In this document: positions 1 through 64,000 of the stretch, piece by piece
Numbering within the stretch: the stretch's first letter is position 1
How the letters are laid out: each line of letters opens with the position of its first letter
NCBI GenBank assembly: GCA_964584785.1
Contig: CAZPBY010000012.1
Span: forward strand, 56,590-120,589
DNA: 64,000 nt
DNA from: an uncultured Solibacteraceae bacterium
GTDB lineage: Bacteria; Acidobacteriota; Terriglobia; 20CM-2-55-15
Direction of reading: 5' to 3'
Made by a program: the position numbers and the translations under genes
The notes under the pieces: model-generated
What the model was told of the DNA's origin: nothing
Databases searched by the model: none
The model's input: only the letters and a program-made list of their open reading frames with translations

Positions 1-1656
1 GGCTACGGACTGTTGCTCGCGTTCATGATCGTCCTGGCGGTTTTCGTCTGGCGAAACGCTTCCGTCGCGACGAATGACGCAGTTCCGTCGCAGGCCGGAC
101 GCTCGCCGTCGTGGCGCACACGAATTTTCTGGCTTGCCGCTTCGTTTGTGCCGTCCGCGTTGATGCTCGCGGTCACCAATCACCTTACGTTGAACATCGC
201 GCCGGCGCCGTTGCTGTGGGTCATTCCGCTGGCGGTTTATCTACTCACCTACATTATGGCGTTCGCGCGCCGGCTTCGGCAGCGTACGGTAACGGTGTCA
301 ACGATTGCCACCATCGTCCTGCTCGTGTTTTTTCCTCTGGCCGCGTCCGGTGTTCCAATACATACCGCATCGATTTGGACCTTGATGGCTTGTCATCTGC
401 TGATCCTTTTCTTTGGTGCTCTGCTTTGTCACTCGTCACTGGCCGACAGCCGACCGCCGACGCAATACCTTACAGAGTTTTATTTTCTTCTCGCCTTGGG
501 AGGCGTGCTCGGCGGGATCTTCACGTCCATCGTGGCACCGGCAATCTTCAGGACCGTTCTGGAGTATCCGCTGCTGGTTGCTGTGCTCATGTTTTTTAGA
601 ATGCCTCCCGGGCAGCAGCGATCGCGGCCAGCGGACGCCGTTTGGATCGCGGCGTACGCGCTGCTGGTGGACGGCGCCATTCGAATGCTGAACTGGTTGA
701 AAGTGGACGCGGCGTCGTTCACGTTGTCGTGGCACTGGAAGGAGATCAGTCCCGACGACGTCATCGTCGCCACTACCGGTCTGGCCTTGCTGCTGACTCT
801 GATTCGATTCAGGAAGAGACGCATGGTGTTTGCCGCAGGCTTCGCGGCTTTCGTCATGGCTCTTGCGATCGAATTACCGAGACAGTACGAAACTACGGCG
901 ATCGTTCATATCGACCGCAATTTTTTCGGCGTGAAGAAAGTCCTGTTCGACGCCGGCGACAACGCACGCAAGCTTCTTCACGGCGACACTCTTCACGGAT
1001 TAGAGAGCCTTGATCCAGCTCTTCGCGGAGAACCGCTCTTTTATTACTACCGCGGCGGAGCCTTCAGCGATGTGATGCACACCTTCGACGGCCGGCGGAA
1101 TTTGCGTGTCGCCGTCGTGGGTTTGGGAACCGGGACGATCGCCGCGTATGCGACGGCAGAGCGGCACATTACTTTTATCGACATCGATCCTCAAATGGTG
1201 GACATCGCTCGCAATTACTTCACGTTTCTCGAACGCTGCGGCACCAACTGTGACGTCGTTGTCGGCGATGGAAGGCTGTCGCTCGAAGCCAGGTCCGAAG
1301 CCGATTACGACCTGATCGTTCTGGACGCTTTCAATTCGGACTCGATTCCCGCACATCTCATTTCGCGTGAGGCCGTGCGCTCTTTCCGTAGCAAATTGCG
1401 CGACGGTGGCGCGCTGCTGTTTCACGTTTCAAACCGCTATCTGGACGTCGGCAAGCTGGCCGCAGCAGTTTCGATCGATGAAGGTCTGCGCGCATTCCGT
1501 CGCGCCGATGACGATTACATTGTGGCCGTCCGGAACCCCGCTGACCTGGATGCGATCGCACATAAAGACCAGTGGAACGAACTGACGCGCAGCGCGGACC
1601 TCCGGGCGTGGACGGATGACTATTCGAACGTTGTGAGTTTGATTCGATGGAATTAG
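1..1656 (+). CDS. Membrane protein with a C-terminal spermidine synthase-like (aminopropyltransferase fold) domain. The reading frame is open to the window edge, so the gene is probably 5'-partial.
   Basis: 547-aa ORF. The N-terminal part has multiple hydrophobic helices. The C-terminal part carries the VVGLGTGTIA...IDIDPQMV...VVGDGR...YDLIVLDAF motifs typical of the SpeE-like Rossmann methyltransferase fold. No in-frame stop lies between position 1 and the first ATG at 13. Confidence 0.6.
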   Translation, partial: GYGLLLAFMIVLAVFVWRNASVATNDAVPSQAGRSPSWRTRIFWLAASFVPSALMLAVTNHLTLNIAPAPLLWVIPLAVYLLTYIMAFARRLRQRTVTVSTIATIVLLVFFPLAASGVPIHTASIWTLMACHLLILFFGALLCHSSLADSRPPTQYLTEFYFLLALGGVLGGIFTSIVAPAIFRTVLEYPLLVAVLMFFRMPPGQQRSRPADAVWIAAYALLVDGAIRMLNWLKVDAASFTLSWHWKEISPDDVIVATTGLALLLTLIRFRKRRMVFAAGFAAFVMALAIELPRQYETTAIVHIDRNFFGVKKVLFDAGDNARKLLHGDTLHGLESLDPALRGEPLFYYYRGGAFSDVMHTFDGRRNLRVAVVGLGTGTIAAYATAERHITFIDIDPQMVDIARNYFTFLERCGTNCDVVVGDGRLSLEARSEADYDLIVLDAFNSDSIPAHLISREAVRSFRSKLRDGGALLFHVSNRYLDVGKLAAAVSIDEGLRAFRRADDDYIVAVRNPADLDAIAHKDQWNELTRSADLRAWTDDYSNVVSLIRWN

Positions 1657-1815
1657 GGAATTTCGAAATTGGACGAGTCCTGCATTGCTAATCCGAAAAA
1701 ATCCGAAAACACAAATCTCAAACTGGACCTGACGGCCCGTCACAGGTCGAGGCGTCCAATTTGACATTTGTGTTTTCGGATTTGGCAATTCGCTTCGTCC
1801 AATTTCGAAATTCCC
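1656..1815. terminator. 160-bp nested imperfect palindrome between convergent genes. Outer arms are 20 bp (1656-1675 / 1796-1815), inner arms 16 bp (1701-1716 / 1766-1781), with a central tgacggcccgtca core. Proposed role is a bidirectional terminator or a MITE-like element.
   Basis: Direct reading: gggaatttcgaaattggacg at 1656-1675 is the exact reverse complement of cgtccaatttcgaaattccc at 1796-1815. atccgaaaacacaaat (1701-1716) is the reverse complement of atttgtgttttcggat (1766-1781). Confidence 0.5.
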
Positions 1816-1821
1816 TGTCTG

Positions 1822-2223
1822 TTACGTATTCGTGTTGAAGATATCCACAACCATCTTGATGTTGCCGTCCGTCTGCCGCTTCCAGATGACGACATACTTT
1901 CCCTGTGCCCGCGCGGTTTTGCCGGGCGTCGTAGGCAGATTCGCTTCGAACGTTCCGATCTCGTACGCCAAATCGCCGAACGGTTTGACGTCGACTACCG
2001 TCAGCTTGCCGTCGGATGCGCCTGCATCGAAAAAGGCTTTCCAGAACTGCTGAATGTTTTGCCGGCCTTTGACGATCGGCGACCCGGGAGGCAGCAGCGA
2101 CGCGTCTTCGGTGTAGAAATTGGCAATCGTGACCGCATCCTTGGCGTTGGCTGCTTTCTCAAAGACGGCGATCGCACTCTCAATGGCTGACCTGAAATCA
2201 AACGCACCTGTTGCTTGTGGCAT
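1822..2223 (-). CDS. SnoaL-like / DUF4440 (NTF2-fold) small protein.
   Basis: 133 aa of NTF2-like ketosteroid-isomerase-type sequence (FYTEDASLLPPGSPIVKGRQNIQQFW...GKYVVIWKRQTDGNIKMVVDIFN). Compact ORF lying downstream of the amidase on the same strand. Confidence 0.55.
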   Translation of the reverse strand: MPQATGAFDFRSAIESAIAVFEKAANAKDAVTIANFYTEDASLLPPGSPIVKGRQNIQQFWKAFFDAGASDGKLTVVDVKPFGDLAYEIGTFEANLPTTPGKTARAQGKYVVIWKRQTDGNIKMVVDIFNTNT

Positions 2224-2288
2224 TCTTACCTCCTTAAATTTCTGTGCGATAATTCTGTCACCCGGTCATCAAAGAAATACTATTTTCA

Positions 2289-4082
2289 TTAATCCAAATT
2301 CGGGTGTTTCAGATGATACCCGGTCGCGTCCTGGTAGGCCTTGACGACGGCCAACAGCTCGGCTTCTCCAAACGGCCGCGCGAAAAACGTGATGCTGGTT
2401 GGCAGACCGCCCTGGCTGAACCCGTTCGGGACAGCGATTGCGGGATAGCATGCAAGTTGCGCCATCGTCGAATGACGTCCGGCGACGTTCACATTGGGAG
2501 CGCCGCCCGCGGCTCCACCGCCGCCCCGCGCGCCCGCCGCTCCACGACCTCCGGTTGCGCCGCCGCCACCGGGTGCACCGACATTGCCCGCATTGCCTGG
2601 AGCGATCCAGACGTCGACGTCTTTTGTGGCCTCCGCGAGCATCATCATCATGACCATTCGAGCCCGCTGCGACTGCAGATACTCGACGGCGGGAACCACG
2701 CGAGCCTCGCGCAACTCCTGATCGAGCGATTGCAGGAGCAGTTTCTTCGTGCGGCCGTCACGCAGCGGGACATCGAAGAACGTGGCCTCTTCAATCGGAT
2801 AGGAAGTGACGTTCAATGAAAACTCGGGCACCTGGACCGGTATCAGGGTGAGTCCAAGCGCTTTCAGATGATCGAGTGTCTTCTGATCGCTCTCTTTGGA
2901 AACCGGATTGGTCACCTGATCGAAAGCATCCTTCAAATAACCGAATCGGATCTTCTTCACATCCTGCTGCCCGTTCCAGTTGAACGGAATGTCCTGCACG
3001 GTAAGGTCGCGATCGTCGGGCCGGCAGATGGCATTCAGGACCAGCGCGCAGTCCTCGGCGTACCGGCACATCGGCCCAAGACGGTCCTGCGTCCACGAAA
3101 GAACCATGACTCCGTTCCTGCTGACCCGTCCCAAGGTGGGCCGCAGTCCTGTGACACCGCAGCGCGTGGAAGGACCGATGATCGAACCGGCCGTTTCCGT
3201 TCCGATGGCGAACCCGACGCAGCCTGACGCCGTGGCGGAAGCCGGACCCGCCGACGATCCGCCCGAACCCTGCGTTGGATCCCATGGATTCTTTGTCTGA
3301 CCTCCGAACCATCGATCGCCGGCAGCCAGTTCTCCCGACACAAGTTTAGCGATGAGCACTGCGCCTGCCTCGCGCAGCATCTCGATAACGCTGGCATCCT
3401 GGTCGATCATCTGGTCCTTCCAGACCGGTGATCCCCAGGTTGTCGGATAGCCCTTGGCAGCGATGATGTCTTTCGCGCCCCATGGAATGCCATGAAGCGG
3501 GCCGCGGATTTTTCCGGCAGCGATTTCGGCATCCGCCTGTTTCGCCTGTTTCATCGCGAGATCGTCACAGAAGGTCACAACGTTGCTCAGCTTGGTGTTG
3601 TAGCGTTTCAAACGCGTCAGGTACATCGTGGTCAACTCGGTCGATGTCACCTGTTTCGTCCGAATCAGTTCCGCGAGGTGCCGCACCGGCCAAAACGCGG
3701 CGTCTTCCAGATTCGACGGCTTCCTGATGTTGGAGACAACGCTCATGCGCATCGGTTCGCGGCGCCGGTTGATCTTCATTCCCGGCACGAGAGCGCTGAA
3801 GTGAAACGGCGGCGAAACGTCGTTCGGGATCGGGAACTTGTGAAGGTCTTCGTATTGCGACAGGCTGCGATTGACGGTTTGCACCATCGCGTTTCGTTCC
3901 GCGTCGTTGAATTCCAGTCCTGATACGGCCAGGGCGGTTTTCAACATGTCCGCGCTGATGCGCGGTTCGCCGCTCTGCTGAATCTGCATCCAAAGCACAC
4001 CCGGTAATAAGGTCGAGCTGAGTCCCGTCCCAGCGAACTGTGCCAGAAAACGTCGTCGCGCATCGTTCATGTTCTTGATCAT
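2289..4082 (-). CDS. Amidase-signature family amidase carrying a twin-arginine (Tat) signal peptide and a Gly/Ala-rich low-complexity insert.
   Basis: GGSSAGPASATASGCVGFAIGTETAGSIIGPS amidase signature. N-terminus MIKNMNDARRRFLAQFAGTGL has the RRxFL Tat motif. Start moved to the ATG at 4082 because GGAGG sits 6 nt upstream; the longer 4142 ORF start lacks an RBS. The insert reads APGGGGATGGRGAAGARGGGGAAGGAP. Confidence 0.8.
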   Translation of the reverse strand: MIKNMNDARRRFLAQFAGTGLSSTLLPGVLWMQIQQSGEPRISADMLKTALAVSGLEFNDAERNAMVQTVNRSLSQYEDLHKFPIPNDVSPPFHFSALVPGMKINRRREPMRMSVVSNIRKPSNLEDAAFWPVRHLAELIRTKQVTSTELTTMYLTRLKRYNTKLSNVVTFCDDLAMKQAKQADAEIAAGKIRGPLHGIPWGAKDIIAAKGYPTTWGSPVWKDQMIDQDASVIEMLREAGAVLIAKLVSGELAAGDRWFGGQTKNPWDPTQGSGGSSAGPASATASGCVGFAIGTETAGSIIGPSTRCGVTGLRPTLGRVSRNGVMVLSWTQDRLGPMCRYAEDCALVLNAICRPDDRDLTVQDIPFNWNGQQDVKKIRFGYLKDAFDQVTNPVSKESDQKTLDHLKALGLTLIPVQVPEFSLNVTSYPIEEATFFDVPLRDGRTKKLLLQSLDQELREARVVPAVEYLQSQRARMVMMMMLAEATKDVDVWIAPGNAGNVGAPGGGGATGGRGAAGARGGGGAAGGAPNVNVAGRHSTMAQLACYPAIAVPNGFSQGGLPTSITFFARPFGEAELLAVVKAYQDATGYHLKHPNLD

Positions 4083-4232
4083 GCGTTTGCCTCCGAGAAA
4101 AGAGCGCATTTTATCAAAACATCGCATGCAATCTGGCAGCACGAAGCCCGCCGCTGCGCCATGTTTGTCCTTGCCAGGCCTTAAATCCCCCGAATATCCT
4201 TAATCCACTCCATGCATAAGGAGAATCGATAG

Positions 4233-4721
4233 ATGAGCAACATCACGTTAAAGGTGAACGGGAAATCCCACACCGTGGACGTCGAACCGTCGACGCCTCT
4301 GCTATACGTGCTGCGGAACGACCTCGGTCTGCGCGGCCCTCGCTTTGGTTGCGGGCTTGGCCAGTGCGGCGCATGCACCGTCATCATCAACGGGACGGCG
4401 ACGCGATCCTGCATCACGCCGACTTCGACCGTGAAGAGTGAGATCACCACGCTCGAAGGCATCGCGAAGGACGGCAAGCTGCATCCTTTGCAACAGGCGT
4501 GGATCGAGGAGCAAGTGCCGCAATGCGGCTTCTGTCAGAACGGGCAGATCATGACCGCCAAGGCACTGCTGGATCGCAACTCCAATCCCACCGACGCTGA
4601 GATCCGCGATGGAATGGCGGGTACGCTCTGCCGGTGCATGACGTACTACAGAGTTCAGGCAGCCATCAAGCTAGCCGCGAAAACAATCGCATCGGGTTCG
4701 AACAAGGGGGTCGCGTTATGA
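4233..4721 (+). CDS. (2Fe-2S)-binding small subunit of a molybdenum hydroxylase (aldehyde/isoquinoline oxidoreductase alpha-subunit-like).
   Basis: 162 aa with the CGxGxCGACTV plant-ferredoxin-like cluster motif and a second C-x-x-C...C-x-C cluster (QCGFCQNGQ...CRCMTY). AAGGAG RBS upstream. Confidence 0.85.
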   Translation: MSNITLKVNGKSHTVDVEPSTPLLYVLRNDLGLRGPRFGCGLGQCGACTVIINGTATRSCITPTSTVKSEITTLEGIAKDGKLHPLQQAWIEEQVPQCGFCQNGQIMTAKALLDRNSNPTDAEIRDGMAGTLCRCMTYYRVQAAIKLAAKTIASGSNKGVAL

Positions 4722-7096
4722 CACCCTTCACGAATCTTCCGAGGCAGATCGAAACCGCGCTCGACAACCTGGACCTCACAACTTCCAGACGAACCTTCCT
4801 CAAGACTTCCGGACTGCTTGTGGTGAGCCTCAGCGCTCCGGCGCTTGTTAGTGCGAGCACACAGACGACGCCGGCTCAGGGAGGGAGCGGTCCCTATCCG
4901 GATCCGGACTACAAACAGCTGGATTCGTGGATCGTGATTCATCAGGACAACACGGCCACGTTCTATGTCGGCAAGACGGATCTCGGCCAGGGGACGGGAA
5001 CGGCGTTCCGTCAGATGATGTCGGACGAACTCGATATCGCATTCGATAAAACGGCCTGCGTGATGGGAACCACCGATATCACCGTCGATCAGGGCGGCTC
5101 GGGCGGATCGGATGCCATTCAAGTGGACGGCTGGCCGATGCGGCGAGTCGCCGCCGAAGCACGACGTGTTCTTCTGGAAATGGCGTCGAAGCGATTCGAA
5201 GTTCCTGTCGATCAACTCAGTGTTCGAGATGGCCTGGTCACTGTGAAATCCGACGCGTCGAAAAAAGTGACGTACGGCGAACTGATTGGCGGGAAGAGAT
5301 TCAACGTCACACTGACCGGCAACAATGTCGACAACACGACGGGTGTCGCAAAAGTGAAACCGGTTCAGGAACTCCGGATGGTCGGGCAGTCGCCGCAACG
5401 TTATGACATTCCGCCGAAGGTTGACGCGTCGTTAACGTGGGCCGTGGACGTCAAGGTCCCGGGCATGGTGCACGCGCGCAACGTCAAGCCTCCGGTCGCT
5501 GCCGCGAAGCTGGTCAGCGTGGACGAATCGTCCGTGCGGAGCCTGCCGGGATTCATCAAAGTCGTCAGCAGGGGCAACTACGTCGCCGTTGTTTGTGAAC
5601 GCGAGGAACAGGCGATCAACGCCGCCAGACAACTCAAGTGCAATTGGGAAAAACCGGCGACGGCGCCCTTCCCGCCATCCGAAGACCTGTTCAAATTCAT
5701 TCGCAGCGCCACGCCCACATCGAGCGGCCGGCCCGCCGTGACGGGTGATCCCGACGCGGCGTTCGCTTCTGCGGCGAAGGTTATCGAAGCCGAGTACGAT
5801 TTTCCGTTCCAGGGGCACACTTCCATCGGTCCGGCTCATGCAATGGCCGATCCGTCCAACGGCCAGATGACGATCTATTCAAATGATATGAAGTCGTACG
5901 GACTGCGCACCGGCGTCGCGGAGTTTCTTCAGATGCCGCGCGACAAAGTGCGTGTCGTATGGATGGACGGACCGCAGGCCTTCGGCCGAACTGCCGCGGA
6001 TGACGCCGGTTTCGAAGCCGCGTTTCTCGCGAAAGAACTGGGCCGTCCGGTACGCGTCCAATGGATGCGGCAGGAAGAAACGGCGTGGGATACGAAAGGT
6101 CCGGCGTTCGCATTCAAGATGCGCGGCGCATTGGACGCGCAAGGCAATCTTGTGGCGCTGGACTACGACGCGCGAGCCGCGGACTACAACCATCTTGGAT
6201 ACAACGAACCGGACACCGTGTTGATCGCTCAGCTCATGGGCAGAAGGCGCTCGACGCCGGCCGGCGGCAGCTCGGCCACGCCGTCGGATATGTATGTGAT
6301 CCCGCACCGGCGGATGGCGACGAGTGTGGTTGGGCTGCCTCTCATTTGGGAAACGCCCGTCCGCACCGGGAACCTCCGCGATCCGAATGGCCCGCAGGTC
6401 ACGTTCGCCGCCGAATCGTTTATCGACGAACTGGCGGTCGCGGCAAAAGCGGACCCACTCGAGTTCCGCCTCAAGCTGATCAACGCGAGTACCACCGACG
6501 ACAGCGGCTTCAAGCGCGCCCGCTCGATTGCGGTTTTAAAAGCTGCGGCTCAAACGTACGGATGGGACACGCGTCCGTCGCCGAAAACGGCCGGAGCGGG
6601 AAATGTCCTGACGGGTCGCGGTGTGTCTTATACATTCCGGGGCCAAACGGTTTTGGCGGTGATCGCCGAAGTCGAGGTGAATCGCCGAACAGGCCACGTT
6701 TGGGTGAAACGGCTGGTATGCGCGCACGACTGCGGACTCGTGATCAATCCCGAAGCGTTGAAACGCAGCGTGGAGTGCGGGCTTCTTCACTCGCTGAGCC
6801 GCACCCTGCACGAGGAAGTGCGGTTCGATAGCGAGAAGGTGACGAGTGTGGACTGGAGGACACACCCAACCCTGACGCATGCCGACACGCCCGCAAAGAT
6901 CGATGTCGTGATCGTGAACGGCGATCCCAGTCCGAAGCGTCCGGATCTCCCGCACTACGGCGCCGGCGAAGCATCATGCAAGGCCATGATTGCCGCGGTC
7001 GGCAATGCGATTCACGACGCGACCGGAGTTCGGCTGCGACGCGTACCGTTCAGGGACGAACGCGTGTTGGCCGCTTTGAAAACAGCCAGCATGTAA
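4718..7096 (+). CDS. Molybdopterin-binding large subunit of an aldehyde oxidase / xanthine dehydrogenase family enzyme (IorB-like), with a Tat signal.
   Basis: N-terminus MTPFTNLPRQIETALDNLDLTTSRRTFLKTSGLLVVS carries a Tat motif. The remainder is a long Mo-hydroxylase beta-subunit-like sequence. The start ATG at 4718 overlaps the upstream stop (ATGA), and a GGGGG RBS precedes it. Confidence 0.8.
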   Translation: MTPFTNLPRQIETALDNLDLTTSRRTFLKTSGLLVVSLSAPALVSASTQTTPAQGGSGPYPDPDYKQLDSWIVIHQDNTATFYVGKTDLGQGTGTAFRQMMSDELDIAFDKTACVMGTTDITVDQGGSGGSDAIQVDGWPMRRVAAEARRVLLEMASKRFEVPVDQLSVRDGLVTVKSDASKKVTYGELIGGKRFNVTLTGNNVDNTTGVAKVKPVQELRMVGQSPQRYDIPPKVDASLTWAVDVKVPGMVHARNVKPPVAAAKLVSVDESSVRSLPGFIKVVSRGNYVAVVCEREEQAINAARQLKCNWEKPATAPFPPSEDLFKFIRSATPTSSGRPAVTGDPDAAFASAAKVIEAEYDFPFQGHTSIGPAHAMADPSNGQMTIYSNDMKSYGLRTGVAEFLQMPRDKVRVVWMDGPQAFGRTAADDAGFEAAFLAKELGRPVRVQWMRQEETAWDTKGPAFAFKMRGALDAQGNLVALDYDARAADYNHLGYNEPDTVLIAQLMGRRRSTPAGGSSATPSDMYVIPHRRMATSVVGLPLIWETPVRTGNLRDPNGPQVTFAAESFIDELAVAAKADPLEFRLKLINASTTDDSGFKRARSIAVLKAAAQTYGWDTRPSPKTAGAGNVLTGRGVSYTFRGQTVLAVIAEVEVNRRTGHVWVKRLVCAHDCGLVINPEALKRSVECGLLHSLSRTLHEEVRFDSEKVTSVDWRTHPTLTHADTPAKIDVVIVNGDPSPKRPDLPHYGAGEASCKAMIAAVGNAIHDATGVRLRRVPFRDERVLAALKTASM

Positions 7097-7103
7097 CGGC
7101 ATT

Positions 7104-7141
7104 GAACCTGCGCTAATTTGACGTTCCGGTAGCGCAGGTTC
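7104..7141 (+). terminator. Hairpin after the molybdoenzyme operon (12-bp perfect stem, 14-nt loop).
   Basis: gaacctgcgcta (7104-7115) pairs with tagcgcaggttc (7130-7141). No clear U-tract follows, so intrinsic-terminator status is tentative. Confidence 0.4.
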
Positions 7142-7215
7142 ACCGGCCGTTAAATCTTGTAAATGGACGCTGGAGGGTTGCACAAAATCTGTCATCCATC
7201 GTCAAATCGCGGGAT

Positions 7216-10212
7216 ATGAAGTTCTATCGTTTGCTGCTCGTCTTATCCGTATTTTTATTTTCCTTTTCATATGTTTACGCTGAGTCCACCTCTTCGACCG
7301 GCCGCGGTAACGGTCTTGATCGAACGGCTTCCGCACTCGCGCTTCATCAACTAAACCTGCAAAGACTCGGCGGCGCCCTGACGGGCTTGCAACCGAGAGC
7401 GCTGAAAGATCAAGGCAACGTGTCGGTCATGCAGGATGATGGAACGTTGATTGTTCCGCTGAACCGGTTCGATTTGTCGAATCGTTCCGTGACCTTTACG
7501 CCACGAACAAGCGGATATCAAGTGATCAGCGGCCCAACAGGCTACGAGAGCGTTGCAGGATCCGTCATCAACTTGAATCTTGATGACGACGACACGTATC
7601 AGCTGAACTTGCCCTTTCCATTCACATTTTATGGAGTGAACTACAACTCGGTTTACGTGAACACCGATGGCAATCTGACGTTTGGCATATCTGATACGGC
7701 TCACACCGAACGGGACCTCCATCGTGTCGTCGACGGGCCGCCGCGGATCGCTCCGCTGCTGGACGATTTACTTCCGAGCCGGACGGGTTTTGTATCGATC
7801 ACGAAGTTCGCAGACAGAGTTCGTGTCGACTGGAATTCGATCAGCGAGTACGGCCGCCGGCAAACCAGCACGTTTCAGGTCATCCTGAATGCCAGCGGCG
7901 TCATTCAATTCAATTACCTCAGCGTCAACATCACCGGCGGAGTTGTCGCACTTTCGCCGGGCAAGTCTTCGCCCCTGCAGACGATGGATTTTTCGCAGCA
8001 AACGTCCTCGACAACCATTACGGGAATCGTTGCTGAAGTGTTTTCCAATGTCGAAGAACTGGATCTAACGTCGATCAGCGCGTCGTTCCTGCAGACCCAC
8101 CGCGATGCTTACGATGCGCTGTTTATTTTTTCGGATTTCACTCTCGACCTCGGTAACGCCTTCGCTTATGAGATTCCGGTCAGAAACGATATCCAGGGGA
8201 TCATGCCCGGATACGGCTCCTTCGATTACGGCTCCGATTACGGTTCCGCCGGCCGCCTGTCGTCGCTGGTCAATGCGGGCGCAATAAGCAACTACGTCAC
8301 GGATCCGCAGGAGATTTTTCTCGGAACAAACAACACCCTGGACATTCTCGGTCAGGAGTTCGGACACCGCTGGCTGGCGTATATCGACACGTCTCCATCG
8401 TCGATGCTCGGAAGAGACATGGCTCATTGGAGTTTCTTCATGAACACGGAGGGATCCGTGATGGAGGGGAATCAGATTCAGGATCTGGGAAACAACACGT
8501 TCAGGACCATCGGAGCCACTTTCCGATACAGCCCGCTGGACCAGTACATCATGGGTCTGCGCGATACAACCGAGGTCCCACCGTGGTTCGTCGTCGCGAA
8601 TCCGCGAATGCTTTCCGCTCCTCCCGGTTTCACCTGCACGACATTCGTTGCATCATGCGCTCCCGCGGTTGGCGTGGAGTTCTCCGGAACGCGCCGCGAT
8701 CTCACCATCAACAACGTCATTTCGATTGCGGGCGCGCGAGTGCCGTCCGCGGCCAATTCACAGAAGGACTTCTCGGTCGCGTTCATCCTTATCACCAGGC
8801 AGGGACAGGAAGCGAACGGGAAATCGATTACTCATATCGAAAATGTCCGCCGGCAGTGGGAACAGTTTTTCGTGAGCGCAGTAGACGGGCGGGCAACGAT
8901 GACGACCTCCCTGCTCTATCCGCTGACGACACGGATGCAGGTCAGCATTCCAGCGAACGGCAGCACCGATCTGGAAAGCGTCGCGTCGGGCAGCACGCAG
9001 GTTGGATACGGAACGCTCGAACAAGGATTCGGCGTTGCGGTTCTTCGATCGTTTTCCGGACCTAAGCTAATCGCCGAAGCAGCCGTCCCCGCAATGCCCG
9101 CCGCATCGCACTGGGTGATGTACGCCGAGAAGGCGGCAGCACTCTCCACGGGCGTCGCCATCGCAAATCCGAATGGGGTGCCCGCGAACTTAACGCTTCG
9201 CTTGAACGACGGCAGGCAGGCGAACATACAGCTTGCCGCCAAAAATCATCGGGCCGCGTTTGTGGAAGAGTTGTTGGGAGTCTCCGAACCGTTCCTCGGA
9301 GTCCTGACGATTGATTCAGACGTCAATGTCGCTGTCGTTGCTTTGCGCGGTTCCATCAGTGCGAGCGGTGATTTCATCATGACGACAATTCCGATGACGT
9401 CCGCCCCTCCGTCGACCGATACCGTGGCATTTCCGATAATCGCGGATGGCGGCACTTACAAAACGGAAATCATTCTGGTCAACTCGGATTCGGCGCCAAG
9501 CATGGGCGCCATTCGATTCTCACCCGGAAACGAAGTCTCTTTCTCGATTGCGCCCGGCAGTGTCTGGAAATACCAGACACCAGGCACAGGTCCGGACGTG
9601 ATTTCAGGAAGCGCTACATTAAGGACGGACTCCGGCGCCACGCCGGACGCGGTTGCGATCATACGATTCAGTTCCGCGGCCGGCCTGATTTCGGAGACTG
9701 GAGTTCCCGCTCAGCATCTGCTGACGCGGGGCCTGATGTTTGGGTCGATGGATACGAATCTTCGCACCGGACTGGCGATCCTCAATCCATCCGCAACCCC
9801 CGTGAACATTCAGCTCACTGCGCGCAACAGCGACGGCACGATTGCAACGGCAGGATCCGTCTCTCTCGATCCTTCCGGCCGAATTTCAGCGTTTCTCGAT
9901 GAGATGATCCCCGGCTTTGCGTCATCGTTCCACGGCACCGTCACGCTCGAATCGGACGGACCTGTGTATGCGGTTTCCATCCGAGGAACCACAATTGAAA
10001 ACGGCGGCTTTGTGATGTCCACCGTCCCGATCATGGACGCGAACCAAAGCGTCGCCGCAACCGGATATTTCCCTCAGATCGCGACCGGGTCCGCGTTCAC
10101 CACGGAGTTTCTCGTGGCCGACTCGGTCTCCACGACGTTTTCTCTGACGTTCACGAGTTCTTCAGGTGACCCTCTCTCCCTGGCCCTTAAGAACTGGTTC
10201 CCGGGCAACTAG
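7216..10212 (+). CDS. Large secreted protein of unknown function. The N-terminal region contains a zincin-like QEFGH motif. The C-terminal half holds about four ~100-aa beta-rich repeats marked by a G-x-A-I-[AL]-N-P-[NS] signature.
   Basis: Sec signal peptide MKFYRLLLVLSVFLFSFSYVYA. Repeats: GVAIANPNGVPANLTLRLNDGRQ, GLAILNPSATPVNIQLTARNSDGT. Motif DILGQEFGHRW at nt 8344-8367. No recognisable catalytic family. Confidence 0.7.
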   Translation: MKFYRLLLVLSVFLFSFSYVYAESTSSTGRGNGLDRTASALALHQLNLQRLGGALTGLQPRALKDQGNVSVMQDDGTLIVPLNRFDLSNRSVTFTPRTSGYQVISGPTGYESVAGSVINLNLDDDDTYQLNLPFPFTFYGVNYNSVYVNTDGNLTFGISDTAHTERDLHRVVDGPPRIAPLLDDLLPSRTGFVSITKFADRVRVDWNSISEYGRRQTSTFQVILNASGVIQFNYLSVNITGGVVALSPGKSSPLQTMDFSQQTSSTTITGIVAEVFSNVEELDLTSISASFLQTHRDAYDALFIFSDFTLDLGNAFAYEIPVRNDIQGIMPGYGSFDYGSDYGSAGRLSSLVNAGAISNYVTDPQEIFLGTNNTLDILGQEFGHRWLAYIDTSPSSMLGRDMAHWSFFMNTEGSVMEGNQIQDLGNNTFRTIGATFRYSPLDQYIMGLRDTTEVPPWFVVANPRMLSAPPGFTCTTFVASCAPAVGVEFSGTRRDLTINNVISIAGARVPSAANSQKDFSVAFILITRQGQEANGKSITHIENVRRQWEQFFVSAVDGRATMTTSLLYPLTTRMQVSIPANGSTDLESVASGSTQVGYGTLEQGFGVAVLRSFSGPKLIAEAAVPAMPAASHWVMYAEKAAALSTGVAIANPNGVPANLTLRLNDGRQANIQLAAKNHRAAFVEELLGVSEPFLGVLTIDSDVNVAVVALRGSISASGDFIMTTIPMTSAPPSTDTVAFPIIADGGTYKTEIILVNSDSAPSMGAIRFSPGNEVSFSIAPGSVWKYQTPGTGPDVISGSATLRTDSGATPDAVAIIRFSSAAGLISETGVPAQHLLTRGLMFGSMDTNLRTGLAILNPSATPVNIQLTARNSDGTIATAGSVSLDPSGRISAFLDEMIPGFASSFHGTVTLESDGPVYAVSIRGTTIENGGFVMSTVPIMDANQSVAATGYFPQIATGSAFTTEFLVADSVSTTFSLTFTSSSGDPLSLALKNWFPGN

Positions 10213-10276
10213 AGCAACGGCCTCGCCAGACACTGGCAACGCAACTCCGCCATAGAGTTGTTTCCGCTTCAAAGTG

Positions 10277-10321
10277 CCATCCGAATGATAGTGTCGGTCA
10301 TCATCCGGATGGTTTCCTCCC
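10277..10321 (+). terminator. Putative intrinsic terminator of gene 7216-10212.
   Basis: Stem ccatccgaatgat (10277-10289) / atcatccggatgg (10300-10312) matches at 12 of 13 positions and is followed by tttcc. Confidence 0.4.
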
Positions 10322-10457
10322 GATTCGTCAGGCTTAATGCGTCTTCCTGATTCTCAACATTCTCACGTAAAAACACGCATCTGCGCCTTAGTGCGCAATG
10401 GCCGATCAACTGCGTTAGCGGAAGCCGGTTGAAAAATTCACGAGGAGGTGAGCAGAA

Positions 10458-11789
10458 ATGAAAATCTGCCATATGTTCGCGATCGCTTCGGTTTTCGCAA
10501 TTGCCGGCTTCCTGACCGGCGGAGGTGTCACGGCGAATGCGCAGTACACCTATGACAACTACTATCCACCCACACCGTCGCAGGGACCTCCCCTCGCGTC
10601 GGGAACAACGTTTTTCACGGTGGACACGTTTATAACTCCTGAAGTGTACGGCCGCATCGACCGGTCCATTCGGGACAACAACCACTGCTATAACGCGGTC
10701 AAATCCGGCGCTCCATCGTGTTTCAGTACCGAGGGAGTCGACGACAACGACAATTGCGTTTGGGGTTGCACCAAGAACGGCGTCTTTATCCCGCGGCCGA
10801 CGTCCGCTGCCATGATCTCGGCCTCCGAGAAAAGGTATTCGCCTCGACTCAGCCAGACTCTGTATCCCGACCGGCCCAATGAAAACGTCGCACAGACCCC
10901 GTTCTTCGTGGTTTACAGCCTGACGCAAATCTGGGGATGCGGCTCGTTAGGATGCCACGAGTATCCCTACTCGCGAACGGTCAGCCAATCCATCGATGTC
11001 TACATTGCTTGCCAGGACTGGCAAAAGGGAGCGGGCAAGCTGGCCGCTGCCACAGTTGTGTCGCGGGCATACATGGACGCGGACCACAGCGTGGTTGAAG
11101 ATACTCTGTTTGGAATTCTGTGGAACGACGTGATTCCGAACTATGTCGACAGCAGGGTCCGCTCGGCGCTTTCGAATTTCGGCTCGGGGACGAGTTCCAA
11201 ATTGTTAGGCAAAACCGATCCCGATGGAACGTTCCATCCGATCGACTGCAGCCGATTGGGCGTCCTCTCGTTCCCGAACGAAGTCGATGCCAAATTTGAA
11301 ACCATCAATTACGACTACTTCCCCACCCGCATCCTGCTGGCCGCGCAGCAGATTACGGTTCGCATTACGCAAATCCGGCGATTGGCCTTGCATGATTCCA
11401 GCGGAAGCATCGTCCGCTACGCCACGGAGTATCCGATGCTGGAATTCTATGCAGGCTACGCGAAGACCACGTTGAATCTGCCGCCGATGATGGAGAACTC
11501 CACTTATTATCCGCCGTCGACCGCCGCCTTGTCCGTTCCCGTTCCGTCAGACGCGGGCCAGTTGATCCTGATCGCGAACATGTGGGATCTCAGCCACTAC
11601 ACCCGCGACCCGCGGTTTGCCGTGTTCGACAGGACCAGCAATTGGGGAAGCGGCACACAAAAGATACTGACTCCGAAGATCTGGTCCGAATTAAGCCCGC
11701 TCTACCGGAAACCGATACTGATGCGTGGAAACGGTTATGAAGTAACGCTTCAGATCACAGGCCCGCCCACGGCATTTAGAGCGTTTTGA
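10458..11789 (+). CDS. Secreted cysteine-rich hypothetical protein.
   Basis: Signal peptide MKICHMFAIASVFAIAGFLTGGGVTANA. Strong RBS GAGGAGG 8 nt upstream. Many Cys residues. No recognisable domain. Confidence 0.65.
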   Translation: MKICHMFAIASVFAIAGFLTGGGVTANAQYTYDNYYPPTPSQGPPLASGTTFFTVDTFITPEVYGRIDRSIRDNNHCYNAVKSGAPSCFSTEGVDDNDNCVWGCTKNGVFIPRPTSAAMISASEKRYSPRLSQTLYPDRPNENVAQTPFFVVYSLTQIWGCGSLGCHEYPYSRTVSQSIDVYIACQDWQKGAGKLAAATVVSRAYMDADHSVVEDTLFGILWNDVIPNYVDSRVRSALSNFGSGTSSKLLGKTDPDGTFHPIDCSRLGVLSFPNEVDAKFETINYDYFPTRILLAAQQITVRITQIRRLALHDSSGSIVRYATEYPMLEFYAGYAKTTLNLPPMMENSTYYPPSTAALSVPVPSDAGQLILIANMWDLSHYTRDPRFAVFDRTSNWGSGTQKILTPKIWSELSPLYRKPILMRGNGYEVTLQITGPPTAFRAF

Positions 11790-11800
11790 ATCGCCGGACC

Positions 11801-11837
11801 ATCACGAAGCCCAAAGCGCAATGACGGGCTTCGTGAT
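11801..11837. terminator. Bidirectional hairpin between convergent genes.
   Basis: atcacgaagccc (11801-11812) pairs with gggcttcgtgat (11826-11837); 12-bp perfect stem. Confidence 0.45.
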
Positions 11838-11883
11838 GCCAGGCGTGCGCCCCACAGAACGACTCGACACCGTACTCGAAGCG

Positions 11884-13149
11884 TTAGGGAGTGTTGCCGC
11901 GGTAGATGATTTTCCCCTGGCGCAGTGTGTACTGAACGGTGGCCAGGGAGCGGAGGTCTTGAGATGGGTCTCCGTTGAACACGGTGATGTCGGCGTCGAA
12001 ATCTGCGGCGATTCTCCCAATTTGTTTCGACAGCCCGAACCGGCCGGCCGGAGTTGTGGTCAGGGAAGCGAGGATCTGCGGAAAGCTCATCCCGGCCTCG
12101 GACATCAGCATGTACTCTGCGGTGGGGTCGTAATCGACGGCGCCAAGATCATTCCCAAACAGAACAGTGCCGCCGGCGCCCAGCCACTCGCGTAGCTGTC
12201 CTACAGCGATACCGGCAGTTTGATCCTGCGTCGATGCGCGATCGTGACGTGCATAGTATTTCCATATCCAGAGCGTCGGTATCAGGGCGACGTGTCGTTC
12301 CATCATGGCGGCGATCGTCGCCTTATCCCACGGACCGGACGATGGAGTGGTGTGCGCGATGACATCCACGCCGCCCCGAACGGCCGTCAGCACATCGGCG
12401 GCCGTATTCGGATGAACGAAGACGGGCTTTCCCCATCGATGAGCTTTGGCAACGGCCGCCTCGATGGTGGACTGAGCCATCGTTGCGCCGCGCTGCGCCG
12501 ACGCGAACAATTTGATTCCGTCCACGCCTGCCTCCAGAAGCTTCGAAGAGGCGGCCTCTGCCTGGGCCACATTCGCAATTTCGGGCACGTCGACCTTCAT
12601 CCAACCCATCATGGAAACGACAATGTCCGGCGGAAGGCCGTCCGGTGGAAGCAGGGCTTCACCGGTCGACTTAATTCGCGGTCCCGCAACTTCACCCGAC
12701 TCGATGCGATCGCGAAGTCGACGCGTGTTGTCCCAAGCCGACGATAGATCAAACGCGCCGGTGAATCCGTATCGCGTCAACATCTCCTGAAGCTGACGCG
12801 TCAGCTCCGGCGCTGGTATGGCTGCGACGTTAGCCCATTTCCTTTCGGTGAAGTGCACATGGCTATTCCAGAAACCCGCAGTTATGGTGAGGCCTGAACA
12901 GTTGATCGTCGGTACCGCCGGATCAAGCCGCACGGTCGGGCGGCCACCGGCGGCCGCAATCTTTCCATCACGGATGAGCACCACGGCGTCTCGGATTGGA
13001 GGCTCGTCAGGACCGGCATATACAGTTCCTCCAACCAAAGCCAGATCGTTTCGAGAAGTGTTGGTCTGACCGATCAACATAAGTGAAACCACGATGACGG
13101 TAACGAGGCCCAGTTTCATCGGGCCGATCCCACTCAACATTAACAACAA
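11884..13149 (-). CDS. Secreted metal-dependent amidohydrolase family protein.
   Basis: N-terminal signal/anchor (MKLGLVTVIVVSLMLIGQ). Amidohydrolase-fold sequence including a GIKLFASAQRG segment (Lys-Leu-Phe dipeptide within a Gly/Ala-rich stretch) and VHPNTAADV...HTTP in the C-terminal half. Divergent from the ADOP permease gene. Confidence 0.7.
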   Translation of the reverse strand: MLLMLSGIGPMKLGLVTVIVVSLMLIGQTNTSRNDLALVGGTVYAGPDEPPIRDAVVLIRDGKIAAAGGRPTVRLDPAVPTINCSGLTITAGFWNSHVHFTERKWANVAAIPAPELTRQLQEMLTRYGFTGAFDLSSAWDNTRRLRDRIESGEVAGPRIKSTGEALLPPDGLPPDIVVSMMGWMKVDVPEIANVAQAEAASSKLLEAGVDGIKLFASAQRGATMAQSTIEAAVAKAHRWGKPVFVHPNTAADVLTAVRGGVDVIAHTTPSSGPWDKATIAAMMERHVALIPTLWIWKYYARHDRASTQDQTAGIAVGQLREWLGAGGTVLFGNDLGAVDYDPTAEYMLMSEAGMSFPQILASLTTTPAGRFGLSKQIGRIAADFDADITVFNGDPSQDLRSLATVQYTLRQGKIIYRGNTP

Positions 13150-13206
13150 ATGTGGAACACGGGAAGGCGGCCGACCGTATTCCGTGACACTCCGGAGGTC
13201 GTCAAG

Positions 13207-15651
13207 ATGGATGTTCGATTTGCGATACGGACTCTCGCCCGAAACAAAACGTTCACGGCGATTGCTGTGCTGACGCTTGCTGTCGGCATCGGCGCCAACA
13301 CCGCGATTTTCAGCGTCGTCAATGGCGTGCTGTTGCGCCCGCTGCCCTATGACAGTCCGGAGCGGCTCTTCGTTCTTCAGGAAAACATCCCAAGCCTGAG
13401 CCGAATTGCGCCCGTGCTTCCGGTCTCAGGCAATCATTTCACGGCGTGGCGCCGGGACTGCAGGTCGTGCGAAGCAATGTCGGCATTGCGGCCGATGACA
13501 TTCAATCTCACAGGGGAAGGCGCTCCCGAACGGGTCAGCGCCGCCCGAGTATCGGCGAATCTTTTTAACGTGCTGGGTATTCAACCGCAACTTGGGCGAT
13601 GGTTCACCGAGCAGGAAGATCAACCCGGCAACGATCGCGTCGTCATGCTCAGCGACACCTTCTGGCGCCGCAGGTTCATGGCGGATGCTTCGATCGCGGG
13701 TAAGACCATTCGTCTGAACGGCAACCCTTTCACGATTGTGGGAGTGCTGCCGGCGAGTTTCGTCCCACCGAAAGGCTATGAGTTGAACGCTCTCGTGGGC
13801 TTCGATCAGCGTACGGATATGTGGACGCCGGTTGCTTTTAGTCCGGAGGATCTGCGCAGTCCGCTCGGAAATTTCAATTACAGCGCGATCGTTCGAGCGA
13901 AGCCGCAGGTAACGGCGCAGCAGATTACGGACGAACTGAATTCGATCACCGCAGGCATCGTCAATTCCATTCCGAACGAAAAGGATCGAGCCGAGGTCCG
14001 CGTATTCGTGCTTCCAATGCAGAATCAAATTGTCGGAAATGCGCGCCAGTCGTTGCTTTTGCTGATGGCTTCTGTGGGAGCTCTGTTGCTGATCGTTTGC
14101 GCAAACCTGGCAAACCTTTTGCTGGCGCGGGGATCGGCACGTCAACGGGAACTTGCGGTTCGCACGGCTCTCGGCGCGAACCGAACTCGCCTGCTCCGCC
14201 AGCTCCTCGTCGAGAATCTGATCATCGCACTGATCGGCGGCGCGCTTGGATTGATCGTCGTGGCGGCGGCCCTGCGGATCTTACGGGCATACGCGCCACA
14301 CGACTTGCCGCGTGTCGAATCGATATCGATTGATGCGTGGGTGTTGATGTTCACGATGCTGCTCTCGGGCGTCGCCAGTATCGTCTTCGGATGGATTCCG
14401 GCGTGGCGCGGCGCCAGATCCGATCCGCAGGGCGGCTTGCGCGGAGGCCGGGGCCTCTCGGAAAGCCACGCCGGCGGCCGTCTCCGGACGGTTTTCGTTG
14501 CGGCCGAAGTCGCGCTCAGTGTGACATTGCTTGTCGCTGCCGGCTTGCTTCTGAGCAGTTTTGCCAATGCCCTCCGAGTCGACAAGGGATTCAACGAGGC
14601 TGGTACTCTCGCTGCAGACCTCACGTTGCCACCTGGCAAATATCAGCAAGCGATGTCGCGTATCGCATTCTTCGACGCCGTCCTGGAACGCGTGAAGAAT
14701 GTCCCGGGTGTGGAGACTGTCGGGTTGACCAATGTACTACCTCTAAGCGGGCACGGAGAGGTGAACCCTATCATTCCGGAAGGGTCCGATCCAGCCATCA
14801 AAGACTCTGCGGTAACCGATACGCGTTACGTCAACCGCGACTACTTTCGAGCGATGTCGATTCCTTTACAACGCGGCGAGGTCTTTCAGGAATCGGATCG
14901 TCCGCGCAAAATCGCGCTGGTATCCGCGCGAACGGCCGAGCGAGTGTGGCCGGGAGAAAACCCGATCGGCAAAAGATTTCGTTACAACAGCCGTACGGGT
15001 CCCTTTTCGGAAGTGATCGGCGTCGTCGGTGATGTACAGAACACCAGCTTGCAGGAAACGGCTGCCGATCAAACATTGATGGTGTACATCCCGTATTGGG
15101 AGCGCACGCCTACAACAGCGTCTGTGGTGGTGCGCGCATCCGTTCCGCCGGGGGCCATCGCACAGCCGATCCGCAGGGCGATCTGGCAGGTAGATCCCGA
15201 CTTGCCGGTTCCTGAATTCCGGACGATGCAGCAAGTCGTCTCCGCAACCGTTGAAAGTGAGCGCTTCCGGTTAATCCTCGTCGTGGCATTTTCGTCCACC
15301 GCAATTGCGCTTGCGGCACTCGGCGTTTACGGAGTTGTCGCGTATTCGGTGTCTCAGCGTCGCAATGAGATCGGGATTCGCATCGCGTTGGGCGCGGATG
15401 GAGTCCAGGTACGCCACATGGTTCTGCGTCAGGGACTCAAGCCCGTCGTCGTTGGATTGGCGTTAGGTATCGCAGGAGCGCTGGCCACGGGCAGGTTGCT
15501 CGGAGGACTCCTGTTTGGTGTGTCCAGTCACGATTCCCGTGTTTATGCAATCGTGTCGGGAATTGTGATCATCGCGGCTTTATGCGCCTGTTATCCGCCC
15601 GCACGAAGCGCGTCACGCGCGAACCCCGCTACGGTACTGCGAGAAGGCTAG
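13207..15651 (+). CDS. ABC transporter permease of the MacB/FtsX-like duplicated type (ADOP family: Acidobacterial duplicated orphan permease).
   Basis: ~815 aa. N-terminus MDVRFAIRTLARNKTFTAIAVLTLAVGIGANTAIFSVVNGVLLRPLPY is characteristic of ADOP/MacB. Two FtsX-like 4-TM modules, each preceded by a large periplasmic domain. Start placed at 13207 because GGAGG sits 9 nt upstream. Confidence 0.85.
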   Translation: MDVRFAIRTLARNKTFTAIAVLTLAVGIGANTAIFSVVNGVLLRPLPYDSPERLFVLQENIPSLSRIAPVLPVSGNHFTAWRRDCRSCEAMSALRPMTFNLTGEGAPERVSAARVSANLFNVLGIQPQLGRWFTEQEDQPGNDRVVMLSDTFWRRRFMADASIAGKTIRLNGNPFTIVGVLPASFVPPKGYELNALVGFDQRTDMWTPVAFSPEDLRSPLGNFNYSAIVRAKPQVTAQQITDELNSITAGIVNSIPNEKDRAEVRVFVLPMQNQIVGNARQSLLLLMASVGALLLIVCANLANLLLARGSARQRELAVRTALGANRTRLLRQLLVENLIIALIGGALGLIVVAAALRILRAYAPHDLPRVESISIDAWVLMFTMLLSGVASIVFGWIPAWRGARSDPQGGLRGGRGLSESHAGGRLRTVFVAAEVALSVTLLVAAGLLLSSFANALRVDKGFNEAGTLAADLTLPPGKYQQAMSRIAFFDAVLERVKNVPGVETVGLTNVLPLSGHGEVNPIIPEGSDPAIKDSAVTDTRYVNRDYFRAMSIPLQRGEVFQESDRPRKIALVSARTAERVWPGENPIGKRFRYNSRTGPFSEVIGVVGDVQNTSLQETAADQTLMVYIPYWERTPTTASVVVRASVPPGAIAQPIRRAIWQVDPDLPVPEFRTMQQVVSATVESERFRLILVVAFSSTAIALAALGVYGVVAYSVSQRRNEIGIRIALGADGVQVRHMVLRQGLKPVVVGLALGIAGALATGRLLGGLLFGVSSHDSRVYAIVSGIVIIAALCACYPPARSASRANPATVLREG

Positions 15652-15672
15652 GCGTTGTTCTAAGAGTTTGTC

Positions 15673-17271
15673 CTAAGGTACCGTGATCGATTCACCCTTT
15701 AACGCCGGCGTGTGCACGGGTCGACGGCGTGCGTGCGTCGCCTGCTCGAAGCTGTATCCGAGCGACAGCAGTTTTTCTTCACTGAACGCGAGACCGAAGA
15801 ATGAAATACCGACAGGTAAGTCATCGCCGGTAAAACCGGCCGGAACGATGAGATCCGGAAAGCCGGTCAGGTTCGCGATATTGGTCGCTGACGCGGCCGT
15901 CCCTCCCGGCGGATCCGGCGGAGCGGCAATCAACGCGGGCCGCCGCGGCGATGTCGGATAAACAATCGCGTCGAGCTTTTGCGACACAAAGATCCCTTCG
16001 ATGGCGGATCGAACCAGCGGCAGGCCATGATCGCGGACCGACGTGTATTGGTAGTCGTCCAGTTTGCCGCTCGACGCTTCGCGTTTGAATAAAGTCCAGC
16101 GGCTCGGATTCGGCCCGGCGCCGTCGGGTCGCATCGACGTGAACTGATTCGCGCGCTCGATCAACTGCTCGATGTTCTTGGGATAGCTGGGACCGATGGT
16201 CGCAAGATAATCGGCGATTTGTGCAGCAAACTCCGGGTATCGAATGGCGTTATAGAACTCGCCCTTGGCGTCCAGCAGCCACTTGGGGTAACGCACATCG
16301 ATAACAGTGGCGCCGCCGCGTTTCATGGCCTCAATCGAAGCCTCGACAACCCAATCGACATCCGGATCCGAGCCCATGAAATCGCGAGCGATACCGATCC
16401 GGGCACCTTTGAGAGCATTGGCATTCAAACTCTTTGAATAGTCCGTCAGGAATTTGCCTTCGCTTTTCTTTGTTGCAGCGTCGGCCGGATCCACGCCCGT
16501 CATGACGCCCAGCATTGCCGCGATGTCGTAAACGTTACGGGCCATGGGACCGCCCGTATCGAAGGTCAGCGACAACGGAATGATTCCGTCTCGACTCAGC
16601 AATCCATGCGTCGGCTTCAAGCCCACGATTCCGTTCGACGTGGACGGCCCTCGAATCGACCCTCCCGTATCCGTACCCATTCCAAGCGGCGCATATCCCG
16701 CTGCGATCGCGACTCCCGTTCCACCCGACGAACCTGCGGGCGAACGCGTCAGATCATGGGGATTCTTCGACTGTCCGCGAATTGAACTGTAGGCGCCGGC
16801 CGACGCGAACTCGGACATGTTGACCTTCGCCAGAATAATCGCTCCCGCAGCTCGCAGCTTCTTGACCAGGAATGCATCATCGGGTGGAAGCGAGTCTTCG
16901 AGCAATACCGAACCGCCTGTCGTCGGCAGATCGAAAGTGTCGTAGTTGTCCTTCAGTACTACCGGAATGCCATGCAGCACCGAGCGCGGACCCTTCGTTT
17001 TTCGTTCGGCATCGAGCGCTCGAGCCGTTTCGAGGGCTTTGGGATTCAGCGTGATGATGGCGTTCAGATTCGGGCCCTGGCGGTCGTAAGCCTGAATGCG
17101 CGCCAAACAGAGTTGCACAAGCTTTTCGGCCGTCAACGTCCCGGCATTGAATGCAGCGTTGAGTTCCGCGATCGTGGCGTTATCGAAATCGACCGGTTTC
17201 GAAAACGCAGGCGTCAGTAAAGCGACGGTAAGCAGTAGCGCGGCAACTACCGAACGTGTCCATCGATCCAT
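15673..17271 (-). CDS. Secreted amidase-signature family amidase.
   Basis: GGSSGGTGVAIAAGYAPLGMGTDTGGSIRGPS signature. Signal peptide MDRWTRSVVAALLLTVALLTPAFS. Start placed at 17271 with GAGGAGGG upstream. Confidence 0.8.
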   Translation of the reverse strand: MDRWTRSVVAALLLTVALLTPAFSKPVDFDNATIAELNAAFNAGTLTAEKLVQLCLARIQAYDRQGPNLNAIITLNPKALETARALDAERKTKGPRSVLHGIPVVLKDNYDTFDLPTTGGSVLLEDSLPPDDAFLVKKLRAAGAIILAKVNMSEFASAGAYSSIRGQSKNPHDLTRSPAGSSGGTGVAIAAGYAPLGMGTDTGGSIRGPSTSNGIVGLKPTHGLLSRDGIIPLSLTFDTGGPMARNVYDIAAMLGVMTGVDPADAATKKSEGKFLTDYSKSLNANALKGARIGIARDFMGSDPDVDWVVEASIEAMKRGGATVIDVRYPKWLLDAKGEFYNAIRYPEFAAQIADYLATIGPSYPKNIEQLIERANQFTSMRPDGAGPNPSRWTLFKREASSGKLDDYQYTSVRDHGLPLVRSAIEGIFVSQKLDAIVYPTSPRRPALIAAPPDPPGGTAASATNIANLTGFPDLIVPAGFTGDDLPVGISFFGLAFSEEKLLSLGYSFEQATHARRRPVHTPALKGESITVP

Positions 17272-17464
17272 GGGCCCTCCTCTTGTCGTTAATCCGTTCA
17301 AGGACGCTTCTGCTCTACCACAATCGCCGCGGCCAACGCAAAATCTTGCGCGTCGCCCGGATCATCTGTTGTCGTAACTCAGACACGATAGGTCTAGCGT
17401 CGGAGAGATTGTGAAGAGGAGGAATCTTAAGGAGTCGCCCGTTTGTGGGATGGTAACGTCAGGG

Positions 17465-18787
17465 CTACGACTTCTGAACTGGCGTAACCACGTGATCGTC
17501 TCTGAGGATCGGTTCACCCAGGTTGACAATATCCAGAAGGTACTGGCCGCCATTCAACCGGCTCCAGACATCATGCCGGGACACCAGGTTCGTCCCAAGC
17601 ACGACGACTTCGCCATAGCGAATCACTTCATCCAGCCCATTTCGAACGAGCGTACCAATATGGGGAATGTAGCTTTCGATGAATTCACGGTTGGAACCAA
17701 TCAACTGGCCGAGTGATACGTTTTCATCCCAAATCCGCACCTCGCAACCTTCAGCGATCAGTTTCTTCACAAGGTGCACCATCGGACTTTCGCGCAGATC
17801 GTCGGTGCCGGTCTTGAAGCATAGTCCAAGAAAACCGATCTTTCTCTTGGAGAGACCCAGAATCGCATCGGCGGCGCGTTGAATGTGCTCGGCATTGCTG
17901 GGGATAATCGACTCGAGGAGAGGTAGTTTCAAATCCAGTTCCTTCACCCGATAGGTGAGGGCTCGGAGGTCCTTCGGCAAGCATGATCCGCCGAAAGCAA
18001 ATCCCGGGCTCAGATAGGCACGCGAAATGTTGAGATGCGTATCAGCCATGAAAATCTCGGCAACCGTTTTTGCATCAGCGCCAACGGAACCGGCGATCGT
18101 ACCCATCTCATTGGCAAATGCGACTTTCAACGCGTGAAACGCATTGCAGTAGTACTTCACCATTTCTGCGGCTCGAAGGGGCACTTCGAACAGACGTGCA
18201 GACAGGAAACTATAGAGGTCTCGAACTGGAATCGTCCGCGCGGGGTCGACGGTACCTAGTATCGTGAAAGGCGGGTTAAAGAAATCGGCAACCGAAGTAC
18301 TTTCACGGAGAAACTCGGGATTGAAGCACACCAGAAAATCATCGCCGGCTTTTTTGCCGCTGGCTCTTTCAAGCGCCGGAATGACCACTTCTTCCGTTGT
18401 TCCCGGTAGAACGGTGCTCCGCATAACAATCCAGTGAAACGAGTTTTTCCTCTTGAGGGCCTGACCGATGTCCGAGCAAACCTTGTGAATGTGCGACACG
18501 TCGAGTTTTCCGTTCCGCTGACTGGGCGTACCTACTGAAATGAACGAGATGTCGGAGTTTGCGATCGCGGCATTGGAGTCCTGAGTCGCCGAAACCAGGC
18601 CGTTTTGCTTCGCAGTGGTCAGCATTTCCTCAACGCCTTTTTCCAGGATCGGGCTTAAGCCTTCGTTGATGCGTTGAGTCTTCAGGTTATTCGGATCGAC
18701 TCCGATCACTCGATGTCCGCGCGAAGCAAAACACGCGGCCGTTACCGCTCCGACGTAACCCAATCCAAAAATGCTGATCGTCTTCAT
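17465..18787 (-). CDS. Nucleotide-sugar 6-dehydrogenase (UDP-glucose / GDP-mannose dehydrogenase family).
   Basis: N-terminal Rossmann motif MKTISIFGLGYVGAVTAACFA. Catalytic Cys region GFAFGGSCLPKD. A C-terminal UDP-binding domain is present. Confidence 0.85.
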   Translation of the reverse strand: MKTISIFGLGYVGAVTAACFASRGHRVIGVDPNNLKTQRINEGLSPILEKGVEEMLTTAKQNGLVSATQDSNAAIANSDISFISVGTPSQRNGKLDVSHIHKVCSDIGQALKRKNSFHWIVMRSTVLPGTTEEVVIPALERASGKKAGDDFLVCFNPEFLRESTSVADFFNPPFTILGTVDPARTIPVRDLYSFLSARLFEVPLRAAEMVKYYCNAFHALKVAFANEMGTIAGSVGADAKTVAEIFMADTHLNISRAYLSPGFAFGGSCLPKDLRALTYRVKELDLKLPLLESIIPSNAEHIQRAADAILGLSKRKIGFLGLCFKTGTDDLRESPMVHLVKKLIAEGCEVRIWDENVSLGQLIGSNREFIESYIPHIGTLVRNGLDEVIRYGEVVVLGTNLVSRHDVWSRLNGGQYLLDIVNLGEPILRDDHVVTPVQKS

Positions 18788-19101
18788 AGATGTATGATGC
18801 AATACAGGCATAATTTCAGAACACAAGAAATCTTCTGGCCGTCGGCTTGAGTAATGTTCGAAAGTCCGTGTTCGCCGATTTCAACGAGAGGCTGCTCGGC
18901 CCCGCCGGTTCTTCGGACTGCCCGGCGCGCGTTCCTCATCCATATTTTAAATTAATTTGACAAAGTCCATTTAAGTCATTAAGACTGAATTACTTCGACC
19001 TCGGTCTGAAATCAACATCCCTCGCGCCAAATCCCGGCAGCGACGCTGAACAGGGCGTGTCTGCCGCAACTCGTAACAATGAAACAAAGGAGTTGATCTG
19101 C

Positions 19102-19968
19102 ATGCGATATCGAGAGGTCTCGCTCATCGCAATACTCGTTCTGACATTGCTGTCGTCGCTCGGGTTGCCTGCGCCCCCGGCCGGCACAACAACGATTGAA
19201 GTACCCGGCGCGCGCGACACTGTTGTGAGCGGAATCAATAATTCCGGCGACGTCGTCGGTTCCGGTCATGGCGGCGCAGCCGGAGGCAAAGGGTTCGTTT
19301 TTCGACAAGGTTTCTTCAACATCGTGGAGATACCTGCTGCGGGCGAAACGCAAGCGCTGGGTATCAACGGTCGTGGTGATGTCGTGGGCTATTACACGAA
19401 GGGAGGTTCCGGCCACGGCTTCTTATTGCGCCAGGGCCAGGGAACCGCCATCACGATGGATTTCCCCGGTGCGCTTCAAACGCAGGCATTTGGCGTGAAC
19501 GACCGCGGCGACGTTGTGGGCTCTTATGTCGATTTGGCGGGCAACCACGGCTTTTTACTGCGGCAAGGCGTGTATTCGACGATCGACGTGCCCGGCGCGG
19601 GTTTCACGGCAGCCACGGAGATCAACGATCCGGGCGAAGTCGTCGGCTTTTATATCGCTGGTGCGAAATCCGGCCCGGCTCGCGGGTTCGTGCTGCGGCA
19701 GGGCATCCTCGCCACAGTAACCGTGCCGGGCGCATCCGAGACGTCGGCGTCCGGAATCAACAATCGCGGTGACATTGCCGGTGCCTACCGCACGTCCGAC
19801 GGGCTGCAGCATGGCTATGTCCTGCGGCAGGGGAAGTACGTCACTGTCGATATACCCGGTGTCGCCTTCACCACGGTTACCGGCATCAATGAGCGCGGCG
19901 CCATCGTCGGTAATTCCGGCCCGGTAAACGAAGTCAGCTTCATTCATGGCTTTGTTATGACACCGTAA
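19102..19968 (+). CDS. Secreted HAF-family extracellular repeat protein.
   Basis: Signal peptide MRYREVSLIAILVLTLLSSLGLPAPPAG. Six repeats of about 40 aa, each ending in GIN[NGE][SR]GD[VI]VG and containing HGFLLRQG (HAF-like). AAGGAG RBS. No PEP-CTERM tail. Confidence 0.75.
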   Translation: MRYREVSLIAILVLTLLSSLGLPAPPAGTTTIEVPGARDTVVSGINNSGDVVGSGHGGAAGGKGFVFRQGFFNIVEIPAAGETQALGINGRGDVVGYYTKGGSGHGFLLRQGQGTAITMDFPGALQTQAFGVNDRGDVVGSYVDLAGNHGFLLRQGVYSTIDVPGAGFTAATEINDPGEVVGFYIAGAKSGPARGFVLRQGILATVTVPGASETSASGINNRGDIAGAYRTSDGLQHGYVLRQGKYVTVDIPGVAFTTVTGINERGAIVGNSGPVNEVSFIHGFVMTP

Positions 19969-20805
19969 GATTGTTAGTGTAGTTCCGCGTTGAATCCGCC
20001 CGCATGGGGCACGAGATGACTGAAACCGTGATCCTGCGGGCGATCCAGCCGATCTTCCAACTCACTTACGCACTTAGCCAACAAACTTTGTAGACACATG
20101 TTAGGTGCGAGTTTTCTCGCGGATTCGTTTTGTTACGCATCCAGAAAGCATGTTCCCACCGACCTTCGAACACTGGCGTTCGACACCAGCACGCCGCCGG
20201 CGAATGTATTTTCTTGGCGGAAAGTCTCCACTGGGCCATTGCACAGCCGGATCGGGCCGCCAAAACCGCTTCGACTACGTTGATTTTAGAGGGCGTGGGC
20301 ATCCACTTCGGATTGCCACTTTGTCCGTCAGGATTGGGTTGAACAACAGCCGCAAACGACGATGGTAAGACCAAAAAAGTTGAGGACTTTCCGAAGATGG
20401 CGGACTGATTGCTTTACTAGGGCCGTTCGTTGCTCGCACAAGGACGTAAGAACGTGAGAACCAAGTATCTCAAAGGATTTTCAAGGTCGTCAGAAACTCG
20501 AGACCGATGCCGGATAGAGCGTAACACCGTTCGATGCCTATGTTCGGCCTCACGACACCATGACGTTTTGAAACCGGCTTTCTTGCGGTCATTTAGCGTC
20601 ACGACAATGTCAGAAATTTTGAGTAATTTTGGCGATGCCCACTCTTTAACGGTTTCTGCAAGGTTATCGCACCTTATCAGTTCATAAAGAGACGCCGCTG
20701 AGCGGCGCTCGGAGCGGTTTTAGTACACAACCTGATGCAGACAGTAGTTGGAGTCAACACTCCACGTTAACGGGAGAGCACTGCCCACGGATGGAGATCA
20801 TGTTC

Positions 20806-23800
20806 ATGAGTAACAGATTTGCAAAAAACTTAGGCCGATCATTTTCGAGACTCCTCGTCTTCGTCGCGCTCGGTGCATCTGTCCTTATCGCAGCACCGCA
20901 AAAACCACAAATCACAGACATCAGTCCGTCCAGCGGCCAGATTGGATCGACAGTAAGAATCAACGGTTCCAGTTTTTCAGCAACGCCAAGCCTGAACAGA
21001 ATCCTGTTCACCGCGGCGGGTGGGGGCTCCGTTACAGCTCCCGTGATCTCAGCGAGTTCGAATAGCCTCACAGTCACAGTTCCCTCCGGTGCAATATCCG
21101 GTAAGGTATGGGTACAGTCCAATTTCAAATCGAACGGTGTCCTCTTCACGGTCACGACTACTACGAATCAGCCGCCGACAGTCAATGCAGGGCCCGATCT
21201 TAGTGGAACTATGACTTCCGGTCTGTCACTTACTGGCGCCGCGTCGGACGACGGTATTCCTTCAGGCGCGCTTTACGTGTCGTGGTCGCAAGTAAGTGGT
21301 CCGGGTACAACTACCTTCGCTCCCGTGGATTCCCTGGGAACGACAGCTACATTCTCCGCAGCGGGAACTTATGTTTTGCGGCTGACCGCCACTGACGGCG
21401 CGCTCACCTCCACCGACGACATGACGGCCACGATTGTTTCGAATGGTACGCCGCCGGTGAACCAGGCTCCTGTCGTCAATGCGGGTTCCAACCAGACGGT
21501 CACGTTGCCTGCGGGCACCACAGTTTCCGGCACAGCGACAGACGATGGGTTGCCGAACAACAGCCTTTCCGTTGCATGGAGTCAGGTCAGCGGACCTGGA
21601 ACGGCAGTATTTGGTACTGCCGGTTCGCTTACGAGCACTGTCACTTTTCCAACAGCAGGTTCTTATGTTTTGAAGCTGTACGCAAGCGACTCGCTGCTAT
21701 CGAACTCAAGTCAGATGACGGTGACGGTTCTTAGCGCCCCTGCAGCGAACCAAAAGCCTACCGTGAATGCGGGATCGAATCAGTCGGTAACAATGCCGTC
21801 GGGAGTCATGCTTTCGGGCACGGCGACGGACGATGGTTTGCCGAACGGTACTCTCACGGTCGGATGGAGTAAAGTAAGCGGCCCGGGAACCGTCAGCCTT
21901 GGCACTCCAACCGCACTTACAAGCTCGGCCACGTTCTCCGCTGCGGGTTCGTACGTCATGCGTCTGACCGCAAACGACTCGCAACTCTCCAACACCAGTG
22001 ACACGACGGTGACTGTGAGTAGCGCACCGGCGACGAACCAGGCCCCCAACGTGAATGCGGGATCCGGACAGACCGTCACGCTGCCTTCCGGAGTGAGTCT
22101 TTCCGGTACGGCCACCGATGATGGTTTGCCGAACAACACTCTGACGGTGGCGTGGTCCAAAGTGAGCGGTCCCGGTACCGTCACCTTCAGCGCTCCGAGC
22201 GCAGTTACAGGCTCCGCGACGTTCTCTGCGGCGGGCACGTATGTTCTGCGACTGACTGGGAACGACTCCGCACTCTCCTCCACAAGTGATGTGACCATGA
22301 ACGTTTTGAGCGCGCCGTCGGGCAGCGTTTCGAGCCAGGGCACCACACCGGGCGGCGTGAACGTCATGTCCACCTTCCAGGCGATCAGTGTCCGGGCAGC
22401 TTTCTCAGGTGATGACAACTCGAACAATTCCGCCGTCGTTCAGTACCGAAAGGCTGGAACAACCGCATGGATGCCGGCTTATGCCCCGCTCATCGATCGG
22501 CGGGCGTCGCTCGGTGGAGCTACGAATCCTTATGTGAATCAGGCCCGCGTCAGCATCGTCGGCTTGACCGCAAGCACTCAGTACGAAGTTCAGGTTCTAT
22601 GGAGCGATTCAGATGGAGTTGCCGCTCAACCCGGTATCGCAACAATCTCGACCCTGTCCTACACGCCTCCAACGGGTGGAAGCACTATCACCGTCACGAA
22701 CGACTCATCTCTCGCGTCGGCGTTGAACAGCGTCTCCCCCGGCCAGACGATTCACCTGAACCCGGGTACTTATTCACCGTTCTCCATCACACGGTCGGGC
22801 ACACCTTCCGCCTGGATCACAATTGAAGGTGACGCCGCCGGCGGAACAACCATCGGCGGCTCCGGCGTCAGCCAGAACGTTCGTATCGCAGCAAGCTACG
22901 TGATCGTCCAACGGCTGAAGCTGAGCGATTCGGATTGGCATGGTATCTACCTCGAGACTGTCAATCACGTCTTCGTACAGGACAACACTGTTCAGAATGC
23001 TGGAGCCAAGTGCGCCACGGATCTCAGTGGACACTATGGCGACGGTGGTATCACGATTAGCAACGCCAGCGATAACATCTACATTCTGCGCAACAACGTG
23101 AACTCCACTTCATTGAATGGATGCACGGCTACCCCGATTTGGGATAGTCCGGGCGCCGGCATTCAGTGGTACAACATCAACACGCTGATCGTGCAAGGCA
23201 ACACCGTCACCGGTGGATTCCGAGACGCGATCACGGCCGACAACTCCCAGATCGTGGGTGAAAACATCGATATCGTCGGGAACACCCTCAGCGGTTACAA
23301 GGACGACGGTACGGAGTCCAAGGGTACCAACATCAACGTCCGCATGTGGTCGAACAAGATTCTTGTGGACAATGGCGACACTTGCTTCGCGGGTAACACC
23401 AACACCACTACGAACGTTTACGGACCTCTGTACATCTTCAGGAACAGCTGCCGCGTGACTACATCCAACCCCTCGGGCACGACGGTATACAAACTCGGCG
23501 GCGCGCCCACGTTCCTGTTCCATAACTCGGTGGATGCCTCAACGGCGGGAACTCGTTGGGACGGCTTCGTCGGTGTAACGAACAACGTCGTGGCCTACAA
23601 CAACGCGCTCAAGACCGGCGGCTCGGCGATCGATTACGGCGCCACAGGCTCCGTGTTTGACTACAACCTGCACCTCATCACCTCCGGCTCTTCATTCGCG
23701 TATCTGTGGAACTCGACGTCGTATGACACATTGGCGACATTCAAATCGGGAACCGGACAGGAAATCCATGGCAAGCAAATGGAACCTAAGTTTCTGGATA

Positions 23801-23937
23801 CGAACCTCAGTATCGACAGTACCAGCCCGGCTTTTGATTCCGGCATGATCCTCCCCAACTTCAATGACCTGAATTCGGCGTGGCCTTATTCCGGAGCCGC
23901 GCCGGATATCGGAGTGTGTGAATATTGGCCCAAGTAA
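20806..23937 (+). CDS. Large secreted surface protein built as IPT/TIG domain + 5 tandem PKD/Ig-like domains + Fn3-like domain + C-terminal right-handed parallel beta-helix domain (putative glycan lyase or glycanase).
   Basis: Signal peptide MSNRFAKNLGRSFSRLLVFVALGASVLIAAPQ. Start moved to 20806 because GGAG sits 9 nt upstream; the ORF track starts at 20791. Five ~95-aa repeats of the form VNAG..Q.VTLP....LSGTATDDGLP...L.V.WS.VSGPG.V.F......ATFSAAG.YV.RLT. Beta-helix repeats such as NTVTGGFRDAIT..N..IVGN.. The protein ends in AWPYSGAAPDIGVCEY. Confidence 0.8.
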   Translation: MSNRFAKNLGRSFSRLLVFVALGASVLIAAPQKPQITDISPSSGQIGSTVRINGSSFSATPSLNRILFTAAGGGSVTAPVISASSNSLTVTVPSGAISGKVWVQSNFKSNGVLFTVTTTTNQPPTVNAGPDLSGTMTSGLSLTGAASDDGIPSGALYVSWSQVSGPGTTTFAPVDSLGTTATFSAAGTYVLRLTATDGALTSTDDMTATIVSNGTPPVNQAPVVNAGSNQTVTLPAGTTVSGTATDDGLPNNSLSVAWSQVSGPGTAVFGTAGSLTSTVTFPTAGSYVLKLYASDSLLSNSSQMTVTVLSAPAANQKPTVNAGSNQSVTMPSGVMLSGTATDDGLPNGTLTVGWSKVSGPGTVSLGTPTALTSSATFSAAGSYVMRLTANDSQLSNTSDTTVTVSSAPATNQAPNVNAGSGQTVTLPSGVSLSGTATDDGLPNNTLTVAWSKVSGPGTVTFSAPSAVTGSATFSAAGTYVLRLTGNDSALSSTSDVTMNVLSAPSGSVSSQGTTPGGVNVMSTFQAISVRAAFSGDDNSNNSAVVQYRKAGTTAWMPAYAPLIDRRASLGGATNPYVNQARVSIVGLTASTQYEVQVLWSDSDGVAAQPGIATISTLSYTPPTGGSTITVTNDSSLASALNSVSPGQTIHLNPGTYSPFSITRSGTPSAWITIEGDAAGGTTIGGSGVSQNVRIAASYVIVQRLKLSDSDWHGIYLETVNHVFVQDNTVQNAGAKCATDLSGHYGDGGITISNASDNIYILRNNVNSTSLNGCTATPIWDSPGAGIQWYNINTLIVQGNTVTGGFRDAITADNSQIVGENIDIVGNTLSGYKDDGTESKGTNINVRMWSNKILVDNGDTCFAGNTNTTTNVYGPLYIFRNSCRVTTSNPSGTTVYKLGGAPTFLFHNSVDASTAGTRWDGFVGVTNNVVAYNNALKTGGSAIDYGATGSVFDYNLHLITSGSSFAYLWNSTSYDTLATFKSGTGQEIHGKQMEPKFLDTNLSIDSTSPAFDSGMILPNFNDLNSAWPYSGAAPDIGVCEYWPK

Positions 23938-23968
23938 CGCCTGACCACTCGAAGCATCCTTAATAAAT

Positions 23969-23989
23969 AGGAGGAGCCTGGCTCCTCCT
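23969..23989 (+). terminator. Perfect 10-bp hairpin (aggaggagcc t ggctcctcct) located 32 nt after the stop of the giant gene.
   Basis: Direct reading. The palindrome sequesters an AGGAGG Shine-Dalgarno-like sequence. No U-tract follows, so terminator status is tentative. Confidence 0.4.
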
Positions 23990-24130
23990 GCCAAAACACG
24001 AATCGGCCAATCAGCGCGTCTAACATCGCTGGTTGGCCGATCCCTCTTTCAAGACGCTTTCGTCTGGAGCGTTGACGGTTCGGTTAGCAGGCGGTAACCT
24101 AACCACAGCGCGGTTGGCAATGAGCGCTCA

Positions 24131-25843
24131 ATGACGATGTTTTACGTGATTTTAGCTCTTCGGATTCTTTATTCCTTATCCATGTTGTACAGCAGTATGG
24201 TTGGACTTCAGACAGGCACAGTCCAATCGAACGACACGGCGCCGGGCAATCTCATACTACTCTCCACATTTCGTTCGATCAGCGTGAAGGCACCATTCAG
24301 CGGTGATACCAACGGAAATAATTCCGCCGAAATTCAATTCCGCCCAGTGGGAAGTACGGCGTGGCTGAAGGCCTACACGCCTTTCATCGACCGCCGTCAA
24401 AAACTGGATGGAGTCCAGAATCCATACTTCGGCCAGGCCAGAGTCAGTATTGTGGGGTTAACCGAGAATACGAAATACGAGGTTCAAGTAATCTGGACGG
24501 ATACGGATGGAGTGACGTCTCAGCCTTCCGTCGCCAGCGTTTCGACTCTCTCGTACGAAAAGCCGACAGGAGGCAGCACGATAACAGTGCGCGACGATGC
24601 AACCTTGAGTGCGGCACTGAGAAGCGTGCAACCCGGCCAGACAATTCATATGAATCCCGGATCGTATCGCCCGTTTGCCATCAGGCGCTCCGGAAGTGAG
24701 GGAGCGTGGATTGTATTGGAAGGTGAAACTGGAGGGGGAACCGTTGTCACCGGGGCGGGCGAGAAACAGAACGTGCTGGTGAGCGCGAACTATGTAGTCA
24801 TTCGCAACCTTAGACTAAGCGCATCGGATTCTCATGGGATGTTTCTCTCTCCGAAGGCTCATCATATCTTCGCGCAGGACAATTCCTTTGAGAACATTTC
24901 CACAACATGCGGCGCGAATCCGAAGGGACACTATGACGATGGTGGAATCACGATCGGCGACGGTGCCGGTGACATCGTCATCTTACGAAACAACATCAAT
25001 TCGAGCGCGTTGAGCGCCTCCGCCTGTACTTTAAAGCCCAACTACGACAGCCCCGGCGCGGGCATTCAGTGGTACAACATCACGACACTTGTCGTGCAGG
25101 ACAATACCGTGACCGGAGGCTTTCGCGACGCGATCACAGTAGACAACTCCGGCGATCTGGCTGAAAACGTCGATGTGGTTGGGAACAGTGTGGCGGGTTA
25201 CAAGGACGACGGGCTGGAATCAAAGGGCGGGAACGTGAATGTACGGATCTGGGGCAATCACGTCACTGCAGATCAGGCTAACACGTGCCTGGCGGCAAAC
25301 ACGAATACGACTTCGAACCGGTACGGCCCGATTTACATCTTCAGGAACGACTGTCTGGCGACAGCAAGGAACTCCGAGGGGACGACGGTCTTCAAGCTTG
25401 GCGGTTCGCCGATGTACTTATTTCACAACTCGGTCGACGCCTCTCGCGCTACACCACGCTGGGACGGCTTGATTTCACCAGACGGCTTCACCGTAGCGAT
25501 GAACAACATCGTTAAACTCGGAGGCTCGGCCATCGACTACGGCACTCGTGGAGCCGTCCTCGATTACAACCTATACTTCATCAACTCCGATGCGTCGTTC
25601 GCTTATAAGTGGGACGGTGCAGCGACATACAACACCCTCGCGGAATTCAAATCCAGGGTTGGACAAGAACAACACGGGAAGAACCAGGAGCCGCGGTTTG
25701 CCGACACCCAGCTTCACATCAACGCGACAAGCCCCGCCTTTGATACCGGCACGGTCATCATGAACTTTAACGATCCACAGTCCGCGTGGCCGTATTCAGG
25801 GGCCGCACCGGATATCGGAGCCTTCGAATTTCGTCGAAACTAG
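24131..25843 (+). CDS. Truncated paralog of the C-terminal half of gene 20806-23937 (Fn3-like + right-handed beta-helix).
   Basis: It aligns colinearly with residues ~515-1048 of the upstream protein (e.g. STFRSISVKAPFSGDTNGNNSAEIQFRPVGSTAW versus STFQAISVRAAFSGDDNSNNSAVVQYRKAGTTAW). It ends in AWPYSGAAPDIGAFEF. The N-terminus is hydrophobic but not a canonical signal peptide, so the start is uncertain. Confidence 0.7.
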   Translation: MTMFYVILALRILYSLSMLYSSMVGLQTGTVQSNDTAPGNLILLSTFRSISVKAPFSGDTNGNNSAEIQFRPVGSTAWLKAYTPFIDRRQKLDGVQNPYFGQARVSIVGLTENTKYEVQVIWTDTDGVTSQPSVASVSTLSYEKPTGGSTITVRDDATLSAALRSVQPGQTIHMNPGSYRPFAIRRSGSEGAWIVLEGETGGGTVVTGAGEKQNVLVSANYVVIRNLRLSASDSHGMFLSPKAHHIFAQDNSFENISTTCGANPKGHYDDGGITIGDGAGDIVILRNNINSSALSASACTLKPNYDSPGAGIQWYNITTLVVQDNTVTGGFRDAITVDNSGDLAENVDVVGNSVAGYKDDGLESKGGNVNVRIWGNHVTADQANTCLAANTNTTSNRYGPIYIFRNDCLATARNSEGTTVFKLGGSPMYLFHNSVDASRATPRWDGLISPDGFTVAMNNIVKLGGSAIDYGTRGAVLDYNLYFINSDASFAYKWDGAATYNTLAEFKSRVGQEQHGKNQEPRFADTQLHINATSPAFDTGTVIMNFNDPQSAWPYSGAAPDIGAFEFRRN

Positions 25844-25856
25844 TGGTGTCCCTCCA

Positions 25857-27740
25857 CTACATCCATTCCTGTTGCCAGGCTTGAAACATCAGAATTCCCC
25901 ACAGTTCGTGAGCCCGGTTCTTGGTTCCGTTCAAGTGATCCTGCCACGCCTGCCGGACAGGTACAGGATCGAAGATTCCTTTACGTCGCATTTCTGCCGG
26001 ATCGAGAAGATCTTCGACCCAGGTGCGCAGCGGACCGCGAAGCCACTGGCGTAAGGGGAAACCAAAACCCATTTTAGGACGCTCAAACAACTCGGTGGGC
26101 ACGTAACGATTCAAGATCAAGCGAAGGAGCCGCTTTCCTTTTCCCTGATTGATCTTGTACTCGAGCGGCAACTGCCAGGCATACTCGATGATGCGATAGT
26201 CGAGCAGTGGTTCTCGCGCTTCGAGACTGACTGCCATACTCGCCCGATCCAGTTTTGTGAGGATATCCTCAGGCAGGTATGTGACGAGATCAAGATACAT
26301 CATTCGCTCGGTATCGTTCATCTTGTCGGCCCATAGGCTGGCGTCCGTAAACGGAGTCAGGTGTTCCGACGACTGCGGAACAAGTTCGGCCGGCCGCATC
26401 CACTGGGACACATGGTAGCGATGCATTCCTTCCGGTGTTTTTACCTGCAACAAGTCCTGAACGTTTCGAAATCTCCGGTTTCCGAGCAACTCCATGCCTC
26501 GGACGCCCATTTCCACCATGCTGCGAACCGGCGTGGGCACGGCCTGGAGCAACTTCCATCGCTTCGCTCCCAGGATGTATTCCTCGTATCCGCCAAACAA
26601 CTCGTCGCCGCCATCTCCCGAGAGGCTGACGGTAACGGACTCACGTGCCAGCTTGGAGACAAGGAACGTCGGTATCTCCGAAGGATCCGCGAACGGTTCA
26701 TCGTAGATCGCCGACATCAACGGGATGGTCTGAAGGGCAGCTTCCGAGGAGACGAACAACTCCGTATGGTCTGTACCCAAATGCTGCGAAACTCGTTTCG
26801 CGTAACTGGCTTCATTATGCGTGGCCTCTTCAAAACCAATCGTGAATGTCTTCACGGTTGATGTCGTTTGCGCCTGCATCATCGATACGACCAACGATGA
26901 ATCGATTCCTCCGGAAAGAAACGCCCCGACCGGGACGTCTGCCAGCATTCTCAACCGGACGGAATCGCGCAACAGTACTTCCAACTCATCGGCCGCCTCG
27001 TGTATGTCCGGCGCCGGGCGACCGTCCAGCTGACCTTCCACAACGTCTCTCGCCGACCAATAGGGCGTAGACGACGCCCGGTCCTGCGGTGACGACATCG
27101 TCACATAGTGGCCCGGAAGTAACTTGCGCACGTTCTCGTAAATACAGTGCGGCGCCGGAATGTATCCGAGGCGAAGGTACAGCGCGAGACTGCTGCGATC
27201 CAATCTGGCAGCAAATCCCGAGTATGCGCGCAGAGCCTTGAGTTCAGAACCGAATAGCAAAGCATTGCCTGTCCAACCATAGAACAGCGGCTTCACTCCC
27301 ATCCGGTCTCGAGCAAGCGTGAGCTTTCGCTCTTTCCTATCCCAGAGAGCAAAAGCGAACATTCCATTACATCGGCGCAAGGTATCCCGCACACCCCATT
27401 CGGCGCATGCATCGAGAAGAACCTCAGTATCGGAATTGCTGACGAACTTACGGCCACGGCCTTCCAGTTCCCGACGGATATCCTGGAAGTTATAAATCTC
27501 GCCGTTGTACGCAATGACGTAGCGTCCACAATGAGACACCATCGGCATATGCCCCGCTGGAGAGAGATCAAGAATCGCCAGCCGGCGGCTGGCAAGTGCT
27601 ATTCCTGCGGCGGGATCGACCCATAACCCGTCGTCATCGGGTCCACGATGCAGCAGGCTCCTGCTCATCGCGGCACCCATCGAGATCATGGCTTCTTCAG
27701 CATCACCGGGTACTTTCCAGAAGCCGGTAAGTCCGCACAT
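25857..27740 (-). CDS. asnB: Asparagine synthase (glutamine-hydrolysing) family amidotransferase, AsnB-like, of the polysaccharide-locus type.
   Basis: N-terminal MCGLTGF class-II glutamine amidotransferase nucleophile. SGGIDSS PP-loop. 627 aa. Confidence 0.85.
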   Translation of the reverse strand: MCGLTGFWKVPGDAEEAMISMGAAMSRSLLHRGPDDDGLWVDPAAGIALASRRLAILDLSPAGHMPMVSHCGRYVIAYNGEIYNFQDIRRELEGRGRKFVSNSDTEVLLDACAEWGVRDTLRRCNGMFAFALWDRKERKLTLARDRMGVKPLFYGWTGNALLFGSELKALRAYSGFAARLDRSSLALYLRLGYIPAPHCIYENVRKLLPGHYVTMSSPQDRASSTPYWSARDVVEGQLDGRPAPDIHEAADELEVLLRDSVRLRMLADVPVGAFLSGGIDSSLVVSMMQAQTTSTVKTFTIGFEEATHNEASYAKRVSQHLGTDHTELFVSSEAALQTIPLMSAIYDEPFADPSEIPTFLVSKLARESVTVSLSGDGGDELFGGYEEYILGAKRWKLLQAVPTPVRSMVEMGVRGMELLGNRRFRNVQDLLQVKTPEGMHRYHVSQWMRPAELVPQSSEHLTPFTDASLWADKMNDTERMMYLDLVTYLPEDILTKLDRASMAVSLEAREPLLDYRIIEYAWQLPLEYKINQGKGKRLLRLILNRYVPTELFERPKMGFGFPLRQWLRGPLRTWVEDLLDPAEMRRKGIFDPVPVRQAWQDHLNGTKNRAHELWGILMFQAWQQEWM

Positions 27741-27741
27741 A

Positions 27742-28935
27742 CTAAACCTCTCTGGCTGAAAATACTTCCTGATGTTCCAGGAGTTCGGCCGGGCAAGGGA
27801 TACCGAAGAAGTTGTAGATTTCCGTGATCACGGACATGACTTCTGCATCCTGCATTTCGTAATACATGGGCAACCGAAGTAACCTCTCGCTCAACTGCTC
27901 GGTTACAGGCAACATGCCCTGGCGGTATCCCATCGCTGTGCCCATGGGTGACGTGTGAAGTGGAACGTAATGAAAGACCGCGAGTATGCTGCGGCTCTTG
28001 AGGTGATCGATCAACTTAGTCCGTTCATTCAACGACCTCAGCAGAACATAGAACATGTGGTAGTTTGAATCGCAGTCTGCCGGTACCGTCGGAAGTGTAA
28101 GGAGACCTTCTCTAGCCAGAGGTTCGAGGCAGAACTTATAGAGTTCGTAGATTCGCGCCCGGCGCCTGGTAATGAGATCCATATTCTCGAGCTGCGCATA
28201 CAGGAACGCCGCGACGATATCCGAAGGCAGCAGAGACGACCCGATGTCGACCCAGGTGTATTTGTCGACCTGGCCGCGGAAGAAACGGCTTCGATTGGTT
28301 CCTTTTTCACGAACGATTTCGGCCCTTTCCACGAACTCACGGTCGTTCAGTACGATCGCGCCGCCTTCACCGCATATAAAATTCTTGGTTTCATGAAAGC
28401 TGTACGCGCCGATGTTACCGAGGGTCCCCAGGAAGCGTCCTTTGTATTTCGAATTGACTCCCTGCGCGGCGTCTTCAATAACAAGCACTCCGCGCTTCCT
28501 GGCGATTGCCTGAATCGTGTCCATATCGCACGAAATCCCAGCGTAGTGCATCGGGACGATGACGCGCGTCCGTTCCGTGATGACGCGGTCGATGTGGGTC
28601 TCGTCGATATTCATCGTGTCGGGCCGGCAGTCGACAAACACCAGTCGAGCGCCTCGCAACAGAAACGCATTTGCCGTTGATGAGAAGGTGTACGAAGGCA
28701 TGATCACTTCGTCGCCGGCTTGCACATTCGAAAGAATGGCTGCGAGTTCGAGCGCTGCCGTAGCCGACGTCGTCAGCAGGATTTGCTGCGCACCAAAGGA
28801 TTCCTGCAACAACTGTTGGGCCTTCTTTGTATATGGACCGTCGCCGCTTATCTGTCCATGAAGCACCGATTGGGCGATGTAGTACAGCTCCTTGCCGACA
28901 ATAAATGGCTTGTTGAATGGAATGCGATAATTCAT
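27742..28935 (-). CDS. DegT/DnrJ/EryC1/StrS-family PLP-dependent sugar aminotransferase (WecE/ArnB-like; makes an NDP-4-amino-4,6-dideoxyhexose).
   Basis: N-terminus MNYRIPFNKPFIVGKELYYIAQSVLHGQISGDGPYTKKAQQLL closely parallels the WecE/ArnB N-terminus. Lies adjacent to rmlA and the Und-P GT2 gene. Confidence 0.8.
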   Translation of the reverse strand: MNYRIPFNKPFIVGKELYYIAQSVLHGQISGDGPYTKKAQQLLQESFGAQQILLTTSATAALELAAILSNVQAGDEVIMPSYTFSSTANAFLLRGARLVFVDCRPDTMNIDETHIDRVITERTRVIVPMHYAGISCDMDTIQAIARKRGVLVIEDAAQGVNSKYKGRFLGTLGNIGAYSFHETKNFICGEGGAIVLNDREFVERAEIVREKGTNRSRFFRGQVDKYTWVDIGSSLLPSDIVAAFLYAQLENMDLITRRRARIYELYKFCLEPLAREGLLTLPTVPADCDSNYHMFYVLLRSLNERTKLIDHLKSRSILAVFHYVPLHTSPMGTAMGYRQGMLPVTEQLSERLLRLPMYYEMQDAEVMSVITEIYNFFGIPCPAELLEHQEVFSAREV

Positions 28936-28967
28936 AGCAGTGTCCTTCTTTTACGAATTTCGAAGTG

Positions 28968-29975
28968 TTACTCGTTCTCTTTAACTATGGAGTCCCGGAC
29001 TGCGTAAGGCGGCCGATCCATGGTTCGAAAGTGCATGCGTGCAAGGTACTCACCGATAATCCCGAGAGCGAAAAGCTGTGCTCCTGAGAAAATGGCGATG
29101 ACGGAAGCGAGAAAAGGAAATCCAGCGACTGTGCTGCCATACTTCAAGTACTTTGCCAGGACGTACATCAAGACTCCAACACCGAAAAAGGTGAAGAAAA
29201 ATCCGACGATACTTGCAACCTGAAGTGGAAACGTGCTGAAACCGGTCATCATGTTCATCGCATGACGAATCAGTTTACCCAGGGTGTAGCCGGACCTGCC
29301 GATAGTGCGCTGATCGTGACGCACAGTAACAGCCGAGAATCTCGTGGTACCCCACGTCAACAAAACGTCAATGGAAACGTAGGGACCTCTATAATTGGCA
29401 AACGCTTCGCGCAACTGAGTTCGGAATGCACGATAGGTACTCACGCGGCGAGCTGTTTCCGCTCCCATCGCGCTCTGAAGCGCTATTTTCGTCAAGGTTG
29501 AGGCCAGGTCTCTCAGTAACCCGTGCCGTTCCTGGTCTGGCCGCGCATAAACGACGTCAAACCCTTCGTTCAATTTCGAAAGGATCTTAGGTATCTCTTC
29601 GGGTGGATTCTGAAGGTCGTCGTCCAGTGTAATCGTCACATCGAATTGGGCGGCTCGGATTCCGCAAAGCAACGCGTTGTGTTGACCGAAATTCCGCATC
29701 AATCGAATTCCGTGCACCCAATCGTGTTCTTGGGCAAGGCGGGTGACGATGTCCCAACTGCGATCCTTGCTGCAATCATCAACCAGAATGACTTCGAAGT
29801 TTGAAGTGCAAGACATCAAAACTGGTTCGAGGCGTTCCGCCAGCAAGGACAGGCTGTCCTGACTGTTGTAGACTGGAACAACGATCGAAACGCCGTGTTT
29901 CAGAGCGTCCTTGTCGACGCCGGTCCACAGCGTGGTTTCCGAAATTCTATCGTTGATCGATATCATCGTATTCAT
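28968..29975 (-). CDS. GT2-family polyprenyl-phosphate glycosyltransferase (ArnC/GtrB-like) with a C-terminal transmembrane anchor.
   Basis: [13 protein letters not shown]...[14 protein letters not shown] DxD-type N-terminus. Two or three C-terminal TM helices. Start placed at 29975 (MNTMISIND), which overlaps the rmlA stop as ATGA, with GGAGG upstream. Confidence 0.75.
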
Positions 29976-30874
29976 CGCAGGCTGTCCTCCAAAACGATAT
30001 CCTGCAGATATTTCCCATAAGGGTTCTTCAAAGCTTTCGCCAAATCCAACATTTGCTGCGCCGTGATGAACCCCTGGCGATAGGCCACTTCTTCGATGCA
30101 CGCGATCTTGAAACCTTGACGCGCCTGAATCGTCTCGACGAAAGCCGATGCCTGCATCAGGGATTCGTGTGTACCGGTATCGAGCCAGGCAAAACCGCGC
30201 CCGAACCGTTCGACCGAGAGTTGCCCGCGGCGCATGTACTCGCGATTGACATCCGTGATTTCCAGTTCGCCGCGAGCCGAAGGTTTTATGCTTCCGGCAA
30301 TGTCCACAACCTGATTGTCATAGAAGTACAAGCCGGTCACCGCAAAGTGCGACTTAGGTTGTGCCGGCTTCTCCTCAATCGAAATCGGCCGCCACTCCGA
30401 ATCAAATTCCACAACGCCATAGTGCTGGGGCTCACTCACGGCATAGGCAAAGTTTGTGGCTCCTGTCGAACGAACTGTAGCTGCGACAAGTTTTTCCTGA
30501 AAACCCTGGCCATAGAAAATATTGTCGCCGAGTATCAGTGCGACGTGGTCGCGCCCAATAAACTCGCGCCCTACCAAAAACGCTTGCGCCAGACCTCCAG
30601 GATGCGGCTGCACAGCATAAGTAATGCGGATGCCGATCTTGCTGCCATCGCCCAGTACCCGTTCGAAGCTGCCGATGTCGTGAGGGGTTGAAATCACCAG
30701 GACATTTCGGATCCCTGCCAACATCAGTGTCGACAGCGGATAGTAGATCATCGGCTTGTCGTAGATCGGCAGCAGCTGCTTGCTGATGGCATGCGTCACC
30801 GGATACAACCTCGTCCCGAGCCCTCCGGCAAGAATGATTCCCTTTGTGAACGCGGGCGTCTGGTCAGCCATCAA
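29972..30874 (-). CDS. rmlA: Glucose-1-phosphate thymidylyltransferase (RmlA/RfbA).
   Basis: [46 protein letters not shown] is the canonical RmlA N-terminus. Confidence 0.9.
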
Positions 30875-32235
30875 GCCAACCTCCTCGAAGCAACGAGCGG
30901 CCGCCGTACCCAGTCACCAACAACCAGCGCCGCTTGCGCGGCGAACAGCAACATCGCAAACTCCACGGGATAGTGGTAACGGATATTCCACCCTCCGATG
31001 TAGCTGTAAACCGCGGTGTCCGCAATGATCAACAAAAGAGCAACGCAGTCGATCCAGTATTCTCTAATGAATGACATTCCGTGCCGCACCTGAATCAGCC
31101 GGGACACCACGACAGGAATACTCAGGATCAGGAGGAGATAGTACGGCACTCTTCGCCCCAGCATGTACGACAATGAATAATCATCTCGATACCTGGGAGG
31201 TTCCCACCAAAAATGCGAAAGGTTCATCAGCACCAGACGTCCCGAATCGAGCGGGGAGTCACCGATGGCGGACTTTATTGCTTCCGCCAGCATTTCACCT
31301 TCCTGGAGTTCATTCAGCGTACGGCCGCGTTTCTCCAGGTCAATCAGTGTTTCATCGGACAAGGGCATGGGATAGCCGGCCTCGGATCGAGTCTTCAGTA
31401 GTTCGTGGCCGGTAGCGGCTCTCATGACGATCCGGTCAAACAAGATGTAGTTCCGAATGAACCAAGGAGCAATCACCACGAAGACCACGGCTCCAGCGGT
31501 GACGACGCAAACGAGCTTGTCGGCATACCGGTCGCGAAAAACGAACGCCGCTACGCAGAGAGCCAGAGTGGTGAACAACAACGTCCCTGGGTTGGTCATA
31601 CCGAGAACGCCGGCAGTTGCACCGCAGCAGGCAAACCTCCGCACCGTCGGATTCTTCTGAAGGCCCGCTACAAGGTAGAGGAACACCGACAACAAAAACA
31701 GAAGGACGATAGTCGACTCCGGTGACGTAGCACACTGATATATAAAAGGTGGATAAATGGCGAAGCCCAGGGCAAACGCCAGACCGATTAGGGTCGAATG
31801 GGAACGAAACGTCAGGAACAACGTGACGGCCGTAAGCCCCGCTATCACGCTATGCACTATGAAGAGGGCCAGAAAATTTCCGCTGCCGAAAACATAAAAC
31901 ACAGCGGCAATCAGGAACGGAAACACCGGCTGCTTCAGCGTTGTCGGCCGGGCCCCGCCGATCACGGGATCTTGTATCTTTTTCTCGATATCCTGAACAA
32001 GGTTCCCATAAACCATTCGGGTGCGCCATTCCGTGTCCAGCGAGTAACCGTTTCCACGTACCAGATTCCTGCCGATCGATACATCTTCCCAATAGAGAAC
32101 CTTGTCGTTGCCCTTGAAAGTGGCCGCGATCGCCAGAAGGCGTATGCCTACTGCCAGACAAAACAGCAGTATGACTATCGTTCTGGTGCTGGGAAGGAAC
32201 TCCGTCGCGTTCCTTGCGTTCATCATCCTTCTCAT
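30871..32235 (-). CDS. Polytopic membrane glycosyltransferase of the GT-C fold (ArnT/PMT-like, GT39/GT83-type). Assignment is tentative.
   Basis: About 11 predicted TM segments. The first periplasmic loop ([18 protein letters not shown]) resembles the acidic-loop region of ArnT/PMT_2 enzymes. Sits in the same block as the ArnB- and ArnC-like genes. Confidence 0.5.
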
Positions 32236-32257
32236 TCTGAAAAACCTCTAAGATCTG

Positions 32258-33706
32258 CTATGCGGGCGCCAGGGCGGAAGACTCTTCGATTCGTGCTGCC
32301 TGCGACTTGACGTCAAGGCTGCTCACGACGCCGGTCAACCAAAATCCGATCACGTCGAACATTTGGTCCCACCGAAGATCCGACGTTAAACCCAGTATGA
32401 AAAAACACAAGACGGCTACAAGGCCGACGAGGGCAAACCTTCTTTCGTAAGCCCACTGCTCCCCTTTCAAGTGCCAGTAAGCGCGGAGGCACACTAGAAA
32501 TGAAAATAGAATGATCCCTCCATAACTGAGGAAACCTAGTATTCCCAGTTCTGCCAGGATGCCGAGAAGTGAACTGTGGTTGCCGTCTTCCAATTCGCGG
32601 ACTTGAGAAAAGCCAGTTGGAAAGTACTTGTCCCACTCATGAAGAAACCGGCCGTATCCGACTCCGAATAGCCAGTGGTCCTTGAACATGTTGTAGGTAG
32701 TTTCATAGTTGGCATAACGGTATTCGACCGTTTGCTGGCGCCGGGAGAAGAGCGTATCTTCGCCCGACGAAAACTTTGAGCCGGCACCCGAAAAGAACCC
32801 AACGACCAGCAAGCATGCGAGCACCATGGAGTTTCTGCGCATTGGAGTCTTCAAGAGCAAAGTCGTCGCCATGATGGCCGCGAATCCAAGCCAAATCGCT
32901 CTGGTTTCTGTGAAGTAAACGGCGAGTACGACGAAGCCATAGAGCATGAGAGTAATCATGCGCTTGATTCCGGTCCACTCTGCCATCATGCAAGCAAGAG
33001 CCGCGAAGGTCACCAGTAAGATGCCGCCATCGGTCACCGAACTCAGGAACGGCCCCCTGGCTCTGCCAAAGTGTATGCCTATACCGTCTCGCATGATGTA
33101 CGACGGGATAACAAGCTTCGGGAAGAAGTGCTCGCAAATATTCGTAATTGCCAGGTAGATGCAAATACCTGAAAGCCACTTCAGTATTCGGTCTATGGAC
33201 TCCCTGCTGTGATCCAGACGCCGCGCGATCGCATACGCCACTCCCGGCCAGACTGGAAAGTTGAAGATTGTCGTCAGCAATCGAAACGCCTGGTTCTCAG
33301 CGTCACCGCCTGATGTGAGGTAAGAGAGTGTGACGACCACGAAGTAGGTCACCATCAGCAATCCGACCATCGCGGCGGCAAATCCGGCTTTGGGTTTCTC
33401 CGAACCTTTGGGTGCGGCCGGACGCCCGAGGTACGTCACCAGAATCGCGCCGAAAGCTATCCGATCCGGGAAGAAACTAAGTCCGATATTCCAATTGAAT
33501 ACCGGCATGTATTTGTATTGAAAACACTGCAGGAACATCCAGACGCAGAACAACCTGATGAGTTTTTCATCCGGCGTCAACGCCTTGGCCCGGCCGATGA
33601 TCCTCGCGACTGTTGGTTTCGGTTCCCGGACCGGCTTTCCAACACGTGCTGCCACCGGTGACTTCAAGCCCGGTCTCAGTTCGTTTTTTATTTTCCCAAC
33701 GAGCAT
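32258..33706 (-). CDS. O-antigen ligase / Wzy_C-family polytopic membrane protein (polysaccharide polymerase or ligase).
   Basis: 482 aa, at least 10 TM helices, and a periplasmic loop with a Wzy_C-like region (FLHEWDKYFPTGFSQVRELEDGNHSSLLGILAELGILGF). Confidence 0.65.
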   Translation of the reverse strand: MLVGKIKNELRPGLKSPVAARVGKPVREPKPTVARIIGRAKALTPDEKLIRLFCVWMFLQCFQYKYMPVFNWNIGLSFFPDRIAFGAILVTYLGRPAAPKGSEKPKAGFAAAMVGLLMVTYFVVVTLSYLTSGGDAENQAFRLLTTIFNFPVWPGVAYAIARRLDHSRESIDRILKWLSGICIYLAITNICEHFFPKLVIPSYIMRDGIGIHFGRARGPFLSSVTDGGILLVTFAALACMMAEWTGIKRMITLMLYGFVVLAVYFTETRAIWLGFAAIMATTLLLKTPMRRNSMVLACLLVVGFFSGAGSKFSSGEDTLFSRRQQTVEYRYANYETTYNMFKDHWLFGVGYGRFLHEWDKYFPTGFSQVRELEDGNHSSLLGILAELGILGFLSYGGIILFSFLVCLRAYWHLKGEQWAYERRFALVGLVAVLCFFILGLTSDLRWDQMFDVIGFWLTGVVSSLDVKSQAARIEESSALAPA

Positions 33707-33983
33707 TCAGGCGCCGCCGCAAACATGGAAGCGTTGCGGGTCCTCGCGTTCATGGCAAGAGTCCGGTTTTGTTAGCGTCAGACGGATGGGAAGCAACTGC
33801 GCTTGAGATGCGCTACCGCCATTTCAGTCCCGAATAGACTCCGGTAGACAGCAGCGTTCAATGAAGAATTCCAGATCGCCCTTCGGCAAAAGGATGAAGG
33901 ACGACGGAGTGCATGCTATGGACTGCATGGGTTTATGTCAAGCGGCTTTTGGCTGAATTCAAGCGACAAAGCGACAAAACGGC

Positions 33984-34012
33984 TTGACTTTTTTTCCTCT
34001 GATTGGCATGAT
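33984..34012 (+). promoter_or_regulatory. Sigma70-like promoter candidate upstream of giant gene 34087: TTGACT-N17-CATGAT. It is preceded by the tandem direct repeat agcgacaa x2 (33961-33978).
   Basis: Direct reading. The -35 hexamer is at 33984-33989 and the -10-like hexamer at 34007-34012, about 75 bp before the ATG. Confidence 0.3.
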
Positions 34013-34086
34013 GCCGCCGCCGCAGGGTCAGAACGACTCGCCATCCGAGCGGTTAAATCGAAATCTGAAGGTTCAAAGCAAACTGC

Positions 34087-37000
34087 ATGGTCGGTCGGCG
34101 TTCATGTCGAATTCGATTACGTACACTCATTAGCCTTAGCCTTCTAGCGTCATCGCGCCAACAAGCTCAAACACCCACCGGCATTTCGGCCGAAGCAAGC
34201 CGGACGGTTCACGAGTCGGCGGCGATCCTTACGTACACCAACCCAGCCGGTATCGTCGTCTCGCGTGCCGGAGTGAACCCAACGGAGCCGCTCAAATCGG
34301 GCCTGATATTTGTCGATCAGACCGGCCCGACGACGGGCATTACGCTTGCCAATCCATCGGACCAATCAGCATCGCCCACGCTCATTCTGCGCGACGAATC
34401 GGGCCGGGAGACCGCACGAAGAACGCTCGACCTGGCGGCGAAACAAGATAGTGACGTTACCATCAGCGAACTGTTTCCTGGATTGCCTGACGGCTTCCGC
34501 GGCACCCTCGCCTTTGAGTCCGATCAGCCGCTCGCCGGAAATGGTTTCCGCGAAAACATTAACGCATACGGCGAGTCCATCCTTTCGAGTGTTCCTGCCG
34601 TTGATTCCGCATCACCTTTATCCGCAGAACCGTTGGTTCTCCCTCACATTGCTGCCGCGGGCGGGACAACCGACGTTGTGCTGGTCAACACCGCCGACCA
34701 GAGGGTCCGCGGAACCATTCGGTTGATCGGGCCGTCCGGCAAGCCATTGGCGATGCGGCTGAGTGACCACATCGGATCGCAGTTCGGCTACGAGATCGAA
34801 GCCGGGGGCGTTTACCGCGGTCGATTCGAGAGCCTGTCCGCCGGGGCAGCCGGTTATGCGATCGTCACTCCCAACGACGGAGACTCTACTCCGACGGGAA
34901 TGCTGATTTTCCAGGCCACATCCGGCAGAGGGCTGGTCTCCGAAGCGATTGTTGCCGTCAACGAAAGACCCACAACGTCCGCCAGAGTTTTTGTCGATAA
35001 CGCAACTGCAAGGACCGGGTTCGCAATCGCCAACCCCAATCTCGTTTCCACAACGGTATCTTTTGCGTTGCTTGATGCGAACGGCACTGCCGTTGGGAAA
35101 GTCACAACCGAGCTCGCTCCTCGTGGATACAGCGCGGTGTTTGCTAATGAACTCTTCCCGCAGCTGGTGGACGGCTTTGAAGGATTGCTCGACATCACAG
35201 CTCCCCTGCCTGTAGTACCGATCAGCTTGATGGTCGCCTTGAACGAGAGGAACGATCCAATTCTAACTTCGCTTGATATTGTGGACCTGGATCATCCACT
35301 TGAGTCGCAGTCTCTGGTTTTCCCGCAGACTTCGTTCGGGTTGCAGGCAGCTGCGCGCCTGATTGCGATCGAAGCGAGCAGGGATTCGTCAGCCGGCGTC
35401 ATTTTGACGCTATCGCAACTGGACAGCACCCAACTTCATAGCCTGTCCTTGAGCGGCAGTGCCAATCAGTCCGGATCTCAATCGGGAAAGAAACCGGTGG
35501 CGTTCGCGCCCGGCAACGCTCCGCGACTCTCTGTTGCGGCCACGTGTGATCCGCTCCTTCAAAATCCCATCATGTCCGAATACCAATTGACCGGAAATCC
35601 ACAGATCGAATGGGATGTGACCGGAGCCGGCGATTCCAGTATCCAGGGATTCGCATCGGAGATCAGTGTCAATAAGGGTGAGACAGTCTTCTTTAAAGTC
35701 AGCACTCCCTCGACAAGTTACCGTCTCGATATATATCGTCTGGGCTACTATGCCGGCGCTGGTGCCAGAAAAATAACCACTGTCAATCCGTCCGTCGTTC
35801 TACCGCAAAATCAGCCCGCTTGTCTGACGGATTCCACGACGGGCTTGATCGATTGCGGCAACTGGGCTGTGTCCGCTTCCTGGGCCGTTCCTTTGACGGC
35901 CGTTTCCGGCGTCCACATTGCAAAGCTTGTGCGACAGGATGGATCGACCGTATCAAGCCACATTGTGTTTATTGTCCGGGACGACGCAAGCACGTCCGAT
36001 CTTCTTTTCCAGACTTCGGACACCACCTGGCAGGCCTACAACAGTTACGGCGGCAACAGTTTCTACACCGGCTCTCCGGCAAGCCGCGCCTTCAAGATTA
36101 GTTATAACCGGCCATTCAATACCAGGGTAACGAACACCAACAGCTGGTTGTTTGGCGCGGAATATCCGATGATTCGCTTCCTCGAGGCGAACGGGTATAA
36201 CGTCACCTACTTCACGGACATCGATACGGATCGCCGGGCCTCGCTCCTGCTTCAGCACAAGGTTTTCCTGTCGGTGGGTCACGATGAGTATTGGTCCGCT
36301 GCCCAGCGCACAAACGTCGAAAACGCCCGCGCGGCCGCCATCAATCTGGCGTTTTTCAGCGGCAACGCGGTGTTTTGGAAGACACGGTGGGAAAACAGCA
36401 TCGACGGATCGAATTCCCCTTACAAGACGCTCGTGTGTTACAAGGAGACCCACGCCAACGCGAAAATCGATCCCACTCCGGTTTGGACGGGAACCTGGCG
36501 CGATCCCAGATTCAGTCCTCCAGCGGATGGCGGCCGACCATCAAACAGTCTGAAAGGAACACTCTTCTCGGTCAACGGTCCGCGAAGTGACGCCATTGCC
36601 GTGCCGTCGACTTATGCTCCCTTGAGGTTCTGGCGAAACACCACGGTCGCTTCACTTTCATCCGGTCAGACAGCGACGTTCCCCGTAGGTACGCTGGGTT
36701 ATGAATGGGACGAGGCACCGGATGGACCTAACGCGCCTCCGGGTCTGGTCACGATGTCGTCCACCACTCTGGATGTTTCGCCCAGCTACCTTTTGAACTA
36801 CGGCTCGACGTTCGGTTCCGGCATAGCGACGCACCAGCTGACTCTATACAAACACAGCAGCGGCGCTCTGGTTTTCAGCGCGGGAACCGTACAGTGGGCA
36901 TGGGGGTTAGACAATATTCATGACGGCTCTGCCCCGGCTCCTGACGTGCGCATGCAACAAGCGACGATCAACTTGTTCGCCGATATGCGCGCGCAGCCGC

Positions 37001-40000
37001 TAACACTGCAATCGGGGCTTGTGGCAGCCACTGCTTCGACGGACACCGTTGCTCCCTCGTCCACGATAACTTCGCCTGCTACTGGGGCGGCCTTCAGCTT
37101 CGGTAGTACCTTGACGATAACCGGTACGGCCGCTGACACCGGTGGTGGCGTGGTCGGAACAGTGGAAGTATCCACGGACGGTGGTGTTACCTGGCGCCGA
37201 GCGACGGGCAGGCAGAGTTGGAGCTACACCTGGACAGCTTATACATCGGGATCCATCAACATCAAAAGCAGAGCCGCAGACGATAGCGGCAACCTGCAAG
37301 TCCCGGGCGCCGGCATCAACGTCACAGTGGCAGCACCATTATGCCCATCCACAACTGTATCGTGCTTCAGTCTTTGGAACAGCAGCGCGACTCCTACCGT
37401 TGCCTCTGCCAACGATGCCAGTTCGGCAGAGGTTGGCGTGAAATTCAAGTCCGATGTGAACGGATACGTAACCGCTGTTCGTTTTTACAAGGGCACTCAA
37501 AATACCGGCAACCACATCGTAAACCTCTGGACAAGCGCCGGTACGCTGATGGCAACCGCGCCGACCGTCAACGAAACCGCATCAGGCTGGCAACAGGCCA
37601 ACTTCGCCTCTCCCGTTGCGGTAACCGCCAATACGACCTACGTTGCTTCTTACTTCACGCCCACGGGTTTCTATTCTTATTCACGACCATACCTTACATC
37701 CGGCTTCGACAACGCGCCATTACATGCGCTCGCGGATGTAGCTTCGGGGGGTAACGGAGTTTATCGCTACGGCGTGGCGTCAGGCTTTCCGACCAGTGCC
37801 TATCAGGCATCCAATTTCTGGGTGGACGTTTTCTTCACTACGGCAACACCGTCGGACACGACGCCACCGGTCATCAGCGCGGTTCAGTCCGCCGGTGTAA
37901 CCTCAAACGGAGCGACCATTACATGGAGTACCAACGAGGCATCCGACAGCCAGGTCGAATACGGTACGACCACAAGCTACGGATTGAGCACGCCGGTCGA
38001 TTCCAATCTTGTTTTAAGCCATTCGCAGCAGCTTTCGGGTCTCACTGCTGGAACGTTGTATCACTACCGCGTGAAGAGCAAGGATGCGTCCGGCAATCTT
38101 GCGGTGTCTGCCGACTTCACTTTTTCGACTCCCGCAGGCTGTTCCTGCGACGTCAGTCTTTGGAATAACAGTCCTACCCCCGGCTCCAGCACGGATGGAA
38201 GGGCTCTCGAAATAGGTGTGAAGTTTAAGTCGGACGTGAACGGGTATATCAAAGCGATCAAGTTCTATAAAGGGCCACAGAACACCGGTTCCCATACGGC
38301 GAATCTATGGACCAGCACCGGTACTCAGTTAGGACAGGCTCTGTCCAGCGGAGAAACGGCAACGGGCTGGCAGACCGTTAATTTTTCTTCGCCGATCGCG
38401 ATCACCGCCAATACGGTTTACGTCGCGTCTTACTTCACAACGTCTGGATTTAATGCCGTCACCAACGGCTATTTTACTTCCGGCTTTGACAACGCACCAC
38501 TGCATGCCCTGTCGGACGCAAGTGCCGGAGGAAATGGACTCTACCGATTCGGCTCAACCTCGGGGTTCCCGAACAGCAGCTATCAGGCTTCGAACTACTG
38601 GGTGGATGTTGTGTTTGCCACGACAATCGCCACGGATACCACCCCACCGGTCATCAGCAGTGTCCAGGCGGGATCGATTACAACCACGACCGCCACGATT
38701 ACATGGACCACGGATGAGGCGTCGGACTCTCAGGTCGACTATGGGACCACAGCCAGCTATGGCTCGAGCACTCCGCTGAACTCATCTTCCGTTACGAGCC
38801 ATTCGCAGCAGATTACGGGTCTCACAGCAGGAACGTTGTATCACTACCGTGTCAGGAGCAGGGATGCAGCCGGCAATACAGCCAATTCGTCGGATTTGAC
38901 ATTCTCGACGACTGCCGATACCACAGCGCCGGTGATCAGCAGCGTCCAGGCCGGTTCGATCACAGCCACGTCGACGACGATTACCTGGAGTACAGACGAG
39001 GCGTCGGATTCTCAGGTCGAATATGGAACAACAATCAGCTACGGGTTGACGACGACGCTGAATTCCACTCTCGTCACCAGCCACTCCCAACCGCTTACCG
39101 GATTGGCTGGTGGTACGCTGTACCACTACCGCGTCAAGAGCAAGGATGCAGCCGGCAATCTGGCAGTCTCGGCAGACTTCACATTCACCACAATAGCGCT
39201 GGATACGACGCCGCCGGTTGTCAGCAATGTCCAGGCCGTCTCCATCACGACGACGTCGGCGACGGTCACGTGGAGCACCGATGAAGCATCCGACACTCAG
39301 GTGGATTACGGAACGACGATCAGTTACGGTTCGTCCACTACTCTGAATTCCTCGCTGGTCACCAGCCACTCGCAACCTCTTGCAAGTCTGACGAGCGGCA
39401 CGTTGTATCACTATCGAGTCCGAAGCAAGGATGCAGCCGGCAACCTGACAGTCTCGGCAGATTTCACTTTCACGACTACCGCAGCGGATGTCACTCCTCC
39501 GGTTATCAGCGGTGTTCAGGCGGGTTCGATTACCGCCGCGGCGGCTACGATCACCTGGAATACCGATGAAGCATCGGACAGTCAAGTGGATTACGGCACC
39601 ACGACCGGTTACGGGTCGTCAACAACGCTGAACGCCTCGCTTGTCACCAGTCATTCGCAGCAGCTCACGAGCCTGACCACCGGGACGTTGTACCACTATC
39701 GCGTCAGAAGCAAGGATGCCGCAGGCAACACGGCCGTGTCCGCCGATTTCACGTTCACGACGCTCGCATCCTGCAACTGCGACGTCAGTCTTTGGACCAC
39801 GAGCATCACTCCCGGAAATAGTACGGATTCTCGCGGCGTCGAAGTTGGGGTAAAGTTCAAGTCCGACGTTAACGGTTTCATCAAAGCGATCAGGTTCTAT
39901 AAGGCGAGTCAAAGTACCGGCCCGCACACGGTAAGTCTCTGGAGCAGCACCGGAGCCTTGTTAGGACAGGCACAAACGACGTCGGAAACAGCGTCGGGAT

Positions 40001-40266
40001 GGCAGACGGTGAACTTCGCTACTCCGATAGCGATAACGGCCAACACCGTCTACGTCGCGTCCACATTTTCGCCTTCGGGTTATAACGCCCAGACCGTCTT
40101 CTACTTCAACTCGGGCTTTGACAATCCTCCGCTGCATGCTCCGGATAACGGCTCGTCGGGAGGGAATGGTGTCTATAGGTTTGGGACGACAGCTGGTTTT
40201 CCGACGAGTAGCTATCAAGCATCCAACTACTGGGTGGACGTGATTTTTGCTACTTCGATTCCTTAG
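34087..40266 (+). CDS. 2059-aa secreted multidomain protein. Order of modules: signal peptide; ~3 ANP-type beta repeats; a large DmfA2-like (N,N-dimethylformamidase large-subunit-like) domain; an Ig-like domain; DUF4082 #1; Fn3; DUF4082 #2; 5 tandem Fn3; DUF4082 #3.
   Basis: Three copies of the DUF4082-like module (SLWN..TP.......EVGVKFKSDVNGY..A.RFYKG.QNTG.H..NLWTS.G...Y.AS..W.DV.F). Fn3 units of the form TTPPVIS.VQAGSIT...ATITW.TDEASDSQV.YGTT.SYG..T.LNS.LVTSHSQ.L.GL..GTLYHYRV.S.DAAGN. N-terminal repeats GITLANPSDQ... and GFAIANPNLV... are shared with gene 7216. Confidence 0.8.
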   Translation: MVGRRSCRIRLRTLISLSLLASSRQQAQTPTGISAEASRTVHESAAILTYTNPAGIVVSRAGVNPTEPLKSGLIFVDQTGPTTGITLANPSDQSASPTLILRDESGRETARRTLDLAAKQDSDVTISELFPGLPDGFRGTLAFESDQPLAGNGFRENINAYGESILSSVPAVDSASPLSAEPLVLPHIAAAGGTTDVVLVNTADQRVRGTIRLIGPSGKPLAMRLSDHIGSQFGYEIEAGGVYRGRFESLSAGAAGYAIVTPNDGDSTPTGMLIFQATSGRGLVSEAIVAVNERPTTSARVFVDNATARTGFAIANPNLVSTTVSFALLDANGTAVGKVTTELAPRGYSAVFANELFPQLVDGFEGLLDITAPLPVVPISLMVALNERNDPILTSLDIVDLDHPLESQSLVFPQTSFGLQAAARLIAIEASRDSSAGVILTLSQLDSTQLHSLSLSGSANQSGSQSGKKPVAFAPGNAPRLSVAATCDPLLQNPIMSEYQLTGNPQIEWDVTGAGDSSIQGFASEISVNKGETVFFKVSTPSTSYRLDIYRLGYYAGAGARKITTVNPSVVLPQNQPACLTDSTTGLIDCGNWAVSASWAVPLTAVSGVHIAKLVRQDGSTVSSHIVFIVRDDASTSDLLFQTSDTTWQAYNSYGGNSFYTGSPASRAFKISYNRPFNTRVTNTNSWLFGAEYPMIRFLEANGYNVTYFTDIDTDRRASLLLQHKVFLSVGHDEYWSAAQRTNVENARAAAINLAFFSGNAVFWKTRWENSIDGSNSPYKTLVCYKETHANAKIDPTPVWTGTWRDPRFSPPADGGRPSNSLKGTLFSVNGPRSDAIAVPSTYAPLRFWRNTTVASLSSGQTATFPVGTLGYEWDEAPDGPNAPPGLVTMSSTTLDVSPSYLLNYGSTFGSGIATHQLTLYKHSSGALVFSAGTVQWAWGLDNIHDGSAPAPDVRMQQATINLFADMRAQPLTLQSGLVAATASTDTVAPSSTITSPATGAAFSFGSTLTITGTAADTGGGVVGTVEVSTDGGVTWRRATGRQSWSYTWTAYTSGSINIKSRAADDSGNLQVPGAGINVTVAAPLCPSTTVSCFSLWNSSATPTVASANDASSAEVGVKFKSDVNGYVTAVRFYKGTQNTGNHIVNLWTSAGTLMATAPTVNETASGWQQANFASPVAVTANTTYVASYFTPTGFYSYSRPYLTSGFDNAPLHALADVASGGNGVYRYGVASGFPTSAYQASNFWVDVFFTTATPSDTTPPVISAVQSAGVTSNGATITWSTNEASDSQVEYGTTTSYGLSTPVDSNLVLSHSQQLSGLTAGTLYHYRVKSKDASGNLAVSADFTFSTPAGCSCDVSLWNNSPTPGSSTDGRALEIGVKFKSDVNGYIKAIKFYKGPQNTGSHTANLWTSTGTQLGQALSSGETATGWQTVNFSSPIAITANTVYVASYFTTSGFNAVTNGYFTSGFDNAPLHALSDASAGGNGLYRFGSTSGFPNSSYQASNYWVDVVFATTIATDTTPPVISSVQAGSITTTTATITWTTDEASDSQVDYGTTASYGSSTPLNSSSVTSHSQQITGLTAGTLYHYRVRSRDAAGNTANSSDLTFSTTADTTAPVISSVQAGSITATSTTITWSTDEASDSQVEYGTTISYGLTTTLNSTLVTSHSQPLTGLAGGTLYHYRVKSKDAAGNLAVSADFTFTTIALDTTPPVVSNVQAVSITTTSATVTWSTDEASDTQVDYGTTISYGSSTTLNSSLVTSHSQPLASLTSGTLYHYRVRSKDAAGNLTVSADFTFTTTAADVTPPVISGVQAGSITAAAATITWNTDEASDSQVDYGTTTGYGSSTTLNASLVTSHSQQLTSLTTGTLYHYRVRSKDAAGNTAVSADFTFTTLASCNCDVSLWTTSITPGNSTDSRGVEVGVKFKSDVNGFIKAIRFYKASQSTGPHTVSLWSSTGALLGQAQTTSETASGWQTVNFATPIAITANTVYVASTFSPSGYNAQTVFYFNSGFDNPPLHAPDNGSSGGNGVYRFGTTAGFPTSSYQASNYWVDVIFATSIP
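38641..39770 (+). repeat. Four tandem near-identical ~285-bp coding repeats (Fn3 units 2-5 of the six) inside gene 34087.
   Basis: Fn3 copies 2-5 begin at about 38641, 38921, 39211 and 39496. The more diverged copy 1 begins at about 37861, and DUF4082 copy 2 lies between Fn3 copies 1 and 2. Protein identity between tandem copies is high. The antisense ORF 38782-39585 is a repeat artefact. Confidence 0.8.
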
Positions 40267-40288
40267 TTCCGGCGAGGTGGGGCGAGGT

Positions 40289-40954
40289 TTAAACGAGGTG
40301 TTTTGTAATCCAGTCTTCGGCGCCGTTGCTTGATGCCAGCTTGAGAACCGGATTCACGTCATAGAGCCGTTCGATTCGCTCGACCGTGAGATCGCTGGTA
40401 TCGATCACCATTGCGCAAGCCGTCGCTTTCAACTCGCGCGACTGACCTACTGAACCGGGATTGAGCAGGTAGGGCTTCTTGTCGGTCCGGCAAACGACGC
40501 GATGCGTTTGCCCGAAGAGGATCACGTCGTAGTCGAATTCACTCAGCCGGTCGAGAGCCGCAGAACCGGGATACATGTAATCCTCAATCGTACGCCACGG
40601 ACTGCCATGAACCATGAGGAAAGTCCGACCGTCGAGTCGTCCGGACCAGGTCAGAGGGAGTTCGGATAGCCATCGGCGGTTCTCGTCTGAAATGCTCTGT
40701 CGCGCAAACTCGACACCGAATCGGACACTCGCCGGAACATCGTCCGGACAGCCGTAGAGCAGAAAGTAGTCATGATTGCCGAGGATAGACCGCACGCCCA
40801 TGGCACGAACGTAGTCCATCACCTCATTTACCTGGCAATAGTATCCGGTGAGGTCACCGGCGCAAAGAATCCGATCGGCCGATTCGAGGACATCGCTCAA
40901 CGCCTTCAATGCTTCGAAATTTGCATGAAGATCACTGATCAGGGCGATGCGCAT
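40289..40954 (-). CDS. Metallophosphoesterase (calcineurin-like phosphoesterase, YfcE-like).
   Basis: MRIALISDLHANFEALKAL...ILCAGDLTGY...LGNHDYF carries the DxH...GD...GNHD/E motifs. Confidence 0.85.
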   Translation of the reverse strand: MRIALISDLHANFEALKALSDVLESADRILCAGDLTGYYCQVNEVMDYVRAMGVRSILGNHDYFLLYGCPDDVPASVRFGVEFARQSISDENRRWLSELPLTWSGRLDGRTFLMVHGSPWRTIEDYMYPGSAALDRLSEFDYDVILFGQTHRVVCRTDKKPYLLNPGSVGQSRELKATACAMVIDTSDLTVERIERLYDVNPVLKLASSNGAEDWITKHLV

Positions 40955-40958
40955 AGGC

Positions 40959-42095
40959 TTAATGCAGGATGTGAGTCAATGGAGTATCGACGGTGAGAGG
41001 GCTGACATCTCCGGGAACTTCGGGCATCGCTTCCTTTCGCATCCCGTAATCTTCAACTTCCAGTTCGTACAATTTTGGATTATCGAGCACGCTGGATTTG
41101 GACAATGTCGCGTAAGCGTCCGTATCGACGTACACTTCGTTCCAATAACGCAGCATGATTCCTTTTGTAATCCGAGGAAGGTCGACCGCCGGCTCACCGA
41201 GCGCGTAGTGGCGAATCGCGGCCTCGACTTCATTGAAGCCCAGCCGGGCTCGCACTGGAGTCGTTCCCGAGAATCGGACGTTCACCTCGAAGCAGACCGG
41301 ACGCCCACCGGACGTCCTGAGCTGGATGTTGCAGGGCCCCATGGGCCTCAAGGCCTGAGCAATCCGGACAGCCTCTTCACACACGTCGTCAAAACGTCCG
41401 ACTTCCGCGCGGGCCGTGGTTCCGCTGAGAAGATCGCGGCGCATGGCAATCGCTCCGCGGACTTTGCCTTCGCTGTCGCTGAAGCATCCGACGGTGTACT
41501 CGTGATCGGCGTCACCAAGTAACTCCTGAACGATATAGTCATTCCGGCTGCCGATGAATGCGAGATCGGCATCGTTGCGCAGTTCGAAAATGCCCCGCCC
41601 CCCTTTCCCGTTCAGCGGCTTTGCGAACAAAGGGTATCCGCACTCGGCGACAAGCGCCGCCAGCCTCTTCGTATCGGTTGAAGACGCGTAGCGGGGAAAG
41701 TTAAGGCCCTGCTGCTCCAGCCACTGGCAAGTGAGCAGCTTGTCACCACCAATACGAATAGCTTCCGGGCTACTCACGATGCAGATCGCGCCCGTCCGCT
41801 CTCGAATGAATTGAACGTGTTCCGACAGGACCGCAAGCACCGGTTCAACACCGGACAGGATGACGCCCACGCCCTCAGCCACCGATGTCTCGATCAGCCA
41901 GGGCAGGAAATCCGGACTTGCCGCCGGCGGACATACGTACGAACGATCGACGGTATACAAACCCATCGCTAGCGGACTAACACATGCACCCACAACTCTG
42001 CAATCGAGGTTGCTCAAAGCAAGAGCCTTCAGAATGCCTTGGCTGACAGAGCCTCCCACTCCAAGTACAAGCACTGTCAGCTTCTCGTTTTTCAT
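40959..42095 (-). CDS. ATP-grasp domain protein (carboxylate-amine ligase-like).
   Basis: 378 aa. N-terminal pre-ATP-grasp Rossmann region (LTVLVLGVGGSVSQGILKAL). Central ATP-grasp region (YPLFAKPLNGKGGRGIF). Overlaps the start of the downstream metallophosphoesterase closely. Confidence 0.7.
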   Translation of the reverse strand: MKNEKLTVLVLGVGGSVSQGILKALALSNLDCRVVGACVSPLAMGLYTVDRSYVCPPAASPDFLPWLIETSVAEGVGVILSGVEPVLAVLSEHVQFIRERTGAICIVSSPEAIRIGGDKLLTCQWLEQQGLNFPRYASSTDTKRLAALVAECGYPLFAKPLNGKGGRGIFELRNDADLAFIGSRNDYIVQELLGDADHEYTVGCFSDSEGKVRGAIAMRRDLLSGTTARAEVGRFDDVCEEAVRIAQALRPMGPCNIQLRTSGGRPVCFEVNVRFSGTTPVRARLGFNEVEAAIRHYALGEPAVDLPRITKGIMLRYWNEVYVDTDAYATLSKSSVLDNPKLYELEVEDYGMRKEAMPEVPGDVSPLTVDTPLTHILH

Positions 42096-42166
42096 ATCAA
42101 AACCCCGCGTAGACGCCCCCTTTTAACATGTGGCCCGCCGTTCGACCAGAGATGTTTTTACGGCGC

Positions 42167-45100
42167 TTACTGTATGAATTGGAATGCGCCGATATCCCAG
42201 GCGGATCCTATAGGCCGCTTCTTTCCAGCGAAATCCACATCGAACCCGGTCGCATGTAAATCAATTCCCCGCTGGACCGCCGGGTTGTTCGACTTCAGGT
42301 GGAAATTACCGTTCGCCGGATCGACAAACAAATCTGCGTTCGACGGCAGCGATTGAGAATGAGGTCCTTCCTGCCAACCGTTTGAGATGAGGGTTCCATT
42401 CACGAGAATGTTGTAATCACTATCGACTACGGTCGAATCAAACGCAGCGAGTTCAAACGTGCCGAACGGCACGTTAGCAAGGAGATTGTTCCGCACAATG
42501 ATTTTCTTCCCATGAGCAACGCCAATGCCGACACCGTTCAGGGTGTTGTTGAATATTTGGACATCGAGGTTAAAGGTGTACGGATACCTGTCCGATTCAT
42601 CGCCGGCGACGGCGATGCCTGAAGCAGAGTTGGAAATCACGTTGTTACGAATGACAGTTCCGTTCTGGTTCAACAGCGCGCTGAGGGCATAGCCGTTCCG
42701 GTCGAGAATCTGGTTGTTTTCGATGAGGTAGTCCGTCCTGTCGACCGGAACGTTGTCCAATCCCGGAATGACACCGAGCGAAACGATACCGCTCGAAAAC
42801 GCGTTTCCGCCCTTGAGCACGTTGCCGCGGATCGTGACGTTTCTCAATCCCGCTTTCAAATCGATCTGGTCGGTTTCTCCACCATTCGAGTCGGACTGAT
42901 CCAAAAGATTGTTCTCGATCAGAATGTCGCTATGCGTATTGCCCCACAGGAGGCAGCCACCGTCACCCAGGTAATTTCCGGAAATGTATATCGCCTCGCC
43001 ATAGCCTCGTTCGACGACGTTGTTTCGCAGCGTAATGTCCTCGAGATTGCCAAACACGGCGGCGCAGTTGACGTTAACCGCAGCGTGAAAAATCACGCTG
43101 GGTCCCGTGTTCAACAGATCGTGAATGTGCATGTACTCAACGACCGTCGAGTTTCCCGCAAACGCGACGCGCCCCGTGGTTCCGCTTACATCGAATCCGC
43201 GAATGGTGGTGTAGTGATTCGGGAAATCGGTGAACGGCGACTGAACGCCAATTGAAAGTCCGCCGGTAGTAATGCTGACGTTGAACTTGTTCGTGCCGGA
43301 GTAATCCACCCAGGATGGCGCGTCATCGTTCGTGTTGTACTTCGACATGCCATCGAGCGTGAGCCGGTTTGTTCCAATATCGGTGCGCCAGAGGTTGATT
43401 TCCTTGTTTTCGATTTCCGGCGTGTCGGATGTTGCTTGACGCGCGCTGTAGTACACGATCACGTTGTTTGTGGCCAGAGCAGCATTGACCGCAGTCCACT
43501 GCTCGTTCGGCCGATCGGTCGCAAACCTCTTCCATGGATGTGCAGCGCTTCCATCGCTGATCAAGCCGGTATAAGTCGGATCGACATAGAAAGCGGTTTG
43601 ACTCTCGGCCGACAGTACGGCGACGGTTGTGCTCGCCGTGTCGGTGACGATGCCGTCGCTGACAGTGAGATCAAAGCCGTACACTCCTGCCATCGTGAAC
43701 GAAGCTGTCGTGGTGAGTGCCCATGGCGCCGAAAACACCGCCTGCGCCGGCCCGCTTGTCTGCTTCCACTCCACGGTGTAAGACACATCGTCGACGCCGC
43801 TCACATGCCCGAACAGACTCACGTCGCGCACAGGAAGAGCGATGGTTTTCAGCGGTCCTGTATCCACGGTGATCGAAACAGGGTTGACCGTGACCTGGAC
43901 GTCGCTGCTTCCTGAAAAAGGCCCATGTGCCGCCGTCAACCGAAGCTTGTAGTGTCCGGGTGCTGAAAAGTTCGCAGTTGCGGTGAGGGAAGCCGGGTCG
44001 CTGAACGTCACCTCGCCCGGGCCACTTACTTTGCTCCACGTTGTGCCGAAGCCTGCGCTGTGCGGAACCTCTTCCGCCGATCCCGCCATCGTGGCCGCGG
44101 CGGGCAACCTGACGGTCTGGTCCGGTCCGGCGTTCACAGTGATCGTCGGCGACGCCGTTACGGTGAGATCGCTGATGGCGGTATACGGACCTTCCGTCCC
44201 TGTGAAACGCAGGACGTAGGTACCCGCTTCGGAAAACTCGGCGGTACTTTCCGGGAACGCCGAATTGCCGAACGACACGTCGCCCGGGCCGCTCACCTTG
44301 CTCCACAACACGGTGAACGATTCGCTGGCCGGAAATACGGTCGCCGAACCTGCAAGCGAAATCAGTCCCGGCAGCTTGACGTCTTGATTGGGTCCTGCGA
44401 CCACCGTGACGGTAGGTGTCGCGATCACCGTCAGATCGCCGGCCGCCAGCAGAGGAGGATCGTTCGCGGTCAAGCGCAGCACGTAAGTCCCCCACGCGGA
44501 AAATGTCGTTGTGGAAGATGGAGAAGCAGCGTTGTCGAACGTAACGTCGCCCGGGCCGCTTATCTTGGTCCACAGTATCGTACCGTTGGCGCTCAGGCCT
44601 TCGACGGTTCCGGGCAGAGTCAGCGACGCCGGCAATTTGACGTTCTGAGTGGGACCCGCATTCACGGTAAGCGCGGGGGCAACGGTTATCGTGATGTCGC
44701 TCGACGCACTAAACGGTCCGTCTGTCGACGTCAGCCGCAAGACATACGCTCCCCAGATAGAGAAGGCAGCGGTCGAATTGACAGATGACGCATTACTGAA
44801 CGTGACGTCGCCCGGGCCGCTGACTTTGCTCCACGATGTCGCGAACGCAGCGCTTGCGGGCGTTGAATTCGCCGTGCCGGCAAGCGTCGCCGTAGCCGGA
44901 AGCTTGATGTTCTGATTTGCCCCGGCATTCGCCGTGATCGTCGGTGTTGTCGTTATCGTCACATCGCTGGTTTCGCTGAAGGGACCGTCGCTGGACGTCA
45001 ATCGGAGGACATAGGTGCCCCACGCCGAGAAAGTCGCTGTCGTATTCAAAGAGGCTGCATTCGCAAATGTGACGTCGCCCGGGCCGCTCACTTTGCTCCA

Positions 45101-48100
45101 GGCTGTCGCGAATGCACCGCTCGCCGGAGTCGAAGTGCCGGATCCAGACAGTGTGGCCTCCGCGGGCAGCTTGACGTTCTGATTCGCCCCGGCGTTCGCC
45201 GTGATCGTCGGAGTAGTCGTCACTGTCAAGTCGCTTGTCTCGCTGTATGGAGCATCGGTCGCCGTCAGCCGCAACACGTAAGTGCCCCACGCCGAAAAAC
45301 TCGCGGTCGTGCTTAAGGACGACGCGTTGCTGAACGTGACGCTCCCGGGACCACTCACTTTGCTCCAGGAAGTTGCAAACGTCGCCGTCGCCGGAGTCTC
45401 CGTCGCTGCGCCGGCCAGGGATGCCTCGGCGGGCAGCTTTACATTCTGATTGGCCCCAGCTGTAGCCGTAATGGTCGGGCTGGCGGTGATCGTCACGTCA
45501 CTGCTGGCGTTGTGAGGTCCGTCCGAGGCGGTCAGCCGCAGCACATAAGTTCCCCACGCCGAAAAACTGGCTGTTGTGGCGGGCGACGTCGCATCAGCGA
45601 AGGTCACCTCGCCCGGTCCACTGACTTTGCTCCACGCTTTCGTGAACCCAGCGGAGGCAGGAGTTTCACTGGCACTACCGGAAAGCGTAGCCGTCGCAGG
45701 CAGCTTAACGTTCTGATTGGCTCCCGCCGAAGCCGTGATCGTCGGCGTGGCGGTAATCGTCAGTTCGCTGATTGCACTGAACGGCCCGTCTGTTGCGGTC
45801 AGGCGCAAGACGTACGTGCCCCAGGCTGTGAAATCCGCGGTAGTGGCGACGGAATTTGGATTGGCGAACGTGACGTTTCCTGGTCCGCTCACTTTGCTCC
45901 ACACAGTCGTGAAGCCCGTACTGGCTGGGGTTTCGGCCGCAGCAGCTGCAAGCGTGCCAGAGGCCGGCAGTTTCACATTTTGATTAGGGCCGGCGGTGGC
46001 CGTGATCGTTGGCGTCGTGGTAATCGTGACATCGCTGATTTCGCTGAACGGGCCATCCGTCGCTGTTAACCGCAGGACATACGTTCCCCATGCAGAAAAA
46101 CTCGCGGTTGTGCTCGAGGACGCGGCGTTAGCGAATGTGACATCGCCAGGACCGCTCACTTTGCTCCACGCAGTCGCGAATCCGGCGGCCGTCGGAGTTT
46201 CAGTCGCAACTCCGGCGAGCGCTGCCGCAGCGGGGAGTTTGACATCCTGATTGACGCCCGCGGAGACAGCAATCGTGGGTGTGGTGATGATCGTCACCTC
46301 GCTGGTGGCGCTGAAAGGGGTGTCCGTCGCCGTCAGCCTCAAGACATATGTTCCCCATGCGGAAAAACTCGCCGTCGTGTTCAAAGACGCAGCGTTAGCG
46401 AACAAGACGTCGCCGGGACCGCTGACCTTGCTCCACGCCGTCGCGAATCCAGCCCCCATCGGCGTTTCACTCGCACTTCCCGCGAGTGCTGCCGCAGCAG
46501 GCAGCTTCACATTCTGATTAGGTCCGGCCGCTGCAGTGATCGTAGGTGTTGTGATGATCGTAACGTCACTCGCCGCATTGAACGGTCCGTCCGTCGCAGT
46601 CAAACGCAGGACGTAGGTTCCCCACGCCGAAAAAGTCGCTGTTGTGACTGGAGACGCCGCATTTGCGAAAGCGACATCGCCTGGACCGCTCAGCTTGCTC
46701 CATGCGGTGGCGAATCCCGCGCTCAACGGGATCTCACTGGCATTGCCCGACAGCGTAGCGGCCGCAGGTAGCTTCACATTCTGATTGGCTCCGGCGCTGA
46801 CCGTAATGGTCGGTGCTGCGGTTACTGTGAGTTCGCTGATCACACTGAAGGGACCATCCGTCGCGGTTAACCTCAAGACATATGTCCCCGACGCTGAGAA
46901 ATCCGCCGTCGTGCCCGGAGAGGCTGGATTGGCGAACACCACGTTCCCAGGGCCGCTTACCTTGCTCCATAACGTTGTGAACCCGGCGCCGCGCGGTGTC
47001 TCACCGGCAATTCCGGCAAGTACGGCCGACGCAGGCAGCATGATGTTTTGATTGGCACCGGCGGTGGCGGTGATCGTGGGTGTGGTGACGATTGTCACGT
47101 CACTCGACACACCGAACGGTCCGTCCGCCGCGGTCAAACGCAGCACGTAGGTGCCCCACGCCGAAAAAGTCGCTGTTGTGACTGGAGACGCCCCATTTGC
47201 GAAAGCGACATCGCCGGGACCGCTGACCTTGCTCCACGCGGTGGCGAATCCCGCGCTCAACGGGATCTCACCCGCATTGCCGGACAGCGTCGCGGCCACA
47301 GGGAGCTTCACATTCTGATTGGCACCGGCGCTTACGGTAATGGTCGGTGTTGCGGTTACTGTGAGTTCGCTGATCACACTGAAGGGACCATCCGTCGCGG
47401 TTAACCTCAAGACATATGTCCCCGACGCTGAGAAATCCGCCGTCGTGCCCGGAGAGGCTGGATTGGCGAACACCACGTTCCCAGGGCCGCTTACCTTGCT
47501 CCACAACGTTGTGAATCCGGGGCCGAGCGGCGTCTCACCGGCAATTCCGGCAAGTACGGCCGACGCTGGCAGCATGATGTTTTGATTGGCACCGGCGGTT
47601 GCGGTGATCGTGGGAGTGGTGACGATTGTCACCTCACTCGCCGCATTGAACGGTCCGTCCATCGCAGTCAAACGCAGGACGTAGGTTCCCCACGCCGAAA
47701 AAGTCACCGTTGTACCTGGAGAGGCAGCATTTGCGAAAGCGACATCGCCCGGCCCGCTCACCTTGCTCCACGCAGTTGCGAACCCCGGACTCATCGGCGT
47801 TTCACTGGCATTGCCCGACAGCGCAGCGGCCAAAGGGAGCTTCACATTCTGATTGGCTCCGGCGCTGACCGTAATGGTCGGTGTTGTGGTTACTGTCACT
47901 TCGCTGATCGCAATGAAGGGACCATCTGTCGCGGTTAACCGCAAGGCATATGTTCCCCATGCCGAGAAATCGGCCGTCGTGTTCGGCGAGGCTGGATTAG
48001 CGAATAGGACATTCCCGGGGCCGCTTACCTTGCTCCATAACGTTGTGAATCCGGAGCCGAGTGGTGTCTCACTCGCAATTCCGGCAAGTACGGCCGACGC

Positions 48101-50113
48101 AGGCAGCATGACGTTTTGATTGGCACCGGCGGTTGCGGTGATCGTGGGTGTGGTGACGATTGTCACGTCACTCGACACACTGAACGGTCCGTCCGTCGCG
48201 GTCAATCGCAGGACGTAAGTTCCCCACGCCGAAAATGTCGCAGTTGTGCCTGGAGACGCCGCATTGTTGAAAGCGACATCGCCCGGACCGCTGACTTTTG
48301 TCCACAATACGGCAAACCCGGCGCCCGCAGGAGTCTCGGTCGCTGTTCCGGTGAGCGTAGCGGCGGCAGGTAGTTTCACGTTTTGATCAGAGCCGGCATT
48401 TACAGTGATCGTCGGTGTCGCCATGACAACGACGTCGCTGCTCTCGGAATACGGCCCATCGCTGGCAGTCAGTCGTAGAACGTACTTGCCCGATGCCGTG
48501 AAACTGGCGGTGGTGCTTGTGGCCGACGGCGTCCCGAAAATGACGTCGCCGGGTCCACTAACCTTACTCCACAATACCGCGATTCCGGCACCTGCCGGAG
48601 TCTCGCTGACCGTTCCCGAAAGGTTGACTCCGGCCGGCAATTTCACATTCTGGTCCTGACCTGCATTGACTGTAATGGTGGGGGCGGCCGTTATAGTGGT
48701 GTCGCTACTTGTACTGTGAGGGCCATCTGTTGCCGTGAGGCGCAACACGTACGTGCCCCACGCCGAGAACGTGGCAGTCGTTGCCGCAGACGATGGATTT
48801 GCGAATGCCACATCACCGGGCCCGCTGACCTTACTCCACGACAAGGAGATCCCCGGATTCGCCGGGATCTCCGTTGCGGCTCCTGCAAGCGGAGCCGCGG
48901 CAGGCAATTTGACGAACTGGTTGGCTCCGGCAACGGAAGTGATCGTAGGTATGGTCGTTACGGTCGTTTCACTATTGCTGCTGTAAGTCCCGTCACTGGC
49001 CGTCAGGCGCAGGACATATGTTCCCCACGCCGAGAAAGTCGCTGTCGTAACCGCTGCCGAGGGGTTGGCGAACGACACTTCGCCGGGTCCGCTTACTTTA
49101 CTCCACGAGGCCGAGAGGTTCGGGCTTGATGGTATCTCATTAATCTCACCGGTCAGTGTCGCGGAGGAAGGCAGCTTGATCTGCTGGTCTGACCCGGCGC
49201 TCGCAACAACGGTCGGCGACACGATGACGCCCACATCGCTGCTCGCGTTGAAGGGGCCGTCGATAGCGTTGAGTCGCAGTACGTAAGTACCGACAGCCGA
49301 AAAGTCCACGTTCGTTGCAGGTGATGCCGGGTTAGAAAAGGTAGCTATTCCCGGGCCACTAACCTTCTCCCAGAACACGGTAAAACCTGGACTCACCGGA
49401 AACTCACTCGCAGTTCCGGAAATCGTCAGGCTGCCGGGCAGCCTGAGGTTCTGGAGTGGCCCGGCACTCACATTGAAAGTGGGGGCAGCTGTGATGGTTA
49501 CGTCGCTGCTGCCGGCTTGCACATTATTCGACACCGACAATCGCAGAACGTATATACCGGCTAAAGAGAACGTAGCAGAGGTGTCGAAGGATGAAGGATT
49601 GCTAAACGCAACAAGACCAGGTCCACTGACCTGAGACCAGGAAGGTACGAATTTTCCCCCGGCATTAGAGTCCGAGTAGGCGGTTCCGTGCAGACTGACG
49701 CCGCTTGGCAGGACGATAGCCTGGTTCGGTCCGGCACTGACCGTGATGGTAGGACGCATCACGAAGTTGAGCCGGTTGGATGTCAATGCACCCATCCGCA
49801 CATAGACAGGTCCTGTGACGCTGTCCGCAGGTACGGTTACTACCAGTTTGTTCGAGGCCGCGGAATTTACAGTGGCCTGTGCAGTGGTGTTGCCCTTCCC
49901 TGGAAACACCACCAGGTTCAGGGACGGCGTCGTCGAGAATCCGCTTCCCATGATCTCGACTTTGGAACCGATCTGCGCTTCCGACGGACTCAACTCCCAC
50001 AGTTGCAGGCCGGACTTCGCGGCTTGAGCAAATGCTCCTGCGGCGACGATGATGGCTATGGCTAACCATCTCGTCGCGAACCGCAACCAATTTTTTGAAT
50101 GACTTTGTGACAT
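42167..50113 (-). CDS. Giant (~2648 aa) secreted cell-surface protein built as IPT/TIG + about 22 tandem PKD/Ig-like domains + C-terminal right-handed parallel beta-helix domain (putative polysaccharide lyase or glycanase).
   Basis: Signal peptide MSQSHSKNWLRFATRWLAIAIIVAAGAFAQA. Start chosen at 50113 with GGGGAG upstream; the ORF track starts at 50227. About 22 units of ~89-95 aa of the form PTIT..AGANQNVKLPA...L.G.A.ETP...GF...WSKVSGPG.V.F.N..S...TA.FSAWGTYVLRLTATDGPFS..S.VT. C-terminal ~500 aa carry beta-helix repeats (NN.I.., G..V.G., and so on) and end in SAWDIGAFQF. Confidence 0.85.
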   Translation of the reverse strand: MSQSHSKNWLRFATRWLAIAIIVAAGAFAQAAKSGLQLWELSPSEAQIGSKVEIMGSGFSTTPSLNLVVFPGKGNTTAQATVNSAASNKLVVTVPADSVTGPVYVRMGALTSNRLNFVMRPTITVSAGPNQAIVLPSGVSLHGTAYSDSNAGGKFVPSWSQVSGPGLVAFSNPSSFDTSATFSLAGIYVLRLSVSNNVQAGSSDVTITAAPTFNVSAGPLQNLRLPGSLTISGTASEFPVSPGFTVFWEKVSGPGIATFSNPASPATNVDFSAVGTYVLRLNAIDGPFNASSDVGVIVSPTVVASAGSDQQIKLPSSATLTGEINEIPSSPNLSASWSKVSGPGEVSFANPSAAVTTATFSAWGTYVLRLTASDGTYSSNSETTVTTIPTITSVAGANQFVKLPAAAPLAGAATEIPANPGISLSWSKVSGPGDVAFANPSSAATTATFSAWGTYVLRLTATDGPHSTSSDTTITAAPTITVNAGQDQNVKLPAGVNLSGTVSETPAGAGIAVLWSKVSGPGDVIFGTPSATSTTASFTASGKYVLRLTASDGPYSESSDVVVMATPTITVNAGSDQNVKLPAAATLTGTATETPAGAGFAVLWTKVSGPGDVAFNNAASPGTTATFSAWGTYVLRLTATDGPFSVSSDVTIVTTPTITATAGANQNVMLPASAVLAGIASETPLGSGFTTLWSKVSGPGNVLFANPASPNTTADFSAWGTYALRLTATDGPFIAISEVTVTTTPTITVSAGANQNVKLPLAAALSGNASETPMSPGFATAWSKVSGPGDVAFANAASPGTTVTFSAWGTYVLRLTAMDGPFNAASEVTIVTTPTITATAGANQNIMLPASAVLAGIAGETPLGPGFTTLWSKVSGPGNVVFANPASPGTTADFSASGTYVLRLTATDGPFSVISELTVTATPTITVSAGANQNVKLPVAATLSGNAGEIPLSAGFATAWSKVSGPGDVAFANGASPVTTATFSAWGTYVLRLTAADGPFGVSSDVTIVTTPTITATAGANQNIMLPASAVLAGIAGETPRGAGFTTLWSKVSGPGNVVFANPASPGTTADFSASGTYVLRLTATDGPFSVISELTVTAAPTITVSAGANQNVKLPAAATLSGNASEIPLSAGFATAWSKLSGPGDVAFANAASPVTTATFSAWGTYVLRLTATDGPFNAASDVTIITTPTITAAAGPNQNVKLPAAAALAGSASETPMGAGFATAWSKVSGPGDVLFANAASLNTTASFSAWGTYVLRLTATDTPFSATSEVTIITTPTIAVSAGVNQDVKLPAAAALAGVATETPTAAGFATAWSKVSGPGDVTFANAASSSTTASFSAWGTYVLRLTATDGPFSEISDVTITTTPTITATAGPNQNVKLPASGTLAAAAAETPASTGFTTVWSKVSGPGNVTFANPNSVATTADFTAWGTYVLRLTATDGPFSAISELTITATPTITASAGANQNVKLPATATLSGSASETPASAGFTKAWSKVSGPGEVTFADATSPATTASFSAWGTYVLRLTASDGPHNASSDVTITASPTITATAGANQNVKLPAEASLAGAATETPATATFATSWSKVSGPGSVTFSNASSLSTTASFSAWGTYVLRLTATDAPYSETSDLTVTTTPTITANAGANQNVKLPAEATLSGSGTSTPASGAFATAWSKVSGPGDVTFANAASLNTTATFSAWGTYVLRLTSSDGPFSETSDVTITTTPTITANAGANQNIKLPATATLAGTANSTPASAAFATSWSKVSGPGDVTFSNASSVNSTAAFSIWGAYVLRLTSTDGPFSASSDITITVAPALTVNAGPTQNVKLPASLTLPGTVEGLSANGTILWTKISGPGDVTFDNAASPSSTTTFSAWGTYVLRLTANDPPLLAAGDLTVIATPTVTVVAGPNQDVKLPGLISLAGSATVFPASESFTVLWSKVSGPGDVSFGNSAFPESTAEFSEAGTYVLRFTGTEGPYTAISDLTVTASPTITVNAGPDQTVRLPAAATMAGSAEEVPHSAGFGTTWSKVSGPGEVTFSDPASLTATANFSAPGHYKLRLTAAHGPFSGSSDVQVTVNPVSITVDTGPLKTIALPVRDVSLFGHVSGVDDVSYTVEWKQTSGPAQAVFSAPWALTTTASFTMAGVYGFDLTVSDGIVTDTASTTVAVLSAESQTAFYVDPTYTGLISDGSAAHPWKRFATDRPNEQWTAVNAALATNNVIVYYSARQATSDTPEIENKEINLWRTDIGTNRLTLDGMSKYNTNDDAPSWVDYSGTNKFNVSITTGGLSIGVQSPFTDFPNHYTTIRGFDVSGTTGRVAFAGNSTVVEYMHIHDLLNTGPSVIFHAAVNVNCAAVFGNLEDITLRNNVVERGYGEAIYISGNYLGDGGCLLWGNTHSDILIENNLLDQSDSNGGETDQIDLKAGLRNVTIRGNVLKGGNAFSSGIVSLGVIPGLDNVPVDRTDYLIENNQILDRNGYALSALLNQNGTVIRNNVISNSASGIAVAGDESDRYPYTFNLDVQIFNNTLNGVGIGVAHGKKIIVRNNLLANVPFGTFELAAFDSTVVDSDYNILVNGTLISNGWQEGPHSQSLPSNADLFVDPANGNFHLKSNNPAVQRGIDLHATGFDVDFAGKKRPIGSAWDIGAFQFIQ
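43660..49730 (-). repeat. ~6 kb array of about 22 tandem coding repeats (period ~267-285 bp) inside giant gene 42167-50113. Within it, 46250-48120 consists of near-identical 534-bp higher-order (two-domain) repeats.
   Basis: Plus-strand artefact ORFs at 46785, 47319 and 47853 are near-identical and spaced 534 bp apart. Minus-strand artefact ORFs 46734-46970 and 47268-47504 are identical over their first 50 aa. The translated protein shows two near-identical 178-aa blocks. Confidence 0.85.
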
Positions 50114-50288
50114 GACACTAGCTCCCCAGTGTCCTGTCCTTGGCTCGTGTCGTGTGTGAGCTAAACTATCTTGCTTGCGCTCACTTACTCCACCTGCCGG
50201 CCATACTGCCGGCAAGATGGACCACATCGAAACTATTCGTACCCGAGGACGGACTATCTGTGCAGCCTATCGAATGAACGCGTCGTTT

Positions 50289-51875
50289 CTACGAGGGTTT
50301 ACCCTCAACCGGAAACAGGACCGTTTTATCGACAAGGCGAAAAAGAAAAGCACCTACCGTAAACGAACACATTGCAAATACCGTCGGCATGCCGACCGCC
50401 CAAAGCTGCAACATCGAGCGGGAGACGGTAGCCCACGCTGTAAACCTGCTCCCAATCATGATTCCAAGCGCGCCCAACCCGCACGTTGCGCCAAGCTTGA
50501 GAGCGAACACACGCAACGAACTCCATCCCAGAGGACCGAAACTCCTCTGGGCCTTCCATATCATGTAAATCGTATTGCTGATCGACGCCAGCGACACCGC
50601 AATAGGCAGGCCGGGCAATCCGATCAGGGCGACAAGTCCTATTGCAGCGGCCGTATGAACACCCACGAAGATAAGCGTACTGATGAGAGGTGTTCTGGTG
50701 TCCAGATTCGCGTAAAAGAGCGTTTGAGTGACGCTGACGATACGGCCTAAGAAGAGGTCTGGAATCAAAAACCGGATGATCACGCTGGTCAGTATCGCGT
50801 CCGTCCTTGTAAATCCTCCTCTGCCGAAGAGCAGCATCAGCAAAGGCTCTGCCGTAAGAGCCAGCCAGATGCACACCGGCAGACCCACGCACGCCAGGAG
50901 CTGGAGGCTTTCGAAGAAGGCTTTCCTCTGAGCTCGCAGATCGTTCGCCGACGCATGCTTCGCGATCAACGGCAGTGTTACTTGTACGACACTACCGAGA
51001 AGGATGCCGCCCATCGCCTGCACGATCCTGGCGGCATAACGCATCACCGTGACACTTCCGCTGCCCAGGAACGAGGCCAGCAGATTCTGGAGAACGGTCC
51101 CGCTCTCACTGACAATGTGCCCTGCCAGTGGATGCCGGAATGATCGGATGATTTCCTTCAATGTCGTTTCACCCGGTTGAAGGACCCACCTATAACGGAA
51201 CCCTTCTTTGCGGAGCGCGATGAAGAGAGCGGTCACCTGAACCGCACCACCCAACACCATTCCGACGGCTACCGCGCGTACACCAAACTGCCCGCGGCTG
51301 AGAATCAGCACGATCGTCGTCATGATGTTTCCGACAAGTTTGCCTCCGGACGAGATCAGGTATCGATGGCGCGCATACAATACCGACTGCAAAATCGAAG
51401 ACAGGCCCTGGCACAGCAGGATCCAGAATGCCGTCCGGCTCAGCCACACGGCCAGGCCGATCGTTTGCGAAGTCAAACCCGGAATCTGAAGCGGGACGAT
51501 AGCCGTCGACAACAATGTTCCAGCCGAACACACCACGAGCAGCGCCACGAACGCCGTTGTGAGTACATTTCGCAGCAGCGCCCATCCCAACTCGTCGCCG
51601 CGTCCGAAATGCTCACTGAACACGGGAACCAGAATCTTGGGACACTGTATCGAGAAGACGCCAATGAGGAGCGTCGGAATAGTCAGTGCGGTGAGGAGCG
51701 CGTCGGTTTGATAACCGACACCGAAAAAGTTCAGGATTAGTGCGTCGAGAACGAATCCGCTGACGACGCCGGCACCCGAGAGAACGGCGATGGTGCTCGC
51801 GTTCTTGAATAGATAATGTTTTGAACCGATTTTATGAGCAGTCATGAAGGTTGAATTAACGCGTCCTTTCGTCAC
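50289..51875 (-). CDS. MurJ/MviN-family (MOP superfamily) polysaccharide or lipid-linked oligosaccharide flippase.
   Basis: 528 aa, about 14 TM helices. The N-terminal region (GFVLDALILNFFGVGYQTDALLTALTIPTLLIGVF...VPVFSEHFGRGDE) parallels the MurJ N-terminus (ARDAIVARIFGAG..TDAFFVAFKLPNLLRRIF...VPILAEY). Confidence 0.75.
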   Translation of the reverse strand: MTKGRVNSTFMTAHKIGSKHYLFKNASTIAVLSGAGVVSGFVLDALILNFFGVGYQTDALLTALTIPTLLIGVFSIQCPKILVPVFSEHFGRGDELGWALLRNVLTTAFVALLVVCSAGTLLSTAIVPLQIPGLTSQTIGLAVWLSRTAFWILLCQGLSSILQSVLYARHRYLISSGGKLVGNIMTTIVLILSRGQFGVRAVAVGMVLGGAVQVTALFIALRKEGFRYRWVLQPGETTLKEIIRSFRHPLAGHIVSESGTVLQNLLASFLGSGSVTVMRYAARIVQAMGGILLGSVVQVTLPLIAKHASANDLRAQRKAFFESLQLLACVGLPVCIWLALTAEPLLMLLFGRGGFTRTDAILTSVIIRFLIPDLFLGRIVSVTQTLFYANLDTRTPLISTLIFVGVHTAAAIGLVALIGLPGLPIAVSLASISNTIYMIWKAQRSFGPLGWSSLRVFALKLGATCGLGALGIMIGSRFTAWATVSRSMLQLWAVGMPTVFAMCSFTVGAFLFRLVDKTVLFPVEGKPS

Positions 51876-52748
51876 TCAGCCGAGAACCGCTCGGATCGCT
51901 CCCCACAAACCGCTCGCCTTGACGATGAGTTCGTGTCGATCAGCGGAGTCTGAAATGCAGATCCTGCGAAGCTTGTAGGCTGGCGTCGTTGCGGTGTTGA
52001 ATCCTCGGTCCAGCGTCAGAGCGCAACGGTATCCTGCCTTCTCCGCCAGCTCCACTTCGCGTTCGGAGTAATCACCGTTTGGATATGCGAGAGCGTAAAT
52101 CTCATGACCAAGCCTCGCCTGGAGGTCGAGTTTCGAGTTGGTGATCTCGGACTCGGCCCGAGCCGGCATGCATCGCGGCAGGATAGAGTGAAAAACCGTG
52201 TGCGACTGAAAGTCGGCCAACGTCTTCAGCTCTTCCACCTCGGCAAACGACAGCGCCTGCCTGTCATGGAATTCTTGTTGCTCCTCGAAACCTGTATCGC
52301 GAAGCGCCGCCCGGCGGTCCGCATCGGGAAGGGTTTTGAGCGACTGCACCACATCGGCAGCCGCGTCATGCTGGAACCAGAACCGTCGACGCGTATCGAT
52401 CACGCCGCTGCACAGGAAAATAGTCACCGGCACATTGTGCTTTTGAAGGACCGCTTTGAGGTCGTAATTACTCTGATGACCGTCATCGAGTGTAATAATC
52501 AGGGCTCTCTGAGGCAGCCGTAAACCGTGGGTTTCCCGGGCATCGACATATTGAGCGAGCGGAATGATGTTATAGAGCCGTTTCAGCAGGCCGAGGTGAG
52601 AATCCAGGACATCCGCCGCCGGCGCGTGATAAGCAAGAATCGTTACCTTGCTGCGCTGCAACACGGTGCGAATGAGGAATGGCAGCAGCGTCAGTCGCAG
52701 CGCCGCAAAAGCCAGCGCCCGCGACTCGGTACCGTTTACGCGACGCAT
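51876..52748 (-). CDS. Polysaccharide deacetylase (NodB-homology) family protein.
   Basis: ITLDDGHQSNYD (the TFDDG-type motif) and later H-containing motifs. 290 aa. Starts 1 nt after the flippase start, which is a tight junction. Confidence 0.7.
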   Translation of the reverse strand: MRRVNGTESRALAFAALRLTLLPFLIRTVLQRSKVTILAYHAPAADVLDSHLGLLKRLYNIIPLAQYVDARETHGLRLPQRALIITLDDGHQSNYDLKAVLQKHNVPVTIFLCSGVIDTRRRFWFQHDAAADVVQSLKTLPDADRRAALRDTGFEEQQEFHDRQALSFAEVEELKTLADFQSHTVFHSILPRCMPARAESEITNSKLDLQARLGHEIYALAYPNGDYSEREVELAEKAGYRCALTLDRGFNTATTPAYKLRRICISDSADRHELIVKASGLWGAIRAVLG

Positions 52749-53740
52749 GAGTCCTCTTTCGCGGTTCGCGTTCGCTGTCGAACGACCTGCTTATACACAT
52801 TCACGATTTCTTCAACCAGGCGCGGCTGATCGTATTTCAGCATCGCCTTCCTGCCATCGAACCCGGCGGCTCGTGATGTCTCGACCACCGACCTCAGCTT
52901 GTTGGCGATGTCGCTGATGTCGTCGGTGCAGATTTGTGTTCCCGGTATGTTCTTCAGGATTCCCCGCACATCACCGACGTCGGTCGACACAACGGGCAGG
53001 TTGCAGGCGAGAGCTTCCTTGATCGATGTCGGCGAACCTTCGCGAGAGGAACTAAGAATCATGGCGTCCGCGGCGCTGTAATACCAGGGCATCTCGCGAT
53101 TGTCCGAATTGTAGACACTCTCCAGCCGGACATTCATTCCTTCTTGAATCAATCGATCGACCGCTGCCTTAGCCAGATGGTATCGCTTCACTTCACGCGT
53201 CGGATCGAATGGGAATAGGACGATGTGTTTGTCGTCAGTCCAGCCTACTCGCGTCCGGGCCTCCATGCGATCGTAAGGCTTGAATATATTGAGATCCACA
53301 CCACAAGGGATAACGGTGCCTGGAATCCTCTTTTGCATCTCTTCCGACACCACAATGACTCTGTCGGCGAAGCGCCAGATTAAACGGCTGCAGAGGCTGT
53401 CGACTCCGCCGCCAAGAACATCGCTACCATGCAGTGTCAGGACAAGCGGGGACTGCACGCGAAACCACGCCGGAAATCCCGACAGGCCATAGTGCGCGTG
53501 CACTACATCGTAAGCCGCTCCACGCGTGATGCGAACGACTTCGGCGGCACCCTTCAAGTAGTTCAGCTTGGAGCGAAACCCAAGGATATTGACAACGTCG
53601 ACGGTGTGGCCAAAGGTTCGCAGTTGCTGCGCCTGCTGCCACACGAAGGCGCCATAACCCGGCCGTTCGGCGGATGGATACATGTTGGTGACAAATAGAA
53701 TTTTCACGACGCTAGTTTGACCGGGCGGTGTTCCGCACAA
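52736..53740 (-). CDS. Glycosyltransferase family 4 (GT-B fold).
   Basis: KILFVTNMYPSAERPGYGAFV N-terminus and a C-terminal EGSPTSIKEALACNLPVVSTDVGD (E-x7-E-like GT4 motif). Overlaps neighbouring genes at both ends. Confidence 0.8.
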   Translation of the reverse strand: MCGTPPGQTSVVKILFVTNMYPSAERPGYGAFVWQQAQQLRTFGHTVDVVNILGFRSKLNYLKGAAEVVRITRGAAYDVVHAHYGLSGFPAWFRVQSPLVLTLHGSDVLGGGVDSLCSRLIWRFADRVIVVSEEMQKRIPGTVIPCGVDLNIFKPYDRMEARTRVGWTDDKHIVLFPFDPTREVKRYHLAKAAVDRLIQEGMNVRLESVYNSDNREMPWYYSAADAMILSSSREGSPTSIKEALACNLPVVSTDVGDVRGILKNIPGTQICTDDISDIANKLRSVVETSRAAGFDGRKAMLKYDQPRLVEEIVNVYKQVVRQRTRTAKEDSCVA

Positions 53741-54884
53741 ATGACCGATAAATATTGAGGTGGCGGGCAGCGAGCTGTTTCAACGAAAACATCTCCTCGA
53801 CTCTTTCACGTCCGGCGATGCCAAGACGCGTGGCTTGACCCGATTGGTCCAGGAGCAATTCGATCTTCTCCGCCACACCTTTGTATTCACCTTGTGGCAC
53901 CAGAAATCCGTGGATGCCATTTTCGATGAGCTCGGCACTTCCCCCGCCATCCGTAACGACGACGGGCTTTCCCGCGGCCATGTACTCCATTACCGAATTC
54001 GATATTCCTTCCGTGAACGTGCATAGAACTCCGATGTCCATCTGCTGTATCAGCGGCTCCACATCGGTTCGCTGCCCCAGAAACTGGATTCGGTCGCCGC
54101 CGGGGACTACCAACTGCCTGCAAGCTTCGAGGTTCTTGCCGCCGCCAACCATCACAAAAATGACGTCGTCTCGCTTTGCAACGATACTTTGAGCGGCTCG
54201 AATGAATGTCGGGAAGTCTTTATAGTCGGAGAACTCGGCGACCATGCCGACAACCTTGCGGCCGTCTGCTTTGAGGTCGGATTCGTTTCGGCGAACCGAA
54301 ACCTGGCTGTGGAATCGATTCAAGTCCAGCCCATTGTAGATAACGTGATTCCCACGCGAATCGTGGTGCAGTCCTCGGCTTGCAAACCCGGCTTGTGAGT
54401 TACTGATTCGGGCATCGGCCAGGTACAACATCAGCTTGTGCCATTGCCAACGAGGCCCGCTTCCTGAAAAGGCGTTGCGCAATGTGGCGTTGATGATTCT
54501 GATTCCCATCAAACGAGCCAGTGGCCACGCATAAGACATGGCCATCTCGCTATTGGTGTGAATGATATCCGGCCGAAACTCGCGGAGAATCCGGAGCAGT
54601 CGGGTGAACACGCTGGGATCCCATCGAAACCGCCTCAAGAGGTAGACCAGCGGAATTCCGAGCTTTTGAATCTCCGCGACATAAAACTGTTCCGTTCCCA
54701 TGGTGACGACCAATGCATCGATCGATTGGTCGGCATTCAGCGCCTTCAGCAGCTCGCAAATCTGACGCTCCTTGCCTCCGACCCGCAGGCTGTCAACGAG
54801 GTAAAGGACGCGGACATTCGACCGAATGGTGTCGCTTATATCCGGCATCGCTTCAGCCGCTTGTGTGATGTAACCAGACTTCAT
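53712..54884 (-). CDS. Glycosyltransferase family 4.
   Basis: VLYLVDSLRVGGKERQ N-terminus (GT4 N-terminal domain). C-terminal EGISNSVMEYMAAGKPVVVTDGGGSAELI. Confidence 0.8.
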   Translation of the reverse strand: MKSGYITQAAEAMPDISDTIRSNVRVLYLVDSLRVGGKERQICELLKALNADQSIDALVVTMGTEQFYVAEIQKLGIPLVYLLRRFRWDPSVFTRLLRILREFRPDIIHTNSEMAMSYAWPLARLMGIRIINATLRNAFSGSGPRWQWHKLMLYLADARISNSQAGFASRGLHHDSRGNHVIYNGLDLNRFHSQVSVRRNESDLKADGRKVVGMVAEFSDYKDFPTFIRAAQSIVAKRDDVIFVMVGGGKNLEACRQLVVPGGDRIQFLGQRTDVEPLIQQMDIGVLCTFTEGISNSVMEYMAAGKPVVVTDGGGSAELIENGIHGFLVPQGEYKGVAEKIELLLDQSGQATRLGIAGRERVEEMFSLKQLAARHLNIYRSFVRNTARSN

Positions 54885-55900
54885 CGCGTCATCGCCATCG
54901 CGAGCGAGGGGTAACCGTAGGCCGCGTTCACGTCTCCAAGGATTTCATCCAGGGCGCCGACGTCAGAGCTTTTGAGGTCTTTAGCAAACTTGTAGTTCAT
55001 GTCCTTAAAAGCCGACTTGGTTCTTATGTAGTCGTGGACCTTAGACGATGGAGCGAGATGTGAAAACGTGAACAACCCGTCCATTGCTGCTATCGGGTCG
55101 CGCAAGGCATCTTCATAGCGAATTTCCAGATACTGGCCCGGACCGATCGCTTTAGCCTCTTCGCGAGCCATCAGCATGATTCGACGCCACTGGACCGCCG
55201 TCAGGGCGACCGGCGTCTTGCCGTACTTGTCGTAGAGTTCGATATCTTCTTCGGTCAGACCTCCGCGCCACCACGGTTTGTGATAGCCGCCACCATTCTT
55301 CCAAAAATCGACTTTCATCAGGGAGTTCACGACCGCGCGGCCGTCTCGGACAACGTGGATGAAAAGCGCATCGGGAAAGATGCTGTTGAGATAGGCCATC
55401 CTCGTCGGTCCTGTTATCTTGGTCGCGAACCTGTGCTTGCTCTGGTACCTCGTGACCTTGTCAACGAGCCGGACGACCTTATCCTTTTCTTCCTGCGACG
55501 CCTTTTGGTTCAACAGGTAGTCGAATCTGAATTTTTGCCCGCAGCAGAGTTCCCACGCAGGGTAGCACTCAACGGCATAAGGACGAGGTATCCTGAACGC
55601 CGACTCACCGTTCTGCCTCTTGGCGCCGAGTAAATCATTCGAAATTGCCAGTCGCGAAAATAATGACACCACTGGAAAACGAGGGAATCGGTAGAGGTAA
55701 TTCGAGAACCACGCCAGGTCGGGGTGTGAGGAAAACGCCTCAAACAGAATCGTCGTCCCACTCCTTGGGGCACCAACAAAAAAAATCGGTCGATCCACTT
55801 GTTCGCTCATCATTTGTTTTTCATCCTTGGAATACTGAAAGAAAGTCGTCCTTGAAAACCTACCCGACGTGTTTGTACAAGAGCTCACCGACGAGGACAA
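54881..55900 (-). CDS. Sulfotransferase-family protein (PAPS-dependent).
   Basis: PIFFVGAPRSGTTILFEAFSSHP matches the 5'-PSB loop (GxPRSGTT) of sulfotransferases. The 3'-PB region (RDGRAVVNSL) also fits. 339 aa. Confidence 0.75.
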   Translation of the reverse strand: MSSSVSSCTNTSGRFSRTTFFQYSKDEKQMMSEQVDRPIFFVGAPRSGTTILFEAFSSHPDLAWFSNYLYRFPRFPVVSLFSRLAISNDLLGAKRQNGESAFRIPRPYAVECYPAWELCCGQKFRFDYLLNQKASQEEKDKVVRLVDKVTRYQSKHRFATKITGPTRMAYLNSIFPDALFIHVVRDGRAVVNSLMKVDFWKNGGGYHKPWWRGGLTEEDIELYDKYGKTPVALTAVQWRRIMLMAREEAKAIGPGQYLEIRYEDALRDPIAAMDGLFTFSHLAPSSKVHDYIRTKSAFKDMNYKFAKDLKSSDVGALDEILGDVNAAYGYPSLAMAMTR

Positions 55901-56927
55901 ATAGCCGCTCCGGAATCACAGGCAGCACTTTCCGGTAAATCGGATTTGTCCTCGGCTTCAAGTTGCCGGCCTCGTCTTGAGTTTGTAGCGGTTTGGGTTT
56001 CGTCGTGTCGCGGTAATAGAACAATTCAGCGCGGTGCGCTCCCAGACGGTTTTTGAAAGTGATCAGGCCGTGATGGTCCAGATCCGAACGTCCCAGATCG
56101 AACTGCGTGGCTCCCTGGGACTTCGCTTCCCGTATCGTCTGCCAGCATAGAAACGGCATGGCGCCGAGATTGTTATACCGATCGTCCGAGCAGGCATATT
56201 TGTAAACGATGGTGTCCCTGAAACTCAGCGTCATGGTGGCCGCAATGGGAACGCCGTCCTTTGACGCGATCCGGATGGCAACCTGATCACCGAGACACTG
56301 AACGACGTTTTCAAACCATTTGAAAGGTTGAGGTGGCACACCGTGCCGGCGCCGGGTGGATACGAACAGCCGGTAGAAACCGTTCAACAGAGCCGCGGAA
56401 TTGCCGGATTCATATTGCAGGTTTTCCCGCTCCGCGCGCCTCACGGCGTTTCTCTCACTCTTAACGAATCCCTTGAAGATCTCCTCTTCCGTTCGTGAAA
56501 GATCCAGCGTGTGCAGGCAGAAGCTCTTGAAAGTCCCGAAGCCGGAAACGCCGTCCAGCGTCGATGCCGGCAACACCGATGGGCGTATCTCGACGAACCG
56601 TTGCTGGGAACGGCGACGCTCTTCATGCGCAAAACACAACAATTCTTTGAGCGCTGCACCGCTATGAACCAGCGGACTGCAATGATCCGAAAACGGCAGC
56701 GATACACTTCGGTTGCCCGTCAACCAGCTCTTCAAATGGCAGAGAACCAGACCGTCCCTGAGCTGCCCCGACGGTAGCGTTGTGACATACGCCACCGGTT
56801 CAAATCCGTACGTCAGCTTCAACGCCTCGAGCCATTTGGCGGTATGGAAGATGCATGCCGCCGGATGACTCTCAACGAACGTATGCCAACGCGGATCTTG
56901 AATCGGATCGATTCTGGTGACTGTCAT
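55860..56927 (-). CDS. FemAB-family protein (GNAT-fold aminoacyl/peptidyl transferase-like), of the PEP-CTERM-locus-associated type.
   Basis: 355 aa. N-terminus MTVTRIDPIQDPRWHTFVESHPAACIFHTAKWLEALKLTYGFEP is typical of the FemAB-like proteins encoded next to exosortase/EPS genes. Confidence 0.65.
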   Translation of the reverse strand: MTVTRIDPIQDPRWHTFVESHPAACIFHTAKWLEALKLTYGFEPVAYVTTLPSGQLRDGLVLCHLKSWLTGNRSVSLPFSDHCSPLVHSGAALKELLCFAHEERRRSQQRFVEIRPSVLPASTLDGVSGFGTFKSFCLHTLDLSRTEEEIFKGFVKSERNAVRRAERENLQYESGNSAALLNGFYRLFVSTRRRHGVPPQPFKWFENVVQCLGDQVAIRIASKDGVPIAATMTLSFRDTIVYKYACSDDRYNNLGAMPFLCWQTIREAKSQGATQFDLGRSDLDHHGLITFKNRLGAHRAELFYYRDTTKPKPLQTQDEAGNLKPRTNPIYRKVLPVIPERLFVLVGELLYKHVG

Positions 56928-56950
56928 GTTACGAAGCGGATGGTCCGCAG

Positions 56951-58240
56951 TTACTTACACGCCACCCGCTCGACAAATCGGACGTAGGCGTCCCTTTGCC
57001 GGGGCCAGTTATAAACGGAATTGAATTTTTCGGAATTCCTGGCCAGTTGCTCGCGCCGGGCCTTGTCGCGATACAGCTTACGGATGCGATCGGCCAGATC
57101 CTCGACGTCCTCCGCGTTGAAGAACTCGACAGTGTCTTCGCTGAAGTAGTGCGACACGACACTCGTTCGAGCGACAACGGCAGGGACACCCAGCGCGACG
57201 TACTCCAGCAACTTCGTGGGGAGGATACCGTCCGTGAAGACATCGCGCCGATAGGGAACAATACCGACATCATGCGACTGAATAAGCTCTGCGAGTTCAA
57301 CCGACGTCAGAAACTCCGTCGTTACCTCGACATCCTTCTGAAGGCCAAGCTCCTTCACCAGTTCGCGAATGGCATCAATGTAGTCGCCGCGGCCATGTAT
57401 CCTCAGAGAGATGTTCGGTATCTCGTTACGAACCGATTGGTAAGCCCTCAGCAGAAGGTCGATACCATATCGATGTGCGAGCGTCCCATGGTAGAGCAGC
57501 CTTAGCGGAAGCCCCTCCCCTCCGTTCTTTTGCAAACGGCGGCTCAGTGGCTGTCGAGTGAAGTGTGTTTCATCCGCCAGATTCATCACAACGAAGCACT
57601 TCTCCTTCGGAACACCGCGCTTGATAAGCGTGTCCCTCCAAAGATCCGTTACCGTGATAACCCGATGCGCAAACCGGCATGATAGGTATTCTTGCAATTT
57701 AAGAACGTATGCCGGCAGGCTATCCATGGACTGTTTGAATCTGGAACAATAGAACTCCGGCATCAGGTCGTGAATGTCGAGAATGACCCGACTGCCGGTC
57801 AGGCGTGGAACAAGCGCCGCAAACACAAGGAAGTCGGGCAGATTGTGACACTGCACAACGTTGAAACGGTTCTTCAAATGAAGCCGCGACACTTTCAGGA
57901 ATGCCAGGAAGGCAAAAGCCACGTATTCGAACAGTTGTGCGAATCGGCTCCATTTCTTCTGGCCGAGGCCGATGCGATGAATCGACAGTTGCCCATTCGA
58001 TTCATACAGCGGCTCCGAGCCGAAGCGCCGGCAGATGACGTCGACCACGTGGCCTTGCGCCATCAGTGCCTCGGCCTCGCGCTGTACACGGACCTCGGAA
58101 AAGGGGTAGTAGTTTTGCACGACCATGCAATGCCGGAGAGGCTTTGCGGCCGTGGCTTGTATCTTCGCCTCTGAAACCTCAGAGGGATCCAGTATCGAGG
58201 GTGATCTCATAGCTTTTTCCGGAAGTTTTCGATCGGACAC
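56951..58240 (-). CDS. Glycosyltransferase family 4 (PEP-CTERM/EpsH1-system-associated sugar transferase type).
   Basis: 429 aa with a GT-B two-domain layout. C-terminal region LLRLLYHGTLAHRYGIDLLL...EFLTSVELAELIQSHDVGIVPY matches the GT4 C-terminal domain. Confidence 0.75.
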   Translation of the reverse strand: MSDRKLPEKAMRSPSILDPSEVSEAKIQATAAKPLRHCMVVQNYYPFSEVRVQREAEALMAQGHVVDVICRRFGSEPLYESNGQLSIHRIGLGQKKWSRFAQLFEYVAFAFLAFLKVSRLHLKNRFNVVQCHNLPDFLVFAALVPRLTGSRVILDIHDLMPEFYCSRFKQSMDSLPAYVLKLQEYLSCRFAHRVITVTDLWRDTLIKRGVPKEKCFVVMNLADETHFTRQPLSRRLQKNGGEGLPLRLLYHGTLAHRYGIDLLLRAYQSVRNEIPNISLRIHGRGDYIDAIRELVKELGLQKDVEVTTEFLTSVELAELIQSHDVGIVPYRRDVFTDGILPTKLLEYVALGVPAVVARTSVVSHYFSEDTVEFFNAEDVEDLADRIRKLYRDKARREQLARNSEKFNSVYNWPRQRDAYVRFVERVACK

Positions 58241-58242
58241 GG

Positions 58243-59448
58243 TTAGGCGACGGCTGCCCGGGTCGCGTAGAACTCTTTAATCGCATCGACGACCTTGTCC
58301 TGCTGTTCGTCGCGCAGTTGCGGATACATCGGCAGTGACAGGATTTGTGAAGCGGCCTCCTCACAAACGGGGAAATCGCCCTTGCGATATCCAAGATGCG
58401 CATAGGCGTCCTGTAAGTGGAGTGGCAATGGATAGTGCAGACCGGTTCCGATTCCCTGCGCCGTGAGGTGCGACTGCAGTTGATCGCGAACCGCGGTTCG
58501 AATCACATAAAGGTGGTAGACACCACGACTCCAGTCCGGCTCAACGGGCAATGCCAGTTCCTCGACCTCGGCCAGCAGTTCGTTGTAACGCTTCGCCAAT
58601 CGAGCGCGGCTCGCGTTCCATTCGGCCAGGTAGCGCAATTTGACGCTCAAGATGCCGGTCTGAACGGCGTCCAGCCGGCCATTGTAACCCTCGAATGCAT
58701 GGAAGTACTTCTGACGTTGGCCGTGATCTCGGAGCATGCGGACCTTGGCCGCAATGGCGTCATCGTCTGTCGTCAATCCACCGCCTTCACCCATGGCGCC
58801 CAGATTTTTGGCAGGATAAAAACTGAAAGCGGCGGCCCTTCCAACACTGCCGGCCGTTTTCCACTCCGACTTCTTCGGCAATAGACATTCCGCGCCGTGC
58901 GCCTGGCAGGCGTCTTCGACGACGAACAGGCCGTATCGCCCGGCGATTTCGAGAATGCCTTCCATGTCTGCCATCTGCCCGTACAGATGAACCGGCACGA
59001 TAGCCTTCACCCGCAGGCCGGTTGCTCGATCGATCGGCAGCCCGGTTTTCGAATCATGCTCACACGCCGTCTCCAGGTAATTTGCCAGCGCGATAGTGCT
59101 CATGTTTGACGTTGCCGGGTCGATGTCGATGAATCGGCAAGTGCCACCGGCCTGTGTGATCGCTTCGCCGGTTGCAATGAACGTATTCGGCACCGTGAGC
59201 ACGGCGTCGCCCGCGGTGATACCCGCGGCGATCAGCGCGAAACGAAGAGCGTCGGTACCGCTGTTCAGAGCGACGCTGTGTTTCGTTCCGCAAAACTCGG
59301 CAAACTCTTTCTCAAACCTCTGGACAAAGGGTCCGCCGATGGCGATGCCGGTCGTGAGCACTTCATCAAAAACCGCCTGAAGTTGCTCTTTCAGTTCTAG
59401 GTTGCTTTGAATTAAATCTACGAATGGAACGATTGTTTGACTATTCAT
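58243..59448 (-). CDS. DegT/DnrJ/EryC1/StrS-family PLP-dependent nucleotide-sugar aminotransferase.
   Basis: 401 aa. PLP-binding region SFYPAKNLGAMGEGGGLTTDD (Lys within the AKNLG motif). N-terminal substrate domain. Confidence 0.85.
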   Translation of the reverse strand: MNSQTIVPFVDLIQSNLELKEQLQAVFDEVLTTGIAIGGPFVQRFEKEFAEFCGTKHSVALNSGTDALRFALIAAGITAGDAVLTVPNTFIATGEAITQAGGTCRFIDIDPATSNMSTIALANYLETACEHDSKTGLPIDRATGLRVKAIVPVHLYGQMADMEGILEIAGRYGLFVVEDACQAHGAECLLPKKSEWKTAGSVGRAAAFSFYPAKNLGAMGEGGGLTTDDDAIAAKVRMLRDHGQRQKYFHAFEGYNGRLDAVQTGILSVKLRYLAEWNASRARLAKRYNELLAEVEELALPVEPDWSRGVYHLYVIRTAVRDQLQSHLTAQGIGTGLHYPLPLHLQDAYAHLGYRKGDFPVCEEAASQILSLPMYPQLRDEQQDKVVDAIKEFYATRAAVA

Positions 59449-59941
59449 TAGTACCTGTCTCCTCCTTGATATAACGAACGATACGCGCTGGGTTTCCTAC
59501 GACGATTGCCGATGGCGGCACATCCTTGGTAACGACGCTGCCTGCACCGACAATCGCGTTTTCGCCGATGGTGACATTCGCCAGGATGGTTGTGCCCGAT
59601 CCGATGGAGGCTCCCTTTTTCACGAGGGTAGGGCTGACACTCCAATCCGCTTCTGTTTGCAACTGTCCAGAGCCGGTGGTGGCTCTGGGATAAAGATCAT
59701 TAATAAAAGTCACGCTATGGCCGATGAAGACGTTGTCCTCGATCGTGACACCTTCACAAACGAATGTATGGCTGGATATCTTGCAGTTCTTTCCAACAAA
59801 CGCGTTTTTCTGGATCTCGACAAATGCACCGATCTTGGTGTTGTCTCCGACCGTGCAGCCATAAAGGTTGATGAACCTTGCTAGTCTGACGTTCTCACCC
59901 AACCGAACATCATCGGCAATACTTACCAAATCGTTCTTCAT
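59441..59941 (-). CDS. Left-handed beta-helix (hexapeptide-repeat) sugar N-acetyltransferase (WbbJ/PglD-like).
   Basis: 166 aa of tandem hexapeptide repeats (IGAFVEIQKNAFVGKNCKISSHTFVCEGVTIEDNVFIGHSVTF). The gene is paired with the DegT aminotransferase gene immediately downstream on the minus strand (58243-59448). Confidence 0.8.
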   Translation of the reverse strand: MKNDLVSIADDVRLGENVRLARFINLYGCTVGDNTKIGAFVEIQKNAFVGKNCKISSHTFVCEGVTIEDNVFIGHSVTFINDLYPRATTGSGQLQTEADWSVSPTLVKKGASIGSGTTILANVTIGENAIVGAGSVVTKDVPPSAIVVGNPARIVRYIKEETGTNE

Positions 59942-59974
59942 TGTTCCTTTTCTTCCTTTTCAATGATTCCAAAC

Positions 59975-61342
59975 CTACCGGCGCGACACTCCGAGCTTGT
60001 CCATAAGCTCATAAAGTGTCGGCCTGCTGATCGACAACTCCGCTGCAGCCCGAGTCACGTTGCCCCTGTTCTTGTTCAGTGCGGCTTCGATCATCTGACG
60101 CTCCAGCGCTTCTCGCGCCTGCCCCAACGACTGCCCCTCGTATTCAGCGTAGGACGTTGCAAGACCGAGATCTTCGGGCGTAACCCTTCCGGTCTCCGCC
60201 ATGATGGCCGCCCGTTGAATTCTGTTTTCGAGTTCCCGGACGTTTCCGGGCCACGAGTGCGATTCGATCGCTTTAATGGCTCGCGGCGTAAAGACAAGCT
60301 TCTTCTGCTGCGCGTCCGACTGCCGTTGCAGGAATGCGTTGGCCAGCTGGATCACGTCGCCTTCGCGCTGACGCAGCGGAGGCATGGACACAACCACTAC
60401 GGCAAGCCGATAGTAAAGGTCTTCGCGGAAGCGTCCATCGAGCATCGCTTTGGTCAAGTCGATGTTGGTCGCGGCAATCACCTTTGCATCCACTTTGATC
60501 AATGTTCTGCCGCCGACTCTCTCGAATTCACGTTCCTGCAAAAACCGCAGAAGCTTTACTTGTAAGGCCGGTGACAGTTCTCCGATCTCGTCGAGGAACA
60601 AGGTCCCACGCTGGGCCAATTCGATTCGCCCCTGCCGCTGGACGTGAGCCCCGGTGAACGCTCCCTTTTCGTGGCCGAAGAGTTCGCTCTCCAGAAGGTT
60701 TTCGGGAATGGCTCCGCAGTTGATGGCGATAAACGGGCCGTTCTTTCTCGAACTCAGACGGTGGATGGCACGCGCGACAAGCTCCTTGCCCGTGCCGCTT
60801 TCGCCTCCGATCAGAACGGAGGCATCCGAGCCCGACATCTTTCGGATTGACGCGAATACCGATTGCATTTGCGGACCGCTCCCGATGATGCCTTCCAGCG
60901 AATCGGTCTGGCCGTTTGCCAGCAGTTCGCGATGGTCGAGCTCAAGCTGATGAACGTGTACAGCCCGTGTCATCACAATCTTGAGTTCGTCGATGTTGAC
61001 CGGCTTGCAGAAGAAATCGTAGGCACCCTGCGCTATCGCCTGAATGCCGTTCTCTTTTTCATCCTGACCGGTAATGACAATAATCTTGAGCGATGGATCG
61101 GACTGAAGTAGATCCGCCAGCGCGGCAAAACCTTCACGGGTGTCGCCGGGAGATGGAGGGAGTCCGAGATCCAGAGTCACAACAGCGGGTCTGTGTTGCT
61201 TCAAGACCTGAAGAGCGGTCTGCCTGTCTTCAGCCAGCAATACCTCGAACTGTTGCGTGAGAGCCCATCTCATCTGGCTTCTCACTTCGTCGTCATCTTC
61301 AACAATCAAAATCGTAGGCAGTTCCATACGTTTTAATTCCAT
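59975..61342 (-). CDS. prsR: Sigma-54-dependent response regulator PrsR (PEP-CTERM-box response regulator type).
   Basis: N-terminal receiver domain (ILIVEDDDEVRSQ...DLGLPPSPGDTREGF, the PrsR-characteristic insert). AAA+ sigma-54 interaction domain (GESGTGKE...GAFTGA). C-terminal Fis-type HTH. Confidence 0.85.
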   Translation of the reverse strand: MELKRMELPTILIVEDDDEVRSQMRWALTQQFEVLLAEDRQTALQVLKQHRPAVVTLDLGLPPSPGDTREGFAALADLLQSDPSLKIIVITGQDEKENGIQAIAQGAYDFFCKPVNIDELKIVMTRAVHVHQLELDHRELLANGQTDSLEGIIGSGPQMQSVFASIRKMSGSDASVLIGGESGTGKELVARAIHRLSSRKNGPFIAINCGAIPENLLESELFGHEKGAFTGAHVQRQGRIELAQRGTLFLDEIGELSPALQVKLLRFLQEREFERVGGRTLIKVDAKVIAATNIDLTKAMLDGRFREDLYYRLAVVVVSMPPLRQREGDVIQLANAFLQRQSDAQQKKLVFTPRAIKAIESHSWPGNVRELENRIQRAAIMAETGRVTPEDLGLATSYAEYEGQSLGQAREALERQMIEAALNKNRGNVTRAAAELSISRPTLYELMDKLGVSRR

Positions 61343-62583
61343 TAGAACGCAAAGTGCAGTGCTTTGGCGCTCGACGGGACGTTAACCATATATCGTGAGG
61401 GTGAATCCGCGGGAGCCGCTAGGACCGGTAAGGGAATGCGGTCGCCATTAGCTCGTTCCAACCGAGCTGTCAAAGGTCGCGCAGAAGCCGGTAACATCAG
61501 TGTAACTTCCGGATCTCCAAACCTGGACGTATCCAGTGAACTTCGAATCGAAAGAGTGGTTTCGTTGTTCAACCGGTACGCCGTGATGTGCATCTGCCGG
61601 CGGGCCTCGCAGTAAGCCGCAAGGTCTCCCATGGTCGCAACCCAAATGTTGCCGGACCTCTGCTCATTATCGAAGTAGTGCAGGATTCGGCATAAATGGT
61701 CTTCAAAAAGTTCCGACGGGTCTGACGGATGAAGCCATAAAGAGTAGGCAGCGCGGCGTTCCATCGCCTTTTCGACAAAGATTCTTACCTTCTCGAGGTA
61801 ATCGTAGTGCCGTGCGGACCGCATGTTCATGCTTTCGTAAATCTTGTACACGCCGGATGGTGTTCGTTCCGGATATGAGCATCGAATACGATCGTCTCGG
61901 TGCCGGACCGCGACAATTCCGTCCTCGGCCAGCAACGGCAGGTAGGAATGGCCCATGATGTTGTGCGGAAACACAAGAGATCGCGGTGTTACACCGAAGG
62001 GGCGCATCGCACCGGCGCAACTCTCGATCTCACGATGAACCAGATCGGGCGTGGAGCAGCGATCCGAAAAATTGATGTGGCTGAACGTGTGAGTTCCGAT
62101 CTCATGATCCATCTTCGCGTCGACGATCTGCTGCACAAGATCAGGCGCATACCATAAGGGATCCCTTGTCCAGTCGGAGCAGGGATCGTGCAGATACCAG
62201 TCGCCGGTCCATCGGTCGTTAGCTCGCGGCCTGGGCATGTTGGCATGAGCAAGGCCGGAGCAAGAACGTGTGCAGCTCTCGAGAAACAGGTGGCCGACGG
62301 TGGCCCAGGTGATCGGAATGGAGAAGTCATCCAGCATTTTCAAAAGCACCGGCATGTTGGCGCGTTCCTGCACGCCTCTCCACATCGCTGCGTCCGGATC
62401 ACGCCCGCGCCAGGCCCAGCTCATCTCAAAGTCCGCAGAGATCGATACGGCTGCACGTGCATCATTCTTGAATGGTGCGATCTCGATTCCAGAAAAGGAC
62501 CGATGCTCAGGCGGATGACCTGGAGCGAAGTTCCCCTTCAACCCGAAAATCGTTTTCAGAAGTGTGGGGTTATCTACTTTCAT
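61342..62583 (-). CDS. Polysaccharide deacetylase (NodB-homology) family protein inserted between prsK and prsR.
   Basis: 413 aa with the motifs ISADFEMSW and HEIGTHTFSH. The stop lies 4 nt from the prsK stop and the start overlaps the prsR start position. Confidence 0.6.
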   Translation of the reverse strand: MKVDNPTLLKTIFGLKGNFAPGHPPEHRSFSGIEIAPFKNDARAAVSISADFEMSWAWRGRDPDAAMWRGVQERANMPVLLKMLDDFSIPITWATVGHLFLESCTRSCSGLAHANMPRPRANDRWTGDWYLHDPCSDWTRDPLWYAPDLVQQIVDAKMDHEIGTHTFSHINFSDRCSTPDLVHREIESCAGAMRPFGVTPRSLVFPHNIMGHSYLPLLAEDGIVAVRHRDDRIRCSYPERTPSGVYKIYESMNMRSARHYDYLEKVRIFVEKAMERRAAYSLWLHPSDPSELFEDHLCRILHYFDNEQRSGNIWVATMGDLAAYCEARRQMHITAYRLNNETTLSIRSSLDTSRFGDPEVTLMLPASARPLTARLERANGDRIPLPVLAAPADSPSRYMVNVPSSAKALHFAF

Positions 62584-62586
62584 GAC

Positions 62587-64000
62587 TCAACTGCGCGGTA
62601 AAACCACCCGGAACTCCGTCCCTTTGCCGAGTGCGCTATTCACCTCGATCCTTCCTCGATGCGCTTCAACGATCAACTTACTGTGAAACAACCCAATGCC
62701 CAGGCCCTTCTTCTTGGTCGTCTGAAAGGGCCGGAACAGAGCATTCTCAATGAACTCTTCGGACATTCCACATCCGTTGTCGCGAACGGAAAAACCTACC
62801 ATGTTCCCTTCGTGGATAGTTGCGACACGGATCACACCGTTGCCGTTGACTGCTTCGCTGGCGTTAATAACTAAATTCGTTAGCACCTTGTGCATTTGTT
62901 CGGAATCGACAAGGGCTTTGGGTATCGGCCGCAAGTCCGGCTGGATGTCCGCTTTCACATTTTTGAACTCACTCAGCGTGTTTGTGATGAGGGCGTTCAA
63001 ATCGCCTTCGGACACCTTGAGTTCGATGTTGCGCTTGAGCATCGCAAGCCGGCTGCACATATCGTCGATCTTCGCCACGCTTGTCGAGATGACGCGAAGC
63101 GCGTCCGCCCGGAACTCCGGACTCTCAAAGTTTGCCGGCAGATTCTGCATCGTCAGAGAAAGTCTCGAAGCCAGATTCTTCAGGTCGTGAACGAAGAATG
63201 TGGATACCGTTTGAAAAGTCTCGATCTCTTTTGCGTGCCTGAGGCGCGCCGAGAACTTGACGTTCAGGATGCTTGCAGCGAGGTGCGATGCCAGTGTCTC
63301 CAGCAGCACAAAGTCTTCGGCAGAGAGATCTTTCACGCCGCCGATTCGATCGTCGTTCAGCGTCATGACGCCGACCAACTCGCCGGCCGCCTGCAGCCGG
63401 ACGACATACCGCATTTTCGATTCGCGAAAACATTCGCCACTGGCAGCCATGATCTCCGCAGGCCAGGCGAACTCCCGCTCCGACAAATCCACGCAATTGG
63501 AATGATCTTGAAAGAAACGGATCAGATCCGCAGCGCTCTTTCCCGCTCTTTCCAACTCTTTGGCATGGACGGCGTGAATCGCCGTCGATCCGGCCAGCGT
63601 CAGCCGTTGTTGCGTTTCGTCCGCCAGCCACACGCTGACGGAAAGGATGTCCAGCGACTCCGAGACCATCTTGCTCACGGCTCCACTCAGTTCGCTTGCA
63701 TCCAGTAGCGACGCTGTTCTCCTGGTGAGATCCATCCACACGCTGCGGTAGTCGTAGGCCGGCCGATTGAAGTGTCGTGTTACAAAGAGCCGCAGCTTGT
63801 GTCGAAGGCGATTCGACAGCAACAGAACCGCAAGCACGATCAACGACAGGACAACGACGAACGCGTCGACCGGAATCGACGGGCTCGGGGCCAGATCGCG
63901 CGCAAATCGCGCCAGCACACCTACCGAAATGAGGTAAATGCCGACGAGGATGAGGGTCAAAGAGTTCTGAATCGTGACCGTGGAAAGGTAGACATCCACA
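62587..64000 (-). CDS. prsK: Sensor histidine kinase PrsK (PEP-CTERM-system type), truncated at its N-terminus by the window edge.
   Basis: GAF-like domain, HisKA (FFVHDLKNLASRL) and HATPase_c (RDNGCGM...GLGIGL). The ORF runs open to position 63999 with no genuine ATG (GTG at the edge). TM helices are present at the N-terminal end of the visible portion. Confidence 0.8.
   Translation of the reverse strand, partial: VDVYLSTVTIQNSLTLILVGIYLISVGVLARFARDLAPSPSIPVDAFVVVLSLIVLAVLLLSNRLRHKLRLFVTRHFNRPAYDYRSVWMDLTRRTASLLDASELSGAVSKMVSESLDILSVSVWLADETQQRLTLAGSTAIHAVHAKELERAGKSAADLIRFFQDHSNCVDLSEREFAWPAEIMAASGECFRESKMRYVVRLQAAGELVGVMTLNDDRIGGVKDLSAEDFVLLETLASHLAASILNVKFSARLRHAKEIETFQTVSTFFVHDLKNLASRLSLTMQNLPANFESPEFRADALRVISTSVAKIDDMCSRLAMLKRNIELKVSEGDLNALITNTLSEFKNVKADIQPDLRPIPKALVDSEQMHKVLTNLVINASEAVNGNGVIRVATIHEGNMVGFSVRDNGCGMSEEFIENALFRPFQTTKKKGLGIGLFHSKLIVEAHRGRIEVNSALGKGTEFRVVLPRS

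Follow-up and report, generated by a model that had tools for sequence, protein, structure and literature searches.

Two remotely related families of beta-helix proteins, putative EPS-processing enzymes, in a Wzx/Wzy-type exopolysaccharide locus of an uncultured Solibacteraceae bacterium

The window, by which we mean the whole 64,000-nucleotide stretch of DNA analysed here, contains a Wzx/Wzy-type exopolysaccharide (EPS) locus at 17465..64000, mostly on the (-) strand, as recognised with Pfam and NCBIfam profiles; the three genes discussed below do lie beside EPS genes, as the original prediction had it. The locus encodes a nucleotide-sugar dehydrogenase identified by TIGR03026, an AsnB-like amidotransferase, two DegT aminotransferases, a GT2 and three GT4 glycosyltransferases, Wzy_C and PMT_2 proteins, a MurJ-like flippase, two polysaccharide deacetylases, a sulfotransferase, a FemAB-like protein, an ATP-grasp protein, a hexapeptide transferase, PrsR and PrsK. 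Because of the nucleotide-sugar dehydrogenase, uronic acids, the substrate class needed by a lyase, should be available. PrsR (TIGR02915) reaches 606.2 bits (cutoff 502.6), and PrsK (TIGR02916), whose gene is cut by the window end, 296.9 bits against 300, so that the pair by which an XrtA/PEP-CTERM-associated EPS locus is recognised is present. The profiles for the system-specific amidotransferase and FemAB equivalogs, TIGR03108 (564 against 817) and TIGR03019 (137 against 260), stay below their cutoffs, and no exosortase family was matched in the scan of window ORFs with 150 aa or more.

The ORFs of all three genes are present in the translation of the window. The longest reading of the first, a giant, is 42167..50227 on the (-) strand, and translation probably begins at the ATG at 50116, behind a GGGGAG Shine-Dalgarno sequence; the gene at 42167..50116 encodes 2649 aa. 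Its product consists of a signal peptide, an IPT/TIG-like domain, 23 PKD (K319L-like) repeats of 89 aa each and a beta-helix of what we call family A. The stalk is visible as 23 SGP[GA] repeats with a period of 89 aa, corresponding to a tandem period of 267 nt in the DNA, and Pfam matches the giant with K319L-like_PKD and, weakly, TIG. The signal peptide and IPT/TIG-like module (49793..50116, (-) strand) are recognised from this weak match and from BLASTP alignment with the N-terminus of the second protein (E 6e-23, 42% identity over 135 aa). At the other end, the conserved family A unit occupies 42170..43876 on the (-) strand (profile A1, positions 20-580, 737.9 bits) and is composed of the divergent last PKD domain (43613-43876) followed by the right-handed beta-helix (42170-43612). 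Thus the giant ORF stands as it had been described, but the conserved unit includes a PKD domain and reaches about 216 nt further upstream than the feature first delimited, the helix proper beginning at about 43612. The MurJ-like flippase gene has the same orientation and lies 170 nt upstream of the giant. At the gene junctions no promoter-like or terminator-like sites were found, the few consensus matches falling within coding sequence, and the giant apparently shares a transcript with EPS genes. A scan for sigma-54 sites (TGGCAC-N5-TTGC, at most 2 mismatches) gave 69 matches against 65 expected, which is no enrichment, and a candidate site at 20398-20412, upstream of the second gene, is within chance.

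This second gene, on the (+) strand, has an ORF at 20791..23937, and a start at 20806 is preferred because the N-terminus of the 20806 protein then aligns with that of the giant. The protein encoded at 20806..23937 (812.6 bits with profile A2) carries a signal peptide, a TIG-like domain, four PKD domains, an FN3-like domain and a beta-helix of family B; the latter two make up its B unit at about 22315-23934 on the (+) strand. The third gene, 24131..25843 on the (+) strand, encodes a free-standing family B protein of 570 aa, with a hydrophobic N-terminal leader, an FN3-like domain (about aa 36-140) and a beta-helix (about aa 150-570), and is characterised by its AlphaFold2 (AF2) model, Foldseek searches and 55 homologues. 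All three proteins have Sec-type N-terminal leaders. They had been proposed to be tethered to the cell surface, but we found no C-terminal anchor or sorting signal on any of them, the chains stopping directly after the cap domain, and a regular expression for PEP-CTERM tails matched none of the window ORFs.

A shared C-terminal motif, [SA]W.Y.G..PDIG.[FY][EQ][FY], had been taken to unite the three proteins. The full pattern fits only the 24131 protein: the 20806 protein departs from it by a Cys in place of the first [FY], and the part Y.G..P is missing from the giant. What does hold is a looser core, DIG.[FYC][EQ][FYW]: in the six-frame translation it occurs only at the very C-terminal ends of these three ORFs. 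In the giant this cap, ending ...GKKRPIGSAWDIGAFQF, lies at 42176..42307 on the (-) strand and matches the NCBIfam choice-of-anchor Q domain (NF041518) with 30.3 bits against a cutoff of 25, over residues 532-575 of a 577-aa fragment; the 24131 protein reaches 19.1 bits, below the cutoff, and the 20806 protein gives no match. Choice-of-anchor domains are named for standing before various C-terminal sorting signals. The giant resembles this family in its above-cutoff C-terminal cap, but the window proteins, unlike the usual pattern, have no sorting signal behind the domain, and family B stays below cutoff. The terminal DIGxFxF core is a generic beta-helix C-terminal cap and not a family signature.

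The beta-helix domains do not constitute a single module, as had been supposed; they belong to two remotely related, uncharacterised families. The B units of the 20806 and 24131 proteins share 59% identity over 540 aa, whereas the C-terminus of the giant finds the other two proteins by BLASTP with E = 0.13 and 0.005. When family profiles are aligned with hhalign, the relation becomes clear (probability 99%, E 1.4e-18, 17% identity, 318 columns), and since homology is visible by such profile-profile comparison only, we distinguish family A, a PKD domain plus helix as in the giant, and family B, an FN3 domain plus helix. We collected 122 homologues of family A, mostly of about 600 aa and composed of PKD and helix, and 55 of family B, mostly of 555-610 aa with FN3-like domain and helix as the typical architecture; the metagenome scan for family B used alignment A3, a closer set than A2. 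Most relatives have a PKD stalk of no or one domain, and others have 4, 9 or 23. Profile A1 gave 3788 representative matches at E<=1e-30, which we rejected as a measure of the size of family A, because the number is inflated by giants consisting of PKD domains only: the helix is present in just 29 of the 132 top matches that were re-examined. Members of both families are widely distributed among uncultured soil Acidobacteriota, Verrucomicrobiota and lineages related to them.

As to the fold, the original prediction of a parallel beta-helix holds for all three proteins. AlphaFold2 models of the C-terminal 497 aa of the giant (pLDDT 93.3) and of the 24131 protein (pLDDT 94.3) are right-handed beta-helices with regular three-strand periodicity, both matched by Foldseek with probability 1.0 to many beta-helix structures, enzymes included, and the 20806 protein is taken to have the same fold because of its identity to the 24131 protein. 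An Asn ladder (N340, N372 and N392) is invariant and fits a stacked-coil solenoid. The nearest solved structures, with TM scores around 0.5 for the best, are almost all active on glycans in this comparison, which had been proposed, with beta-helix polysaccharide lyases (PL) and glycoside hydrolases (GH): GH136 LnbX, PL9 Pel9A, PL6 lyases, AlgE4 and AlgE6, GH110, GH87 and RbmB. GH136 enzymes have the top TM scores for family A (0.52-0.55), and Pel9A (1ru4), the best Foldseek match of the 24131 protein (E 1.3e-7), is also among the top matches for family A. It is to be noted that TM scores of about 0.35-0.55 together with identities of 9-15% are low, and the matches therefore reflect the generic fold. 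Among solved structures, the best sequence relative of family A is PDB 9rx2_A, a 'Parallel beta-helix repeat protein' (E 1e-14); it was set aside as a guide since its residues at the aligned acidic and Lys positions differ, and we found no paper describing it. Searches with phmmer of single sequences against PDB sequences gave nothing relevant, and a BFVD fold search for viral relatives gave only generic tailspike-like matches (TM up to 0.51).

In family A (numbering of the 497-aa query), E175, E222, Y225 and K269 are invariant in 95/95 sequences, D267 is found in 94/95 and D264 in 92/95. These six, encoded within 42854..43138 on the (-) strand, fall on consecutive coils according to the strand pattern of the model, and we infer from their conservation that they are candidate active-site residues. 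In family B (numbering of the 24131 protein), the candidates are D333, D348, D359, D360, E363, R372, R405 and K422, encoded within 25127..25396 on the (+) strand; D333, D359, D360, R372 and K422 are invariant in 54/54 sequences, including members at 24-27% identity, D348, E363 and R405 are found in 52/54, and a further residue, K365, in 39/54. Taking both sets together (95 A and 54 B sequences), invariant polar and charged residues persist in members of several phyla and at identities as low as 24-33%. In the hhalign alignment, GYKDDGxESK of family B stands against GGEGDGIDLK of family A, with a D-x2-[DE]-x-K strand in common. Charged positions that stay fixed from one phylum to the next are indirect support for an enzymatic nature of the proteins.

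Could they instead be non-catalytic matrix proteins or adhesins, whose helix binds EPS or another surface and whose PKD stalk is a spacer, like PfbA of Streptococcus pneumoniae or CdrA of Pseudomonas aeruginosa, a beta-helix adhesin? The long PKD/TIG stalks and the signal peptides would suit such a function, PfbA structures (3zpp, 4mr0) are among the fold matches of family A, and no curated enzyme family is matched above cutoff. Against this, acidic, basic and Tyr residues would hardly stay invariant in very divergent members of a mere binding protein, typical members have only about 600 aa and at most one stalk domain, and most of the nearest structures are enzymes. Moreover, in one homologue from another genome (P0191) a family A domain (41% identity, E 2e-95) shares the chain with a CE4 deacetylase domain and one that is heparinase II/III-like. 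We thus consider an adhesin function unlikely.

The genomic surroundings of relatives bear on whether such enzymes would act on the EPS of their own locus. Family B lies directly upstream of the orthologous flippase gene in five loci (L032, L033, L034, L035 and L040), whose EPS genes are 45-75% identical to those of the window. Family A is found within EPS loci in seven further cases (L004, L020, L026, L027, L001, L002 and the P0004 contig); on the P0004 contig it adjoins the exosortase gene epsH. Related loci contain EpsH and PEP-CTERM genes, unlike the window. A and B are neighbours in L001 and L002, and once only they were found fused into one protein of 1325 aa (L031/P0180). A small ORF of about 165-182 aa that seemed to stand ahead of family B genes in several loci was considered and rejected, since its copies are homologous neither to each other nor to anything in the window, and the one in L002 is only the N-terminal piece of a B gene broken by a frameshift. 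In another 13 family A loci, for the most part of other phyla (Armatimonadota, Planctomycetota, Latescibacterota, Ignavibacteria and others), the neighbours show no enrichment of glycosyltransferase or EPS genes, and sulfatases and other beta-helix proteins are encoded nearby; the contexts of P0061 and P0191 are also non-EPS. The predicted association of the helix modules with EPS genes holds for family B in orthologous loci and for close relatives in family A. More distant family A members lie elsewhere, and of the family A loci from other phyla that we looked at, more than half do not belong to an EPS locus.

These 13 loci, as well as the multi-enzyme protein P0191, could be read as a sign that the proteins forage on or compete against foreign polysaccharides of plants, fungi or other bacteria, and that their position in an EPS locus is coincidental. 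Coincidence would hardly keep B beside the flippase gene in at least five orthologous loci, nor place A and B in EPS loci of several phyla or make the giant apparently co-transcribed with EPS genes, and we regard foraging as an improbable function here. GH136 LnbX and GH110 alpha-1,3-galactosidases resemble family A in fold and in profile, respectively (identity 12-13%; GH110 matches the central and C-terminal coils in a profile-to-sequence search with E 2.8e-6), and are gut glycan-foraging hydrolases without link to an EPS locus, unlike the window proteins.

To which enzymes, then, do the two families come closest? No curated enzyme family is matched by the window proteins above cutoff, and no membership in a characterised CAZy-type family could be demonstrated. 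The Pfam profile Beta_helix (PF13229; gathering cutoff 25.9), which many homologues pass, gives 24.7 (23.7 for the 577-aa fragment), 21.4 and 17.1 bits on the window proteins. Chondroitinas_B reaches 19.2 bits against 24 on the 24131 protein, on the N-terminal cap only (profile positions 2-74), a cap in which family B resembles PL6 lyases and chondroitinase B; its cutoff is passed by one distant homologue only (P0162, 26.9 bits). GH28 polygalacturonases carry the motifs NTD, GDD, GHG and RIK on successive coils, and none of the four (0/4) occurs in the helix regions. In PL9 pectate lyases (Pel9A), Asp residues of two consecutive coils form the Ca-1 site and a Lys of the coil after them is the catalytic base; these residues, D202, D226, D230 and K271, are spaced by 24, 4 and 41 residues (PMC6627557). 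In family B, D333, D359, E363 and R405 are spaced by 26, 4 and 42, which resembles PL9 in spacing and makes the Asp/Glu cluster, together with D360, a candidate Ca site. The position of the PL9 base (+42) is occupied by Arg (R405) instead of Lys, and K422 is one coil further; identities to PL9 and PL6 enzymes are 10-15% with TM scores of 0.34-0.55. Many family B homologues have a precomputed match to Pel9A-like_beta_helix (PF22842), which is absent from our local Pfam scan results, and the family B profile run over PDB sequences did not retrieve 1ru4.

Polymer-modifying enzymes that do not depolymerise, such as the uronic acid C5-epimerases AlgG and AlgE, are also to be thought of, since epimerases and lyases have a common fold and mechanism, including the first catalytic step (PMC4444821). 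AlgE4, AlgE6 and AlgG are among the fold and profile matches, AlgG and AlgE4 act on uronic-acid polymers of the kind of sugar that the locus makes, and AlgG is encoded in a biosynthesis cluster. The DPHD catalytic motif conserved in AlgG/AlgE mannuronan C5-epimerases (PMC4444821) is, however, absent from all three beta-helix domains, as is DPH[DE] in general, so that membership in this family, one of those first considered, has to be given up, and the epimerase matches do not rank above those to lyases or hydrolases. Furthermore, alginate is a synthase-dependent polymer, in contrast to the Wzx/Wzy product of the window. To our knowledge, epimerisation at the polymer level is known for synthase-dependent alginate and not for Wzx/Wzy pathways, and we judge such a modifying function to be rather remote.

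We thus return to cleavage. That families A and B are Sec-exported beta-helix enzymes that cut the EPS of the surrounding PrsK/PrsR-regulated Wzx/Wzy locus is the reading we favour, and we give it about an even chance; glycanases from uncharacterised families that process EPS are plausible. The original prediction of an enzyme family is in this sense strengthened by the invariant charged residues and by the retention of B beside the flippase gene, while the enzymes may be lyases or hydrolases, GH136 and GH110 being the best fold and profile matches for A. As for catalysis, substrate, chemistry and cellular location, we infer the following. The favoured chemistry would be metal-assisted beta-elimination at uronic-acid residues, with hydrolysis as the alternative. 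The acidic cluster (E222, D264 and D267 in A; D333, D359, D360 and E363 in B) would hold Ca2+, and a basic residue (K269 in A; R405, K422 or K365 in B) would take the C5 proton. In two of the proteins the putative enzyme would sit at the far end of a stalk, of 23 PKD domains in the giant and of four in the 20806 protein, both stalks coming after a common signal-peptide and TIG module. Cleavage of the EPS may then control how long the chains are and how the polymer is released or remodelled.

A known counterpart would be RbmB of Vibrio cholerae, a polysaccharide lyase with beta-helix fold (PDB 9ozl) whose gene belongs to the biofilm-matrix cluster. In its proposed mechanism the base is a Lys, K227, which a Glu from the following coil activates with assistance by Ca2+, and its substrate is a uronic acid with an amide-linked amino acid (PMC12993940). 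The window has in common with it a secreted right-handed beta-helix among matrix-polysaccharide genes, in the case of RbmB those of the polymer that it cleaves, and the decoration genes of the window locus for ATP-grasp, FemAB-like and AsnB-like proteins are comparable to the amide decoration of the RbmB substrate. On the other hand, sequence similarity is not detectable and the folds match weakly (E 4e-3, TMt 0.44); RbmB has no PKD, FN3 or TIG stalk, belongs to another locus type, and is one enzyme, against two families here. A far-reaching version of our reading, in which A and B would be two new lyase/glycosidase families that have to act together on a single acidobacterial EPS with heavy decoration (sulfated, amidated and aminoacylated), with the length of the stalk as a molecular ruler for the distance of the cut and the thickness of the slime, seems to us a long shot.

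Polysaccharide loci that encode their own glycanase are a well-established principle, as with AlgL for alginate and PslG for Psl, and the conceptual gain is in this respect modest. If the domains cleave the polymer of their own locus, they would represent one or two new carbohydrate-active enzyme families, and the PrsK/PrsR (PEP-CTERM-associated) EPS pathway, of which little is understood and on which soil aggregation and floc formation depend, would gain a processing step. A matrix trimming that is organised in space is hinted at by the stalk of 23 domains and by the naturally occurring A-B fusion. Enzymes of this kind may also become tools to dissect or disperse the matrices concerned.

Three genes in the window encode proteins that end in beta-helix domains, and the original prediction treated these ends as one shared C-terminal module. 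The open reading frame (ORF) corresponding to the largest of them, here called the giant, spans 42167..50227 on the minus strand. An ATG at 50116 has the Shine-Dalgarno sequence GGGGAG 8 nt ahead of it, and the N-termini of the giant and of the protein from the second gene align; thus, 50116 is taken as the likely real start, and the giant has 2649 aa. The second gene (ORF 20791..23937, plus strand) probably starts at 20806, by which it is named, and the third, 24131 (24131..25843, plus strand), encodes 570 aa. The giant consists of a Sec-type leader, MSQSHSKNWLRFATRWLAIAIIVAAGAFAQAA, a weak IPT/TIG domain, a stalk of 23 K319L-type PKD repeats with an exact period of 89 aa (267 nt), and a C-terminal domain of ~480 aa. 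Since DNA identity among the repeats is only 69-75%, assembly collapse as the origin of the array is ruled out. The 20806 protein is ordered as leader, TIG, four PKD, FN3-like and C-terminal domains, and its leader and IPT/TIG module (20806-21150, plus strand) is homologous to that of the giant (49793-50116, minus strand; 42% identity, E 6e-23). The free paralogue 24131 is without this module; a hydrophobic leader and an FN3-like domain precede the same C-terminal domain as in 20806. The giant and the 20806 protein have the leader/TIG module and PKD stalks in common but bear different beta-helix families at their tips, and their layout suggests one display scaffold on which the heads can be swapped. 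Directly past the 20806 stop and before 24131, a GC-rich hairpin, GGAGGAGCC-TG-GCTCCTCC, occupies 23955-23990 (plus strand); on that strand it has no clear T-tract behind it, and it may be a terminator between the two genes.

Is there really one module? For 20806 and 24131 the idea stands: the C-terminal 540 aa of the former are 59% identical to the latter protein, and the two are true paralogues. It does not stand for the giant, whose C-terminus gave only short patchy BLASTP matches to the other two (E = 0.13 and 0.005). Database searches with the two types returned disjoint homologue sets: family A, that of the giant, with 122 proteins, mostly of ~600 aa with a leader, one PKD and the helix, and family B, that of 20806 and 24131, with 55 proteins, mostly of 555-610 aa with a leader, FN3 and the helix. 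Many family B proteins carry the precomputed Pfam annotation 'Pel9A-like_beta_helix' (PF22842), which a local Pfam-A scan never returned, even at E<=10. Comparison of the two profiles by hhalign (probability 99.1%, E 1.4e-18, 17% identity over 318 columns) pairs the strand GGEGDGIDLK of A with GYKDDGIESK of B, and likewise the C-terminal caps, and shows remote homology between the two families. The unit conserved across family A takes in the last, divergent PKD, and the feature first delimited at 42167-43660 is therefore 42170-43876.

The predicted beta-helix fold is borne out. AlphaFold2 models built with family alignments are confident for both A (pLDDT 93.3, pTM 0.93) and B (pLDDT 94.3, pTM 0.91) and have the regular three-strand repeat expected of a right-handed beta-helix; B has in addition an FN3-like sandwich at its N-terminus. 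In Foldseek searches of the PDB, the leading matches of A include GH136 lacto-N-biosidases (TM 0.52-0.55), Pel9A, PL6 alginate lyases, AlgE4/AlgE6 epimerases, phage tailspikes, the adhesin PfbA, GH110, GH87 and RbmB; B matches Pel9A (E 1.3e-7), PL6 chondroitinase B and alginate lyases, and GH87. As all these matches have 8-15% identity and TM <=0.55, they establish the fold, not the family. A viral structure search gave generic tailspike-like matches only. Single-sequence searches of PDB sequences found nothing relevant for A or B. With profiles, B matched PL6 enzymes at their N-terminal caps and nothing else, and A reached GH110 (E 3e-6) and 9rx2_A, an uncharacterised 717-aa 'parallel beta-helix repeat protein' (E 1e-14). 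The latter match covers central and C-terminal coils and is the nearest solved relative of family A by sequence; it is absent among the top 50 Foldseek matches, and we found no paper that mentions the structure.

A lack of catalytic acidic or basic residues had been named as a finding that would weaken the enzymatic interpretation, and the conservation seen does not refute that interpretation. In family A (numbered on the 497-aa C-terminus of the giant), E175, E222, Y225 and K269 are invariant in 95/95 sequences, and D267 (94/95), D264 (92/95) and H243 (87/95) nearly so, in a set reaching down to 32% identity and covering Acidobacteriota, Armatimonadota, Planctomycetota, Verrucomicrobiota, Rokubacteria, Geotalea and even archaeal MAGs. 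In family B (numbered on 24131), D333, D359, D360, R372 and K422 are found in 54/54 sequences, including members at 24-27% identity, and D348, E363 and R405 in 52/54. By the strand pattern of the models, the conserved residues of both families occupy one strand position on consecutive coils, an arrangement which would resemble the active sites of beta-helix lyases. The spacing of D333/D359/E363/R405 in B (26, 4, 42) mirrors that of the Ca-site aspartates and catalytic base of PL9, D202/D226/D230/K271 (24, 4, 41; PMC6627557), although the base is Lys in PL9 and Arg (R405) stands at that position in B; this is only suggestive of a PL9-type site. Neither the DPHD motif of AlgG/AlgE epimerases nor the GH28 motif set is present in the three proteins. 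A glycan-active role of family A receives independent support from an Armatimonadota protein, P0191 (1541 aa, L045:8001-12626), in which a CE4 polysaccharide deacetylase, DUF4962 and a heparinase II/III-like domain are fused to a family A domain (41% identity over 495 aa, E 2e-95), and whose gene sits outside any EPS locus.

Two further features had been proposed, a terminal motif and tethering to the cell surface. The regular expression as written matches 24131 only, but a looser core, DIG.[FYC][EQ][FYW], ends exactly these three ORFs in six-frame translation. This region caps the helix at its C-terminal end and corresponds to NCBIfam NF041518 'choice-of-anchor Q' (giant 30.3 bits, cutoff 25; 24131 19.1 bits); the motif is therefore real, but it is generic to beta-helix proteins and does not mark a new family. 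The cap is not followed by a sorting signal in any of the three proteins, and no window ORF has a PEP-CTERM tail; surface tethering is thus unproven.

Adjacency to EPS genes, in turn, is confirmed by gene annotation: a Wzx/Wzy-type locus extends from 17465 to the window end. It includes a nucleotide-sugar dehydrogenase (uronic acid supply), two DegT aminotransferases, a hexapeptide acyltransferase, one GT2, three GT4, Wzy_C, PMT_2, a MurJ-like flippase, two polysaccharide deacetylases, the PEP-CTERM-box regulator PrsR (606 bits, cutoff 502.6) and the kinase PrsK. Because an ATP-grasp ligase (40959-42095), a sulfotransferase (54881-55900), a FemAB-like aminoacyl transferase (55860-56927) and an AsnB-like amidotransferase (25857-27740), all on the minus strand, are also present, the polymer is predicted to be acidic and to be sulfated, amidated or aminoacylated. 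The giant and the flippase gene share a strand, the giant beginning 170 nt downstream; no promoter- or terminator-like sites were found where it adjoins its neighbours, and the few consensus matches all lie within coding sequence. On the opposite strand within the locus, a 2059-aa ORF (34087-40266, plus strand) has an N,N-dimethylformamidase-beta-like C-terminal domain (DMFA2_C, E 1e-99), three DUF4082, about five FN3/PurAcPhosph_N-like and one Big_7 domain. A 303-aa HAF-repeat protein (19057-19968, plus strand; TIGR02913, 35.3 bits, cutoff 22.65) has no PEP-CTERM tail; HAF repeats are usually found on PEP-CTERM proteins. Upstream of the locus, two large plus-strand ORFs (7216-10212, 998 aa; 10458-11789, 443 aa) have no significant match in Pfam or NCBIfam.

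The strongest evidence for a link to the EPS locus is comparative. B lies directly upstream of the orthologous flippase in five other loci (L032-L035 and L040), where surrounding genes are 45-75% identical to their window counterparts. In a Terriglobia MAG (L004, DASUFH010000127.1), an A gene adjoins MurJ-like flippase and GT4 genes; its product P0181 (4997-11473, 2111 aa, 9 PKD detected) is the only other protein seen with many PKD domains and a C-terminal family A helix, and stalk length is therefore variable (1, 9 or 23 PKD domains). In a Verrucomicrobiia MAG (L026), the orthologous locus contains two A genes in tandem; other A genes stand beside GT genes (L027 and L020), and another between a GT4 gene and asnB, near the exosortase gene epsH. 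A and B are neighbours in L001 and L002, amid FemAB, PEP-CTERM, ATP-grasp and GT2 genes, and in a single instance they are fused: P0180 (L031:408-4382, plus strand, JACXTT010006208.1; 1325 aa) is ordered as leader, PKD, A helix, two PKD, FN3 and B helix, its A part being without the usual C-terminal DIGAYE cap. The link is not universal for family A. At 13 other A loci, mostly from other phyla, the 97 neighbour ORFs are not enriched in glycosyltransferases and include sulfatases and further beta-helix proteins, and two further A contexts are likewise non-EPS; among the contexts examined, EPS loci account for ~8/22 of A and at least 7/13 of B.

That an EPS or matrix cluster encodes its own beta-helix glycanase or epimerase is an established concept, with RbmB and AlgG as examples; AlgL, PslG and PelA are further cases of EPS clusters encoding their own processing enzymes. 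Neither family A nor family B has a member that has been characterised or a close relative of solved structure. In the literature we found no description of the recurrent A-B pairing, of the conserved flippase-side position in PrsK/PrsR-type loci, or of the extreme 23-PKD stalk. As to chemistry, hydrolysis is a real alternative, for which the GH136 and GH110 matches speak. Ca2+-assisted beta-elimination is favoured on four grounds: an acidic cluster accompanied by a Lys or Arg that is conserved, PL9 and PL6 enzymes as neighbours in fold, the uronic-acid pathway in the locus and the RbmB precedent; still, that the proteins are specifically lyases is a tentative assignment, and that they are EPS-active enzymes acting on their cognate polymer is a better one, for which we see about an even chance. 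They would then be secreted glycanases of beta-helix fold whose role is to process the heavily decorated, uronic-acid-containing EPS of their own locus. It is probable that A and B differ in bond specificity and act jointly, and the stalks may keep the enzyme at a distance from the site at which the N-terminal module is retained.

Follow-up and report, generated by a model that had tools for sequence, protein, structure and literature searches.

A 7.9-kb gene on the minus strand of the window (the whole 64,000-nt stretch of DNA analysed here, from an uncultured Solibacteraceae bacterium) probably encodes one predicted secreted protein with the domain order signal peptide, IPT, PKD (22+1) and beta-helix, in which the PKD array acts as a spacer and the C-terminal beta-helix domain is the conserved, functional part. 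We hold this explanation as a whole to be probable, well short of certain. As bacterial proteins of variable length go, a kind already known, the product is large but not out of the ordinary; most of the array is old, and only a central stretch of six units bears the marks of recent duplication. The gene, its conserved neighbour and its domains are as follows.

42167..50113, minus strand: giant PKD/beta-helix gene, complete (2,648 aa plus stop; from the ORF list and translation)
50289..51875, minus strand: MurJ/Wzx-like flippase gene, the conserved neighbour, directly upstream of the giant gene (PF03023, E=8.7e-61)
50021..50113, minus strand: Sec-type signal peptide MSQSHSKNWLRFATRWLAIAIIVAAGAFAQA/AK (slash, predicted cleavage), without a lipobox cysteine (from the translation)
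49751..50020, minus strand: IPT/TIG Ig-like domain (PF01833, 24.0 bits for the isolated segment against a cut-off of 20.9)
43880..49750, minus strand: units 1-22, tandem type-A K319L-like PKD domains of 267 nt each
43613..43879, minus strand: unit 23, the family-typical type-B PKD domain before the beta-helix (matches the consensus of alignment A1)
42170..43612, minus strand: C-terminal right-handed parallel beta-helix domain of 481 aa, presumed carbohydrate-active (AlphaFold2, Foldseek and profile matches)

Architecture of the giant protein and its locus

The open frame of the giant gene runs on upstream to an ATG at 50227 (ORF 42167..50227, minus strand). The 2,648-aa product, starting at M39, is recorded in NCBI as an exact sequence (124,484-nt contig) and the 2,686-aa version is absent there, while a GGGGAG precedes the ATG at 50113 by ~8 nt. 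The signal-peptide cleavage site was placed by eye on the translation, following the usual n-h-c pattern (A-x-A). In the translation and profile scan we found no LPXTG, PEP-CTERM, lipobox or transmembrane anchor and no C-terminal sorting signal (the protein ends in ...AWDIGAFQFIQ), nor any secretion-system signal apart from the Sec signal peptide. The term "surface protein", used in a preliminary description of this DNA, was an assumption, the signal peptide being present and no anchor found, though attachment by an unrecognised mode is possible; the protein would presumably be carried beyond the outer membrane. That description also missed the array's probable role as spacer of a conserved, presumed enzyme belonging to an exopolysaccharide locus. 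A promoter and terminator scan of 40-52.5 kb returned nothing above shuffled expectation.

The K319L-like PKD profile PF22352 gave 23 separate matches in this one ORF (E=1.5e-210, 682 bits against a gathering cut-off of 27). The same description had counted about 22 PKD-like coding repeats at 43660-49730, and was right that they are real, coding and PKD-like; there are 23 in-frame units of 89 aa, spanning 43613-49750, with a period of 267 nt according to TRF. Their SGPG/SGPA anchors lie exactly 89 aa apart over 18 consecutive intervals, and among units 1-22 only unit 19 (261 nt) and unit 22 (270 nt) depart from the common length. When modelled with AlphaFold (pLDDT 93-99), unit 23 matched 2yrl, 2e7m and AAVR PKD domains with a probability of 1.0 and a target-normalised TM of 0.70-0.75. 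The eukaryotic KIAA0319/AAVR PKD domains belong to the same family (PF22352) as the array units; their host proteins are unrelated, and the likeness is confined to the fold of the repeat unit. A model of four tandem units, built with the protein's own units as alignment, was poor overall (pLDDT 65, pTM 0.31), with low confidence at the domain junctions, and its domain cores formed beta-sandwiches with only moderate confidence. The IPT/TIG module occurs also in a paralogue within the window (20791-23937) and in homologue P0028.

By its gene content, the surrounding locus is classed as a PrsK/PrsR (XrtA/PEP-CTERM-type) exopolysaccharide locus, which as defined in PMC1569441 holds PrsK/PrsR, an exosortase, PEP-CTERM substrates, FemAB and an amidotransferase. 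PrsR scored 606 bits against the TIGR02915 cut-off of 502.6, and PrsK, whose gene is cut by the end of the window, 296.9 against 300 (TIGR02916). The locus further contains a FemAB-like gene, GT4 glycosyltransferases, a sulfotransferase, deacetylases, a DegT aminotransferase, an AsnB-type amidotransferase, Wzy_C and the MurJ gene; the matches to the FemAB equivalog TIGR03019 (137 against 260) and the amidotransferase TIGR03108 (564 against 817) mark related proteins below the equivalog cut-offs. No exosortase (EpsH/XrtA) was seen among the window ORFs scanned, and the locus may extend past the window; homologue P0004 adjoins an exosortase EpsH gene.

For the beta-helix domain we recovered 171 relatives, the best at 53% identity; almost all are proteins of 480-700 aa with one PF22352 domain, and an exhaustive search gave 1,342, again mostly of 480-700 aa. 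A scan of genome contigs with this domain brought up distant relatives only, at 43% identity or less, in Rokubacteria, Pirellulaceae and others, while the names given to related proteins (Vicinamibacterales, Acidobacteria, Blastocatellia) point towards Acidobacteriota. In nearly all homologues a type-B PKD domain precedes the beta-helix. The homologues P0002 (locus L001) and P0262 (locus L017) likewise have a MurJ-family gene next to them, and both loci have in common with the window GT4 (64-66% identity), FemAB (44%), MurJ-family (28-29%) and UDP-glucose dehydrogenase genes (68% and 46%, respectively), to which the P0002 locus adds a deacetylase (54%) and the P0262 locus a DegT gene (52%). 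More distant homologues (35-44% identity) were not in exopolysaccharide loci, and homologue P0010 is found next to an HK97-type capsid gene in a region of phage-like character, a setting shared with tailspike depolymerases. The number of type-A PKD domains was 0 in P0002 and P0004, 1 in P0028, 9 in P0262 and 22 in the window, and these counts indicate that the length of the spacer changes readily from lineage to lineage. The idea that no other family member has such an array was rejected, given the nine such units of P0262.

Divergence and age of the PKD units

Most units of the array share only 55-75% DNA identity; among the 17 units outside units 7-12 the range is 40-77%, and dS between them exceeds 1, so that synonymous sites are saturated. 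Most of the array is old, and dN/dS of array units at 0.06-0.26 indicates that the protein sequence is kept by purifying selection. Since the old units are saturated at synonymous sites, virtually no identical tracts are left in them for homologous recombination.

Unit 23 stands apart: it shares only 20-32% identity with units 1-22, but 64% with the second PKD domain of P0028 and 51-52% with the single PKD domain of P0001 and P0002. The low identity led us to reject the idea that units 1-22 are recent copies of an ancestral unit 23. The closest relatives of units 2-22 are found within the same protein, and unit 1 comes nearest to those of the paralogue (20791-23937) and of P0262. As PKD units cluster within each protein, the expansions were separate.

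The central units form a higher-order repeat, which comprises the following features.

46544..48145, minus strand: higher-order repeat of three 534-nt two-domain blocks, units 7+8, 9+10 and 11+12 (from DNA identity and dS)
47351..47503, minus strand: 153-nt exact repeat, second copy, in unit 9, offset by 534 nt from the first copy
46817..46969, minus strand: 153-nt exact repeat, first copy, in unit 11; the longest exact repeat

The blocks occupy 48145-47612, 47611-47078 and 47077-46544, and their pairwise identities are 87.1, 88.4 and 93.4%; they differ mutually at 35-69 of 534 positions, with a bias towards synonymous sites. Odd units (7, 9 and 11) are 89-97% and even units (8, 10 and 12) 85-90% identical to one another, as against ~67% for neighbouring units; unit 6 is related more distantly to the even units (75-79%), and units 5, 13 and 14 share 58-73% DNA identity with units 7-12. 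Within the repeat dS is 0.07-0.42 against more than 1 elsewhere; the two-domain (178-aa) blocks named in the preliminary description are thus borne out, as a repeat far younger than the rest. The longest exact repeat, at 153 nt, compares with 12.4 on average and 17 at most in shuffled sequence and with 22 in the rest of the window, and 13 of the 15 exact repeats of at least 25 nt lie at a lag of 534 or 1068 inside 46.5-48.1 kb.

Other parts of the preliminary description needed narrowing. Blocks "almost identical" at 46250-48120 applies to units 9 and 11 only, which differ at 8 of 267 positions; the repeat ends at 46544, and unit 13 (46546-46280) lies outside it. Where several identical 150-bp stretches had been reported, there is one, that of 153 nt. 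The proposed recombination hotspot holds for ~1.6 of 6.1 kb, that is, for units 7-12, and not for the rest of the array. The claim was to be downgraded if a dot-plot showed only repeats below 80% DNA identity; units 7-12 exceed that figure (85-97%), whereas the 17 others taken alone all lie below it.

A possible, if rather unlikely, alternative to recent duplication is continuing concerted evolution, with repeated gene conversion among old units homogenising their sequences while copy number stays stable. It is favoured by the almost four-fold difference between the halves of one block pair, in which the 8 differences of units 9 and 11 compare with 27 between units 10 and 12 (Fisher p=0.0013); the unequal ages that these values suggest are in line with gene conversion or with a second exchange at a later time. 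The informative sites conflict as well, 47 of them setting block 1 apart from the other two, 20 block 2 and 13 block 3, a mosaic not predicted by simple duplication alone. However, conversion alone would not make odd and even units alternate strictly in just these six contiguous units and leave units 5, 13 and 14 as divergent as they are, and duplication of a two-unit block plus one later exchange would explain both the alternation and the mosaic. Duplication and gene conversion employ the same machinery and are not mutually exclusive.

Under the reading by recent duplication, the six central units would stem from a recent triplication of the two-domain block, part of which was homogenised later still. 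RecA-type unequal exchange would be possible essentially only in this higher-order repeat, where identical tracts measure 25-153 nt, and would add or remove 534 or 1,068 nt, equal to two or four domains, with the frame kept.

Fold and presumed activity of the beta-helix domain

The AlphaFold2 model that includes the beta-helix domain (pLDDT 93.6, pTM 0.95) is all-beta, with short strands in successive coils. Foldseek matched it to the phage depolymerase Kp32gp38, GH28 enzymes, the HK620 tailspike and phage "right handed beta helix" proteins with E-values down to 3e-9, although TM-scores to known enzymes were low (0.48 or less). The family profile matched PDB 9rx2, a "parallel beta-helix repeat protein" for which a literature search found no paper, at 8e-11, and also GH110 and AlgE4 (structure 2pyg, E=0.002), these alignments to PDB entries spanning generic repeats only. 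The Pfam Beta_helix profile PF13229, carried by most homologues according to precomputed annotation, reached 18.4 bits on the giant protein, below the cut-off of 25.9, while NF041518 scored 26 against a cut-off of 25, and the tail of the domain resembles a choice-of-anchor-Q domain. Profile scans brought no CAZy-type family above threshold and no assignable catalytic residues, and neither a PHROGs search nor a single-sequence search of PDB gave a match. Four charged residues of the domain (E248, E295, K342 and R351 in the numbering of alignment A1) are invariant. From its fold and genomic context, we infer that the domain may cut or modify the exported polysaccharide, as a putative depolymerase, lyase or epimerase.

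Phage tailspikes and capsule depolymerases (Kp32gp38, 9qrm; the HK620 tailspike; K64-1 S2-4) are among the best PDB and BFVD matches and, like the giant protein, are built on a right-handed beta-helix, but TM-scores are low (0.2-0.48) and sequence identity is 8-15%. Unlike tailspikes, the giant protein is chromosomally encoded and begins with a Sec signal peptide; there is no sign of trimerisation or of a virion-attachment domain. Also comparable are AlgL, PslG, PelA and BcsZ, accessory glycanases and lyases encoded in exopolysaccharide operons, and AlgE1-7, secreted modular mannuronan C5-epimerases with a right-handed beta-helix and a variable number of accessory modules. The giant protein resembles all of them in being carbohydrate-active (presumed here) and encoded within the cluster of its own polymer, and resembles the AlgE enzymes further in combining a secreted right-handed beta-helix with variable accessory modules. 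Beyond generic parallel beta-helix repeats it has no significant sequence relation to any of these proteins, none of which is known to carry a long Ig-like array.

The protein might instead be a matrix scaffold or adhesin, a reading we judge unlikely, in which the 23 PKD domains would be the working part, as multivalent binders of polysaccharide, and the beta-helix a tip that binds glycan without catalysis, such that the protein cross-links or organises exopolysaccharide or mediates aggregation. PKD domains of some chitinases and proteases do bind insoluble polymers. Purifying selection over whole PKD domains is more than a passive spacer strictly needs, the beta-helix has no identified catalytic residues, and a link between PEP-CTERM-type loci and floc formation is reported (PMC9850573). 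What is conserved across the 1,342 relatives, however, is the beta-helix and not the array, most having a single PKD domain; the invariant charged residues likewise sit in the beta-helix, and the closest structural relatives are depolymerases and glycosidases.

Copy number, known systems and proposed origin

The one other public assembly that we found (L011) is 100% identical to the window outside 48236-47132, and 43 positions differ inside that interval, where it contains 48 of 58 bases of an Illumina TruSeq adapter and broken reading frames. This bore out the earlier caution about assembly of the array and flags adapter contamination in a public contig. L011 splits the gene into two contigs at about 43971-43977; it is collinear with the window and has the same unit count over units 1-21. 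We considered whether its variant bases were copies of paralogous units and rejected this, as they were not consistently so and part of the difference was adapter sequence. When metagenome contigs were scanned with the unique N-terminus, only JACXTT010030216.1, the L011 contig, was returned, and no within-species length variant was found.

A true gene with more two-domain blocks (collapsed in assembly) or fewer (spuriously expanded) than three would make the copy number of the higher-order repeat an assembly artefact. The confinement of the L011 differences to this region, the adapter, the split and an exact repeat as long as a typical short read all lend something to this idea, and further copies that barely differ from blocks 2 and 3 may have been collapsed. 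Still, it is quite improbable, for at least three distinct blocks must exist given their many and synonymous-biased differences, the frame and 267-nt register are intact throughout, and L011, for all its errors, agrees with the window in unit order and unit count. For practical purposes, 46.5-48.1 kb is the stretch in which short-read assemblies of the giant gene are unreliable.

The nearest known counterparts of the array are the periscope proteins (SasG, Rib, Sgo_0707 and others; PMC8201768), in which similar repeat DNA lets intragenic recombination change repeat number and thereby protein length. Like the giant protein, they string folded Ig-like domains together in tandem and carry a functional domain at one terminus, and the two-part repeat of SasG (E-G5) is comparable to the two-domain block described here. 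In the giant gene, unlike in periscope proteins, highly similar DNA is limited to 6 of 23 units, and no cell-surface anchor was found on the product. Whereas periscope proteins vary in repeat number from strain to strain, the variation seen here is between lineages (0, 1, 9 and 22), and the one other assembly has the same count. The terminal domain of the giant protein is C-terminal and resembles a polysaccharide enzyme, while that of periscope proteins binds a host ligand; the organism, too, differs from periscope hosts, being an uncultured environmental bacterium with an exopolysaccharide locus.

The close relatives suggest a starting point, an enzyme of ~600 aa with a signal peptide, one PKD domain and a beta-helix, encoded beside a flippase in the same kind of PrsK/PrsR-regulated locus. 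In the lineage of the window, an IPT plus type-A PKD module would have been added at the N-terminus and amplified by tandem duplication, giving 22 type-A PKD domains. With 24 Ig-like domains of 3.5-4 nm each, the protein, if extended, would span an estimated ~80-100 nm. It may be catalytically active, rod-like and still changing in length.

One could speculate further, though we think it very unlikely to be right, that the array is an evolvable "ruler", whereby the number of PKD domains sets the distance from the cell, or the depth in the exopolysaccharide layer, at which the beta-helix enzyme acts, and hence the thickness of the capsule or matrix or the length of the polymer; through the young repeat a population could then adjust this distance, always in frame, by ~7-8 nm at a time. 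Were it true, a periscope-type mechanism would be at work on the enzyme of an environmental diderm bacterium and not on a pathogen's adhesin.

The gene described here represents no new kind of biology: giant proteins with many PKD domains, nested repeats in coding arrays and changes of repeat number by recombination are all well known. If our preferred reading of an enzyme on a spacer is true, a conserved accessory enzyme of ~600 aa, encoded in exopolysaccharide loci, is able to acquire an Ig-like spacer of great length (0, 1, 9 or 22 extra domains in different lineages), which would hint at selection on the enzyme's site of action relative to the cell in soil or sediment bacteria.

Architecture of the giant protein

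A long minus-strand ORF (42167..50227) was found to hold the entire repeat region, and its translation is matched 23 separate times by the K319L-like PKD family of Pfam (PF22352, E=1.5e-210), confirming the coding PKD-like tandem array of the preliminary description, though with 23 units rather than about 22. The gene likely starts at the ATG at 50113 rather than at 50227, because the exact 2,648-aa product is recorded in NCBI, where the longer version is absent, and because GGGGAG precedes that ATG. The domains of this product, hereafter the giant, were found in the following order.

Features of the giant gene
N-terminus, minus strand: Sec-type signal peptide (...AGAFAQA↓AK, read from the translation)
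After the signal peptide, minus strand: IPT/TIG domain (PF01833, 24.0 bits against a cut-off of 20.9, isolated segment)
49750-43613, minus strand: 23 PKD units (PF22352 matches and SGPG/SGPA spacing)
48145-47612, 47611-47078 and 47077-46544, minus strand: higher-order repeat, three 534-nt copies (block identities 87.1, 88.4 and 93.4%)
After unit 23, minus strand: C-terminal domain, 481 aa (right-handed beta-helix in the AlphaFold2 model)

The SGPG/SGPA motifs are spaced exactly 89 aa apart over 18 consecutive intervals and then by 87, 89, 89 and 90 aa, and Tandem Repeats Finder returned a period of 267. The array comprises 15.6% Ala, 15.0% Thr, 11.9% Ser and zero Cys. The protein ends in ...AWDIGAFQFIQ, a marginal match to 'choice-of-anchor Q' (26 bits, cut-off 25), and no sorting signal was found after this tail.

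A matrix of all 23 units placed most pairs at 55-75% DNA identity, with units 1, 20 and 23 lower. Within units 7-12, which form the higher-order repeat, units 7, 9 and 11 are mutually 89-97% identical and units 8, 10 and 12 85-90%, odd and even units sharing only ~67%. Unit 23, of a different PKD type, shares only 20-32% identity with units 1-22. The two-domain, 534-bp repeat proposed in the preliminary description is thus present in three copies, but it ends already at 46544, and its blocks, described as almost identical, are highly similar (87-93%). Instead of several identical 150-bp stretches there is one, the longest exact repeat being 153 nt (46817-46969 = 47351-47503), against a mean of 12.4 nt and a maximum of 17 in shuffles of the region and a maximum of 22 nt in the rest of the window.

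Relatives and genomic context

Querying with the beta-helix domain alone yielded 171 relatives (best identity 53%), almost all 480-700 aa long and with one PF22352 domain each, and an exhaustive HMMER search yielded 1,342, likewise mostly of this size and composition, plus a few long members. Unit 23 is the PKD domain common to the giant and these single-PKD relatives, being 64% identical to the second PKD of the homologue P0028 and 51-52% identical to the single PKD of two others, P0001 and P0002. P0028 (802 aa) consists of a signal peptide, IPT, one type-A PKD (the type of units 1-22), a type-B PKD (the type of unit 23) and the beta-helix, and P0262 (2,111 aa) of a signal peptide, about 630 aa, IPT, nine type-A PKDs, a type-B PKD and the beta-helix; the type-A count is therefore 0, 1, 9 or 22, depending on the lineage. 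Since PKD units group within each protein and not between proteins, array growth or homogenisation took place independently in each lineage.

The giant gene comes directly after a flippase gene on the same strand:

50289-51875, minus strand: MurJ/Wzx-like flippase gene

Around it lie genes for a polysaccharide deacetylase, three GT4 glycosyltransferases, a sulfotransferase, a FemAB-like protein, a DegT aminotransferase, a hexapeptide acyltransferase and PrsR (TIGR02915, 606 bits, cut-off 503), and on the other side those for an ATP-grasp enzyme, Wzy_C, a PMT_2-like protein, GT2, a nucleotidyltransferase and an AsnB-type amidotransferase. A PrsK-like histidine kinase (62587-63999, minus strand) scored 296.9 bits, just below the cut-off of 300, because the window end cuts its gene. 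An exopolysaccharide locus of the same kind was described for the PEP-CTERM/EpsH system (PMC1569441); no exosortase gene was found within the window.

The closest relatives with readable context sit in the same type of locus: the gene of P0002 (612 aa) directly follows MurJ, that of P0262 adjoins MurJ and that of P0004 (599 aa) adjoins exosortase EpsH. The P0002 and P0262 loci share with the window GT4 (64-66% identity), FemAB (44%), MurJ-family (28-29%) and UDP-glucose dehydrogenase (68% and 46%) proteins, the former also a deacetylase (54%) and the latter a DegT aminotransferase (52%). More distant relatives (35-49% identity) are located elsewhere, including a phage-like region and an IS-rich island. 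One of them, P0010 (622 aa, with a PKD and the beta-helix; 48-49% identity), is encoded among phage-like genes (L015, an SRR22868756 contig, 876-10543) beside an HK97/Linocin_M18-type capsid, Gp80 and a second beta-helix protein, and so phages use this enzyme family too, presumably for depolymerisation.

The window encodes further large or related proteins. The N-terminal module of the giant has a paralogue in a 1,048-aa protein (20791-23937, plus strand; 42% identity over the first ~500 aa), which carries a signal peptide, IPT/TIG, four type-A K319L PKDs, an FN3-like segment and a beta-helix domain of another kind (PF13229, 20.6 bits; weak NosD-like match), and thus one spacer module serves two different beta-helix proteins in the locus. 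A third beta-helix protein (24131-25843, plus strand, 570 aa) was matched only weakly, and in every case under the cut-off, by Beta_helix, Chondroitinase_B and NosD-like profiles. Convergent with the giant gene is that of a second giant secreted-looking protein (34087-40266, plus strand, 2,059 aa) with a DMFA2_C-like domain (E=1e-99), three DUF4082, Big_7 and five purple-acid-phosphatase-N/FN3-like domains. A HAF-repeat protein (TIGR02913; 19057-19968, plus strand), of a repeat type usually found in PEP-CTERM proteins, ends in ...IHGFVMTP with no obvious PEP-CTERM tail, and two plus-strand ORFs, 7216-10212 (998 aa) and 10458-11789 (443 aa), had zero Pfam/NCBIfam matches at 1e-5. The Wzy_C (O-antigen-ligase-like) and PMT_2-like genes (30871-33706, minus strand) adjoin genes whose giant products are very rich in Thr, Ser and Ala; the inter-domain TTTPTIT segments could conceivably be O-glycosylated.

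Repeat history, recombination and assembly

Nei-Gojobori estimates separated two age classes. Ordinary unit pairs have a dS above 1 (saturated) and a dN of 0.12-0.21, and are old duplicates kept by purifying selection; the higher-order repeat has a dS of 0.07-0.42 and a dN/dS of about 0.2, and its units are recent duplicates on which selection still acts. Between units 9 and 11 there are 8 differences in 267 sites, against 27 between their partners 10 and 12 (Fisher p=0.0013), and informative sites in the three blocks conflict (47, 20 and 13 for the three possible outliers), indicating that part of the two-unit block was re-exchanged or converted after duplication. The array may still be changing in length; concerted evolution without copy-number change is a rival reading of the higher-order repeat.

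To be efficient, RecA-dependent exchange requires roughly at least 25-30 nt of identity ('MEPS' work in E. coli). As 13 of the 15 exact repeats of at least 25 nt in the whole array lie at lag 534 or 1,068 within 46.5-48.1 kb, the plausible recombination substrate is the higher-order repeat only. Exchange there would keep the frame and change the protein in steps of two or four complete domains, and synonymous divergence would effectively shield the other 17 units; the recombination hotspot first proposed for the whole array would thus apply to this 1.6-kb stretch and not to the remainder.

The alternative that the number of blocks is an assembly error draws support from a second public assembly of the gene (locus L011 on contig JACXTT010030216.1, GCA_016853205.1). 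It is collinear with positions 50576-43977 of the window (99.35% identity). All 43 differences fall within 48236-47132, in or bordering the higher-order repeat, the sequences being identical elsewhere. Positions 3378-3435 of L011 (window ~47199-47132), inside the repeat, resemble a TruSeq Illumina adapter (48 of 58 bases, background at most 31), and the reading frame is broken there. The corruption of this assembly thus coincides exactly with the stretch of greatest similarity between copies; it is evidence that short-read assemblies fail in the higher-order repeat and supports the assembly caution of the preliminary description. The window version is in frame, with three mutually distinct blocks that differ mostly synonymously, and so at least three blocks are real, although further near-identical blocks may have collapsed; the two assemblies probably derive from one population, making their matching unit count weak evidence.

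The coding array is genuine and well delimited, and its higher-order repeat of two domains is young; the class is a familiar one, of which this array is a large representative. The main additions are the identification of its host protein and single-PKD relatives, the narrowing of its recombination-prone part and the evidence of short-read assembly failure there.

Fold of the C-terminal domain and proposed role

An AlphaFold2 model of unit 23 and the C-terminal domain, built on 60 homologues, is confident (pLDDT 93.6, pTM 0.95); it has a beta-sandwich for the PKD unit and, after it, a right-handed beta-helix. In Foldseek the PKD part matched KIAA0319/AAVR domains and the helix part matched, with low TM-scores (<=0.48), Klebsiella phage depolymerase Kp32gp38, GH28 exopolygalacturonase, HK620 tailspike and other phage beta-helix or tailspike proteins. 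The family profile matched PDB 9rx2, a 'parallel beta-helix repeat protein' (8e-11), as well as GH110 galactosidases and AlgE4 epimerase, all PDB alignments running over generic repeats only; Pfam Beta_helix scored under its cut-off on the giant itself. The beta-helix fold is thus established, but the chemistry of the domain is not. A four-PKD model (pLDDT 65, pTM 0.31) was too uncertain to bear on rigidity.

In the best-supported reading, the giant is a secreted enzyme that processes polysaccharide in the exopolysaccharide pathway and is borne by a long spacer of Ig-like domains. The analysis shows directly the order of domains, the conservation of the beta-helix and of its place in the locus, the lineage-dependent spacer length, the repeat ages and the location of identity long enough for recombination. 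It would be exported beyond the outer membrane, its beta-helix domain would be catalytically active and its PKD array would be extended, reaching roughly 80-100 nm (24 Ig-like domains of 3.5-4 nm). The rival reading is a multivalent glycan-binding scaffold or adhesin. In periscope proteins, similar folded tandem domains, whose number is set by intragenic recombination, fix the projection of a terminal functional domain (PMC8201768); the giant resembles them functionally but departs from several of their defining traits, since only 6 of its 23 units are highly similar in DNA, and a surface anchor was looked for and not found. Its likeness to accessory glycanases of exopolysaccharide operons and to the modular, secreted AlgE epimerases is by analogy only.

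The sulfotransferase gene of the locus (54881-55900, minus strand), together with PAPS-reductase-like and CysN/APS-kinase genes in the related P0002 locus (L001, 18600-21442), suggests that the polysaccharide may be sulfated, which, if true, would be relevant to what the beta-helix enzymes act on.

Follow-up and report, generated by a model that had tools for sequence, protein, structure and literature searches.

In rhizobia, the carbohydrate sulfotransferases NodH and NoeE are paired with a PAPS supply of the CysD/CysN-CysC type, NodPQ, and LpsS and KpsS are sulfotransferases for LPS and capsule. The mycobacterial Stf family is tied to sulfated glycolipids and metabolites, not to Wzy-type exopolysaccharide (EPS) operons. 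For polysaccharides, recent papers state that, among bacteria, essentially only cyanobacteria make sulfated products (PMC8205485, PMC13390465). Synechan of Synechocystis sp. PCC 6803, whose sulfation was shown chemically, is encoded by the xss cluster, and members of Pfam PF13469 and PF00685 served as markers in the study of it (PMC8205485). Chemical surveys found sulfated glycoconjugates in the EPS of sludge and mats and could not name the responsible enzymes (PMC10483923, PMC9723792).

We describe here a 64-kb stretch of DNA (64,000 nucleotides; the window), probably from an acidobacterium (Acidobacteriota), in which a predicted PAPS-dependent sulfotransferase is encoded within a putative EPS operon. 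Among the genes examined, that of an ADOP permease alone points to this phylum. The locus adds one more case of a familiar type of enzyme and is not a new system, and we believe that a sulfated polysaccharide is most likely among the products of the organism.

The sulfotransferase gene and its product

The sulfotransferase gene is real, intact, and well conserved. The initial annotation described an open reading frame with a GAPRSGTT loop, interpreted as a PAPS-type sulfotransferase gene that lies between two GT4 glycosyltransferase genes and overlaps both of its neighbors. We found the reading frame and the loop as described (Table 1), and the match of the product to sulfotransferase families was far above chance (Pfam Sulfotransfer_3, PF13469, 78 bits, E = 1.6e-21, cut-off 27; Sulfotransfer_1, 26.5 bits, cut-off 22). 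Pfam reported no other P-loop family for the protein, ruling out a P-loop protein other than a sulfotransferase. The description of the neighbors was partly correct. There is a GT4 gene immediately downstream, but the upstream neighbor is a FemAB/Acetyltransf_6 gene and the nearest upstream GT4 gene is one gene further. Similarly, the downstream overlap (ATGA, 4 bp) is present, but the upstream overlap of 41 bp exists only for the maximal, TTG-initiated frame. We dropped the TTG at 55900 in favor of the ATG at 55813, which is most likely the start: it is preceded by a putative ribosome-binding site, and it gives the identical 310-aa product that is called in public assemblies (P0001). With this start, there is a gap of 46 nt after the stop codon of the FemAB-like gene at 55860. 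A pseudogene was ruled out, as the protein is full length and all of the motif residues are intact. The protein had no transmembrane or signal segment by hydropathy (maximum KD19 = 1.13).

The residues predicted to bind PAPS are conserved. The reading frame encodes FFVGAPRSGTT, and in the AF2 model P16-R-S-G-T-T21 comes after the strand at residues 10-14. R17, S18, G19, and T20 were invariant in 45 homologues, R17 and G19 were conserved in 97% and 98% of 188 sequences, and this 5'-phosphosulfate-binding (5'-PSB) loop aligns with the PRSGTT loop of TPST1/2. The Arg and Ser of the 3'-phosphate-binding (3'-PB) motif, on which the annotation had also placed weight, are R156 (100% of the 188 sequences) and S164 (99%). 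They are eight residues apart, are placed at a strand (150-155) and a helix (158-165) in the model, and belong to a motif that aligns with RDGRASVHS of TPST1/2. E82 was conserved in 98% of the 188 sequences and in 96% of the 56 most distant, and conservation makes it most likely the best candidate for the catalytic base. Altogether, R17/G19, R156/D157/R159/S164, E82, K132, and Y233/E234 were each kept in at least 95% of the 188 homologues, a set that reaches down to about 25-30% identity. No curated NCBIfam equivalog matched the protein in an NCBIfam HMM scan, and an orthologue of NoeE/NodH was ruled out, as the NoeE model (NF052394) matched the P-loop only, at 15 bits (cut-off 500). By profile and motif, we assign the protein to the PAPS-dependent sulfotransferase superfamily, Sulfotransfer_3 type. 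The two findings that the annotation had named as refuting its call, a P-loop family of another kind and a missing 3'-PB Arg/Ser, were both looked for, and each check supported the call.

The structural model agreed with this assignment. The AF2 model had a pLDDT of 94.3 and a pTM of 0.92, and all of the best 50 listed Foldseek matches in the PDB (50/50) were sulfotransferase-fold enzymes, nearly all of them sulfotransferases. The top match was Stf9 (E = 8.6e-9, TMq 0.62), followed by TPST1/2, Stf1, and CurM ST, and the OLS sulfotransferase domain was also among the matches. The predicted fold is the sulfotransferase alpha/beta fold.

The operon and the loci of homologues

The sulfotransferase gene is inside a compact run of genes on the minus strand, in the order PrsK/PrsR regulators, acetyltransferase, aminotransferase, GT4, FemAB-like, sulfotransferase, GT4, GT4, deacetylase, and flippase (Table 1). 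From PrsK to the flippase, all genes share a strand, and no gap or overlap between them exceeds 46 nt. Scans for sigma-54 promoters (TGGCAC-N5-TTGCW, up to 2 mismatches), sigma-70 promoters, and intrinsic terminators gave matches no commoner than in shuffled sequence, and within the PrsK-to-flippase run there was no internal promoter-like or terminator-like signal above chance. Judging from gene spacing alone, the sulfotransferase is most likely co-transcribed with the genes of the EPS operon, and the ATGA overlap suggests that it is translationally coupled to the downstream GT4. The PrsK reading frame, listed only from 63999, matches positions 221-679 of the TIGR02916 model (the C-terminal two thirds); it is probably cut by the end of the window, with its start beyond. 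Hydropathy indicated no signal peptide or transmembrane segment in the CE4-like product encoded between PrsK and PrsR, one N-terminal hydrophobic segment in the deacetylase at 51876..52748, and about 10 hydrophobic segments in the flippase. Family scans found no cysD, cysN, or cysC among the genes of the window, and there was no Rfam match in the window. Directly downstream of the operon is a gene for a secreted-type protein of 2686 aa, and giant PKD-repeat surface proteins are encoded nearby.

Table 1. Features of the sulfotransferase locus, in window coordinates.
Feature	Position	Strand	Basis or detail
PrsK-type histidine kinase	62587..63999	-	TIGR02916, 297 bits (cut-off 300)
CE4-like deacetylase-family gene between PrsK and PrsR	61342..62583	-	Pfam Polysacc_deac_1, 27.6 bits
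PrsR, sigma-54-dependent PEP-CTERM-box response regulator	59975..61342	-	TIGR02915, 606 bits (cut-off 503)
Hexapeptide-repeat sugar N-acetyltransferase	59441..59941	-	Pfam Hexapep; NeuD/PglB/VioB family match, below cut-off
DegT/DnrJ/EryC1 sugar aminotransferase	58243..59448	-	Pfam, 351 bits
GT4 glycosyltransferase	56951..58240	-	Pfam GT4 domains
FemAB-family/GNAT-like gene	55860..56927	-	Pfam FemAB and Acetyltransf_6; TIGR03019, 137 bits (cut-off 260)
Maximal sulfotransferase ORF	54881..55900	-	339 aa from TTG start
Sulfotransferase CDS	54881..55813	-	310 aa and stop; likely ATG start at 55813
AAGGA, ribosome-binding-site-like	55824..55828	-	10 nt 5' of ATG 55813; direct sequence reading
5'-PSB loop, G14-A-P-R17-S-G-T-T21	55751..55774	-	Conservation and TPST1/2 alignment
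E82, candidate catalytic base	55568..55570	-	Conservation
3'-PB motif, R156-D-G-R-A-V-V-N-S164	55322..55348	-	Conservation and TPST1/2 alignment
ATGA overlap, sulfotransferase stop and GT4 start	54881..54884	-	4 bp; direct sequence reading
GT4 glycosyltransferase, stp2-like	53712..54884	-	Pfam Glycos_transf_1/Glyco_transf_4; TIGR03088, 183 bits (cut-off 409)
GT4 glycosyltransferase	52736..53740	-	Pfam GT4 domains
CE4 polysaccharide deacetylase	51876..52748	-	Pfam Polysacc_deac_1, 56 bits
MurJ/Wzx-type flippase	50289..51875	-	Pfam MurJ, 206 bits, and Polysacc_synt_3
Wzy_C-family polymerase/ligase, candidate for the pathway	32258..33706	-	Pfam Wzy_C, 67 bits

The locus has some of the features of PEP-CTERM/XrtA-associated EPS loci. 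The PrsK/PrsR pair is present, with PrsR above the cut-off of its model and PrsK just below (Table 1). The FemAB model (TIGR03019, pepcterm_femAB, 'FemAB family XrtA/PEP-CTERM system-associated'), the stp glycosyltransferase model, and the amidotransferase model (TIGR03108, 564 bits against 817) were best matches, all below their equivalog cut-offs. There was no exosortase (XrtA) among the scanned window ORFs of at least 150 aa and no window ORF with a PEP-CTERM-like tail; the XrtA exosortase and the PEP-CTERM proteins may be encoded outside the 64-kb window. In the literature on sulfotransferases with PEP-CTERM, exosortase, or Acidobacteria, we found nothing bearing on such a locus.

Homologues of the sulfotransferase are widespread. 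In species-representative genomes, at least 521 stretches have relatives of the enzyme, the best among the matches listed being 49% identical, and the subfamily consists of 175 clusters (at 50% identity, E up to 1e-30), with relatives across many phyla. The annotation called sulfated bacterial EPS uncommon, which holds for characterized examples in the literature and not for the genomic distribution of this family.

The loci of the homologues favor a sulfated glycan as the product. The locus of a 70% identical homologue (P0007) is a rearranged version of the one in the window, in the order PrsR, hexapeptide acetyltransferase, other genes, DegT, sulfotransferase, deacetylase, GT4 (390 aa), GT4 (332 aa), UGDH, CysD, CysN/C, and Wzy. 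CysD and CysN/C, which make PAPS, also follow a 64% identical homologue (P0008; sulfotransferase, TauE, CysD, CysN/C), at 540 and 1048 bits, both over the cut-offs. In that locus the sulfotransferase is with PAPS genes only; no called gene encodes a glycosyltransferase, and none was called in the locus of P0002 (DegT, sulfotransferase, BacA). In the two closest homologues on informative contigs (69% and 70% identity), DegT immediately precedes the sulfotransferase. Three homologues of 48-52% identity (P0015, P0019, P0023) are adjoined by GT4, Wzy, and Wzx genes. Among 89 neighbors of the 17 closest species-representative homologues, GT4 was the commonest family (17), followed by CE4 deacetylases (7); two Wzx-type flippase models had 5 and 4 matches, and there were 4 further sulfotransferases. 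CysD and/or CysN/C were in the fetched flank of 10 of 83 loci. One locus (L080) repeats the window's block of GT4 (61%), GT4 (50%), deacetylase (50%), and flippase genes, followed by a sulfotransferase, with CysD nearby, and in another (L017) two deacetylase genes adjoin the sulfotransferase. Distant relatives in many phyla are likewise set among GT4, Wzx, Wzy, and deacetylase genes. No RaxX/RaxB-like pair of peptide and exporter was found in the homologue loci examined.

Proposed function and alternatives

We propose that the protein is a soluble, cytoplasmic PAPS-dependent enzyme that sulfates the lipid-linked EPS repeat unit before export, and we consider this explanation as a whole probable, with some reserve. 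Most likely, the sulfotransferase would be co-expressed with the glycosyltransferases of a Wzx/Wzy-type EPS operon directly behind PrsK/PrsR. The PRSGTT loop would hold the 5'-phosphosulfate of PAPS and R156/S164 its 3'-phosphate, and a conserved acidic residue, most likely E82, would activate the acceptor nucleophile. A sugar of the undecaprenyl-diphosphate-linked repeat unit would be sulfated at the cytoplasmic face of the membrane. PAPS is confined to the cytoplasm, and sulfation would therefore precede flipping. The MurJ/Wzx-like flippase would then export the sulfated unit, and Wzy would polymerize the exported units into a sulfated exopolysaccharide.

The acceptor proposed here, a polysaccharide or lipid-linked intermediate, is the one that the annotation had suggested, and its support comes from context: the predicted translational coupling to a GT4 gene in an EPS operon and the homologues in Wzx/Wzy/GT4-type loci, three of them beside CysD and/or CysN/C. 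From sequence we infer PAPS use, a glycan acceptor, action on a lipid-linked intermediate, O- rather than N-sulfation, and likewise the sulfated position on the glycan.

Several observations count against the proposed function: cysD, cysN, and cysC are absent from the window, no curated NCBIfam equivalog matched, the solved structures closest in sequence belong to enzymes that sulfate protein tyrosines rather than carbohydrates, and two of the closest homologues (P0002, P0008) are in loci without a called glycosyltransferase. An enzyme like TPST or RaxST would sulfate tyrosines of a protein or peptide, the target being a secreted protein such as a nearby giant PKD-repeat surface protein. TPST1/2 were the best sequence matches among solved structures (E of 2e-8 to 1e-4 with the single sequence; E = 6.5e-14 for the family profile against TPST1, aligning the 5'-PSB, 3'-PB, and YE blocks), TPSTs were among the top Foldseek matches, and the gene directly downstream of the operon encodes the secreted-type protein of 2686 aa. 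However, this likeness is limited to three PAPS-binding blocks (query residues 7-34, 138-167, and about 208-260), and the part of TPST that comes after the 5'-PSB helix, and that contains the catalytic Glu in TPST2, was unaligned (query beyond residue 34). TM-scores with TPSTs were 0.44-0.53, compared to 0.62 with Stf9. Coupling to a glycosyltransferase gene also argues against tyrosine sulfation, as do the neighbors in the window, which are FemAB-like, GT4, deacetylase, and flippase genes with no RaxX/RaxA/RaxB-like substrate or exporter genes, and the homologues across many phyla that retain GT4, Wzy, Wzx, and deacetylase neighbors with no RaxX/RaxB-like pair in the examined loci. We regard tyrosine sulfation as very unlikely. 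It is quite unlikely that the acceptor is instead a lipid or small molecule other than a polysaccharide (a glycolipid, menaquinone derivative, or polyketide), as for Stf or CurM ST, and that the position in the EPS operon is incidental. Stf9 was the best structural match, Stf1 and the CurM and OLS sulfotransferase domains also matched, some homologues carry the JGI label 'omega-hydroxy-beta-dihydromenaquinone-9 sulfotransferase', and P0002 and P0008 lack called glycosyltransferase genes in their loci. Against this, the gene is interior to a compact EPS operon and overlaps a GT4 gene by 4 bp, its flanks in the window are free of genes for PKS, menaquinone, or lipid synthesis, and the neighborhoods of the homologues consist mostly of polysaccharide genes. 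Even the neighbors of P0002, a sugar aminotransferase and the undecaprenyl-diphosphatase BacA, again suggest Und-P-linked glycan chemistry.

A different chemistry on the same kind of acceptor is also conceivable. The subfamily could be one of N-sulfotransferases that, together with CE4 de-N-acetylases and/or the DegT aminotransferase, attach a sulfamate to one of the amino sugars in the lipid-linked repeat unit. In sludge EPS, N-linked sulfate is documented by chemical measurement (PMC10483923). CE4 deacetylases were the second commonest neighbor family (7 of 89), with one directly after the sulfotransferase in P0007 and two beside it in L017; of the two CE4-like genes in the window, one has a product with no signal peptide or transmembrane segment; and DegT immediately precedes the sulfotransferase in the 69% and 70% identical homologues. 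However, EPS loci that lack a sulfotransferase commonly have CE4 deacetylases and DegT aminotransferases, and because of this their co-occurrence is weak evidence. No sequence feature distinguishes N- from O-sulfotransferases, and the operon deacetylase at 51876..52748, with its N-terminal hydrophobic segment, may work outside the cytoplasm. We consider N-sulfation unlikely. If true, bacteria would have assembled, independently and from separate genes, an equivalent of NDST, the heparan-sulfate enzyme of animals, and the 'N-linked sulfate' that chemical measurements show in environmental EPS would have a genetic source.

Significance and comparison with known systems

The locus in the window, its 70% identical counterpart with CysD-CysN/C, and the wider subfamily offer concrete candidate genes for sulfated EPS outside the cyanobacteria, here probably in Acidobacteriota. 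The operon is compact and suits testing in a heterologous host. Neither the class of enzyme nor the pathway logic is new, and the value of the locus is therefore that of a lead and a marker, not of a new mechanism.

The closest solved relatives by sequence are TPST1/2 of human and tick (PDB 5wrj, 3ap1, 8w5z) and, by extension, RaxST. The PRSGTT loop and the RDGRAxVxS motif are nearly identical in TPST1/2 and the enzyme described here, and the xYEqL block and the overall fold are common to both. Identity is about 16-19% over structural alignments, and our enzyme differs by an insertion of roughly 45 residues (residues about 35-80) after the 5'-PSB helix and by a context of glycan synthesis rather than a peptide substrate and exporter. 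The mycobacterial Stf9 (2z6v) and Stf1 (2zq5) are, like our enzyme, bacterial, cytoplasmic, and of the Sulfotransfer_3 type, but are larger (365-392 aa) and 15% identical to it. NDST, a fused Golgi enzyme whose sulfotransferase is of the Sulfotransfer_1 type, unlike ours, joins deacetylase and PAPS sulfotransferase activities on an amino sugar, activities that here would be in separate genes of one locus; the likeness is a lead only.

The rhizobial systems are similar in the supply of PAPS: a pairing like that with NodPQ is seen beside the 64% and 70% identical homologues (CysD, CysN/C). They differ in their acceptors, which are Nod-factor lipo-chitooligosaccharides for NodH/NoeE or LPS and K-antigen for LpsS/KpsS, and there are no nod genes here. 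In Actinoplanes missouriensis, the wps-1 cluster (WpsB/WpsH, PMC13390465) is a non-cyanobacterial Wzx/Wzy EPS cluster with sulfotransferases for which a sulfated EPS is predicted and chemically unverified. It is from an actinomycete, its two sulfotransferases belong to other InterPro families (Gal/GlcNAc/GalNAc-type and heparan-sulfate-type), and it has mutant phenotypes, whereas the present locus is known from sequence alone.

The present operon has a single sulfotransferase, unlike the xss cluster, its regulators are PrsK/PrsR with sigma-54 rather than XssS/R/Q, and it is likened to XssA/XssE by description, from genes alone, and is probably from a different phylum. In xss (PMC8205485), as here, PAPS-type sulfotransferase genes are found among glycosyltransferase genes for an EPS of the Wzx/Wzy type, a dedicated two-component regulator adjoins or controls the cluster, and sulfation is predicted at the repeat-unit stage, as we propose for this locus.

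The sulfotransferase gene and its family

The minus-strand ORF encodes a sulfotransferase. Counted from a TTG, its product is 339 aa long and contains FFVGAPRSGTT; the codons for GAPRSGTT, the motif named in the initial annotation, are at 55751..55774. In a Pfam scan the ORF matched Sulfotransfer_3 (78 bits, E 1.6e-21, cut-off 27) and Sulfotransfer_1 (26.5 versus a threshold of 22), and no other family was reported. Based on the ORF, the motif, and these scores, we conclude that the sulfotransferase feature is real and far beyond chance. No NCBIfam equivalog fit the protein in the NCBIfam scan; NoeE was rejected, as it matched at the P-loop only (15 bits versus a cut-off of 500).

The gene overlaps its downstream neighbor. 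ATGA at 54881..54884 is common to the sulfotransferase stop and the start of the downstream GT4 gene. The overlap with the upstream neighbor, also claimed initially, is doubtful because it exists only if translation begins at the TTG. With the ATG at 55813, which has AAGGA ahead of it (55824..55828), the sulfotransferase is 310 aa long, and two public assemblies carry exactly this product (P0001). From this ATG, the gene begins 46 nt past the stop of the FemAB-like gene.

Relatives of the protein are numerous and share its PAPS-binding residues. Searching 5.8 billion proteins with an E limit of 1e-5 yielded 1070 relatives, with PF13469 on nearly all relatives among the matches listed. We also ran HMMER exhaustively against 1.84 billion representatives of clusters at 50% identity; 175 matched with E no higher than 1e-30, and the number rose to 931 at 1e-10 and to 5107 at 1e-3. 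In 45 full-length homologs (42-69% identity), R17, S18, G19, T20, E82, R128, K132, T134, G135, P136, R156, D157, R159, S164, and E234 were invariant. In an extended set of 188 that includes genome-derived relatives (25-35% identity), R17, G19, E82, K132, R138, H153, R156 (100%), D157, R159, S164, and Y233-E234 were at least 95% conserved. These residues include the 5'-phosphosulfate-binding (5'-PSB) loop and the Arg/Ser pair of the 3'-phosphate-binding (3'-PB) motif, spaced by 8 residues as in SULTs and TPSTs. Thus the pair whose loss, according to the initial annotation, would argue against a sulfotransferase is retained.

The predicted fold is that of a sulfotransferase. The alignment-based AlphaFold2 model had a mean pLDDT of 94.3 and a pTM of 0.92, and all 50 of the best listed Foldseek PDB matches were sulfotransferase-fold enzymes, nearly all of them sulfotransferases. 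Among these, M. avium Stf9 was the top match (E 8.6e-9, TMq 0.62); behind it came TPST1/2, M. tuberculosis Stf1, and sulfotransferase domains from CurM and olefin synthase. Hydropathy analysis found no hydrophobic segment (maximum KD19 1.13), so the enzyme is predicted to be soluble and cytoplasmic.

The surrounding polysaccharide locus

The gene is inside an uninterrupted minus-strand run from 63999 to 50289, in which neighboring genes overlap or are separated by no more than 46 nt.

Genes of the minus-strand run, in order, and other features of the window
Feature	Coordinates	Strand	Evidence or position
PrsK-type histidine kinase		-	TIGR02916 297 versus cut-off 300
CE4-like, 413 aa	61342..62583	-	Polysacc_deac_1, 27.6 bits; between PrsK and PrsR genes
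PrsR		-	TIGR02915 606 versus cut-off 503
Hexapeptide acetyltransferase		-	After PrsR
DegT aminotransferase		-	After hexapeptide acetyltransferase
GT4	56951..58240	-	One gene upstream of FemAB-like
FemAB-like	55860..56927	-	Pfam FemAB and Acetyltransf_6; immediate upstream neighbor
Sulfotransferase	54881..55900	-	Between FemAB-like and GT4
GT4	53712..54884	-	Directly downstream of sulfotransferase
GT4	52736..53740	-	Second GT4 downstream
CE4 deacetylase		-	After second downstream GT4
MurJ/Wzx-type flippase		-	End of run
2686-aa protein	42167..50227	-	Immediately downstream of flippase gene
ATP-grasp 'carbamoyl phosphate synthase-like' protein and YfcE-type phosphodiesterase	40289..42095	-	302 bits, PRK12767.1-1 (ATP-grasp); between two giant surface-protein genes
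2059-aa protein	34087..40266	+	Three DUF4082, DMFA2_C (dimethylformamidase-like), fn3, Big_7, purple-acid-phosphatase N-terminal domains
Second glycan module	25857..33706	-
NosD-like beta-helix proteins, adjacent	20791..23937, 24131..25843	+	One also with PKD repeats
ADOP-family duplicated permease	13150..15651	+	TIGR03434 885 bits versus cut-off 622

The initial annotation had placed the sulfotransferase between two GT4 genes, which is correct on the downstream side; the upstream neighbor is FemAB-like, and its best NCBIfam match is TIGR03019, 'FemAB family XrtA/PEP-CTERM system-associated protein' (137 bits, under the cut-off of 260). Only positions 221-679 of the PrsK model matched, so that gene probably extends past the window end. 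Neither an exosortase nor a PEP-CTERM-tailed ORF was found within the 64-kb window, and we therefore regard the locus as a PrsK/PrsR-headed, PEP-CTERM-system-type EPS locus, short of a proven XrtA system. There were also no cysD, cysN, or cysC genes within the 64 kb. The CE4-like protein had no signal peptide or TM segment. Promoter and terminator scans of the window were uninformative.

Farther along the window are a nucleotide-sugar dehydrogenase and the second glycan module, comprising an XrtA-type asparagine-synthase-like amidotransferase (564 bits, under cut-off), a WecE-like dTDP-4-amino-4,6-dideoxyhexose transaminase (591 bits), an ArnC-like GT2, RmlA, a PMT_2 GT-C enzyme, and a Wzy_C protein. 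The module looks like an Und-P-sugar periplasmic decoration pathway adjoining the polymerase. The 2686-aa protein contains 19 or more K319L-like PKD repeats (tandem period 267 bp, ~69-75% matches); at its end are a right-handed beta-helix region and a tail of the choice-of-anchor-Q-like type, and it lacks a PEP-CTERM tail. The NosD-like pair have near-identical C-terminal tails (..SAWPYSGAAPDIG..) that are similar to the end of the 2686-aa protein, and this common tail may be an anchoring or sorting domain. The ADOP family is a signature expansion of Acidobacteriota, and its member here, the sole taxonomic clue within the window, suggests that the DNA is of acidobacterial origin.

Loci of relatives

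Relatives are often next to polysaccharide genes. At least 521 stretches from species-representative genomes encode them, in Actinomycetota, Gemmatimonadota, Desulfobacterota, Pseudomonadota, Chloroflexota, Planctomycetota, Verrucomicrobiota, and other phyla; the subfamily is phylogenetically widespread and uncharacterized. We counted Pfam families in 89 neighbors, the genes at most three positions from the 17 closest species-representative relatives among those listed. Of the most frequent families, GT4 accounted for 17 and Polysacc_deac_1 for seven, two Wzx-type flippase models had five and four matches, further sulfotransferases four, and polysaccharide lyase three. By tblastn, GT4 was within the flank in 12 of these 17 loci. 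CysD and/or CysN/C, for PAPS synthesis, were within the fetched flank in 10 of the full set of 83 loci.

Individual loci resemble that of the window to different degrees (percentages are identities to the window protein). The P0007 locus (70%) is a rearranged version, with the order PrsR, hexapeptide acetyltransferase, GT4, ..., DegT, sulfotransferase, CE4 deacetylase, GT4 (390 aa), GT4 (332 aa), UGDH, CysD-type, CysN/APS-kinase fusion, Wzy, and, at the end of the fetched stretch, a 412-aa counterpart of the window's CE4-like protein. At P0008 (64%) the sulfotransferase is followed, in this order, by TauE, CysD (540 bits versus 413, NCBIfam), and bifunctional CysN/CysC (1048 versus 715). P0002 (69%) has a DegT aminotransferase on one side and undecaprenyl-diphosphatase BacA on the other; P0015, P0019, and P0023 (48-52%) are flanked by GT4, Wzy, and Wzx genes, and the P0023 locus encodes two further sulfotransferases, both from other subfamilies, as well as a heparinase II/III-like protein. 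In a deltaproteobacterial MAG (L017), the neighbors of the sulfotransferase include a pair of CE4 deacetylases together with an XrtA-type amidotransferase and a GT4.

The window's EPS cassette with a sulfotransferase also occurs in a different phylum. In a Verrucomicrobiia MAG (L080; DASXZY010000061.1, 1838..10867 and 20164..20865), the block recurs as GT4 (61%, to the directly downstream GT4), GT4 (50%), deacetylase (50%), and flippase (30%), followed by a 29%-identical sulfotransferase, with CysD ~10 kb away.

A Wzy-type cluster at L087 1167..14619 (JGI 3300041082) encodes three sulfotransferases from different subfamilies. One shares 48% identity with the window protein, the other two have only the P-loop in common with it, and the cluster also includes a heparinase II/III-like gene. 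From this combination, it may be a locus for a glycosaminoglycan-like sulfated polymer.

Proposed function and comparison with known systems

The sulfation of a polysaccharide or lipid-linked intermediate proposed in the initial annotation is supported bioinformatically. Sulfated EPS is the best-supported reading, based on family, motifs, fold, operon position, and the association of homologs with PAPS supply and polysaccharide genes. The enzyme would be a cytoplasmic sulfotransferase with PAPS as the presumed donor. Its gene is most likely expressed together with the glycosyltransferase genes, to one of which it is translationally coupled. The acceptor of the enzyme would be a sugar of the Und-PP-linked repeat unit and, because PAPS is cytoplasmic, sulfation would come ahead of the flippase and Wzy steps, with sulfated EPS as the end product. 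From its conservation, E82 is a candidate catalytic base; the sulfated atom would be oxygen rather than nitrogen.

We considered other acceptors. TPST1/2 are the closest solved proteins by sequence (E 2e-8 when the protein alone was the query, 6.5e-14 for its family profile), as would be expected of a TPST/RaxST-like protein sulfotransferase. However, the alignment is limited to three blocks, which hold the 5'-PSB loop, the 3'-PB motif, and a YE pair, so that similarity is confined to the PAPS-binding blocks; the TPST segment past the 5'-PSB helix, which carries the catalytic Glu of TPST, is unaligned with the window protein, and the gene context is wrong for such an enzyme. An Stf-like enzyme that sulfates a lipid or small molecule would fit the top structural match to Stf9 and two close homologs without GT neighbors, but the operon-interior position and the BacA and DegT neighbors indicate Und-P-linked glycans. 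Within the sulfated-glycan reading, NDST-like N-sulfation acting with the CE4 deacetylase and/or the aminotransferase is improbable: the co-occurrence of deacetylase and DegT with the sulfotransferase is suggestive, but both genes are frequent in EPS loci anyway.

In rhizobia, carbohydrate sulfotransferases are paired with NodPQ-type PAPS synthesis. In the literature we searched, no paper described a sulfotransferase in an EPS locus of the PEP-CTERM/PrsKR type or in an acidobacterial one. Sulfated glycoconjugates, N-sulfated ones among them, have been detected in sludge and mat EPS by surveys that do not name the enzymes responsible (PMC10483923, PMC9723792). In recent papers, sulfated polysaccharides of bacteria are still presented as essentially a cyanobacterial trait (PMC8205485, PMC13390465), and the window gene offers a credible candidate, open to testing, for the synthesis of sulfated EPS beyond cyanobacteria. 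Sulfotransferases within a Wzx/Wzy EPS cluster are established for cyanobacterial synechan (PMC8205485) and predicted for Actinoplanes wps-1 (PMC13390465). In both, as in the window, the sulfotransferase is inside the EPS locus; the window gene thus adds to a known kind of enzyme, and its mechanism is not new.
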